Below, piece after piece: positions 1 to 30,091 of a DNA stretch of 30,091 nucleotides. The position numbers were made by a program, and so were the translations under genes. The stretch is from Chlamydiales bacterium (GTDB lineage Bacteria; Chlamydiota; Chlamydiia; Chlamydiales; JBDQID01). How positions within the stretch are numbered: position 1 is the stretch's first letter; each line of letters starts with the position of its first letter. The stretch lies in assembly GCA_047611865.1 (NCBI GenBank), contig JBLFWS010000024.1, forward strand, positions 1-30,091, read 5' to 3'. A model generated the notes under the pieces. It worked only from the letters and a program-made list of their open reading frames with translations. It searched no databases and was not told where the DNA came from.

Positions 1-611
1 CTACTGCCCTTTTTTAAGCGGTAGCTGGAAGTTAGTTTTTTAATTTGGCTGTCTGAATCTTCAGGGTCGGAGTAGCCATAGCGTGCATAGATGGGGAAGC
101 CATCTGCAGCGTAGCCGATAAGAGGGGAGTGTAGAGAAGAGCTGATTAATCCTGCGGGTAGTCCGTGGTAATGATAGGAACCACCGGGCTGAACATGGGC
201 ATTATTTTCATCCATGCCTAAATCAATTTTTCCTGAAAGAGCTTCGTATTGCCAGCCTGAATTTCTATCTCTATTCCAGAATTCGGCAGCACCCGGATCA
301 AAGGGGATGCCATTGATAGCTACACCAAATGGGTGCATCTCCAGTTTACTTATGTTCTTCCTTAATACGGGATGTAAGGGGACACGATATTGATGCTTTT
401 GTTCCTGGATAGTATTGGGGTTTCTACGGTTGGGAAATTGACCTGTATAATGATCGGGGATGCCATTTGATTGGATGTACCTGTATTGACCGTCGTCTGT
501 AATGCTCACTTTATTCTGATTAGGGTTCCAGTCAACTGGAGCCTTTGACATGGCCGAAGCGGGAGCAAAAGAAAAAATTATGACGGCAAATGTAATGAGA
601 GTCTTCTTCAT
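1..611 (-). CDS. Secreted YHYH-domain protein (3' end runs off the window)
   Basis: Not in the ORF track, translated by hand. ATG at 611 follows an AAGGA SD. Signal-peptide-like MKKTLITFAVIIFSFAPASA, then SNGIPDH, GVAINGIPFDP, NAHVQPGGSYHYHG and SPLIGYAADGFPIY, all characteristic of YHYH proteins. Confidence 0.9.
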   Translation of the reverse strand, partial: MKKTLITFAVIIFSFAPASAMSKAPVDWNPNQNKVSITDDGQYRYIQSNGIPDHYTGQFPNRRNPNTIQEQKHQYRVPLHPVLRKNISKLEMHPFGVAINGIPFDPGAAEFWNRDRNSGWQYEALSGKIDLGMDENNAHVQPGGSYHYHGLPAGLISSSLHSPLIGYAADGFPIYARYGYSDPEDSDSQIKKLTSSYRLKKGS

Positions 612-740
612 CACAGTATTCCTTTGTGAGGAACGGGTAGTCCATGGCAAGTGTAAATGAATAATTTTATTTCGTCCATTCTCCATTCACTAAAACCCGA
701 ATTGAGACTTGTTTCTCGACAGCGAATTTTTTATCAAGAT

Positions 741-768
741 AAGCAGGATGATCCTGTTCATCCTGTTT
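741..768. repeat. Short palindrome with ATCCTGTTCATCCTGT submotif
   Basis: AAGCAGGATGA (741-751) pairs with TCATCCTGTTT (758-768); internal ATCCTGTT tandem. Confidence 0.5.
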
Positions 769-836
769 GCAATTTATTTAATGCGATGATTTGAGAAAAG
801 AATACTAAGTTGAAAGCATTGACAGTGCTGATAGCA

Positions 837-870
837 CAGATAGAGCACATTTTATTCATGTGTCTATCTG
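837..870 (-). terminator. Hairpin just downstream of the HAD hydrolase, possible terminator
   Basis: CAGATAGA-g-CACAT pairs with ATGTG-TCTATCTG. It lies 12 nt after the stop codon and has no clear U-tract. Confidence 0.35.
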
Positions 871-882
871 CGGGTGAAGAAT

Positions 883-1593
883 TTAAGCGGAAACGAGTTC
901 TCTTTGAAGAATGAGAGCTAGTTCATTTACACTGTCTATCACATATTTGGGAGTGGGAAGGCTGGATTTTGGGAGAGGGCGCTTGTTTGTAACAAAACAG
1001 AAGTCAATTCCTGCGTTAATAGCTCCCTGGTAATCACTAGAATATGAGTCGCCTATCATCAGAACTTTGGACTTTGAGAGATTCATTTCTGAAAGGGCGA
1101 GATCAAATATTTCCTTTTTAGGCTTCGAGATTCCCACCGCTTCTGAAATGATGAAACTTTCGAAAAATTCATCCAGATTCATGTTCTTCTTTTTGTTTTC
1201 CTGGATAGACTTAAATCCGTTAGTAATGATTCCCAAACGATGGCTTCCTTTAAGAGAACGGACGCTATCCTCGACGCCAGGAAACCATGAGACGTATTTT
1301 GCCAGAGAACTCTCATATTCTTTGGCTATTTGAGTGGGATCAAGCTTTACCGCTAGGCTGATACATAAGTACTTGAAGCGTTGGAACCCTACCATGCTGA
1401 TCGGCATACGGTCTTCTTCCACAGCGTCCCAACAGAGACGGTTAACAAAGTGATATTCATTTTCGAAGTGTATTTTATCTGTGACTATATCCTGGAAAAA
1501 CATTCCATAGACATGGTCTAAAGATTTTTTTTCCGAGTCAGTAAAATCTACTAAGGTATCATCAAGATCAAATATTAGAGCTTCGTATTCCAT
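883..1593 (-). CDS. yjjG: HAD-family hydrolase, YjjG-like noncanonical pyrimidine nucleotidase
   Basis: Motif I FDLDDTL, ITNG, KP, and GDSYSSDYQGA. Confidence 0.8.
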   Translation of the reverse strand: MEYEALIFDLDDTLVDFTDSEKKSLDHVYGMFFQDIVTDKIHFENEYHFVNRLCWDAVEEDRMPISMVGFQRFKYLCISLAVKLDPTQIAKEYESSLAKYVSWFPGVEDSVRSLKGSHRLGIITNGFKSIQENKKKNMNLDEFFESFIISEAVGISKPKKEIFDLALSEMNLSKSKVLMIGDSYSSDYQGAINAGIDFCFVTNKRPLPKSSLPTPKYVIDSVNELALILQRELVSA

Positions 1594-1949
1594 TTCAAGT
1601 AAGTTCCTTTAGATTCATTAACAGGGTATTTCTTTTCATTTTTTTTTGACTTATCCCAGAAAGCTTGCTCCAGGTCTATATCCAGTAGATCCGCAAGTCG
1701 TGTCAGGTAGGCTACAACATCACCCATCTCGTCTTTTATTTCCTGAAATTTTGTCTCGTGATTTTTGATTTCAAAAGATTCATCGTCGGTTAACCATTGG
1801 AAATGTTCACTGAGCTCACTGGCTTCTTTAACGAGAGCCATTGAGACATTTTTTGGGGTATGGTATTTATCCCATTCTCTTTCTTTCACAAATTGACGTT
1901 GAAATTCCTGGATACTTGTAACGTCAATTGATCCTGCTTTTGCATTCAT
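1575..1949 (-). CDS. MazG-like nucleotide pyrophosphohydrolase (dCTP pyrophosphatase-like)
   Basis: EREWDKYHTPKNVSMALVKEASELSEHFQW, DEMGDV and KNEKKYP motifs. Overlaps the HAD gene by 19 nt. Confidence 0.9.
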   Translation of the reverse strand: MNAKAGSIDVTSIQEFQRQFVKEREWDKYHTPKNVSMALVKEASELSEHFQWLTDDESFEIKNHETKFQEIKDEMGDVVAYLTRLADLLDIDLEQAFWDKSKKNEKKYPVNESKGTYLKWNTKL

Positions 1950-2108
1950 GAAAAAAACTCCCTCTGCTCATCTTAATTGAAAGAAGAATATACTCTTTGT
2001 TTAGTTATAAAGAGAAGAGAAAATTGTTGACCGTAATATACTATGAAAACTAGCATGGTCATTTTGATATAGAATTTAATTAATTTCTTTGCTGTTTTAC
2101 GGCAGGTT

Positions 2109-2141
2109 CTAATCCCTAATCCCTAATCCCTAATCCCTAAT
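2109..2141 (+). repeat. Heptamer tandem repeat (CTAATCC) x4.7
   Basis: ctaatcc ctaatcc ctaatcc ctaatcc ctaat, ending 19 nt upstream of the ATG at 2161. Confidence 0.95.
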
Positions 2142-2160
2142 ATATAAGGTGTAAATTCAT

Positions 2161-2685
2161 ATGTGTTTTTCATTTTTGTTCCCTTGTTGTCAAGATCCTA
2201 ATCGCCTTATAGACTCAGATCTTGGTGAAGAAAAATTTGCGAGCCCTAAAAGTACAGAAATGGAAAAGCGTGAAGCCGTAGACAAAAAAATTACGGTTGA
2301 AGGCAGAAATAGACTTGAAACAACAGTCGCGACTCCTGAGCAAGGCTCCAGAGGGAGTAGTTCTGTGGGTTTTTCTAATAATTTTACGATTCCTGTTTCT
2401 ATGAAAGATATGAATAGAATGGACGGTCTTCCATCCAGTTTTTTGCGGAAAAAGGAACTAGCTGCCCCGCCTTCTAGTCCTGTGGGTTCTTCAGATGAGG
2501 TCCGATTGGCACAGATATCCTCCCGGAAAATAGAAAACTTAAATCTTTTGCATGCTATATCCCATCATAGTTTTAAATCGAGCTCCGCTATTACTGAGGA
2601 AGTGGGTGAAGTTTTAAGAGGTGTTGCCATGGAAGCATCCCTTAATGGAGAAATTGAGGGATGGGTAGACGTGTCTCAAGAATAA
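2161..2685 (+). CDS. Hypothetical Ser-rich, probably disordered protein
   Basis: 174-aa ORF filling the intergenic gap. AAGGTG SD before the ATG. No recognisable domain. Confidence 0.65.
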   Translation: MCFSFLFPCCQDPNRLIDSDLGEEKFASPKSTEMEKREAVDKKITVEGRNRLETTVATPEQGSRGSSSVGFSNNFTIPVSMKDMNRMDGLPSSFLRKKELAAPPSSPVGSSDEVRLAQISSRKIENLNLLHAISHHSFKSSSAITEEVGEVLRGVAMEASLNGEIEGWVDVSQE

Positions 2686-2745
2686 GCTTGTTTTAGAGAA
2701 AAGTATAGAATAAATGAATTCAAATAGATGGCCTGGAGAACTTAT

Positions 2746-3942
2746 ATGACAAAGATTGGAACCCCTCTTTCACCGACCGCTACTACTGTGTTGCTATGTG
2801 GGGCTGGTGAGCTAGGCAAAGAAGTCGCGATTGAGCTGCAGCGCCTTGGAGTAGAAGTTGTTGCAATTGATAGGTATCCTTACGCTCCAGCTATGCAAGT
2901 GGCTCACCGATCCCATGTGGTTTCTATGCTTGATGGGTCAGAGTTGCGCCGGGTCATTGAAGAAGAAAAACCGGATTTAATCGTTCCTGAAATTGAAGCG
3001 ATAAATACTGAGGTTCTAAAAGAACTTGAAGAGGAGGGCTATCGTGTGGTCCCCTCTGCCAAAGCTACGAATATCACGATGAACAGGGAAAATATTCGCA
3101 AGCTGGCATCAGAAGAGCTTGGGCTGAAGACTTCGCCGTATACGTTTGTCTCCGATAAGGACACATTCATTGATGCTGTGCAGTCCATAGGGATGCCCTG
3201 TGTAGTAAAACCTATCATGAGCTCCTCGGGAAAGGGGCAGAGTGTAGTTCGTTCTTTGGCGGATCTTGATTCTGCCTGGGAACTTGCTCAAACTGGAGGC
3301 AGAACTGGAGAGGGAAAGCTTATTATAGAAGGCTTTGTAGAATTTGATTACGAAATCACTCTTTTGACAGTTCGTCATTCTGATGGAAAGGGAGGTACGA
3401 CCACAAGCTTTTGTGAACCTATCGGCCACCGCCAGGAGGGTGGAGACTACAAGGAGTCCTGGCAACCTCACCCCATGAGTCCCGAGCTTTTAGTGAAGTC
3501 TCAGGAGATGGCTATAGAAATTACTGAGGCACTAGGAGGATGGGGGGTCTTTGGCGTGGAACTCTTTATAAATGGTGATGAGGTTTTCTTTAGTGAAGTC
3601 TCTCCGCGACCTCATGATACAGGGATGGTGACGATGATTTCTCAGAATCTCTCAGAGTTTGCTCTACATGCTTTAGCAATTCTTGGGTTTCCTATACCCT
3701 CAATACGTCAGCTAGGCCCTTCAGCATCATCTGTTATAATGGCGGAAGGGGAGTCGAATCAAGTGGTCTTTGCGAATCTTGCCGAAGCTATGTCGCTTCC
3801 GGATACTCAGCTACGCCTTTTCGGGAAACCTGAAGTAAAAGGACAGCGGAGAATGGGAGTTACCCTGGCATTGGGTGCGACGTTGGAAGAAGGACGAGAA
3901 AAGGCCAGTGCAGCCTCTTCTCAAGTCATCATTAATTTGTAG
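2746..3942 (+). CDS. purT: Formate-dependent phosphoribosylglycinamide formyltransferase
   Basis: [46 protein letters not shown] and RRMGV motifs. Start moved to ATG 2746, which follows GGAGA. Confidence 0.97.
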
Positions 3943-3945
3943 TTT

Positions 3946-4320
3946 TTAGAAGTATTTTTCGATGTTTTTTTCGAGGTGAAATGAACAGACATTAGGGATG
4001 AGTATTCTTAGAATGGGGGTAAGGTAAGCTCTTTCTCTATTTCGAAGTCTCAGATCGCGAACTTTGTTACTTAAAACTTCTGGTGTTAATGAGGCTTTGT
4101 TTTCTACAACTACTCGAGTAAAGCATCGGTCGCAGTCATCCCCTTGAAAAATTGTGTTTGAGCAGTCGAGGCATCTTACAGTCCGGCGTAGTAGCGGGTG
4201 ATTATCTGGGAGTTCAACGGGCTCAAATGGGAGACTCTCTTCGTATCTTAGATGGGAGTCAGTAACTATTAATAGTTGTGGGTTAATATGGGGAAATTGA
4301 TATAAAGGTGTGAGTGACAT
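3946..4320 (-). CDS. Hypothetical protein with CxxC-x9-CxxC zinc-ribbon-like motif
   Basis: CLDCSNTIFQGDDCDRC. ATG 4320 is preceded by AAGGA; the ORF track starts at 4365. Confidence 0.55.
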   Translation of the reverse strand: MSLTPLYQFPHINPQLLIVTDSHLRYEESLPFEPVELPDNHPLLRRTVRCLDCSNTIFQGDDCDRCFTRVVVENKASLTPEVLSNKVRDLRLRNRERAYLTPILRILIPNVCSFHLEKNIEKYF

Positions 4321-4433
4321 TGAAATCCTTACTATCATTAAATTAAATTTACGGTTAATTTTCATCTAATACTCTTATAGCACATTAATGTTATTAATGG
4401 TTGGTTAAGATTGTTCATGTTGTAGTTGTTATA

Positions 4434-4643
4434 GGCGTTGTTGCATAACTTAATACGTTTACAATTATTTATTTAACCACAGAGAGCACCGAGAACACAG
4501 AGAGATAGAAAAATGCATAAAGTTTCTCAGAATATGCTATCAACTGATCTGTGATTTTTTATTTTCTCTGTGCCCTCTGTGATCTCGGTGGTAAAATTTT
4601 AATTATAAGCCTCTTGTAGACGCATGTTTTATGCGACAACGCC
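4434..4643. repeat. Nested inverted-repeat element
   Basis: Outer imperfect IR 4434-4464 / 4614-4643 (GGCGTTGTTGCATAA.. / ..TTATGCGACAACGCC). Inner IR 4474-4505 / 4565-4594 (ACCACAGAGAGCACCGAGAACACAGAGA / TCTCTGTGCCCTCTGTGATCTCGGTGGT). Confidence 0.85.
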
Positions 4644-4752
4644 GTTATTATATTTTCATGCCTCTGTCTTCCGGAAGTCAAAATCTCCCATTACAAAAAA
4701 GAATTTATCAGCTATCCTTATGGAAATTTTTTAGATTTTTTTTGAGGGAATA

Positions 4753-6093
4753 ATGTCTGAGAGCCATTTAGATCGTTCTCTGGGTCCGGTAATGTTATGG
4801 GGCTTAGGGGTAGGGTATGTTATTTCGGGGATGTATTTTGGGTGGAACCTTGGCTTGGCAGAGGGGGGAACTCTTGGTTTGGCAATAGCCACATTTTTTG
4901 TGGCCTTAATGTACCTGACCTTTACTTTCAGTTATACCGAGCTTGCCTGCGCTATGCCACAGGCCGGGGGGGCTTATACATACGCCTCTAGAGCATTCGG
5001 CCCATTGGGAGGTTTCATTGGAGGGATGAGCCAAATTGTGGAGTTCGTTTTTGCACCTCCTGCAATCGCTGCAGCCATTGGGGCATATTTTAACTTGTTT
5101 TTTCCCGGTGTTCCGATCCTGTTGATAGCCATTGTGGCTTATGCTATCTTTACCCTACTCAATATTTATGGAGTGAAAGCAGCGGCTTCCTTTGAGCTAT
5201 GGATTACCATTTTGGCAGTAGGAGAATTGCTTTTGTTTTCGGGGCTTACTCTCCCTCACTTTGAATGGGAAAATCTGACGAGGAATCCTTTGCCAAATGG
5301 ATGGGGAGGAGTATTTGCAGCTGTTCCCTTTGCTATTTGGTTTTTTTTGGCTATTGAAGGAGTTGCAAATGTAGCTGAAGAAACGGTGAACCCACAAAAG
5401 AATATGGTGAAAGGATTCGGATCTGCGATGATAACTCTGTTGATTTTGTGCGGCTTGACTTTCTTTTCTTCTGTTGGTGTCGGTGGCTGGGAAAGCATCG
5501 TATATTCTGAAGTGGGTGGTGAAATCTCTGATTCACCTCTTCCTCTAGCTTTGGGGCAGATTGTTGCTCAGGACGACCCTATGTTTCACCTGCTCATTAC
5601 AGTGGGGCTCTTTGGCTTGATTGCTTCCTTCCACGGTATCATTCTAGTAGCCGGAAGGGCTACTTTTGAGTTCGGAAGGCAGGGTTGTTTCCCTAAAGCC
5701 GTAGGTAAGATTCATGAACGTTTTAAGACACCAGCCCTTGCTTTACTCATGAATATGGCAATTGGAATAGTTGCTTTACTGACCGGAAGAACAGGGGAGA
5801 TAATTATAATAGCCTGTTTTGGAGCCTTAAGCCTCTATATCATTTCGATGCTGGCACTTTTCAAGTTGAGAAAGACTCATCCGGAAATGGAGCGCCCTTT
5901 TAAAGCTCCCTTTTATCCTTATTCTCCAGCTATAGCTTTGTTTCTTGCGGTGATAGCTTTGATAAGTATGACAATATATCACTTTAGTTTAGCTCTTTTT
6001 TATTATCTTTTCATGGCTGTTGCTGTAGTTAGCTTCAAATTATTTGTAAAGGGTGAATCGGAAGATATGAAAGAGAGAAGAGAGGTGGTTTAG
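4753..6093 (+). CDS. eat: Ethanolamine permease (APC superfamily)
   Basis: LWGLGVGYVISGMYFGWNLGL, PFAIWFFLAIEG and GLIASFHGII motifs; about 12 hydrophobic segments. Confidence 0.88.
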   Translation: MSESHLDRSLGPVMLWGLGVGYVISGMYFGWNLGLAEGGTLGLAIATFFVALMYLTFTFSYTELACAMPQAGGAYTYASRAFGPLGGFIGGMSQIVEFVFAPPAIAAAIGAYFNLFFPGVPILLIAIVAYAIFTLLNIYGVKAAASFELWITILAVGELLLFSGLTLPHFEWENLTRNPLPNGWGGVFAAVPFAIWFFLAIEGVANVAEETVNPQKNMVKGFGSAMITLLILCGLTFFSSVGVGGWESIVYSEVGGEISDSPLPLALGQIVAQDDPMFHLLITVGLFGLIASFHGIILVAGRATFEFGRQGCFPKAVGKIHERFKTPALALLMNMAIGIVALLTGRTGEIIIIACFGALSLYIISMLALFKLRKTHPEMERPFKAPFYPYSPAIALFLAVIALISMTIYHFSLALFYYLFMAVAVVSFKLFVKGESEDMKERREVV

Positions 6094-6254
6094 GAATCGT
6101 TAGAAAATAAGTTGATCGATTTGAACGTATATTGTGCATCAGGTGTGGTCTTGTAAATTCGCAGCCGAGGTGAGCATCTCAGCAAGAATTTGAAAGAACA
6201 CAGATGGCGTGCAAGATACTTTCAAATCGATCAACTTATTTTTTAACGATTCCT
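6092..6254. repeat. ~163-bp imperfect palindrome, MITE-like or palindromic element
   Basis: AGGAATCGTTAGAAAATAAGTTGATCGATTTGAA matches the reverse complement of TTCAAATCGATCAACTTATTTTTTAACGATTCCT with 1 mismatch. Imperfect pairing continues to the centre near 6173. Confidence 0.9.
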
Positions 6255-6356
6255 TGACTGGGGTTGGGTCACTATCTTCCTTGCCAAGTTCTTAGCTCTT
6301 TGTTATATAAAAAAACAAAATATAGTTTCCCTAACCTTCTTTTTAAGGAGAACTAG

Positions 6357-7388
6357 ATGTACGTTTCAAGTAGACGAAAGAAGTTGTCGCCACTTATTTT
6401 TATAATTCCTCTATTGATTCTAATATCTATGGTGACCTTCTATTTTTTTAGTGATCCTACCGTGACAAAAAAAGAATACGCTTTGGCCATTCATGGCGGT
6501 GCGGGAACGGTTCCTCTAAATTTGTCTGAAAAAAACAAGCAGGAATATCTCTCTACACTGGACCAAGCCCTTCAAATTGGAGAGGAAATACTACAAAATG
6601 GTGGGACAGCAGTCGACGCAGTAGAAAAAGTAGTGGTATTTTTGGAAGACGATCCAAAGTTTAATGCAGGTAAGGGGGCTTCTTTTAACAGTCAAGGGAT
6701 TCATGAATTAGATGCCTCTATAATGGATGGTTCTAATTTAAAAAACGGAGCTGTGATAGCTACTAGGACGGTTAAGAATCCAATCGTTTTAAGCAGACTG
6801 ATAATGGAAAGATCCAACCATACTCTTTTTTATTCAGAAGGGGCAGAGTTGTTGGCAGACGATTGGGGAGTTGATAGAGTTTCTGAAGAGTATTTTTATT
6901 CCGAACTAAGGTATGACCAATGGAAAGATGCCAAAAAAACCGAGACTGTACAATCTGATCATTCGGTAAACGCCGATGGGAAGTTTGGTACCGTGGGTTG
7001 TGTAGCCCTTGACAAGCATGGAAATCTTGCTGCGGCAACTTCTACAGGTGGTCTGACGAATAAAAAATCAGGTAGGGTAGGGGATTCTCCTATAATCGGA
7101 GCAGGCACCTATGCCGATAATAAAACATGTGCTGTTTCTTGTACGGGAAATGGGGAAGAGTTTATTCGGCATGTGGCAGCTTTTCAAGTTTCTTCTATCA
7201 TGGAATATACGGGCGTCTCTCTTGAAGTTGCTGTTCAAAGAGTTATAGGAGAAAAGATGAAACCAGGTACGGGTGGAGCTATCGCTATTAGCCGTGATGG
7301 AGAAGTGGTGATGTCATTTAATACAAATGGCATGTTTCGAGGGGCTACTGACTCTACGGGTTGGAGAGAGCTAGGGATCTGGAGATAA
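6357..7388 (+). CDS. iaaA: Isoaspartyl peptidase / plant-type L-asparaginase (Ntn hydrolase) with N-terminal membrane anchor
   Basis: AIHGGAG, FNAGKG, ELDASIMDG, nucleophile GTVG, ATSTGG, GRVGDSP and CTGNGE motifs. Confidence 0.93.
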   Translation: MYVSSRRKKLSPLIFIIPLLILISMVTFYFFSDPTVTKKEYALAIHGGAGTVPLNLSEKNKQEYLSTLDQALQIGEEILQNGGTAVDAVEKVVVFLEDDPKFNAGKGASFNSQGIHELDASIMDGSNLKNGAVIATRTVKNPIVLSRLIMERSNHTLFYSEGAELLADDWGVDRVSEEYFYSELRYDQWKDAKKTETVQSDHSVNADGKFGTVGCVALDKHGNLAAATSTGGLTNKKSGRVGDSPIIGAGTYADNKTCAVSCTGNGEEFIRHVAAFQVSSIMEYTGVSLEVAVQRVIGEKMKPGTGGAIAISRDGEVVMSFNTNGMFRGATDSTGWRELGIWR

Positions 7389-7490
7389 GGTTTTTTGTTA
7401 AAAAGCTTGAAAAGAAAACGCTATTAAGGCAAGAATTGTGTTTTTAGTGAAATAAAACACTATTTAATATCAAAAGAAAGCTACAAGCCA

Positions 7491-7580
7491 ATGAAAGTCA
7501 ACCAAGCTCTATCCACAATTATTCTAGTGATTATTACTATTGTGGTGGATAGCCATAACAGGGTGCGGACTTACGCGTAG
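7491..7580 (+). CDS. ilv leader peptide 1, MKVNQALSTIILVIITIVVDSHNRVRTYA
   Basis: Translated by hand. Ile/Val/Leu/Thr cluster with Leu encoded as CTA. GGTGCGG in its 3' end is complementary to the terminator left arm. Confidence 0.9.
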   Translation: MKVNQALSTIILVIITIVVDSHNRVRTYA

Positions 7581-7606
7581 GCTTAAATAGCTAAAGCAAG
7601 TTAAGT

Positions 7607-7643
7607 AAAAGCCGCACCTTAAGCAAGGTGCGGCTTTTTTTTT
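7607..7643 (+). terminator. Attenuator terminator 1 of the ilv operon
   Basis: AAAAGCCGCACCTT-aagc-AAGGTGCGGC followed by T9. Antiterminator partner GGTGCGG at 7562-7568. Confidence 0.93.
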
Positions 7644-7684
7644 GGCCAAAAGCAAAGATGGAAAAATACAAAAGAAAAGAAAAA

Positions 7685-7789
7685 ATGAAAAGTACTCTTA
7701 AGCAAATCATTCCAAGCCTAGTCATTGTGAACATTATTATTGTGATTCTAGTCGTCCTAGTGAAGGAGACGAGGTGCGGGCTGATGTGA
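7685..7789 (+). CDS. ilv leader peptide 2, MKSTLKQIIPSLVIVNIIIVILVVLVKETRCGLM
   Basis: Translated by hand. 14 of 15 consecutive residues are I/V/L, with three CTA Leu codons. Alternative in-frame ATG at 7658. Confidence 0.9.
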   Translation: MKSTLKQIIPSLVIVNIIIVILVVLVKETRCGLM

Positions 7790-7817
7790 TAGAGATACAC
7801 AGCAGTTAAGGTTTGAC

Positions 7818-7856
7818 AAGAACCGCACCTCGAAAGAAGTGCGGTTCTTTTTTTTT
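7818..7856 (+). terminator. Attenuator terminator 2 of the ilv operon
   Basis: AAGAACCGCAC..GTGCGGTTC followed by T9. Antiterminator CGAGGTGCGG (7770-7779) pairs perfectly with CCGCACCTCG (7823-7832). Confidence 0.93.
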
Positions 7857-7888
7857 ATCAAAAGCAATAGCGAAAAAGGAATCGGGGA

Positions 7889-9574
7889 ATGAATCAAACA
7901 GGATCTACAGCGTTGATCCAGGCACTGCTAAAGGAGGGAGTTGATCTCATCTTTGGATATCAGGGTGGAGCCATTATGCCAAGCTATGATGCACTATATG
8001 ATGTGCAGGAAGAAATAAAGCATGTGATGGTACGCCATGAACAGGGTGCGGTCCATGCTGCAGAGGGCTATGCTCGGGCGACAGGGAAAACAGGCGTTTG
8101 CTTTGCCACATCTGGACCAGGAGCCACGAACCTTGTTACAGGTATCGCTGATGCGATGCTCGATTCTGTTCCCATTGTATGTATAACAGGTCAGGTAAAT
8201 AGCGCATTTCTCGGAACCGATGCTTTCCAGGAAGTCGATATAATGAGTATTACTGCTCCCATCACCAAGTGGAGCTATCAGGTAAGTGATGCGGAGGACA
8301 TCCCCGATTGTATCGCAAAGGCTTTTCACCTTGCTCGAAGTGGGCGGCCAGGACCCGTAGTTGTGGATATTACAAAAGATGCACAAATGGGAGAGTTTAA
8401 AAAGGGTCGCGAAATATACAAGGGCAATACGAGTAAGGCATTTAAGGAAGAGCCTACCCAACACCAAGTTATACGGGCAGCAAACTTGATCAACGGGGCT
8501 AAAAAGCCTCTTATGTTTGTAGGGCAAGGGGTGCTTCTTTCTGGAGCAGAAAAGGCGGCCCGTGAATTGGCAGAAAAAGCAGACATCCCTGTGGCATCTA
8601 CTTTGCTTGGTCTTTCTTCTTTTCCTGGAGATCACCGTTTACATATGGGGATGCTGGGGATGCATGGGAATTATGCTCCCAATTTACTGACGAATGAAGC
8701 CGATGTTATTATAGCAGTAGGAATGCGCTTTGATGACAGAGTGACAGGGGCACTTTCCAGATACGCGAAACAAGCAGAGATTATCCATATCGATATTGAT
8801 GCTTCTGAATTGAATAAAAATGTTCCAGTTTCTGTAGCCATACATGCTGATGCAAGAAAAACTTTGGAAAGCCTTTTCTCGCACGTTCATGAGAATAAGC
8901 ATTCGGAATGGGTAGAGAAGTTCTACAGCTGCAGAGGGCTTGAGAAAGAGACTGTTTTTAAGAAGGATTTCAAGGGATTAGGTGAGGACATAAAAATGGC
9001 AGAGGCGGTGGACCTCTTATCACGGATGGCCCCAAAAAAGACTGTAGTTGTAACTGATGTGGGTCAGCACCAGATGGTTACCGCTCGCTATTTTGATTTT
9101 CAACAAACAAATGCTCATATTACTTCGGGTGGATTGGGAACAATGGGCTTTGCCCTACCTGCTGCGATTGGCGCAAAGATGGGACGTAGAGATAATGAGG
9201 TGCTTGCAGTGATAGGCGACGGAGGCTTCCAAATGTGTATTCAGGAGCTGGGAGTTATTATGCAGGAGAAGCTACCCGTTAAAATCGTTATTCTTAACAA
9301 CAGTTTTTTGGGAATGGTAAGGCAATGGCAGGAGCTCTTTCACGGGGGGCGCTATTCGTGTGTTGAGATGGTAAACCCAGAATTCACAAAGATAGCTGAA
9401 GGCTATGGGATCAAGTCCAGAAAAGTCCAGAAAAGAGAAGATTTAGCAGAAGCCATCAAGGAGATGTTCTCTTCTGATGAGGCGTATTTATTAGAAATCG
9501 CTGTGGAAAAGGAACAGAAAGTGTATCCGATGGTGCCACCAGGTTCCACCGCAGCAGAAGTCGTTTTAGCATAA
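7889..9574 (+). CDS. ilvB: Acetolactate synthase (AHAS) large subunit
   Basis: RHEQGA, TSGPGATN, GMLGMHG, RFDDRVTG, DVGQHQM, and the TPP motif GDGGFQM...NN. Confidence 0.97.
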   Translation: MNQTGSTALIQALLKEGVDLIFGYQGGAIMPSYDALYDVQEEIKHVMVRHEQGAVHAAEGYARATGKTGVCFATSGPGATNLVTGIADAMLDSVPIVCITGQVNSAFLGTDAFQEVDIMSITAPITKWSYQVSDAEDIPDCIAKAFHLARSGRPGPVVVDITKDAQMGEFKKGREIYKGNTSKAFKEEPTQHQVIRAANLINGAKKPLMFVGQGVLLSGAEKAARELAEKADIPVASTLLGLSSFPGDHRLHMGMLGMHGNYAPNLLTNEADVIIAVGMRFDDRVTGALSRYAKQAEIIHIDIDASELNKNVPVSVAIHADARKTLESLFSHVHENKHSEWVEKFYSCRGLEKETVFKKDFKGLGEDIKMAEAVDLLSRMAPKKTVVVTDVGQHQMVTARYFDFQQTNAHITSGGLGTMGFALPAAIGAKMGRRDNEVLAVIGDGGFQMCIQELGVIMQEKLPVKIVILNNSFLGMVRQWQELFHGGRYSCVEMVNPEFTKIAEGYGIKSRKVQKREDLAEAIKEMFSSDEAYLLEIAVEKEQKVYPMVPPGSTAAEVVLA

Positions 9575-9590
9575 AAGGGAGGGGGGAATA

Positions 9591-9965
9591 ATGGATAACT
9601 TTGACTATATCATAACAGCAAAATGTATGGACCTACCGACATCTTTGCAGCGATTAATGTCGTTAGTAAGGAGAAAGGGCTTAAAGGTGAAGCAATTGAA
9701 TGTAACGGATGCTGAAGTAGACGGGCAGATGCTTCTAAAACTGATGCTGGAGGGGAAGCATAATAAAGTCGAGAACCTCGTAAGGCATTTAAGGAAGATG
9801 TTCACCATGCAAGATGTTCAGGTTAGTTTTAAAATATTGGAAGAAACAAAAGAAAGCACAATAGAAAACAGACGCTTTGGACTTAGTAATCGTTTTATAG
9901 ATTTTGGGGGATATTCTCCGATAGATTCTCTAGAAGAGCAAATGGCAACAGCACAAATAATGTAA
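9591..9965 (+). CDS. AHAS small subunit, single ACT domain (IlvM-like)
   Basis: Lies directly after ilvB. SLQRLMSLVRRKG...VENLVRHLRK follows the ACT pattern. The canonical NxPGVL motif is absent. Confidence 0.75.
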   Translation: MDNFDYIITAKCMDLPTSLQRLMSLVRRKGLKVKQLNVTDAEVDGQMLLKLMLEGKHNKVENLVRHLRKMFTMQDVQVSFKILEETKESTIENRRFGLSNRFIDFGGYSPIDSLEEQMATAQIM

Positions 9966-9980
9966 AAAAAGGAAAAGATT

Positions 9981-11075
9981 ATGTCAAAAATGAAATTTGG
10001 AAATGAAGAAGAAGAAGTTGTGAATCGTCAAGAGTTTCCTCTGGAAAAATCTTTAGAAACTTTGAAAGGAGAAACCATAGCAGTACTTGGATACGGGGTA
10101 CAGGGACCTGCTCAAGCATTGAATCTAAGAGACAACGGCTTCAATGTCATCATAGGGCAAAGAAAGCATTCACGTTCTTGGGAAAAGGCATTAAATGATG
10201 GCTGGAAAGAAGGGGTGAACTTGTTCCCTCTGGAAAAGGCTTGTGAGTTAGGGAGCTTTATATGTTACCTGCTATCAGATGCAGGGCAGATGCAGTTATG
10301 GGATACGATAAAACCTTATCTTACCCCAGGAAAAACGCTTTGCTTCTCCCATGGATTTTCAGTGACTTATGCTGAACAAACAAAAGTTGTTCCTCCTGAG
10401 GGTTTGGATGTGCTTCTCGTAGCTCCAAAAGGTTCTGGTAGAAGCGTAAGAAAGTTATTTCTAGAAGGTAAGGGGATTAATGCAAGCTATGCTGTTTTTC
10501 AGGATGACAGTGGCAATTCACATGAAAAAGCGAAGGCTTTTGGTATCGGTATAGGATCAGGTTATCTTTTTAAAACCGATTTTAAAAGCGAAGTTTTTAG
10601 TGACCTGATGGGTGAGCGTGGAGTCCTGATGGGTGCTTTGGGTGGTATGATCGAAGCTCAGTATGAAGTACTAAGAGAAAATGGGCATTCACCCAGTGAA
10701 GCTTTTAACGAAACGGTAGAAGAGTTGACTCAAAGCCTCGTTCCTCTTGTTGGAGAAAATGGGATGGACTGGATGTACGCCAACTGCTCAACAACGGCCC
10801 AACGTGGAGCACTAGACTGGAGCAAACGCTTTAAAGCAGAGCTTAAGCCATTGTTTGAAGAACTATATAATGATGTGGCTACAGGAAAAGAGACGGCTAT
10901 AGTCCTCGATGCTAACTGTCGTTCTGATTACAAGGAACAGTTGGATAAGGAATTGGCGGAGCTCGGAGAAAAGGAAGTCTGGAGAGTGGGGAAAAAAGTT
11001 CGTGAGCTACGCCCTCAAAATGGTAATCAAGAATCTATAGAAGAAAGGGTGACTTGTTTTGTACCAGCTAGTTGA
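9981..11075 (+). CDS. ilvC: Ketol-acid reductoisomerase
   Basis: GYGVQG, SHGF, VAPKGSG, SDLMGERGVLMG and CSTTAQRGA motifs. Confidence 0.97.
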   Translation: MSKMKFGNEEEEVVNRQEFPLEKSLETLKGETIAVLGYGVQGPAQALNLRDNGFNVIIGQRKHSRSWEKALNDGWKEGVNLFPLEKACELGSFICYLLSDAGQMQLWDTIKPYLTPGKTLCFSHGFSVTYAEQTKVVPPEGLDVLLVAPKGSGRSVRKLFLEGKGINASYAVFQDDSGNSHEKAKAFGIGIGSGYLFKTDFKSEVFSDLMGERGVLMGALGGMIEAQYEVLRENGHSPSEAFNETVEELTQSLVPLVGENGMDWMYANCSTTAQRGALDWSKRFKAELKPLFEELYNDVATGKETAIVLDANCRSDYKEQLDKELAELGEKEVWRVGKKVRELRPQNGNQESIEERVTCFVPAS

Positions 11076-12891
11076 TTTCAAAACGAAAGAAAATGTTGAA
11101 GCAAAGGACCTGGTCTTTACAGGCGACGAAAACCCCTGGGAAGTAGTGGTGGATTTGGAAAAGGTGAAAAAGAAAATAAACCTCGATCACTTTAAGCAGG
11201 TTCCTCCAAGCCTTTCGAAGTACCTACCTTTCCTGCCTATCAAAGACTACGGGAATTTTGTCTCTTTGAGAGAGAGTGCGACACCTTTGATACAGTCGAA
11301 GTCTCTGGGTAAGAAATTGGGTGTGGATCTATATTTTAAACTCGAGGGAAAGAACCCCACAGGCTCTTTTAAAGATAGAGGGTCTGCAGTAGACATCTCT
11401 GTAGCAAAAGAATTCAATGCAAAGGGAATTGTTCTTGCTTCAACAGGAAATATGGCAGCCTCTTGCTCTTGTTATGCAGCGGCTGCAAAGATACCTTGTT
11501 TTGTTTTTATTCCCGAGGGTGTGTCTATGGGCAAATTGGCCCAAGTGATATCTTTTGGTGGGCGCATAGTGCAGGTTAAAGGTACCTACAATGATGCGGC
11601 AAGATTAGCTGAATCAGTTGCAAAAAGCATGGGCTTCTATCTGGCCGGGGATTATGCCTTCAGAGTAGAGGGACAGAAAACAGCAGCCTTTGAGTTGATG
11701 GATCAGATGTTTTTCCAAGATGTTGACAAAGTAGTTTTGCCTATAGGTTGTGGTACAAATATGGCGGCTTATGTCAAAGGTTTTAGAGAATATCGCTACC
11801 TGGGACTTATAGAAACTATTCCACAGCTGATAGGTGTTCAGGCAGAAGGAGCCTCCAGCGTAATCAACAGCTTCAACAAAAAAAGTTGGAGCATAGAGAG
11901 CACTAAGGGGGTAAACACCTCGGCTTCTGCAATAGCGGTGGCTGATCCCTTGGATGGGACAAAAGCCTTAGAAGCAATATACAATACAGGAGGAGAAGCT
12001 TATTCCGTGACGGATCAGGAAATTCTCCACTCGCAGTATTTGTTGGCTAAAGAGGAAGGCTTGTTTGTGGAGAGTTCTTCCGCCTCAGCAGTAGCTGCCT
12101 TGTTTAAGATGTCTCTGGATAAAAGCGCAAAGGGACAGAGAGTTGTTTGCATTCTTACTGGGGATGGCTTGAAAGATCCAGATGTTATCCTAAAGGCTGC
12201 CTTAAAGCCCCCTACTATAAGGCCTGAAGAAAAGGAATTTAAGAGTCTTTACGATGGTGGGTTTTTTAATAGCAAAAATATCGTCTTTCTTGATAAGGAT
12301 GTTCCACTCTTTTCTAAAGCTCCGACAGCGGATGAAGTTAGGGAATCCCTTACGCAGTTTTTTAATGCAGATTTTTGTAACGAATATGTGGAGAAGATCA
12401 AAGAACTCTCTTCTGCATGTTTAGCAAAAGGAAAGACGGTAACTCATTCAGACTTCCAGGATATTGTACAGGATGTCTTAGAGAGTTCTGATAGTGAAGT
12501 GGAAAAAGATTTTACTGTTTTAGACTTCGAAGTAAGCACAGGAAAAGATAAGGTCGCCAAAGCGCAAGTTGAGGTAGTTTTTAGAGGGTTAAAGCATGTG
12601 GCTCATGCAAAAGGTGTAGGACCCGTTGATGCCGTTATCAACGCCTTATCCAAAGCCTGTAAAGGGGAAATTGATTTTAAATTGACGAATTACAAAGTAG
12701 ATATCCGTAATAAAGGCGTGGATGCTCTGGTATATGTGGAGCTGAAGTTGGAAAAGGATTGTCATTCTTCTTTAGGGCAAGCAACTTCTCCAGATATTAT
12801 ACAAGCTTCAATAGAAGCTTTTGAGGGAGCATATAACGGATTTATCAACTCGCAAAAAAACAAGGTACTTCATGAGTCAGGTTCTCAATAA
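11059..12891 (+). CDS. thrC: Threonine-synthase-like PLP enzyme fused to a C-terminal LeuA/CimA-type allosteric domain
   Basis: [10 protein letters not shown] (PLP Lys), [21 protein letters not shown]. The C-terminus has [34 protein letters not shown] start overlapping ilvC. Confidence 0.85.
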
Positions 12892-14551
12892 ATACAGTTC
12901 GACTATCACGCAAAGAAAATCCCAAGGTGCCTCACAGGCCATGCTTTATGGAACAGGGCTAAGTCGAAAGGACATGGATAAAGCGCAGGTGGGTATTGCA
13001 AGTATGTGGTATGACGGGAATACCTGTAACATGCACCTTTTAGAGCTTGCAAGCCTGATTCGAGAGAGCGTTAAAGAAGAGGGACTCGTAGGCGTTCGTT
13101 TTAATACCATTGGAGTTAGCGATGGTATTTCCATGGGAACGAGCGGGATGAGATATTCTTTGCAGTCCCGGGAAATAATCGCCGACTCTATCGAAACGGT
13201 AATGGAAGCACACTTTTACGATGCCTGTATTGCTGTTCCTGGGTGTGATAAGAATATGCCCGGCAGTATTATTGCTTTAGCTCGATTGAATCGACCTTCT
13301 TTTATGATATTTGGTGGGACGATAAAACCTGGATGCCTAAAGAAAAAAAATCTGGATGTGGTTTCCGCTTTTCAAAGTTATGGCGAATACCTTGCGGGTA
13401 ATATCGATGATAAAGCCCGAGAAGAAATTGTGAAGGCTTCTTGTCCAGGTCCCGGTGCCTGTGGGGGGATGTATACCGCCAATACCATGGCCTGTGCAAT
13501 CGAGGCGATGGGTATGTCCATGCCTTACAGTTCTTCAACTCCAGCCATCGATTCTTTGAAAGAGGAGGAATGTTCAAAAGCGGGTGCTGTTATCCGGAAT
13601 CTTTTAGAGAAGGATCTTAAGCCCAGTGATATTATGACGAGGGAAGCCTTTGAAAATGCTATGGTTCTCGTAACTGTTCTTGGAGGTTCTACAAATGCGG
13701 TTCTTCACCTTCTGTCAATGGCAAGAGCCATTGGAGTAGAATTATCTCTGGAAGACTTTCAAAATGTTAGTGATCGTATTCCTCTTTTGGCGGATATCAA
13801 ACCCAGCGGGAAATATTTGATGAATGACCTGCATGAAGTAGGAGGAACTCCTGCGGTAATGCGTATGTTGCTGAAGGAAGGTCTACTAAACGGACACTGT
13901 ATGACCGTTACTGGAAAGACTATTGCTGAAAACCTTAAGGGTTTGCCGGACCTTACGGAAGGGCAAAGAGTTATTATGCCTTTTTCTGAGGCAATTAAAA
14001 AGACAGGTCATCTGCAGATTCTAAAGGGAAATCTTGCTCCAGAGGGTTCTGTAGCCAAGATTACAGGAAAAGAAGGCTTGACGTTTTCTGGTCCAGCAAA
14101 AGTCTTTGATGATGAAGAGTCCATGATTAAGGCTTTGGAGAAAGGCCAGTTAGAAAAAGGAGATGCTATCGTTATACGATATGTGGGTCCTAAAGGTGGT
14201 CCTGGTATGCCTGAGATGCTGAAGCCCTCTTCTGCTCTAATGGGCTCCGGCCTTGGAAAGCATGTGGCATTACTTACTGATGGACGATTTTCCGGAGGAT
14301 CTCATGGCTTTCTCATCGGACACATATCTCCCGAAGCTCAAGATGGTGGTCCCCTTGCTTTGCTACAGGATGGAGACAGAATTGTTATCGATGCTGAAAA
14401 AAATACTCTCGATGTCAATCTTTCTGAAGGAGAATTTGAAGAAAGAAGGAGAAATTGGAAAGCACCGGCCTACAAAGTTAGTAGGGGAGCATTGTTTAAG
14501 TATATAAAAAATGTAAAATCTGCCAGCGTGGGCTGCGTAACAGATGAATAA
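12872..14551 (+). CDS. ilvD: Dihydroxy-acid dehydratase
   Basis: [42 protein letters not shown] and TDGRFSGG motifs. Start moved to ATG 12872. Confidence 0.97.
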
Positions 14552-14561
14552 AAGGAATACT

Positions 14562-14975
14562 ATGTCTTTATCTTTTGAAAGAATAGCTACAGAAAAAGCT
14601 CCAAAAGCCTTGGGACCATATTCACAGGCTACAAGTGTTGACCTAACGAATTCAAGATTATTATTTGTCTCCGGTCAGTTACCTATTATTCCAGAAACAG
14701 GAAAAATGATCTCTGGAGATATTATAGCCATGACGCATCAGATCCTCGATAACTTGGACACGATCCTTAAGGAGGGCGGAAGTAGCATGAGATCGGTCTT
14801 GCGCGTTGACGTGTTTATGAAAGATCTTAATGACTTCGAAGCTTTCAATGAAGTTTATGGCATGCGTTTTACTGGGCCCAAATACCCAGCCAGACAGACT
14901 GTTCAGGTAGAAAAGCTGCCACTAGACTCACCTATTGAAATATCATGCATAGCCTTCCAGGAGACAGGGAAATGA
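14562..14975 (+). CDS. ridA: RidA (YjgF/YER057c/UK114) enamine/imine deaminase
   Basis: APKALGPYSQA, VSGQLP, FNEVY, PARQTVQV (catalytic Arg) and IEISCIA. AAGGA SD before ATG 14562. Confidence 0.93.
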   Translation: MSLSFERIATEKAPKALGPYSQATSVDLTNSRLLFVSGQLPIIPETGKMISGDIIAMTHQILDNLDTILKEGGSSMRSVLRVDVFMKDLNDFEAFNEVYGMRFTGPKYPARQTVQVEKLPLDSPIEISCIAFQETGK

Positions 14976-15925
14976 CAAACAAAGAAATGAACTATTGTTA
15001 CTTTAGAAAGCAAATTGTTCCCTTGGAGAAAGCAACAGTAAATGTTTCTTGCCAGACTATGCAATATGGAAGTAGTTGTTTTAGTGGAATACGAGGTTAC
15101 TACCGAGAGGGAAAGGTACGTTTGTTCCGCTTGAGAGATCATTATGAGAGGCTAATGGAGGGTTCAAAAATTTTAGGTTTTGACTTTTTTTTAGAGTACG
15201 AAGCCTTCGAAAAAATAATAGAAGACCTTGTTACGACTAATACTCCGGAAGAGGATTTTTATATTCGGCCGTTTATTTTTACGGAAGATGACAGCCTTGG
15301 ACCATGCTTTGATACTCCTCTCTTTGACATGTCAGTTTATATGAAGCCTTTGAGTAACTATTACGATCCTCACAAGGGGTTGAGGATGATGATTTCCTCT
15401 TGGAGGAAAATGTCGGATTCTTCGATATCTGTAAAAGCAAAGGCTGGCGGCTCTTATTTGAATTCTTCATTGGCTACTACTGAAGTAAAACGTTGTGGCT
15501 ATGATGAAGCTCTTTTAATGGATCAGCATGGTTCTATTGCTGAAGGAAGTGCAGCAAACATTCTTATTGAATATCAAGGAAGTATTATCACTCCTCCTCT
15601 AGGGGCAGCCACCCTGAACGGAATCACGATGAGAACTGTTGTAGAACTTTTACAAAGTGAGGGGATACTCGTACGCTTCGAGCCAATCGATCGTTCTATG
15701 GTTTATACCTGTAACGAGCTCATCCTTACTGGAACAGCAGCACAGGTGAGCTTTGCCTCTTCCGTTGATGGGAGAGAGATGGGTAAAAGCGCTCCCGGGA
15801 AGCCTGGCCCTTTATGCCAAATGTTGAGAGGTTTGTTTAATGAGGTCTTAGATATGAAGAGCCCATTTTCGGATAAATGGATAAGAGAGTTTTCTCTTAG
15901 TGCTGAAGAAGCTTCAGTCGTTTGA
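14972..15925 (+). CDS. ilvE: Branched-chain amino acid aminotransferase (class IV)
   Basis: QYGSSCFSGIRGY, LFRLRDHYERL, KAGGSYLNS, EGSAAN, LNGITMRTV and TGTAAQV. ATGA overlap with ridA. Confidence 0.92.
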   Translation: MTNKEMNYCYFRKQIVPLEKATVNVSCQTMQYGSSCFSGIRGYYREGKVRLFRLRDHYERLMEGSKILGFDFFLEYEAFEKIIEDLVTTNTPEEDFYIRPFIFTEDDSLGPCFDTPLFDMSVYMKPLSNYYDPHKGLRMMISSWRKMSDSSISVKAKAGGSYLNSSLATTEVKRCGYDEALLMDQHGSIAEGSAANILIEYQGSIITPPLGAATLNGITMRTVVELLQSEGILVRFEPIDRSMVYTCNELILTGTAAQVSFASSVDGREMGKSAPGKPGPLCQMLRGLFNEVLDMKSPFSDKWIREFSLSAEEASVV

Positions 15926-15940
15926 TAAAGGGTAATATAC

Positions 15941-16141
15941 TTGAATCTCAATAAGGAGAGTGTCGTGGGTTGTGATAATGGGACTAATGTCTCATCAGGT
16001 GTTAATGAGGATGTATTGCTGGAAGAAATTGATGAACAGGACTTTCTTATGTCGAAACTCCAAATTATTAAGTCTTACAAACAGAGAAAAAAGATGTTTT
16101 TTAATTTATCATCGATTTCTGAATTGGAAGAAGCAGAATAG
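15941..16141 (+). CDS. Possible small acidic hypothetical protein
   Basis: 66-aa ORF with a TTG start and no recognisable motif. Confidence 0.3.
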   Translation: MNLNKESVVGCDNGTNVSSGVNEDVLLEEIDEQDFLMSKLQIIKSYKQRKKMFFNLSSISELEEAE

Positions 16142-16219
16142 TCAGGAAATAGTTTTACAAAAAAGCAGCACTGAGCTACAGCTAGGGCCTTTTTCTGAAC
16201 CTTATATAAGAGGTGTCCT

Positions 16220-16720
16220 ATGAGTATATGATCAATAAGGGAACATTCTGATTTCTCTCGTTTAATGCATTACTCAGATTTGGAAGTTCATGATTTTTTT
16301 GAGATCTGTGATGCAGAGGTTTTATATAAACTAAAAGAAGCTATAGGCAGTCAAGACATTCCTGAGGACGTGAGCGACCTTATAGGTGCTTATTTCGAGC
16401 AGACCACCGAAACGCAAGTTTCCCTACGAAATGTTATTCGTAAGATGGGATTGGGTCGTGAGGACGGAGAAGATACGGTTTCAGATCTTCTATCAATTGG
16501 AAAAAGGGTCTATGAGCAGGCCAATGATATCCTCAAATCTAGAGGCACTGAAAAAGTTTTTAAAGGGTCTCTTGGGACTATCTGCGAAAATATTCATGCT
16601 GTTTACGGTGATTTCAACAAAATAAAAAGGGGAACCTACCTAAATAAGGCTATCGACCTTGGACAAACGGAAGTCACTCAGTGGCTCAAGCATGAGCAAG
16701 AAGTGCTTCAGCCTCGTTAG
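16220..16720 (+). pseudogene. Hypothetical gene with a premature stop at codon 4 (intact ORF from 16265)
   Basis: SD GAGGTG precedes ATG 16220. The frame reads ATG AGT ATA TGA and then continues open into the 151-aa ORF at 16265-16720. Confidence 0.5.
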
Positions 16721-16740
16721 ATTTTTTCCATAGTGTATTG

Positions 16741-16793
16741 AAAAAAGGAAGCTCTCCATGAAACCTATTGGTTTTAGGGAGTCTTCTTTTTTT
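16741..16793. terminator. Bidirectional terminator between convergent units
   Basis: A6-GGAAGCTCTCCATGAAACC / GGTTTTAGGGAGTCTTC-T7 imperfect stem flanked by A and T tracts. Confidence 0.65.
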
Positions 16794-16809
16794 GCTTGTG
16801 TATATATTT

Positions 16810-17064
16810 CTATTGTATTGCTTTTGCCAAGATCATAATTTCTTTGTAGATCTTCTCTAGATGTTTTTGGACAATAGATTCTTTTGCATACTGTTTAATA
16901 CTTTTCAGGACCTCACTTTCTCGCTGACAATCAAAGACCTCCTTTTGATGGTGGCGTTTTACCTTTCCTATATTGGCTGCAATGGCTGTGCGTTTTTCTA
17001 TTAGGTGCACTAACTGTTTATCTATTGTATCAATTTCATTTCGTAAGCTTTCCAAGCTGTTCAT
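16810..17064 (-). CDS. Monofunctional chorismate mutase (AroQ type)
   Basis: LESLRNEIDTIDKQLVHLIEKR, IGKVK and DCQRESEVL. ATGA overlap with the PDT gene and a GGAG SD. Confidence 0.92.
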   Translation of the reverse strand: MNSLESLRNEIDTIDKQLVHLIEKRTAIAANIGKVKRHHQKEVFDCQRESEVLKSIKQYAKESIVQKHLEKIYKEIMILAKAIQ

Positions 17065-17651
17065 GGCTTTCTCCATGATTTTTTTTGAAGAGCAAGAAAA
17101 AGAGTGTAGTTGTGTTCTTCGTCTTCTAAGTTTTCCTGTGCAATAGAGAGGTTATTGAGCCTTGCGCATTCTGAGCTTCCTATTGCGGCATAACGTATGT
17201 CATTCATTTTTGCCACATGCGATGATGCTCTTGCGGTGTCGGAATAGGCAACGGCTTCTATCCAGGGGTGTTCTTGAAAAAACTTAGCACATTGGGCTAA
17301 AGCTTTAGGGTGGGAGTAGATCTTTTTGAGCTTACGGAGATCTAGCCCTGATTCATCAAGATAAGGTACTAAAAGCTTAAGTTCTACTTTGAGCCAGTCC
17401 TCATGAAAAATTTTGAGTTCGTATTTTTTCATCAGTTCGATATTTTCTTCTATGGGCCCTACAAGAGAATTTTTTATGGGAACCACTGCCAAGCTTGCTT
17501 TTCCCTTATCTACCGCTTCGAAAATTTTATTGAAGCTACTGTATCCAGCAAATTCATCGAGAGAGGGAAGGAGCTTTCTTGCTGCCTGGTGGGAAAAGGA
17601 TCCCCTTCCGCCAAGGTAGGCAGCAACACCAAAGGGGTTCAGTCTCTTCAT
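17061..17651 (-). CDS. pheA: Prephenate dehydratase, catalytic domain only (no ACT domain)
   Basis: AYLGGRGSFSHQAA, VVPIKNSLVG, YSHPKALAQC, DTA and NYTLF. The gene ends immediately after the catalytic domain. Confidence 0.88.
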   Translation of the reverse strand: MKRLNPFGVAAYLGGRGSFSHQAARKLLPSLDEFAGYSSFNKIFEAVDKGKASLAVVPIKNSLVGPIEENIELMKKYELKIFHEDWLKVELKLLVPYLDESGLDLRKLKKIYSHPKALAQCAKFFQEHPWIEAVAYSDTARASSHVAKMNDIRYAAIGSSECARLNNLSIAQENLEDEEHNYTLFLALQKKSWRKP

Positions 17652-18439
17652 TATGCGACCTTCGCTGTTTCAAGGGTTTTTCTGAAAAGATCGAGGGAAA
17701 GCTGTTGTTCTTTGTCTGTTCGGGCATTTTCCGGATCATTATGAACTTCAATAATGTTGCCATCGAAAGAGTATTTCTTTGCAAGCCGCAGAATCTCGAG
17801 GACTCTTTCTCTTGTTCCACCAATATGTGAAGGGTCTAAAATCATGGGAACTCCAGTTTTTAGCCTTACACGCATGGCCATGTCCAGATCGGGTAGGTTT
17901 CTGTAAGATCTTGGATTTTCTTGCCTGCCTGGGCTGAATCCACGATGGCACATGAGTAATCGATTTCGGGGGAGTCCTTCATTGATAATGTGCTCGAGTA
18001 TTCCCAGCCAATGTTTTTCGTTGTCCCATGGTTGGTTTTTAATCATAAGGTAGGTTTGTCCAGACCCTTCAGCCAAGACTTTCGCAATTTTCTTTTGTTC
18101 GAAATGGTTTTGGTTCCGAGCGCCAAGCCAGACTAGTAGACGAGCATCTTTCCCGTAATTTTGAATTTCTCTGTCCAGTAGCTCTGCATGCTCAGCTGTG
18201 ATGATTTCTGTTGCAGGAATGAGACCGAGGGGAACGGTTTCTTCCATAAGAATTTTTGCTCCTTCATCTCCTAGTCCTTCCCAACCCGGTTGTGTCCGAG
18301 GTTTCCATAGAGAGGCTCGGATGACTTTGACGCCAACTTGCCTGAGTACCGTAGCGCATTCCTTAAGTTGTTCTCTTGATTCGAGGGCGCAGGGTCCCGC
18401 TATTGTGATGTTTCCTAGATGATTTAATAGATTGTCCAT
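17651..18439 (-). CDS. DAHP synthase, class I-beta, catalytic barrel only
   Basis: IAGPCALES, WKPRTQPGWEGLG, WLGAR, CHRGFS, DPSHIGG and IEVHNDPENARTD. Confidence 0.9.
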   Translation of the reverse strand: MDNLLNHLGNITIAGPCALESREQLKECATVLRQVGVKVIRASLWKPRTQPGWEGLGDEGAKILMEETVPLGLIPATEIITAEHAELLDREIQNYGKDARLLVWLGARNQNHFEQKKIAKVLAEGSGQTYLMIKNQPWDNEKHWLGILEHIINEGLPRNRLLMCHRGFSPGRQENPRSYRNLPDLDMAMRVRLKTGVPMILDPSHIGGTRERVLEILRLAKKYSFDGNIIEVHNDPENARTDKEQQLSLDLFRKTLETAKVA

Positions 18440-18463
18440 TTTTCTTATCCTTTTTGTTGTGGC

Positions 18464-18493
18464 AAAAAAAAAGCCCCGCTATTTGCGGGGCTT
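18464..18493 (-). terminator. Attenuator terminator B (gene-proximal) of the aromatic operon
   Basis: On the minus strand AAGCCCCGC-aaata-GCGGGGC followed by T9. Antiterminator GGCTTGG in leader B pairs with CCAAGCC. Confidence 0.92.
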
Positions 18494-18536
18494 GGCACTG
18501 ACTTAGTAGATACAGCTTTATAGCTGTAAGATTCCA

Positions 18537-18614
18537 TCAACCATCCCCAAGCCTCTCGGGCAGCATAAAAAAGCAATAAAAGGAGTAGGTGAGTAATACT
18601 TGGAATCTTTTCAT
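18537..18614 (-). CDS. Phe/Tyr leader peptide B, MKRFQVLLTYSFYCFFMLPERLGDG
   Basis: Translated by hand. YSFYCFF cluster upstream of the antiterminator and terminator. Confidence 0.88.
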   Translation of the reverse strand: MKRFQVLLTYSFYCFFMLPERLGDG

Positions 18615-18639
18615 TTTTTTGTGAACCTTGTTTCTTGGC

Positions 18640-18668
18640 AAAAAAAAAGCCCCGCTTTTAGCGAGGCT
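18640..18668 (-). terminator. Attenuator terminator A of the aromatic operon
   Basis: On the minus strand AGCCTCGCT-aaa-AGCGGGGC followed by T9. Antiterminator GGGGCTGG at the end of leader A pairs with TCAGCCTC using two G-U pairs. Confidence 0.9.
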
Positions 18669-18699
18669 GATTAACTTTCTATACCACTGGTGGTATGCG

Positions 18700-18771
18700 T
18701 CATCCAGCCCCTTGAGAGGAGATCATAAAGTAAGCATAAAAAAACTTAACTTGGGTCTGGATAGTATTCAC
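18700..18771 (-). CDS. Phe/Tyr leader peptide A, MNTIQTQVKFFYAYFMISSQGAG (GTG start)
   Basis: AAGGA SD 7 nt before the GTG; FFYAYF cluster. Protector pairing ATCCAG/CTGGAT. Confidence 0.85.
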   Translation of the reverse strand: MNTIQTQVKFFYAYFMISSQGAG

Positions 18772-18799
18772 TAGGGCATCCTTTTGCAGGCTTTAAGGT

Positions 18800-20131
18800 C
18801 TATTGATCGCAAAGATTTAAATTTTTGTCAATCTTATTTGAAAGATGTTTGGGAATAGTAGCGGTTTTTAAAATATCATTGAGCGTTTCTCTTTTCCTAA
18901 TGAGGTGAGATTCGCCCGAGCAAACAAGAACTTCTGCAGCACGGGGTTGAGTATTGTATTGGGAGCTCATGGAAAAACCATAAGCGCCTACATCGAGCAG
19001 AGCTAGCAGATCCCCAACTTCGAGTTTGCTTGGCAGGAGGCGGTCCTTGGCGAACTGGTCAGTATTCTCGCAAATAGGCCCTACCACATTGACCTCTTTG
19101 TCACAGGGCGCATCTAGCTTGTTGGCGCAAAGGATGTGGTGATAGGTGTCATAGAGGGCTGGGCGTAAAAGAGTGTTCATTCCAGCATCGACACCTATAA
19201 ATGTCTTATGTGTTTTCTTTTTGGATACCACTGAAGTTAGTAGAATGCCTGCATCAGCAACCAAGTAACGTCCTGGCTCATGAATTAAGGCGGGTTCTCC
19301 CATTTCATATTTTACTAGTCTGTCTTTGAATGTCTCAACTACTTCCCTTGCGACAGCATCGATATCCAGATCGCTCTGTTCTGGCTTATAGGGGATTCCT
19401 AAGGATCCTCCTATATCGATAAACTCAAATTGAATCCCCAGTTTCTGGGCGATGGGACCTACAATATCGAGTAGTCGGGCAACGATTTCTTTGAAGTAGG
19501 GAGGGCTGAGAATGTTGGAACCTGTCATCATGTGGACACCAAAATGCCTTACGCCTAATTCTTTTGCCTTAGCGTAGGCTTCTTCTACCTGTGATTCCAC
19601 GATGCCGAATTTGGCATCTTTTCCAGCAAAGACAAGACCCTCTGACCCACTACTTCCAACACCGGGATTGACGCGAAAACTAAGAAATTCGGGCATACCA
19701 AATCGCGCGAGGTGGTTGAGATCCTCGATGTTTTCCAGATTTATCAGAACGTTTTTACTGAGGGCTTCAGCAAGACTTTCCTGAGAAGGGAAAACGGGTG
19801 AAAAGAGTTGTTTGTTTGCCGCTATTCCCACAAGGCTTGCTATATCCAGCTCTCCCACACAAGAACAGTCTGCACCAGCGCCTTCTTCAGCTAGAATCTT
19901 TACTACGGCGGGGTGGTTGTTGGCTTTTACAGCATAGTATAGGGAAAAGTGTGGATAGTATTTTTTGTAAGCTTGTATCAGGCGACGGGTGTTATCTCGG
20001 ATGCGGTTTTCGCTATAGACATAGAGAGGAGACCCATACTTTTCTACAAGGTCACGAGCGGGGCAGCCGTCAATTAGTAACTCGCCGTTGCTTTCTTCCA
20101 GCTGTGAAACAGAATGCCAAATATTATCCAC
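18800..20131 (-). CDS. lysA: Diaminopimelate decarboxylase
   Basis: YGSPLYVYS, YAVKAN (PLP Lys), KFGI, HEPGRYLV, GPICENTD and GAYGFSMSSQYN. GTG start after GAGGAG. Confidence 0.96.
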   Translation of the reverse strand: MDNIWHSVSQLEESNGELLIDGCPARDLVEKYGSPLYVYSENRIRDNTRRLIQAYKKYYPHFSLYYAVKANNHPAVVKILAEEGAGADCSCVGELDIASLVGIAANKQLFSPVFPSQESLAEALSKNVLINLENIEDLNHLARFGMPEFLSFRVNPGVGSSGSEGLVFAGKDAKFGIVESQVEEAYAKAKELGVRHFGVHMMTGSNILSPPYFKEIVARLLDIVGPIAQKLGIQFEFIDIGGSLGIPYKPEQSDLDIDAVAREVVETFKDRLVKYEMGEPALIHEPGRYLVADAGILLTSVVSKKKTHKTFIGVDAGMNTLLRPALYDTYHHILCANKLDAPCDKEVNVVGPICENTDQFAKDRLLPSKLEVGDLLALLDVGAYGFSMSSQYNTQPRAAEVLVCSGESHLIRKRETLNDILKTATIPKHLSNKIDKNLNLCDQ

Positions 20132-20134
20132 TTG

Positions 20135-21526
20135 TTATCTCCTCGATTCTGATGTGTGTAATTTGCTTAAATTTGATTCAAAAAATTGAGAGTGTAGTTG
20201 TTTTACTGCTTGATGAACATCTTCCTCGTCTACTAAAAAACACATGTTGTGTTCGGAAGCTCCTTGGCAAATCAATCTGACGTTGCATGAGCCCATGGCA
20301 TCAAAAGCTTGTTTGCCTAATCCGGCAGTCAGTGAGAGTTTGTTACCTACCATGGCAATAAGAGCTAGCCCTTCCTCAACTTTTACATTGGCGATTTCTC
20401 TAAGGTCCTCCAAAGCTTGTTTACTGAGAACAGAATCGTTGTCCAACGTTACAGAAACACTTACTTCGCTGGTAGTAACGAGATCTACACTTATCTTATG
20501 CTTTGCCAGTATGGCAAAGAGATTAGCTAAAAATCCACAAGCTTTAAACATCTTTAAACTACTTGCTGTTACAAGTGTCTGACGATGCCTTATGGCAATA
20601 GCTCGCATAACGGGAAGATTACTTACAGTTTTACGAATCCAAGTGCCTCTACACTCTTTTTCGAAACTGGATCCTACAAATACCGGTATGTCACAGCGAA
20701 TGGCCGGCCAAAGGGTGGTGGGGTGTAGAACTTTTGCCCCAAAAGTTGCAAGCTCCGCAGCTTCTGCAAAAGATACTTCTTCGATAGTCTTGCATTGATC
20801 TATTTTTCTGGGGTCACAGCTGAGGATGCCAGGAACATCAGTCCAGATATACAGACTATGGGCATTTAGGGCTTCTGCAAGTAAGGCGGCGCTGTAGTCA
20901 CTTCCACCTCTACCAAGGGTTGTAGTAACACCGTTTTCAGTAGAACCAATAAATCCTTGGGTAACAACAGTTGTGCCTTTATCCAGGAAGGGTTTGATTT
21001 TTTGACGAGTAAGGGAACGAATGTTTTGGATTTGAGGCTCTGCACAGTTATAGCTGTCGTCAGTTCTAATGACTTCTCTTGCATCGATATTCAGAGCATC
21101 GACCTTTATCTTAACGAGAGCTTCGGTAAAAAGGATGGAGGATAGGCGTTCTCCAATACTCGAAATTTGATCAATGGAGCGTTTGGAGGATTCTTTAAGA
21201 AGATGGATGCCCATTGCAAGAGAGGAGAGTTCTTCTAGTATGACTTCGATTTTATTATTAGCTTCTTGACAGACCGGAATGGCAAGGGCTGTCTCTCGGT
21301 GTTTTTTACAAAGTTTTTCAAGAAGTTCTTGAGCAAGATCCCACTTGTTTCCTGAGGCGATCTCTGAGAGTTTTAGTAGATCATTTGTGACACCGGACAT
21401 TGCACTAACAACGATAAGAGCTTTACTTTGCCTTTCAGCAACAAGCCTTGCGGCAGAGTGTATTCTTGCGGCATCTTTTAGGCTGGTCCCGCCAAATTTT
21501 GCTACAATATATTTCTGAGTAGTCAT
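20135..21526 (-). CDS. lysC: Aspartate kinase, lysine-sensitive AKIII type with two ACT domains
   Basis: VAKFGGTS, TTLGRGGSDYSA, WTDVPG, FGAKVLHP and ISVDLVTTSEVSVS. Confidence 0.96.
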   Translation of the reverse strand: MTTQKYIVAKFGGTSLKDAARIHSAARLVAERQSKALIVVSAMSGVTNDLLKLSEIASGNKWDLAQELLEKLCKKHRETALAIPVCQEANNKIEVILEELSSLAMGIHLLKESSKRSIDQISSIGERLSSILFTEALVKIKVDALNIDAREVIRTDDSYNCAEPQIQNIRSLTRQKIKPFLDKGTTVVTQGFIGSTENGVTTTLGRGGSDYSAALLAEALNAHSLYIWTDVPGILSCDPRKIDQCKTIEEVSFAEAAELATFGAKVLHPTTLWPAIRCDIPVFVGSSFEKECRGTWIRKTVSNLPVMRAIAIRHRQTLVTASSLKMFKACGFLANLFAILAKHKISVDLVTTSEVSVSVTLDNDSVLSKQALEDLREIANVKVEEGLALIAMVGNKLSLTAGLGKQAFDAMGSCNVRLICQGASEHNMCFLVDEEDVHQAVKQLHSQFFESNLSKLHTSESRR

Positions 21527-21592
21527 AGCTTTTCCTTAGTATTTAAGGAGAGAGAATTTTAAAAATGGTGGTGGTATAATGTATGACCCACA

Positions 21593-21763
21593 ACCAGTAG
21601 CTCTCCACGTTACTTACGTGACAGTCCCAGGGCTTCACCCCTAGAAGGACCAACAAGAAAAGTTCCAGAGCTTTTCCTACTTCGGCGTTAATCCCCTTCT
21701 TCGGTTTTCATTGAGACCAGGATCTCTCCAACCGAATATCTGGTTAACGCTCCTCTTACTGAT
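21593..21763 (-). promoter_or_regulatory. Lysine riboswitch (L-box)
   Basis: The minus strand reads CAGTAAGAGGAGC...AAGGGG..ACGCCGAAG...GACTGTC..GGAGAGCTACTG, matching the L-box consensus. Located upstream of lysC-lysA. Confidence 0.95.
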
Positions 21764-21902
21764 TTCTTAAGAAAGAAAATACGCTTTATTGATAAACGTA
21801 TTCAGAATATTCAGTCAATGGCTATTTTTCCTTAGACATTTATTGGGAGCTGTCTATTCTGACCAAAGCGCCTTTCTATTTTATAAAAAAGGAGTAATAA
21901 CC

Positions 21903-22412
21903 ATGACCATAACATATTGTGATGCGGGAGTATTATACCCAGATTTGTTAAAACAAGTTTTTGGTGGGGAATCTGAACATAATTATAAGTTAAATTCTGG
22001 AAGCATAATAATAACATATATTAAAAAAGATGAAGGATTAGAAAGGAAAATGCTTTCTTCAGGTTCGCTTGAAGTGGCTGTTACAGCGACGAGGGTGGCG
22101 AATTTTTTTAGGGAATTTCCATTTAGTGAGTACTATAATTTAGAGAACCCAAGGTTGAAGGACTGTCTGGAACATGCTTTTCATTTAATTATTGGTGGGA
22201 AGCGAGAAATCACTTTACTATTGTCCGACGGATTTCAAGTAACGGTTTCATTGGAGCATAGAAGGTTAGATCTCAATAGGATTACGAGAGAAAGTCTGCC
22301 ACAGGAAGATTTACAACTTGTTAATGAAGTGGAGTATTTTATTCAAATTCCTTGTTTAAAAGATTTTACAAGTAATAGAGGATATTATCCTGAAAATCCA
22401 CGCATATATTAG
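21903..22412 (+). CDS. Hypothetical protein
   Basis: AAGGAG SD before ATG 21903; 169 aa with no recognisable domain. Confidence 0.7.
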   Translation: MTITYCDAGVLYPDLLKQVFGGESEHNYKLNSGSIIITYIKKDEGLERKMLSSGSLEVAVTATRVANFFREFPFSEYYNLENPRLKDCLEHAFHLIIGGKREITLLLSDGFQVTVSLEHRRLDLNRITRESLPQEDLQLVNEVEYFIQIPCLKDFTSNRGYYPENPRIY

Positions 22413-22433
22413 GGATTCTTCCAGAAGACTCTT

Positions 22434-22469
22434 TATACCGAAATAAATTCAAGAATTGGTTTCGGTATA
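22434..22469. terminator. Hairpin TATACCGAAA..TTTCGGTATA (terminator or small repeat remnant)
   Basis: 10-bp perfect inverted repeat starting 21 nt after the stop codon. Confidence 0.5.
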
Positions 22470-22523
22470 TTTCAACGAGCATTTTATACAATGCTTTGCT
22501 AGCATAAATGGAAAATCATAAGT

Positions 22524-23159
22524 ATGGATTTCCCAATGAGAGTTCTTCTATTATCTTTTCTTTTTACAGCACTTTCCCTGTCATCTATATGCTATGGCCG
22601 GAACATTGAGACTTGGGATATGGACGAACAGGGAGCCTGGGTTCTAGACAAAGAAAATTCGACGGTTTCCTTTGATGTAGACTTTTTAGTTTTCTCTAAA
22701 GTGAAAGGGAAGGTTAACGAGTTTGAAGCGAAGCTTGGTTTTGTCGATAATGATATTTCAAGTAGTCAACTTGATGTCGTAATAGCAGCGTCTAGCATCG
22801 ATACTGAGAATAAAGAACGTAATGCTGATATCCACTCGGAAGAATTTTTCGATGTTCTTCAATATCCCCACATATATTTTACTGTCGACGAGATCCAGTC
22901 CTTGAAGCGGGAAAAATATGTTACAAAGGTACTGGTGACTTTGAAAGGGGTCACAAGGCAAGCTGACTTTTTTCTTGAGTATAAAGGCATAGAGCTTGAC
23001 CCACAAACGGGACAAGAAAAGGCAAAACTCAAACTTTATGGAAAATTGGATCGATTAGAATATGGAATGAGACTCAGTAGCTTTCTCGAAGCGGGAGGGA
23101 TATTTTTGGGTAAAATGATCTATGTCGACTGTACTCTTGAATTTTTGAGAGCTGAGTAG
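22524..23159 (+). CDS. YceI-family lipid/polyisoprenoid-binding protein with signal peptide
   Basis: WVLDKENSTVSF, SIDTENKERNADIHSEEFFDVLQYP, TLKGVTR and LDRLEYGM. The start could be 22536. Confidence 0.9.
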   Translation: MDFPMRVLLLSFLFTALSLSSICYGRNIETWDMDEQGAWVLDKENSTVSFDVDFLVFSKVKGKVNEFEAKLGFVDNDISSSQLDVVIAASSIDTENKERNADIHSEEFFDVLQYPHIYFTVDEIQSLKREKYVTKVLVTLKGVTRQADFFLEYKGIELDPQTGQEKAKLKLYGKLDRLEYGMRLSSFLEAGGIFLGKMIYVDCTLEFLRAE

Positions 23160-23236
23160 ATAGCGATTTAATGATGTCAACTTAAGTTCTAAATCATCAT
23201 TTATAGACAGCTTATTGTTTAGCATTTTAAACCTGA

Positions 23237-23389
23237 ATAAGGGGTTTAAGGGGAGCTTGCTCCCATTTTTGGAGTACGGTACTCCTGTACCATTTTCAGG
23301 GAATAATCTGATTCGTATTTATATTTCCAAACAAAAAGCTGCATAGGGGTGCAGCACTCCAAAAAGGGGCGAGCCCCTTAAACCCTTAT
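23237..23389. repeat. MITE-like element with ~50-bp imperfect terminal inverted repeats
   Basis: ATAAGGGGTTTAAGGGGAGCTTGCTCCCATTTTTGGAGT matches the reverse complement of ACTCCAAAAAGGGGCGAGCCCCTTAAACCCTTAT. Confidence 0.8.
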
Positions 23390-23504
23390 AAGCGTAGGCT
23401 TTTTTAAGGTAGTGCTTTGTTTAAAGATGAGGCAAAAAATGTATAGAGCAATAGGCTTGTAGTGGTGTAAATTGCCGTTTCACATTTTATCCAGGAGTCA
23501 TTCC

Positions 23505-24017
23505 ATGAATTTCACTATTCGTAAAACGAGCAAAAAAGATATTCCTTTAATATTAGAGTTTATTAAAGAAATAGCAGCTTATGAAAAGCTCAGTCATCAG
23601 GTCACTGCTACAGAAACTATTTTAGAAGAAAGCTTATTCGGCGAGACTCCCCAAGCAAAAGTATTTTTTGGAGAAGAAGAGGGAATCCCCGTATCTTATG
23701 CTGTGTACTTTTTTAATTTTTCAACTTTTGACGGACGTCACGGTCTTTATCTTGAAGACCTGTTTGTAAAGCCAGAACACCGTGGAAAGGGTTATGGGAA
23801 GGCTTTACTGAAGCATTTGGGGAAAATAGCAAAAGAGAAAGGATGCTTGCGTATGGAGTGGTCTGTTCTTGATTGGAATAAGTCCGCTATAGATTTTTAC
23901 GAAAGCCTTGGTGCCAAGCCAATGGACGGATGGACAGTCTATCGTTGCACAGGGGAAGCCTTGCAAGAACTTGCGGATGAGAAACATTCGAAGCTTGCTA
24001 ACAATTCCAGTGAATAA
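23505..24017 (+). CDS. GNAT N-acetyltransferase (SSAT/diamine acetyltransferase-like)
   Basis: IKEIAAYEK, YFFNFSTF, LYLEDLFVKPEHRGKGYG and WSVLDWN..AIDFYESLGA. AGGAG SD before ATG 23505. Confidence 0.93.
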   Translation: MNFTIRKTSKKDIPLILEFIKEIAAYEKLSHQVTATETILEESLFGETPQAKVFFGEEEGIPVSYAVYFFNFSTFDGRHGLYLEDLFVKPEHRGKGYGKALLKHLGKIAKEKGCLRMEWSVLDWNKSAIDFYESLGAKPMDGWTVYRCTGEALQELADEKHSKLANNSSE

Positions 24018-24249
24018 ATTGGCACGACTTATGCTTATATAATCTTGTAACCCGCCATCAATAGTATTCTCCTTCAGCCGACTTGTGGGACTGCCACGGT
24101 AAGTGAATCTGTCCCACAAGTGGTTTTACACTTCAATTATATTTCACGAAAAAAATCAAAAAAATGATGCAACAAAACAAAGATTGTATTGTATAAATAA
24201 CTTTGTTCGCAGGGCATTTTTAGATAAGTTCAGATCATCCGGGGGAGAG

Positions 24250-25590
24250 ATGAAAACGGCAATTGTGGGTAGCGGTGTAGCAGGGTTGATGGCAGCTTAT
24301 GAATTATTTTCTAAGGGTCATGAAGTCACAGTCTTTGAAGCAAAGGATCACATAGGGGGTCATGTCTGGACGATTCCTTTCCCTGTAAAGGATGATGTCA
24401 CAGGAGAGGAATATATTTTCCCTGTGGAGTTGGGTGTCTTTATGCACGATCCCAAATATATCCATCCGGTAATGAATCGGATTGCTCAAGAATGGGGGAT
24501 CAAAATCAAAGAGTTTCTTTTGACGTTTACTTGTCAAGATGCAGAGACTAAAATTTCCTGGTCTACTGAATCAAAATATTCGGGAATAATGAGAAACCTT
24601 TTCATTTTGCTTAAGGCAGCAAAAGATGGAGCGAAGGAAGGGCATGGTATAAGGGACTGTAAACTTATTTATGAGCTAACGTGTTTTTTGGAGAGGTTAC
24701 CGGAAGTCAGTAGATCGGAGCGATATCGAGGGATGAGTTTACAAGAATTCCTTGCTGAAGAGAAACTCTCAGATCTATTACGGGATGACTGGATACTTCC
24801 TCAAGTAATGTGCTGGTGGGGATCGACCAGAGAAGTTGCTCTTTCCAGCAGTATTCAGGTGTTGGCGGATTCGATTAATAAAGTGAGTGTTACTCCTCAA
24901 TATATTTTCGAGGATGGATGGGATCTTTTTATGGAGAGACTTGCACAAGATTTTCGAGAATTCATTCGTACCGGATGTCCTGTAACAAAAATTTCCAGGA
25001 GTAATGAGGGGGTAGAGATTTTTTCCAGGGGAAGCTCAGAAAAATTTGACGCTGTCGTATTGGCCGTACCACCAAATATTGCGCTGTTATTATTAGATCA
25101 GCCAAGCGATGAAGAAGAAGAGATCCTTAGTACTTTCGAAACAGCTACGACCAAAGTCTATATGCATACAGACACCGACTGGATGCCTAAAAATGAAAAG
25201 TGGTCGGTGATAAACCTTATTGGCGATGAAAGAGGTTACTTCTGTACTTTTTGGGGAGGAGGAGTCGATGAGAGAAAACCTAAGGTATTTCTCACTTGGG
25301 GTGACAGTCTTAAGTCAACGCCAGATGACTCCAAGATTTTTCTAACAGTTGACTGGTTGAGGACGCTTCCTACTGTGGGCTATAGTCGAGCTTGTAAAGA
25401 TATACGTTCACTCCAAGGGATAAATAAGACCTGGTATTGTGGAGCGCACGTCCACGCTCTCGATTCCGATGGCAAAGATAATCCGCCTTCCCTTTGGCAT
25501 GACAATGCCCTGAGAAGTGGGCAAAATGCAGCTCGAATGATAGAAGAGTCCGTAATGGAAAATGATAAATCACCAGCAAAACATATATAG
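24250..25590 (+). CDS. FAD-dependent oxidoreductase (amine-oxidase fold, COG2907-like)
   Basis: MKTAIVGSGVAGL, FEAKDHIGGH, WYCGA and WHDNALRSG. Start moved to ATG 24250, which follows GGAG. Confidence 0.85.
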   Translation: MKTAIVGSGVAGLMAAYELFSKGHEVTVFEAKDHIGGHVWTIPFPVKDDVTGEEYIFPVELGVFMHDPKYIHPVMNRIAQEWGIKIKEFLLTFTCQDAETKISWSTESKYSGIMRNLFILLKAAKDGAKEGHGIRDCKLIYELTCFLERLPEVSRSERYRGMSLQEFLAEEKLSDLLRDDWILPQVMCWWGSTREVALSSSIQVLADSINKVSVTPQYIFEDGWDLFMERLAQDFREFIRTGCPVTKISRSNEGVEIFSRGSSEKFDAVVLAVPPNIALLLLDQPSDEEEEILSTFETATTKVYMHTDTDWMPKNEKWSVINLIGDERGYFCTFWGGGVDERKPKVFLTWGDSLKSTPDDSKIFLTVDWLRTLPTVGYSRACKDIRSLQGINKTWYCGAHVHALDSDGKDNPPSLWHDNALRSGQNAARMIEESVMENDKSPAKHI

Positions 25591-25598
25591 GAGAATCA

Positions 25599-27155
25599 AT
25601 GAAGGATCAAGTGGACTATCTAGTCTTGGGCAGTGGCTTATCTGCCTTATCTTTTTCCGCTCTTATGGCAAATAAAGGTCATTCTGTGAAGATGCTTGAA
25701 GCACACGAGCATTTTGGAGGTTATGGACATACTTTTGTTGAAGGGGACTATAAGTTCAACGCGCAATTACATTATGTAATTGGCTGTGGGGAGGGAGGTG
25801 TTGTTAATACATTTCTGAAAAAAATAGGCTTGGAAAAAGAAGTTACCTTTAATCGACTTAATGCCGATGGATATGACCGGGTATATTGTGGCGATAAAAG
25901 TCTGAACATTCCCTATGGATTGGAAAATCTTGAAGTAAATATGCTGGAGATTTGTCCGGAAGCTGCCCCACAGATCAAGAAATTTATCGATGTTCTCAAA
26001 GACTTCAGAACTGCAGCAGAAAATTTCCCCCGCCATCTCAAACATTCTTACCGTATTGCCTTCGCGGCACCCAGTTATATGAGACTTTTTAAGTATCGCT
26101 CTTCCACACTCCAGGAAGTTTTTGATGATTGTAAATTACCCTTGCTAATGCAGACTTTGGTTTCGGGACAGTTGATTGATTACTTGCTGCCTCCAAAGGA
26201 CCTTTCTTTTCTCGTCTGGGCAGCCCTATTTAATGCGTATTGTCAGGGAGCCTACTACCCTACCAAGCATTTCGACCACGTCATTGATTCTGTTGTGGCA
26301 TTTATTCAGAAAAATGGTGGAGAGCTTCAGGCTAGTGAGCAGGTGGTAGACTTTATTATGGATGGAAAAACTGTTAAAGGTGTCTATACGCAAAGTGTCA
26401 ATCCAAAAACAGGGATATGTTTTGGACCCAGGAAGGCTCATTATGGGAAAAATGTCATTTGTAATTTTGATCCAAAAGTAGCTGCGGATATGATTGGAAA
26501 AGAGAATTTTTCCCAGAAAGTTCAGACCGCTTTGGATTATGATTATTCCTATTCAAGCTTTGTGCTCTATGGAGTGGTTAAAGATATTGACTTGAGAGAT
26601 TACGGTTTCGGAGATTGGAATGTCTGGCATTGCCAGGAGGACCATAACGTGGCTTTCGACAAGATGTATAAGGAAAACGATTACAGTAAGCCCTACTTTG
26701 CTATGAATTGCCGCTCTTTGCACACTGATGATACAGGAAATTGTAAAAGGGACGGCTGCCAAATTCTTCAGATTTGTACAGTGGCAAACTATGACTATTG
26801 GAAGACACTAAAGATGCGCGATCGAAAATCTTACAACTTAAAGAAAAAAGAAGTGCTGGATTGTTTGCTTGATGCGGTAGAAGAAAAGCATGTACCCAAT
26901 ATTCGCGATCATCTGATTTTTAAGATGACAGGAAGCCCTACTACGAATGAGCGCTTTGTTTTTTCCCCTAAGGGTGGAGCGTATGGAGTGAACCTTACCC
27001 CAAGGAACTTTGAATATTCCAGAAAGCTCTCTTCAGAAACCTCTTTAGAAAATATGCACTTTTGTTCCGCTGCATCAGGAGTGGGAGGTTTTGGAGGCAC
27101 CATTATGACAGGCTGCCAACTCTACGAAAAACTTAGTAGCGACTATCTTGATTGA
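25599..27155 (+). CDS. Phytoene desaturase / retinol saturase-like FAD oxidoreductase (COG1233)
   Basis: GSGLSAL, LEAHEHFGGYGHTF, GAYYP and SPTTNERF..GGAYG motifs. Confidence 0.85.
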   Translation: MKDQVDYLVLGSGLSALSFSALMANKGHSVKMLEAHEHFGGYGHTFVEGDYKFNAQLHYVIGCGEGGVVNTFLKKIGLEKEVTFNRLNADGYDRVYCGDKSLNIPYGLENLEVNMLEICPEAAPQIKKFIDVLKDFRTAAENFPRHLKHSYRIAFAAPSYMRLFKYRSSTLQEVFDDCKLPLLMQTLVSGQLIDYLLPPKDLSFLVWAALFNAYCQGAYYPTKHFDHVIDSVVAFIQKNGGELQASEQVVDFIMDGKTVKGVYTQSVNPKTGICFGPRKAHYGKNVICNFDPKVAADMIGKENFSQKVQTALDYDYSYSSFVLYGVVKDIDLRDYGFGDWNVWHCQEDHNVAFDKMYKENDYSKPYFAMNCRSLHTDDTGNCKRDGCQILQICTVANYDYWKTLKMRDRKSYNLKKKEVLDCLLDAVEEKHVPNIRDHLIFKMTGSPTTNERFVFSPKGGAYGVNLTPRNFEYSRKLSSETSLENMHFCSAASGVGGFGGTIMTGCQLYEKLSSDYLD

Positions 27156-27242
27156 TAGGGCATTCCCTAATTTTATTTTCTACTGTTTTTTGGAAAGGGG
27201 ACTCGCATTTGTGAAAATGTCAATTAGTCCATTCTTATCCTA

Positions 27243-27345
27243 AGCACCAGAGGTGGGGCATTATGTAGGCCCGGTCGTAGCGAGCTTGCGAGCAAGGCCG
27301 GGTTTACAGGTAAAAAAACAACTGGGAGTACCAGCGGTGCGACAC
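27243..27345. repeat. Tripartite REP-like palindromic unit
   Basis: AGCACCAGAGGTG, then a central hairpin GTAGGCCCGGTC..GGCCGGGTTTAC, then AGTACCAGCGGTGCGACAC. Confidence 0.65.
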
Positions 27346-27400
27346 TATCTTCAAACACCTTTAAAAAAATAACTATTTTATCAGCAGGTAATTATGAATA

Positions 27401-27421
27401 CCCCGTCAGCTTGCTGCGGGG
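27401..27421. other. GC hairpin CCCCGTCAGCTTGCTGCGGGG (terminator of the halogenase gene or IS200-type end palindrome)
   Basis: 9-bp stem with a single bulge, 28 nt downstream of the halogenase stop codon. Confidence 0.5.
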
Positions 27422-27449
27422 AAAATTTATTACACGACCTGGAATTCCA

Positions 27450-29036
27450 TTAATTTCGGGAGAGCTTACTTATCGTGCTGCCGTAAACCTTTCTTTTATT
27501 GAGTGAGTCAACAAATTCGTTGTGACTCGGATATCGCTCTGCTTCCTCTGACATTTTTTGCTGAATAGACTTGATGGTTTTTAAAACCTCGGTATTTTCA
27601 TGGAATCCCAAAGTTCCGGGGGCTTTGTTGGGGAGGTAATGCATCCCTGTAAAGAGCCTTTGATGATTAGAGACAGCAAAGGGGGCATCTAGTCGAGCTT
27701 TTCCTGGTATGTGCATTGTTTTTTTCATAAGAACTCCACTTTTCCAAATAGCGAGGAGTTCTTTTACTTCTTGAGGGAGTATGAGAGAGTTTTTATTGCT
27801 TTCCCAAAAAGCTGTGTCCTCTCTTGAAGAGGTGCAGTAGTGTAGAGCAATGAAATTTTTTATGGTGTCATGTTCGGCACGCATAATACGGTTATACTCT
27901 GCCATGAAGAAAGACTCGGAACGAGTATTGGGCCAGTAATTGACGAGTTCTTCTATTCCTCTCTGTGTGAGGTAAAGACCTGTTGATTCCAGGGGGTCGC
28001 TAAATCCGCCGGCGAGGCCAATAGCTACGCAGTTTTTCACCCAGAGGCTTCTGGATCTTCCTGCTCTTAGGGTGATATGTTGAGCTTCGATTTCACTGGC
28101 TCTTTTGCCAATAAATTGTCTGAGCTCCTCTTCAGCTTTTTCTCGGGAGGTAAACGAGTTGGAATATACATAACCGTAACTTGTGTTGTCTGAGAGGGGA
28201 ATGTCCCATACCCATCCGGAGTTTAGAGCAGTAGAGGTCGTGTAGGGGTTTAGGTTTTGGCCTTTATGAGGCACATGTATCGAGACTGCTCGATCACAGA
28301 GCAGGAAATCGGAGTAGGGTATAAAGGGTTCGTTCAATGCACGGCTTATGAGCTCTCCTTTGAATCCGCTGCAATCGATGAATAGATCGGCATGAACTTC
28401 GCCATTTTTTTCGGTATGGAGGTAGTCTATTTCTCCATTAAGGTTTACAGAAACCCCTTTTACGGTATCTACAATATGCTTTAAACCATTGGCAATAGCG
28501 AACCTCTTGCAATAGTTCCCGTGTAATTTAGCATCAAAGTGATAAGCGTATTCTACATCAGAGGTGAAGTTTCTTTTATCTTCTAAAAGACGAGGGGCCT
28601 TTTTCTTTTCCATCAAAAAGTCGCTAAGGGAAAAGTTATTTGGGAAGCTTTCTTGCCCTTGCTTGATATGCAGGTAAGTCCACCAATCAGCCAGGCTAAA
28701 CCCTTTTACCTCTGGAGAGTGGGAGTCAAAAGGATTTCTCCAGATATCGTTTTTATCTTTTCCGCTCCAGTTTACAAACGTAGTTCCGAGTTTAACACTA
28801 CCTTTGCATGCTGAGAGCCATTCTGCTTCAGAAAAACCGAGGGCTTTGAGAAAAGATCTTATGTGTGGGACAGAGCTTTCTCCAATTCCAACAGCTGGGA
28901 TTGATGGCGATTCAATTAGTGTCAGTTCAATATCGGGATTATTTTTTATATTGAGAAATTGAGATAAATAAGCTCCCGTCATCCATCCGGAATTACCTCC
29001 TCCGAAAATAAGCACCTTACGTATTTTGTCACCCAT
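27450..29036 (-). CDS. Flavin-dependent tryptophan halogenase family protein
   Basis: GGGNSG FAD motif, GIGESS, GSVKLG (catalytic Lys), YAYHFDA, GWVWDIP (WxWxIP) and FSDPLESTG. Start at ATG 29036. Confidence 0.93.
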   Translation of the reverse strand: MGDKIRKVLIFGGGNSGWMTGAYLSQFLNIKNNPDIELTLIESPSIPAVGIGESSVPHIRSFLKALGFSEAEWLSACKGSVKLGTTFVNWSGKDKNDIWRNPFDSHSPEVKGFSLADWWTYLHIKQGQESFPNNFSLSDFLMEKKKAPRLLEDKRNFTSDVEYAYHFDAKLHGNYCKRFAIANGLKHIVDTVKGVSVNLNGEIDYLHTEKNGEVHADLFIDCSGFKGELISRALNEPFIPYSDFLLCDRAVSIHVPHKGQNLNPYTTSTALNSGWVWDIPLSDNTSYGYVYSNSFTSREKAEEELRQFIGKRASEIEAQHITLRAGRSRSLWVKNCVAIGLAGGFSDPLESTGLYLTQRGIEELVNYWPNTRSESFFMAEYNRIMRAEHDTIKNFIALHYCTSSREDTAFWESNKNSLILPQEVKELLAIWKSGVLMKKTMHIPGKARLDAPFAVSNHQRLFTGMHYLPNKAPGTLGFHENTEVLKTIKSIQQKMSEEAERYPSHNEFVDSLNKRKVYGSTISKLSRN

Positions 29037-29139
29037 GGTTTTACCGCCGAATAAGAGTTCCCTATATAGGTATGTTATCAATTATTTTAATTTAAGCCTA
29101 GGGAGAGGGATTGGTTTTGAAGAGCTTATTCTTAGAGAG

Positions 29140-29244
29140 CTGATATTTCGCTCTTACAGAGCTCACCTACTTTTCTTTATCTAACCCAGGGCGTTGCCCT
29201 GGGCTGGCAGTATTGGAGACCTTCGGCCTCTTGCTGTAAGATAA
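29140..29244 (+). repeat. REP-like unit, copy 1
   Basis: CTGATATTTCGCTCTTACAGAGCT..CTAACCCAGGGCGTTGCCCTGGGCTGGCAGTATTGGAGACCTTCGGCCTCTTG. Near-identical to copy 3. Confidence 0.92.
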
Positions 29245-29331
29245 GTACTTGAATTATCAGAATATGTTTTTCTTGATGTTAGCATTGGAGAGCTTGAATT
29301 TGATAAAACGTATTTAGATATTTTCTATCCG

Positions 29332-29421
29332 AGAGGCTGAAGGCCTCCCAATACTGCCAGCCCAGGGCAACGGCCTGGGTTAGATAAAGATAAATGGGTT
29401 AGCTCTGTAAGAGCGAAATAT
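29332..29421 (-). repeat. REP-like unit, copy 2 (inverted)
   Basis: AGAGGCTGAAGGCCTCCCAATACTGCCAGCCCAGGGCAACGGCCTGGGTTAG..AGCTCTGTAAGAGCGAAATAT, the reverse complement of copy 1 with a few changes. Confidence 0.92.
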
Positions 29422-29457
29422 GACCTTTTTGGCTAAAGAGTAATAGTAGTGTATCTA

Positions 29458-29910
29458 TTAATCCCATACGTAACGTTCATTAAATTCGACGCCATTTTTA
29501 TTCAGAAGTCGTCTGTACTCTTCTTGAAACGATACTTCATGATGATGTTTACGTTGATTTGCGATGTAGAGAATTACAGCATCTTTATGGGACGAGCTGA
29601 CGGAGAAAATGCCATAGCCATTTTGCCAAGAGAACTGAAGAAATTGCGACCCTTTTGTTTTTATCCATTTAGAAGAGCCTTTCTTAATCTCTTCTACTAA
29701 TTTGCTTGCAGTAAGGGTTCGAGGTAAGTTTATTAGCATGTGGACATGGTCTTCAATACCGCCTGCTTTTAAAACAAAAGCACCATTGGCTCGACAGATA
29801 CTTACCATATATGAATGTAATTCTTTTTCAATGTTGCACTCTATGAATGGTTCTCTGTTTTTGGTGCTGAATACAAGGTGAACAAGTAGGCTTGCTAGAG
29901 ATTGAGACAT
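29458..29910 (-). mobile_element. tnpA: HUH Y1 transposase, IS200-like / REP-associated tyrosine transposase (RAYT)
   Basis: VHLVFSTKNR, HUH motif DHVHML, WQNGYGIFSVS and catalytic Tyr in YIANQRKHH. No tnpB within the window; flanked by palindromic repeats. Confidence 0.93.
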
Positions 29911-29982
29911 TGTGGATGTATGAGGTTAAGTTTTTGGGTGCGTAAATATATCATGCTAACATTCTTATCTCAAGGGCAAGAA

Positions 29983-30087
29983 CTGATATTTCGCTCTTAC
30001 AGAGCTTAGATATTTATTTTTGCCTAACCCAGGGCGTTGCCCTGGGCTGGCAGTATTGGAGACCTTCGGCCTCTTGTTGTAAGATAA
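29983..30087 (+). repeat. REP-like unit, copy 3
   Basis: Direct repeat of copy 1, differing mainly in the spacer between the hairpins. Confidence 0.92.
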
Positions 30088-30091
30088 ACGA

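Follow-up and report, generated by a model that had tools for sequence, protein, structure and literature searches.

The branched-chain amino acid operons of enteric bacteria are preceded by leaders (ilvL, ivbL and leuL) in which a short open reading frame rich in cognate codons carries an antiterminator within its last codons, followed by an intrinsic terminator and the biosynthetic operon. Comparative surveys of attenuation have reportedly been made by Vitreschak (2004) and Lopatovskaya (2010). PMC1183508 lists ilvL (ilvGMEDA), ivbL (ilvBN) and leuL as enterobacterial leader-peptide attenuators, and gives CUA as the sensitive leucine control codon in enteric leu attenuators. According to PMC3641672, the leader of Salmonella mgtCBR contains two tandem uORF attenuators, mgtM and mgtP, which sense ATP and proline and act additively. 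The same paper calls this tandem attenuation singular, contrasts it with a leader having two intrinsic terminators, and cites the tandem riboswitches of metE in Bacillus clausii. Tandem T-boxes are described in PMC12452182. Annotated attenuators are almost absent from the Chlamydiota (PMC2965389). The putative trpL of Chlamydia trachomatis is described in PMC7755916 as atypical and unvalidated and as a poor attenuator by prediction, in a species that lacks TrpL-mediated attenuation; it is the only leader-peptide attenuator that we have found discussed for this phylum. No validated one was found for Chlamydiota in the literature searched. The open literature, to which our search was confined (subscription surveys lie beyond its scope), contains no description of tandem branched-chain leader attenuators or of the chlamydial family presented here.

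We have analyzed a stretch of 30,091 nucleotides from a Chlamydiales bacterium (contig JBLFWS010000024.1), which we call the window. Its region 7389-7888 contains two short open reading frames and two hairpin-plus-U-tract terminators, followed by an operon with the gene order ilvB-ilvN-ilvC-thrC-like-ilvD-ridA-ilvE (Table 1). Like ilvL, ivbL and leuL, this locus has a leader with cognate codons, CUA for leucine, an antiterminator in the last codons, an intrinsic terminator and a branched-chain operon. On the other hand, it has two complete units in series and no predicted protector hairpin, and the chlamydial family to which it belongs is mostly found ahead of a transporter gene and does not match any Rfam leader. 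The resemblance to mgtCBR lies in the presence of two short reading frames in one leader, each of which would couple translation to transcription; however, the chlamydial units are homologous, each has its own intrinsic terminator, and both would respond to the same set of amino acids. Two complete sensor-terminator units in series, in which read-through should multiply, are also found in tandem riboswitches and T-boxes, but the chlamydial sensor would be a translating ribosome instead of an aptamer or an RNA that binds tRNA: Rfam gives no match to an aptamer or T-box domain between 7300 and 7950. In contrast to the atypical trpL, the anatomy of the chlamydial family is canonical.

Table 1. 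Position of the features of the tandem leader and of the ilv operon in the window.
Feature	Position	Strand	Remarks
Candidate sigma-70-type promoter, weak	7407..7436	+	TTGAAA-18-AAGAAT, 9/12 consensus matches
Leader ORF 1, 29 aa	7491..7580	+	control codons 7-19 at 7509-7547
Putative antiterminator 1	7560..7620	+	5' core GGTGCGG 7562-7568 pairs with CCGCACC 7612-7618
Intrinsic terminator 1	7607..7643	+	14-pair hairpin 7607-7638 and 9 T
Spacer (A-rich) with the leader 2 start region	7644..7684	+	without promoter-like site
Leader ORF 2, 34 aa	7685..7789	+	control codons 12-26 at 7718-7762
Putative antiterminator 2	7770..7832	+	5' core CGAGGTGCGG 7770-7779 pairs with 7823-7832
Intrinsic terminator 2	7818..7856	+	hairpin 7818-7849 and 9 T; 32 nt ahead of ilvB
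ilvB, acetolactate synthase large subunit	7889..9574	+	TIGR00118 above cut-off
ilvN-like ACT small subunit	9591..9965	+	ACT_5; NCBIfam matches weak
ilvC	9981..11075	+	TIGR00465 above cut-off
Threonine-synthase-like PALP enzyme fused to a LeuA allosteric domain	11059..12891	+	domain matches
ilvD	12821..14551	+	TIGR00110 above cut-off
ridA-type deaminase	14544..14975	+	TIGR00004 above cut-off
ilvE-like branched-chain aminotransferase	14945..15925	+	NF005146, TIGR01122 slightly below cut-off

The units extend from 7491 to 7643 and from 7685 to 7856. The first-pass annotation had reported two consecutive leader/antiterminator/terminator units, a TIILVIITIVV string in leader 1 and, in the last codons of each leader, a GGTGCGG motif complementary to the left arm of the terminator. 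We confirm these observations: the string occupies codons 9-19 of the leader, and the motif pairs with CCGCACC in both units. The control codons of leader 1 comprise five Ile (all AUU), three Val, two Leu (both CUA) and two Thr. Codons 12-26 of leader 2 read LVIVNIIIVILVVLV, which amounts to five Ile, six Val, three Leu (all CUA) and one Asn, with two further Ile at codons 8-9. An alternative in-frame ATG for leader 2 is found upstream at 7658; the start at 7685 agrees with the paralogue described below. The 10-nt complement of unit 2 includes GGTGCGG at 7773-7779, its CCGCACC partner being at 7823-7829. The motif is read in different frames, as part of RVRTYA in unit 1 and of RCGLM in unit 2. 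When the units are aligned with each other, the mean column identity is 72%, and on this basis we consider them homologous. A strict search of the 3.59-Mb genome gave 70 terminator-like hairpins. These two are the only ones to combine an Ile/Leu/Val-rich leader with a complement of at least 6 nt, although this detector overlooked a second pair, on contig C186, which was found afterwards. The sequence from 6900 to 8400 is found, identical and within one contig, in two of four DNA runs, from which the assembly may have been made.

Both terminators are predicted to be stable: -22.6 kcal/mol (z -5.1) for the first and -19.9 kcal/mol (z -6.4) for the second, with none of 200 shuffled sequences folding as well in either case. 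The corresponding values for the antiterminators are -21.8 kcal/mol (z -2.7) and -27.2 kcal/mol (z -5.3). Terminator and antiterminator are mutually exclusive, as the CCGCACC arm is common to both. To represent a ribosome at each A-site codon in turn, the 9 or 12 nt behind that codon were masked, and the transcript was folded as far as the loop of the terminator. In unit 1, the antiterminator has a probability of 1.0 as long as the A site has not passed Val19, and is gone by His22; in unit 2 the probability is 0.94 up to Leu25/Val26, and the structure is gone by Glu28. The switch is thus predicted to fall right behind the last control codon in both units. With either mask, a stall at a control codon frees the antiterminator in the predicted folds and passage blocks it, which corresponds to the geometry of a classical attenuator. 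When the full transcript is considered at equilibrium, the terminator prevails wherever the ribosome is placed (P 1.0, unit 1), so that switching would have to be kinetic, as expected for ribosome-mediated attenuation. The antiterminator continues to be predicted when no ribosome is present (P 1.0 and 0.93 in units 1 and 2, respectively), and no protector (1:2) hairpin is predicted in either unit of the window. Of the features of a classical attenuator, the locus presents a cognate-codon leader, a terminator, an exclusive antiterminator and a predicted stall switch; the protector hairpin is the one that is not predicted.

These features make it quite probable that the two units in series are ribosome-mediated attenuators, both reading Ile, Val and Leu, so that the same test has to be passed twice. 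Translation of the leaders would keep pace with transcription. A ribosome stalled at any of the control codons would leave GGUGCGG free to pair with the left arm of the terminator; two or three codons further on, it would cover GGUGCGG and the terminator would form. Read-through would be approximately the product of two probabilities, so the basal leak would be squared and the response would become steeper. Shortage of one amino acid would open both ilv units, a single signal tested twice. Such doubling may be needed if lone units are leaky, as the lack of a Shine-Dalgarno-like motif before the two leaders of the window and of a protector hairpin suggests: when both ribosome and protector are absent, the antiterminator would form first. 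A toy race model with assumed rates, which illustrates the prediction and is not evidence for it, gives a basal read-through of 0.02 with one unit and 0.0004 with two. In this model the ilv pair opens fully for Ile or Val, partially for Leu and hardly at all for Thr (at most 0.02). With the pair in place, these genes are likely to respond more steeply to a shortage of the three amino acids, and with less leakage.

A pattern scan of 401 genomes with the motif only, leader content and downstream gene being outside the pattern, gave 21 matches in 16 genomes, compared with 2 for a control pattern. Sixteen of the matches are found ahead of brnQ (identified by Pfam at one locus, and at the others by a common N-terminus), four ahead of ilvB, and one is unrelated. 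A loose pattern scan was rejected as evidence for the family and taken as a lead only: it stands at chance level, with 161 of 401 genomes and a similar figure for its control. A covariance model built from 28 units has matches in 23 of 73, 13 of 23 and 8 of 129 genomes of three families, training and weak hits included. The curated set contains 63 units in 46 loci, from seven families of the order and one metagenome contig; a pattern scan of metagenomes gave at least one family member (L179) among the 119 stretches listed. Eighteen loci are tandem and 28 single, and the tandem ones are found in four families and on the metagenome contig. The duplication which the first-pass annotation proposed to look for in related genomes is therefore present in them. 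One of the tandem loci, G479, was reclassified from single by hand, two units being detected by the model; G040, the weak hits G229, G468 and G306, and four hits (L368-L371) are outside the count. The downstream gene is brnQ at 34 loci (10 tandem), an ilv operon at six (three tandem), leuCDB at one, which is tandem, and unknown at five (four tandem). No units were found ahead of ilvB in G370 and G321.

The antiterminator folds in 60 of the 63 units, compared with 100 of 630 shuffled controls, and in 51 of these 60 the core begins 14 or 17 nt ahead of the stop codon. The core is near-invariant, with no both-sided change at any of its seven pairs among 28 aligned units. Its pairing is partly circular, because the pattern and the model used to collect the family both include this core. 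The terminator hairpin shows both-sided changes at 7 of 17 consensus pairs. Neither leader of the window is preceded by a Shine-Dalgarno-like motif, which is found in 11 of 62 family leaders as compared with 648 of 1626 long reading frames. No Rfam family reaches its gathering score between 7300 and 7950 (the best is Thr_leader, 23 bits versus 55); by this measure the attenuator family belongs to no curated RNA family. The leader codons fit the genes downstream: Ile/Val/Leu before ilv, Leu/Ile before leuCDB and Ile/Val before brnQ. We conclude that the chlamydial tandem pair is real and conserved, and infer a regulatory function from its sequence.

Some related observations may be mentioned here. 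At locus L279 (G242) the two units may overlap, with leader 2 beginning within the right arm of terminator 1. A protein of 272 amino acids without NCBIfam match is often found behind brnQ (L351:1673-2491, also L337, L341, L347); at four loci its gene lies directly behind the attenuator(s), and it is likely to be under branched-chain control, given this position. One of the two brnQ genes of our genome, on contig C22, is preceded by a short leader of another type, in which Ile, Thr and Val are frequent (L299:2705-2790, minus strand). It ends in a small GC hairpin, followed by a weak hairpin that lacks a clear U tract, and does not match the model. No leader was found at the other brnQ gene (L298).

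Leaders with Ile/Val codons are also found before ilvD in Bacteroidota. They are tandem at 7 of 80 loci in a loose scan (L038, L044, L053, L054, L058, L061 and L062, all ilvD-ilvB leaders, from Saprospiraceae, Marinilabiliales and Bacteroidia), and a stricter 500-nt scan gave 3 tandem and 28 single leaders among 65 loci. The design is the same, but the core motifs are different and their scores with the model do not exceed 38 bits, as against 51-143 for most chlamydial members, so in terms of sequence they are a separate or far-diverged family. The view that classical attenuators occur singly, taken by the first-pass annotation, needs to be qualified in the light of these leaders and of mgtCBR, as described in PMC3641672.

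A further case is the second tandem pair of the same genome, found with the covariance model (L359, G000:C186:2414-2777, minus strand), which precedes leuC and then leuD- and leuB-like reading frames. Its unit 1 aligns with ilv unit 1 and its unit 2 with ilv unit 2, and the shifted frame of unit 1 is kept; this correspondence in the same order points to a copy of the whole cassette. The control stretches are IIRKIIQLLLP and CIILMQLIALI, with Leu and Ile but no Val, which matches the requirement of the leucine pathway; in the toy model this pair opens for Leu or Ile and stays closed for Val. In its first unit the core reads GGTGTGG/CCACACC/GGTGTGG: one change is compensated in antiterminator, left arm and right arm, the only both-sided core change that we have seen in the family. 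The leu copy of the cassette, with Leu/Ile control codons in the same genome, is new. We infer that leuCDB received a whole copy of the cassette, whose control codons then shifted from Ile/Val/Leu to Leu/Ile, the structure being kept. We rejected the possibility that the corresponding contig of the DNA runs comes from a related organism: it agrees in length and depth with the genome's own leu copy, and the depth of the leu locus tracks that of the window contig over three runs (49.7/63.7, 11.8/12.7 and 9.3/7.4-11.5). The flanks of leuC that we examined in 12 further genomes of the phylum gave no attenuator units; in several of these genomes another gene lies directly upstream. No leuA was found in the assembly, which has one HMGL-like hit of 313 aa; the C186 contig ends within leuB.

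Codon choice is also peculiar. In the four leaders of this genome, CUA makes up 12 of the 15 Leu codons that precede the antiterminator, compared with 12.3% genome-wide, and none of the 21 Ile codons is AUA, compared with 24.5%; these positions are homologous among the leaders. In the rest of the family, AUA accounts for 3 of 217 Ile control codons.

The tandem arrangement may be ancient. In a tree of units, position in the pair clusters, with 10 changes for first and 7 for second units versus 15 when shuffled (none of 500 as low). One group, with support 87/85, contains nine second units and five singles, and singles group with either first-type or second-type units, in a tree with 9 of 60 branches well supported. 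These results are compatible with an ancient pair that has lost one of its units more than once, although they do not prove it. Both units might be real attenuators and yet the second might add nothing of note, as a tolerated duplication that drifts in and out. The placement of the singles is in line with this, and so are the 28 single loci, which include three of the six ilv loci and indicate that one unit can suffice. In addition, tandem and single units have similar terminator and antiterminator energies (p 0.73 and 0.40). Nevertheless, both units are intact at 18 loci in four families, and both have been retuned after the ilv/leu duplication while keeping their structure, so we consider a neutral duplication unlikely. 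Protection against leak may also differ. The antiterminator is blocked without a ribosome in 25 of the 63 units; it forms in 25 of 35 tandem units and in 13 of 28 singles (p 0.027, for units which are kin and not independent), so a protector is rarer in tandem units, a hint that doubling offsets leak.

The first-pass annotation had proposed that the pair acts as an AND gate or as a response sharpener, and that unit 1 senses Thr, in keeping with the thrC-like gene in the operon. In a true AND gate, unit 1 would report Thr/Ile and unit 2 Val/Leu, and the operon would open only if both were short. The two Thr codons are in fact limited to unit 1, Val codons are twice as many in unit 2, and the operon contains the thrC-like gene. 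But the control stretch of each unit has five Ile codons together with Val and CUA-Leu codons, which argues against a gate with separate amino acid inputs, and the composition of first and second units is similar across the family: Ile 0.32/0.38, Val 0.15/0.14 and Thr 0.06/0.02 of the control codons, respectively, within family stretches which are rich in Ile (0.32-0.38) and have 0.08-0.15 Val. Thr thus represents 2-6% of control codons in the family, and as unit 2 has none, a pair in series would still terminate if Thr alone were short. The genome also has a separate thrA-thrB-thrC-like operon on contig C7, so the thrC-like gene of the window is not the only one in the cell; no attenuator was found upstream of the C7 operon. 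We therefore find Thr sensing unsupported and an AND gate highly improbable. The sharpener, on the other hand, is favored by the geometry, the codon choice, the conservation of the pair in four families and the retuned paralogue.

The ilv operon itself shows a patchy distribution. IlvB has six homologues with 57-65% identity in the 400 scored genomes of the phylum, and its best named relatives are almost all from Bacteroidota (52-59% identity), which suggests that the operon was gained. The PALP-LeuA-domain fusion occupies the usual place of ilvA, beside ridA. Its best 120 homologues are all fused, and belong to Francisellaceae, other Gammaproteobacteria and Bdellovibrionales. No IlvA was found in the genome. 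As a candidate, so far unrecognised role, the fusion may supply 2-oxobutyrate instead of IlvA, under feedback control. Whatever its role, it gives no reason for Thr sensing.

The units might also be independent: terminator 1 would end the transcript of the upstream asparaginase-like gene, and a promoter between the units would drive a single ordinary attenuator. The asparaginase-like gene is on the same strand and ends at 7388, no terminator was found before 7607, and the spacers are A/T-rich. However, no promoter-like site was found on the plus strand between 7580 and 7690, and in other genomes unit 1 accompanies unit 2 behind unrelated upstream genes. Inter-unit spacers range from -15 to 71 nt and do not exceed 22 nt in 6 of 17 cases; these short spacers (down to 8-22 nt, with one overlap) argue against an internal promoter and make this arrangement very unlikely. 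The promoter candidate of Table 1 is no better than chance, as five sigma-70-type sites are seen where 2.9 are expected. The TTGACA at 7813-7818 was discarded as a promoter element, as it has no -10 partner and is absent from the paralogue. Finally, it is extremely improbable that the reading frames code for small hydrophobic membrane peptides (type I toxin-like) followed by plain terminators, in spite of the 15-residue aliphatic run in leader 2, given that enrichment is limited to Ile, Val and Leu with biased codons, that Arg, Lys, Gln and Pro interrupt the run in the paralogous leu leaders, that the 3' motif is conserved as nucleotides across two reading frames, and that the genomic context is one of branched-chain amino acid genes.

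Two serial attenuators reading the same amino acids would then be an old chlamydial cassette, found mostly ahead of the importer gene brnQ and recruited to ilv operons, which in this genome would have been copied whole to leuCDB and retuned. A broader proposal seems to us evenly balanced between right and wrong: that Chlamydiota carry a portable, ancient two-unit cassette which squares the leak and sharpens the response to starvation with no protein regulator involved, which is transferred in one piece from brnQ to ilv or leu operons when these are newly acquired, and which is reprogrammed simply by rewriting the control codons of both units. If so, tandem leader-peptide attenuation would be a general design with more than one origin, Bacteroidota included. 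A mechanism which is taught as one unit per operon would gain a serial version with two terminators, and canonical leader-peptide attenuation would have a place in chlamydiae, where amino acid sensing is poorly understood. The ilv and leu copies of one genome, together with single and paired relatives, are natural constructs in which the gain from a second attenuator (leak, slope and range) could be measured. The same copies could address transcription-translation coupling in Chlamydiota.

The host appears to be an environmental chlamydia, in view of its seven TLC nucleotide translocases, the relatives of its BrnQ, which are named Parachlamydiaceae, and the lack of a RelA_SpoT match in the genome, while 11 of 14 controls have one. 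The genome is 95.5% complete; Chlam_OMP6 has no match in it, nor in the controls. A MITE-like repeat of about 200 bp is present in the window (4432-4640) and on the leu contig (G000:C186:2925-3125), 150 nt upstream of the leu cassette. It has close to 90 BLAST hits in the genome, with 82-96% identity among the matches listed. At 29458-29910 (minus strand) the window contains a reading frame which we take to resemble an IS200/IS605 or REP-associated tyrosine transposase, from an HUH-like motif seen by eye. A lysine riboswitch (RF00168, 88 bits) is found at 21590-21765 (minus strand), ahead of lysC-lysA, which are followed on the same strand by genes for a DAHP synthase and a prephenate dehydratase.

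Follow-up and report, generated by a model that had tools for sequence, protein, structure and literature searches.

A threonine synthase-like enzyme with a LeuA-type domain in an ilv operon: a probable isoleucine-inhibited threonine ammonia-lyase

The window analyzed here, a stretch of 30,091 nucleotides from a Chlamydiales genome, contains an operon for branched-chain amino acid biosynthesis in which one gene encodes a threonine synthase (ThrC)-like protein of 610 residues with a LeuA-type domain at its C terminus. Which reaction does such an enzyme catalyze in this operon, and what controls it? The protein is likely to be an isoleucine-inhibited threonine ammonia-lyase (deaminase) that evolved from the short-type (class I) ThrC. 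Its substrate, product, and effector are proposed from the domain architecture, the remodeled active site, the synteny, the phyletic pattern, and the attenuators described below.

Domain architecture, operon, and leader region

The gene starts with a TTG codon, and the N terminus read from it fits the MYxLxDF of homologues. PALP and LeuA_dimer are the sole Pfam matches of the protein at an E value of ≤0.01 (Table 1), the architecture that the initial annotation had proposed for this open reading frame (ORF); the ACT-like domain Thr_dehydrat_C and the HMGL-type barrel PF00682 are absent in the same search. The motifs that had been read by eye are likewise present where they had been placed: the 13-residue counterpart of the ThrC segment NSxNxxRxEGQKT comprises residues 196 to 208 (nucleotides 11644 to 11682), PIGCGTN comprises residues 228 to 234, and the GxGPVDA pattern reads GVGPVDA at residues 519 to 525. 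Within the LeuA_dimer domain, G519, G521, P522, D524, A525, S577, P578, and D579 are invariant across the family. The region between the two domains had been described as a linker of ∼100 residues. It measures ∼92 residues, is conserved in the family, and is predicted by the structure model to form helices rather than a loose tether.

The gene order is ilvB, small subunit, ilvC, 610-aa gene, ilvD, ridA, and ilvE, and profile matches bear out the ilv operon previously assigned to this region. The 124-residue protein encoded after ilvB is a probable small subunit of acetohydroxyacid synthase (AHAS), and the true start of ilvD probably lies slightly downstream of the one listed.

Table 1. Features of the operon and its leader region (positions within the window)
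Feature	Position	Strand	Evidence and remarks
Leader peptide 1, 29 aa	7491..7580	+	MKVNQALSTIILVIITIVVDSHNRVRTYA; 5 Ile, 4 Val, 2 Leu
Terminator 1	7607..7647	+	14-bp GC-rich hairpin, then T-run; z -3.0
Leader peptide 2, 43 aa (ATG 7658) or 34 aa (ATG 7685)	7658..7789	+	core SLVIVNIIIVILVVLV; overall 7 Ile, 6 Val
Terminator 2	7818..7857	+	hairpin 7818-7849, then T-run; z -3.0; not listed by simple terminator scanner
ilvB, acetolactate synthase large subunit	7889..9574	+	TIGR00118, 715.7 bits
124-aa protein, weakly ilvM/N-like	9591..9965	+	NF008362, E 4.9e-7, below cut-off
ilvC, ketol-acid reductoisomerase	9981..11075	+	overlaps 610-aa gene by 17 nt
ThrC-like PLP enzyme with LeuA-type regulatory domain, 610 aa	11059..12891	+	ORF, profile searches, family alignment
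Fold-type II PLP catalytic domain, residues 69-368	11263..12162	+	PF00291 (PALP), E 2.9e-71, Pfam search; Schiff-base Lys K105; remodeled site M132, G197, D198, Y199, C231
Conserved helical connector, residues 369-460	12163..12438	+	family alignment, structure model
LeuA_dimer allosteric domain, residues 461-594	12439..12840	+	PF08502 (LeuA_dimer), E 3.6e-27, 95.3 bits vs cut-off 24.9, Pfam search; GVGPVDA and SPDIIQAS conserved
ilvD, dihydroxy-acid dehydratase	12821..14551	+	ORF as listed
Rid-family enamine/imine deaminase, RidA-like	14544..14975	+	TIGR00004, 135.3 bits
ilvE, branched-chain amino-acid transaminase	14945..15925	+	just under curated cut-offs

Two tandem Ile/Val/Leu-rich leader-peptide attenuators lie ahead of ilvB. 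The GGTGCGG at positions 7562 to 7568 repeats the 3′ arm of terminator 1 and could pair with CCGCACC at 7612 to 7618 as an antiterminator; near terminator 2, GGTGCGG at 7773 to 7779 could pair with CCGCACC at 7823 to 7829. Short ORFs with many of the regulating codons, intrinsic terminators, and the alternative pairing read from the sequence match the layout of an ilv-type leader-peptide transcription attenuator. Of 64 related loci, 25 have an Ile-rich leader of this kind; the reverse strand yields 1 in 64, and shuffled sequences yield 38 in 1,280. At locus L031, a stand-alone short variant of the gene has its own Ile-rich attenuator. In an Rfam scan at gathering cut-offs, the region upstream of ilvB matched no known leader or riboswitch; the scan's only match, a lysine riboswitch, lies in another part of the window.

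The initial annotation had noted a lack of thrA, thrB, and leu genes. This holds for the operon but not for the genome (G000; 272 contigs, 95.5% complete), which encodes a separate ThrC after thrA-thrB on contig C7 and carries leuC-leuD-leuB on contig C186. The genome has four PALP genes in all, none of them IlvA-like. LeuA/CimA was not found in this assembly although leuCDB is present, which suggests an assembly gap. The genome also contains a pair of cystathionine beta-synthase (CBS)-like and cystathionine gamma-lyase (CGL)-like genes and, on contig C100, an aconitase/Iso_dh/PrpD cluster, both possible other sources of 2-ketobutyrate.

Active site and proposed reaction

The active site was compared by the numbering of the Thermus thermophilus enzyme (1UIM), in which K61 aligns with K105 of the 610-aa protein. 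The lysine is kept within the PLP-lysine motif GSFKDRG. Residues T88, N154, S155, R160, and N188, whose numbering was checked here, are presumably the substrate-phosphate site of threonine synthase. Four of them are replaced, T88 by M132, N154 by G197, S155 by D198, and N188 by C231, with the deletion of one residue beside these positions; R160 is kept as R202, as is the EGQKT motif. The four replacements are invariant in all 26 family members in the alignment and in 74 of 74 family ORFs, and the original residues are kept at these four positions by five of five solved ThrCs. With four of its five presumed ligands replaced, the phosphate site of ThrC appears to be dismantled throughout the family. 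The retained R202 and EGQKT may nevertheless leave room for an anionic substrate.

For the proposed ammonia-lyase, L-threonine would bind as the PLP aldimine on K105, followed by elimination of the beta-hydroxyl to a PLP-aminocrotonate intermediate, which is the final half-reaction of ThrC run backward. Since the phosphate site, which steers ThrC to threonine, is dismantled, the enzyme would then release 2-aminocrotonate/2-iminobutyrate. Hydrolysis to 2-ketobutyrate, aided by the RidA-like protein encoded two genes downstream, would feed IlvB. The C-terminal domain would bind isoleucine and feedback-inhibit the enzyme as in citramalate synthase; by this analogy, isoleucine is most probably its effector. 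Expression of the operon would additionally be controlled by the two attenuators.

Two other reactions are to be weighed against the active site. The first, one of the two readings in the initial annotation, is that of a genuine threonine synthase under feedback regulation by a branched-chain amino acid; its place in the ilv operon would then serve to provide the threonine from which isoleucine is made. The protein exceeds the cut-off of the NCBI thrC equivalog model TIGR00260 (223.9 bits versus 167.1), solved ThrCs are its nearest sequences and folds, and all sources name the family threonine synthase. The dismantled phosphate site speaks against this function, as do scores below the cut-offs of the five other ThrC models (NF006050, NF004170, NF004996, NF005035, and NF006205).

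The second is the direct formation of 2-ketobutyrate by gamma-elimination from O-phosphohomoserine, homoserine, or another activated homoserine (O-acyl-homoserine), which would bypass threonine. ThrC chemistry runs through the same aminocrotonate intermediate, and loss of the phosphate-steering site would favor release of 2-ketobutyrate, a point for which work by Murakawa from 2011 is said to speak. A precedent would be vertebrate THNSL2 (threonine synthase-like 2), which is presumably an O-phosphohomoserine phospho-lyase giving 2-ketobutyrate. The retained R202 and EGQKT fit such a substrate, and hom, thrB, and thrC are all present in the window's genome and in the gammaproteobacterial genome G017. 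The replacement of four of the five presumed phosphate ligands, one of them by an aspartate, is at odds with it.

Distribution of the family and pathway genes of its carriers

Family loci were gathered by an alignment-based scan, as a query with the single protein gave no matches. The family is conserved, is annotated as threonine synthase in all sources, and has specific sequence patterns that match 187 species genomes, among them those of Francisella philomiragia, Fangia, and Cysteiniphilum and metagenome-assembled genomes labeled Chlamydiae, Bdellovibrionota, Neisseriales/Burkholderiales, Legionellales, and others. The 80 loci examined come from many phyla and hold 74 family ORFs, of which 64 have ilvB, ilvC, ilvD, or ilvE on the same strand within 6 kb. 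The gene is followed by ilvD in 46 cases and preceded by ilvC in 29 and by ilvB in 15; RidA is found at just 7 of the 74 loci.

The gene also follows ilvD between genomes. In the gammaproteobacterial order around G017, it occurs in 32 of 33 genomes with ilvD and in none of the 32 without it (65 genomes scored in both searches), and IlvA does not exceed its cut-off in any of 67 genomes of this order. In the window's own phylum, the gene is present in 2 of 150 genomes and ilvD in 2 of 151, the same two genomes in both cases. In both its location and its distribution, the gene thus accompanies the ilv pathway genes, as a biosynthetic IlvA would.

A separate ThrC of 425 to 462 residues is encoded in 26 of 29 carrier genomes. 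The remaining three (G002, G007, and G011) keep the gene without ThrC, thrB, or homoserine dehydrogenase; G002, the same genome as G177, is 96% complete in 3 contigs, and G007 consists of about one 1.7-Mb contig. With thrB and homoserine dehydrogenase absent, O-phosphohomoserine cannot be formed in these three organisms. A genuine threonine synthase would be redundant in the 26 genomes with a canonical ThrC, would find no substrate in the other three, and would still leave most carriers without an enzyme for the step from threonine to 2-ketobutyrate; together with the altered active site, this makes it highly improbable. Homoserine-derived substrates are equally unavailable in the three genomes, yet an intact gene lies in their ilv operons, so that a direct route from such a substrate is decidedly unlikely. 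The evidence points to threonine rather than O-phosphohomoserine as the substrate.

The carriers also bear on whether 2-ketobutyrate could come from elsewhere. The enzyme could catalyze another PLP reaction linked to branched-chain amino acids, such as serine deamination to pyruvate, racemization, or beta-replacement, with 2-ketobutyrate supplied by a CimA-like synthase, short dehydratases, or cystathionine/methionine gamma-lyases. Candidates for such a supply exist: a second LeuA_dimer protein, possibly CimA, is encoded in 22 of 29 carriers, a Ser/Thr-dehydratase-like protein is found in 9 of 28 (two of them IlvA-like in length, one over the cut-off in G027 and one with 370 bits in G024), and the window's genome has the CBS/CGL-like pair and the C100 cluster. 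The CimA model TIGR00977, which does not cover every CimA type and so does not prove the absence of CimA, is passed in 0 of 29 carriers. In the other 19 of 28 carriers, nothing dehydratase-like scores above the gene's own score. No candidate of either kind, dehydratase-like or CimA/LeuA-like, is seen in G001 or the window's genome, and an HMGL-type synthase is missing altogether from G002/G177. The tight coupling to ilvD, the fixed slot between ilvC and ilvD, and the Ile-dominated leaders, one of them ahead of the stand-alone copy, also argue against a different PLP reaction, which is considered unlikely.

The initial annotation had alternatively suggested a 2-ketobutyrate-forming substitute for IlvA. 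The operon position, the coupling to ilvD, the absence of IlvA, and the Ile-rich attenuators favor this part of the proposal; its extension to O-phosphohomoserine and to a new entry route into isoleucine is disfavored. With threonine as the substrate, the pathway is therefore probably the usual isoleucine route run by a new enzyme.

If the threonine ammonia-lyase assignment is true, the committed step of isoleucine synthesis in many bacteria is carried out by an unrecognized analogous enzyme, which would account for "missing ilvA" gaps in metabolic reconstructions and expose a systematic misannotation, with the NCBI thrC equivalog model accepting the family. The enzyme would be a natural case of a synthase turned into a lyase by removal of a product-steering site, and the transfer of a LeuA-type sensor domain to a PLP enzyme would be useful for biosensor and pathway engineering. 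Were a homoserine-derived substrate true instead, isoleucine biosynthesis would have a new entry that does not pass through threonine and is under the control of a LeuA-type sensor.

Comparison with known systems

No publication describing a ThrC/LeuA_dimer protein came up in a literature search that had most subscription journals outside its reach. Among solved structures, the closest sequences and folds are the class I (short) ThrCs (EC 4.2.3.1) from T. thermophilus (1UIM/1V7C/3AEX), Bacillus subtilis (6CGQ/6NMX), Mycobacterium tuberculosis (2D1F), and Aquifex aeolicus (2ZSJ), with the same fold, the same GSFKDRG, and 36 to 38% identity (E values of 1e-63 to 1e-70). A Foldseek search with the whole predicted model gave TM-scores, normalized to the target, of 0.83 to 0.87 for the ThrC structures and returned PLP-domain matches alone, so that it is uninformative on the C-terminal domain. 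In contrast to ThrC, the 610-aa protein has about 240 extra C-terminal residues including LeuA_dimer, and its family lies in ilv rather than thr operons and coexists with canonical ThrC. THNSL2 is, on the assumption made above, another ThrC homologue diverted to 2-ketobutyrate and the model for an O-phosphohomoserine-cleaving enzyme; it would differ in its phosphorylated substrate, its eukaryotic origin, and the lack of a regulatory domain.

IlvA (EC 4.3.1.19; Escherichia coli 1TDJ/9D2Q) and the catabolic TdcB (2GN0) also belong to PLP fold type II but are distant relatives (E values of 1e-12 to 6e-20), and the IlvA models score below their cut-offs (TIGR01127, 128 versus 378.75; TIGR01124, 76.3 versus 411.3). 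The 610-aa protein stands where IlvA would be expected in the pathway and the operon, and both carry an allosteric domain at the C terminus, presumably for control by the end product. This domain is the ACT-like Thr_dehydrat_C in IlvA and LeuA_dimer here. The 610-aa protein would thus work like IlvA without belonging to the IlvA family.

Searched against the PDB, a profile of the C-terminal family region has 3F6G/3F6H as its sole match (E value of 2.9e-6), the regulatory domain of the citramalate synthase CimA from Leptospira interrogans; PF08502 is shared with LeuA regulatory domains. The profile search was used in place of phmmer, whose matches of the C-terminal 211 residues to designed repeat proteins in the PDB were spurious. 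According to two reports, the Leptospira domain responds to isoleucine (PMC10464499, PMC13381585). In CimA and LeuA the domain sits on an HMGL-type TIM barrel, whereas here it is joined to a PLP enzyme.

The chemistry proposed here has a counterpart in ThrCs themselves: one study reports deamination of threonine to 2-ketobutyrate in vitro by the enzymes of Microcystis, T. thermophilus, and B. subtilis (PMC12172450). This side activity of known ThrCs is weak and occurs at high threonine concentrations. The Microcystis aeruginosa enzyme differs from the 610-aa protein in being a still working threonine synthase of a cyanobacterial lineage with neither a LeuA domain nor an ilv-operon context. Its conversion of threonine to 2-ketobutyrate in vitro is reported to follow sigmoidal kinetics and to be subject to inhibition by isoleucine (PMC12172450).

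Gene, operon and family of the ThrC-like protein

The ThrC-like gene of the ilv operon probably encodes an isoleucine-regulated threonine deaminase that derives from class I threonine synthase and takes the place of IlvA. The open frame, the Pfam domains and the annotation of the neighbors bear out the motifs and coordinates of the initial annotation. The gene shares its first 17 nt with the end of ilvC, and the operon order is ilvB, a small ilvM/N-like subunit, ilvC, the ThrC-like gene, ilvD, a Rid-family deaminase and ilvE. Among the NCBIfam models, the protein passes only the thrC equivalog TIGR00260 (223.9 bits versus a cut-off of 167.1) and stays below the cut-offs of five other ThrC models and of all threonine-dehydratase models. 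The expected combination of PALP and LeuA_dimer domains is present here and in each of the 120 best database clusters, which have about 600 aa, show 56 to 81% identity and, where named, are called "threonine synthase." A literature search found no description of a ThrC/LeuA_dimer family.

Features in the window and in related genomes
Feature	Location	Strand	Details
ThrC-like gene	11059-12891	+	Single open frame, 610 codons, TTG start
PALP domain	Residues 69-368 of ThrC-like protein		Pfam, E 2.9e-71
LeuA_dimer domain	Residues 461-594 of ThrC-like protein		Pfam, E 3.6e-27
Tandem leader-peptide attenuators	7491-7857	+	Ile/Val/Leu-codon-rich, upstream of ilvB
Leader 1	7491-7580	+	29 aa; 5 Ile, 4 Val, 2 Leu
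Leader 2	7658/7685-7789	+	7 Ile, 6 Val
Prephenate dehydratase and DAHP synthase-like protein	17061-18439	-	196 and 262 aa, both well below curated cut-offs; the former matches the catalytic part of models alone, no ACT domain
lysA	18800-20131	-
Aspartokinase	20135-21526	-	Lysine-sensitive type
Lysine riboswitch RF00168	21590-21765	-	88.2 bits; upstream of aspartokinase and lysA
leuC-leuD-leuB	L100 (contig C186, same genome), 2-2355	-	Run past contig end; 740-nt gap upstream of leuC
ORF upstream in L100	3095-4447		450 aa, no Pfam match
Enzyme cluster	L099 (contig C100, same genome), 283-8147		CitE/ACP fusion, CitF, 181-aa protein, fused aconitase-family protein (655 aa), Iso_dh-family dehydrogenase (379 aa), PrpD/MmgE protein; could be another 2-oxoacid route
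LeuA/CimA-like synthase	G007 (carrier genome), contig C1, 405038-406177		Open frame only 427 aa, no LeuA_dimer match
Short family variant	L031 (Nitrospirales MAG), 8818-10266		Stand-alone, 421 aa, no LeuA domain, no ilv neighbor

The assembly of the window's genome (3.59 Mb, 272 contigs, 95.5% complete, 41.5% G+C), in which the window is the entire contig C24, contains only four PALP-fold genes: a CBS/CysK-like gene, trpB, a canonical 438-aa thrC after thrA-thrB on contig C7, and the ThrC-like gene. None in the assembly is IlvA- or TdcB-like. The ThrC-like gene also carries the sole LeuA_dimer domain, and the sole HMGL-type protein is HMG-CoA lyase. No leuA was found anywhere in the assembly; because contig C186 has leuC, leuD and the beginning of leuB right at its end, a LeuA-type synthase was probably lost to an assembly gap, and the absence of CimA from this genome therefore cannot be claimed.

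A search of one-genome-per-species GTDB contigs with family-specific peptide patterns matched 228 stretches, 187 of them encoding a relative. Eighty loci were kept, yielding 74 family ORFs; the other six either fell at contig edges or gave no recoverable ORF. Cultured bacteria with the gene include Francisella philomiragia, F. sciaenopsi, Fangia hongkongensis, several Cysteiniphilum species and Facilibium, and MAG carriers are labeled Chlamydiae (among the closest named relatives), Verrucomicrobiae, Bdellovibrionota, Neisseriales/Burkholderiales, Legionellales, Coxiella, Dadabacteria and Nitrospirales. A same-strand ilvB, ilvC, ilvD or ilvE lies within 6 kb of 64 of the 74 ORFs; the downstream neighbor is ilvD in 46, and the upstream neighbor is ilvC in 29 and ilvB in 15. 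Seven loci have a ridA-like gene, and a full LeuA adjoins the family gene in five. Thirteen ORFs are without a recognizable LeuA-type C-terminus, comprising one divergent tail and 12 short forms of 359 to 430 aa (one cut by a contig end), six of which still lie between ilvC and ilvD.

Leader peptides and the sensor domain

Between positions 7389 and 7888 lie two short ORFs, and behind each come a GC-rich hairpin and a run of T. Both hairpins have a folding z of about -3.0, and a simple terminator scan listed hairpin 1 only. In both leaders, GGTGCGG at the ORF end is a second copy of terminator 3'-arm sequence, which reads as the classic attenuator design. At gathering score, no Rfam family matches the region upstream of ilvB. 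The 500 nt ahead of each operon's first gene were screened for leaders of 10 to 45 aa with 8 or more I/V/L in 12 residues and 3 or more Ile. Such leaders occur at 25 of 64 related loci (24 of the 37 operons starting with ilvB), compared with 1 of 64 when the reverse strand was screened and 38 of 1,280 shuffles. Some leaders are dominated by Ile, as in locus L017 (7 Ile, versus a single Val and a single Leu). In several phyla, leaders of related operons have RCGPM-like ends for which the antiterminator arm codes, suggesting that attenuator and operon travel together. The stand-alone variant in the Nitrospirales MAG has its own upstream attenuator, built in the same way from a leader with five Ile codons and a terminator, and the enzyme itself is therefore tied to isoleucine supply.

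With a profile of 20 family C-terminal domains, the only solved sequence matched was 3F6G/3F6H (E 2.9e-6), the citramalate synthase of Leptospira interrogans, whose PF08502 domain is described as isoleucine responsive (PMC10464499, PMC13381585). This hints that isoleucine may be the effector of the LeuA-type domain in the ThrC-like protein.

Homoserine pathway, IlvA and ilvD in carriers

Among 29 carriers (the window's genome and 28 others), a separate long-type ThrC was found in 26, and ThrC, thrB and homoserine dehydrogenase are all missing from G002, G007 and G011. Both thrB and homoserine dehydrogenase were found in the window's genome and in G017, a member of the gammaproteobacterial order treated below. 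G002 and G177 are one genome (2.3 Mb, 3 contigs, 96% complete), which has no HMGL-type synthase at all; the G007 assembly is essentially a single 1.7-Mb contig. Since thrB and homoserine dehydrogenase are lacking, the enzyme of these three carriers can act neither as threonine synthase nor as a lyase of O-phosphohomoserine, and imported threonine remains as its putative substrate. Of the readings in the initial annotation, replacement of IlvA is the probable one, in the form of a putative deaminase. A true, regulated ThrC is highly improbable in view of both the separate ThrC of the 26 and the missing genes of the other three, and direct formation of 2-ketobutyrate from a homoserine derivative, bypassing threonine, is quite doubtful given the same three genomes.

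Among the 28 other carriers, IlvA exceeds the TIGR01127 cut-off only in G027, and G024 falls just short of it; another seven have Ser/Thr-dehydratase-like proteins of 328 to 368 aa (222 to 300 bits), and in 19 nothing dehydratase-like scores above the ThrC-like gene itself. The dehydratase-like protein of G002/G177 is a generic family member under all cut-offs and adjoins kdpB. None of the 29 carriers passes the citramalate synthase model TIGR00977; 22 have another LeuA_dimer protein, which could be a CimA. In G007, the sensor domain was found solely on the ThrC-like enzyme. Carriers G016 and G021 have LeuA/CimA-like synthase forms of 472 to 473 aa similar to that of G007.

In the order around Francisella philomiragia (68 genomes searched, 65 scored for both genes), the ThrC-like gene occurs in 32 of 33 ilvD-bearing genomes, the exception being a genome of 1.5 Mb, and in none of the 32 without ilvD. 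IlvA exceeds its cut-off in none of 67 genomes, and the nine with short dehydratase-like proteins are all carriers. Two truncated matches look like decaying copies, and some members of the order seem to be losing the ilv pathway. G081 has two copies covering residues 1 to 380 only; in G071, the gene covers residues 1 to 278 only and ilvD also has a stop. In a 151-genome sample of the window's phylum, the two genomes with the ThrC-like gene (2 of 150) are also the two with ilvD (2 of 151).

The active site compared with threonine synthases

Class I threonine synthases are the nearest proteins of solved structure (E 1e-63 to 1e-70, 36 to 38% identity), on which the AlphaFold model (pLDDT 83.6, pTM 0.76) superimposes with TM-scores, normalized to the target, of 0.83 to 0.87. 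In an alignment to Thermus thermophilus ThrC, numbered by hand and matching the residue numbers of the phosphate ligands exactly, the PLP lysine K61 (K105) and R160 (R202) are kept, and T88, N154, S155 and N188 are replaced by M132, G197, D198 and C231, with a one-residue deletion beside Y199. These replacements are invariant in all 26 aligned family members (mean column identity, 63%), whereas all five solved ThrCs, the plant enzyme included, retain T, N-S, R and N. A 15-residue motif and GCGTN occur in all 74 family ORFs, including the short forms. We take T88, N154, S155, R160 and N188 to be the ligands of the substrate and product phosphate in ThrC, and bound phosphate is reported (Omi 2003; Murakawa 2011) to steer ThrC to threonine rather than to the release of 2-ketobutyrate. 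The family would have arisen from class I threonine synthase by dismantling of the phosphate site and gain of the LeuA/CimA sensor domain. Catalysis of some other reaction by the ThrC-like protein is unlikely, and threonine deamination is the preferred reading. In vitro, the ThrC of Microcystis is reported to deaminate threonine, yielding 2-ketobutyrate, and the ThrCs of T. thermophilus and Bacillus subtilis are stated to do so as well (PMC12172450).

Follow-up and report, generated by a model that had tools for sequence, protein, structure and literature searches.

Leader region of the aromatic operon

The window, that is, the whole stretch of 30,091 nucleotides analyzed here, is contig C24 of a 3.6-Mb Chlamydiales genome (G000, 95.5% complete), and carries on its minus strand three genes for aromatic amino acids: a DAHP synthase (17651–18439, 262 aa), a prephenate dehydratase (PDT; 17061–17651, 196 aa), and a stand-alone type II chorismate mutase (CM_2; 16810–17076, 88 aa). 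The DAHP synthase comprises the type I catalytic barrel only, with no N-terminal regulatory domain; its alignment with solved type I enzymes covers the barrel alone, beginning at residue 97 of a 338-aa chain, and its length is that of a 262-aa archaeal-type chain. Bare-barrel DAHP synthases of this kind likely escape feedback inhibition. The PDT stops at the end of its PDT domain, its homologues having 269–280 aa. Two other DAHP synthases were seen in the same genome, a stand-alone copy 63% identical to the first (L015, G000:C103:8291-9103), in whose upstream region no attenuator unit was found, and a third, longer one that ends the trp operon on contig C3. Upstream of the aromatic genes, also on the minus strand, lies lysA (18800–20131), which is downstream of lysC and of a lysine riboswitch (21590–21765). 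The riboswitch, lysC, lysA, two attenuators, and the aro genes follow one another on one strand from 21765 to 16810, an order in which as many as three RNA switches could govern the aro genes.

The gap between the end of lysA (18800) and the start of the DAHP synthase gene (18439) holds two leader/terminator units in series, all on the minus strand. Leader ORF A (18771–18700), 29 nt beyond the end of lysA, has a GTG start and 23 aa (MNTIQTQVKFFYAYFMISSQGAG), with the sensing codons F-F-Y-A-Y-F at 18744–18727 and, judging from its sequence, a Shine-Dalgarno-like site (18779–18783) about 8 nt upstream. It is followed by the intrinsic terminator A (18668–18640), a 9-bp stem with one G-U pair (18668–18648) and a U9 tract to 18640, with a folding energy of -13.9 kcal/mol. 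Leader ORF B (18614–18537) has an ATG start and 25 aa (MKRFQVLLTYSFYCFFMLPERLGDG), with the sensing codons Y-S-F-Y-C-F-F at 18587–18567, and precedes the intrinsic terminator B (18493–18464), again a 9-bp stem (18493–18471) with a U9 tract, to 18464, folding at -17.4 kcal/mol. Each leader contains three Phe and two Tyr codons. Both units show two of the features of a leader-peptide attenuator, a cluster of codons for the end product and an intrinsic terminator before the first gene. The two terminators by themselves are not significant (two observed against a shuffle mean of 1.2), and it is the combination that stands out: units A and B are the only places in the 3.6-Mb genome, among 105 strict terminators, where a Phe/Tyr cluster of at least five codons lies beside one. 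A terminator together with a Phe/Tyr-cluster ORF was likewise found in none of 640 shuffled upstream regions (in an earlier, slightly different scan), which, with the ORFs, clusters, and stems, confirms what had been read from the sequence alone, two Phe/Tyr units ahead of DAHP synthase-PDT-CM. An Rfam search of the window placed no leader-peptide, T-box, or riboswitch family over unit A or B, its sole match at the gathering score being the lysine riboswitch.

Prephenate dehydrogenase was not found in G000, which does have a phenylalanine 4-monooxygenase above cut-off (L189, C10:8788-9489), and in a comparison of five genomes no match to this enzyme was obtained in the four that have TyrA. Synthesis of Tyr from Phe would explain the Tyr codons retained in both leaders, as far as such a small sample can suggest.

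Single and tandem units in relatives and in other operons

Homologous DAHP synthase loci came from three sources: a search of 400 genomes in the phylum, in which 11 had a match and one genome was not scored (a repeat search with an alignment query gave the same genomes back); GTDB contigs, with 53 loci; and metagenomes, with 73. De-duplication reduced 141 loci to 114, and the removal of 19 with <450 nt upstream left 95. Two units are present in 18 of these non-redundant loci, one unit in 41, and none in 36, although in some of the last the gene is internal to an operon and one (L047) had been counted as single in an earlier scan. The tandem loci include, besides G000, G267 (L073), G282 (L075), and L018, and also records titled Peregrinibacteria or Patescibacteria (L026, L061, and L065), so that the tandem extends far outside the chlamydial lineage and its spread had been understated in the sequence-only reading. 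Several records with titles naming Gammaproteobacteria or Pseudomonadales sit among Patescibacteria on the tree, so that these titles are doubtful; the DAHP synthases of G000 and of genomes from the same order cluster with records whose titles name Chlamydiae or Parachlamydiales, which points to an environmental chlamydia.

Protein trees were built as a quick tree (61 rows) and with FastTree (95 rows). On the FastTree of 95 proteins the single/tandem state needs eight changes, at least five of them on well-supported branches, with gain and loss indistinguishable because the trees are midpoint-rooted. Near relatives may differ, L071 being single beside the tandem L018 and L073, and L151 single beside L065 and L162. 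With singles outnumbering tandems and at least five to eight changes of state, doubling is not essential. Tandems occur in 13 of 20 operons of the Phe/Tyr branch against 4 of 33 shikimate-pathway operons, a contrast that reduces to three independent pairs (sign test p = 1) and in which the branch labels of L046, L061, L062, and L159, with no Pfam match at 1e-8, come from BLAST labels or inspection. Phe and Tyr codons occur together in 17 of the 18 first units and 17 of the 18 second units, and Trp codons in 21 of 41 singles, most of which head shikimate-pathway operons, against 2 of 18 at each tandem position. Two other ideas about the tandems were rejected: their terminators are not stronger (medians of -12.0, -13.1, and -13.3 kcal/mol, no difference), and they do not in general compensate for a PDT without an ACT domain, as other tandem loci have PDTs of 278–280 aa.

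Many Patescibacteria-type loci (L028–L069 and metagenome loci) carry shikimate or Phe/Tyr operons for which one aromatic attenuator is predicted, with Trp codons in roughly half. Separately, three attenuator-less chlamydial homologues (L019, L022, and L023) head clusters with paired oxidoreductase-like genes (identified by inspection), which suggests that these DAHP synthases were recruited to secondary metabolism.

The sequence-only reading had also taken the two units for an old duplication maintained by selection, from a 21-nt stretch shared by the terminators and from leader peptides that have diverged but kept their Phe/Tyr clusters. The stretches (18460–18480 and 18636–18656) are indeed exactly identical, yet this does not show the duplication, as 20 of the 21 nt also occur in the single-unit locus L072. 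The 21-mer is a terminator 3' arm with its U tract, a family consensus, and therefore cannot date the event. Compared outside the terminator, the two units of the window stand only at 45th and 32nd place of 76 in mutual similarity. Better evidence of age comes from position-specific matching, first units with first and second with second, seen in L026/L111, L065/L162, L061/L063/L159, and L029/L097/L117, and partly in L018/L073. Such inheritance by position supports a pair kept over long evolutionary distances, and the two copies have remained intact despite their divergence, a point in favor of selection acting on the pair.

The same architecture had been noted twice within about 11 kb, and the companion is also real: an Ile/Leu/Val tandem lies ahead of ilvB on the plus strand (7491–7858, about 11 kb from the aro pair), with leaders at 7491–7580 and 7685–7789 and terminator stems at 7609–7636 and 7818–7849. 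These two ilv and two aro units, all in the window, are the only clear leader/terminator units that a scan of G000 found. A search with ilvB matched in 10 of 400 genomes, with tandem units in G000 and G184 and single ones in G117, G357, and G188 (the last by eye); no upstream unit was found in G321, G205, G370, or G009, and G197 offers only 366 nt upstream. The G184 tandem (L089/L185) is homologous to that of the window. The tandem thus recurs in ilv (two tandem, three single). No attenuator unit was found at the trp operon of G000, which appears to be controlled by TrpR, with an operator-like palindrome and a gene that inspection identifies as trpR-like; searches of this genome for hisG and for a full leuA found neither. 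Other candidates of the genome scan, with Cys or His codons (C20, C48, C22, and C187), are placed at the ends of genes or ahead of unrelated ones. With no unit found at trp and singles as common as tandems or commoner in relatives (aro in the handled genomes is tandem in three and single in two), double attenuation is not the general design of the lineage that it had been taken for.

Some further features were noted in passing. The first ilv leader has Thr codons in or beside its cluster, and a threonine synthase-like gene lies within the operon; its product (11059–12891) is fused to a C-terminal match to the LeuA regulatory region (residues 445–605). In G184 (contig C90, L184) a Leu/Ser-rich short ORF ending in SLPSLLSLLLSA, with no intrinsic terminator, lies upstream of a leuC-like gene and is possibly a terminator-less Leu leader. 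A long inverted repeat between permease and asparaginase-like genes of the window (6097–6250, by eye) is possibly a small mobile element.

Predicted antiterminators and ribosome position

In both units of the window, the segment that follows the codon cluster is predicted to form an antiterminator with the 5' arm of the adjacent terminator. In unit A the predicted 5' arm of this structure (18700–18711, minus strand), formed by the last codons of the leader and its stop, pairs with 18673–18663 at -13.3 kcal/mol (2 of 50 shuffles equally low), and in unit B the arm at 18541–18555 (minus strand) pairs with 18495–18487 at -14.8 kcal/mol (4 of 50). A protector helix that would hold arm B when no ribosome is present is predicted in the 5' part of ORF B; none is predicted in unit A. 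The codon cluster is conserved in 77 units of the family. The post-cluster segments of these 77 units were then paired with their own terminator 5' arms, with the arms of other units, and with shuffles, giving mean duplex energies of -13.3, -10.2, and -6.3 kcal/mol, respectively. Pairing with the own arm was better than the swap mean in 70 of the 77 and better than 95% of shuffles in 61. The prediction of a mutually exclusive antiterminator that a ribosome could mask is strong family-wide, and modest for each unit of the window alone.

Position agrees with such masking. The median distance from the last Phe/Tyr codon to the start of the arm, over the 61 significant units, is 11 nt (10–90% range 8–14). 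The downstream reach of a ribosome is reported as up to about 12 nt (PMC4833913), so that one stalled in the cluster would leave the arm free and one a few codons further on would cover it. The motif classes of the two arms also covary: CCTCC-type arms occur with GGAG-only segments 25 times and with GCGG/GGGG-only segments twice, the corresponding numbers for CCCGC-type arms being 0 and 20, counts which are inflated by kinship and come down to two independent pairs on well-supported branches, not significant. The G runs were misaligned in a MAFFT alignment of the 77 units. Synonymous codons are both used (TTT 190, TTC 48, TAT 110, and TAC 78).

Folding of the nascent RNA with the ribosome footprint blocked, either stalled or at the stop codon, gave a median sequestration of the terminator arm over the 77 units of 0.85 stalled and 0.03 at stop, with a gap >0.2 in 73 units and a reversal in none; this result is not independent of the duplex test, since masking more of the RNA trivially reduces pairing. 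Unit B behaves as a clean switch in this model (0.69–0.84 stalled against 0.05 at stop). The contrast in unit A is weak by probability (0.67 against 0.50); by energy, the stalled helix has -20.9 kcal/mol and the pairing at stop only -1.5, beside -13.9 for the terminator. When no ribosome is present, the antiterminator is the predicted default in 67 of 77 units, for which no protector is predicted, and unit B of the window, with its predicted protector helix, is an exception. A rule by which first units fail open and second units fail closed, suggested by the window, was considered and discarded as not general (4 of the 18 first units have low default pairing, as do 2 of the 18 second ones).

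Probable serial attenuation, its rivals and its precedents

We predict, with a probability of roughly 0.8, that these are two serial ribosome-mediated attenuators, both of them reading charged tRNA-Phe and tRNA-Tyr. When Phe or Tyr is short, a ribosome translating the leader would stall in the cluster and leave free the purine-rich segment about 9–15 nt downstream, which would pair with the 5' arm of the terminator and let RNA polymerase read through. With both amino acids plentiful the ribosome would advance a few codons and cover the segment, and the terminator would form. The polymerase would be tested twice, and read-through would approximate the product of two probabilities, with a lower basal leak and a steeper response. 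Basal read-through at pheA of Escherichia coli is reported as about 10% of the starved level (PMC3082878), and two independent units each leaking as much would pass about 1%. A similar behavior is expected of same-ligand tandem T-boxes and riboswitches (PMC12452182). Terminator A would in addition end lysC-lysA read-through transcripts in G000.

The placement of promoters seems to agree with a serial action. Of the 18 tandems, 9 have a match of at least 10/12 to the consensus ahead of unit 1, and none has one ahead of unit 2; with strong promoters before the first unit and none between the units, the two likely act in series on one signal. The arrangement of a serial tandem, a promoter upstream of both modules and none between, is thus seen in the family by consensus match, the promoter of the window itself being weak. 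Here the match ahead of unit A is only 7/12, with a perfect -35 hexamer (18826–18831, minus strand) inside the last lysA codons and a poor matching -10, a candidate weak promoter; L018 has a similar -35 context upstream of unit 1. A terminator scan of the window found none between lysA and leader A, and transcription may therefore start at the weak internal promoter, come from lysC-lysA read-through, or both.

It could also be that both units work and their doubling is nearly neutral, duplications arising and persisting while either unit suffices. The excess of single over tandem loci (41 against 18) and the close relatives that differ in state (L071 against L018/L073, L151 against L065/L162) are what this would produce; however, both units keep cluster, spacing, and antiterminator although their similarity has fallen to near background, and across genomes the first and the second units have separate lines of inheritance. 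Decay would be expected of a redundant copy, so we regard neutrality as unlikely. We give much less credit to the reading of terminator A as a constitutive lysA terminator, with ORF A untranslated and only unit B regulating, from its own promoter. No other terminator was found after lysA, leader A starts with GTG behind a poor -10, and the tail of terminator A contains a 9/12 promoter-like match, but this match ends at 18613, so that its transcript would begin downstream of the ATG of leader B, and a near-identical match follows terminator B (about 1.1 expected by chance). Moreover, homologous first units follow unrelated genes and have strong promoters, lysA is the neighbor only in the window among the labelled loci, and leader A has kept its cluster and antiterminator spacing. 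The least probable reading, slighter even than the last, is a division of signals, one unit sensing Phe and the other Tyr, as an AND gate of the kind seen in Salmonella mgtCBR or in mixed tandem riboswitches: the operon of relatives feeds both amino acids (CM-TyrA fusions) and the codon order differs between A and B, but each of these has three Phe and two Tyr codons, both codon types are present at either position in nearly all tandems (17/18), and L075 has only Tyr in both units.

Why the units should be doubled is less certain than serial attenuation itself. As most units have no predicted protector and would read through by default without a ribosome, a lower leak is a likely benefit, though this is a weaker argument and fits unit B of the window less well because of its predicted protector. 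Our fuller proposal is tentative, and we would put it somewhat short of even odds: that these same-signal tandem leader-peptide attenuators form an undescribed design, which environmental chlamydiae and Patescibacteria have repeatedly acquired or lost and which serves two unrelated operon families, and that the doubling of a leaky switch with no protector would square the leak and take the place of allosteric feedback, probably absent from the bare DAHP synthase.

Leader-peptide attenuation is textbook knowledge, usually described as one switch per operon. One of the closest known systems is E. coli pheL/pheA, which shares the short leader ORF with a Phe run, the antiterminator, the intrinsic terminator, and the Phe biosynthesis genes, and is described as one unit with a 1:2 pause/protector hairpin that senses Phe (PMC3082878); here, two units stand in series, Phe and Tyr codons are mixed, and 67 of the 77 family units have no predicted protector. 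The motif uORFC-13-1 before aroF of Acholeplasma is similar by description only, a predicted uORF with Phe codons and a terminator ahead of a DAHP synthase gene, described as one unit from Acholeplasma and unassigned environmental sequences (PMC8632094), and Staphylococcus aureus is described with a single Leu-rich attenuator (PMC5794164). Two leader-ORF attenuators on one transcript leader are known from Salmonella mgtCBR (mgtM/mgtP), called a singular example by its authors, in which two different signals (ATP and Pro-tRNA) act through stem-loops unlike intrinsic terminators (PMC3641672), unlike the present case with the same signal in both units, two intrinsic terminators, and the cognate biosynthetic operon as target. 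Tandem T-boxes and same-ligand tandem riboswitches also join two full sensor and terminator modules for one signal, from which a digital, pseudo-cooperative response is expected, but there the RNA binds the tRNA or ligand directly (PMC12452182) and here a translating ribosome would sense, with no aptamer. Also on record are erm genes that carry a pair of leader peptides and, separately, synthetic tandem attenuators.

In the main texts of the open-access literature, a scope outside which the main comparative attenuation surveys fall, we found, among the papers listed, no same-signal tandem of leader-peptide attenuators; the only natural tandem leader-ORF attenuator found there was that of Salmonella, and nothing was found on leader-peptide attenuators in Patescibacteria. 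For chlamydiae, a 2010 survey reports almost no attenuator with known function (PMC2965389). Judged on sequence grounds, then, this is a known mechanism and a real, conserved feature, and what appears to be new is the same-signal doubling. Predicted amino-acid-sensing attenuation is now placed in both Chlamydiota and Patescibacteria, and the matched single and double loci (41 and 18) offer a direct test of serial multiplication, leak, and steepness, the units being also compact parts for Phe/Tyr biosensors. If it is true, the undescribed tandem design would imply a tight coupling of transcription and translation in these host-dependent lineages.
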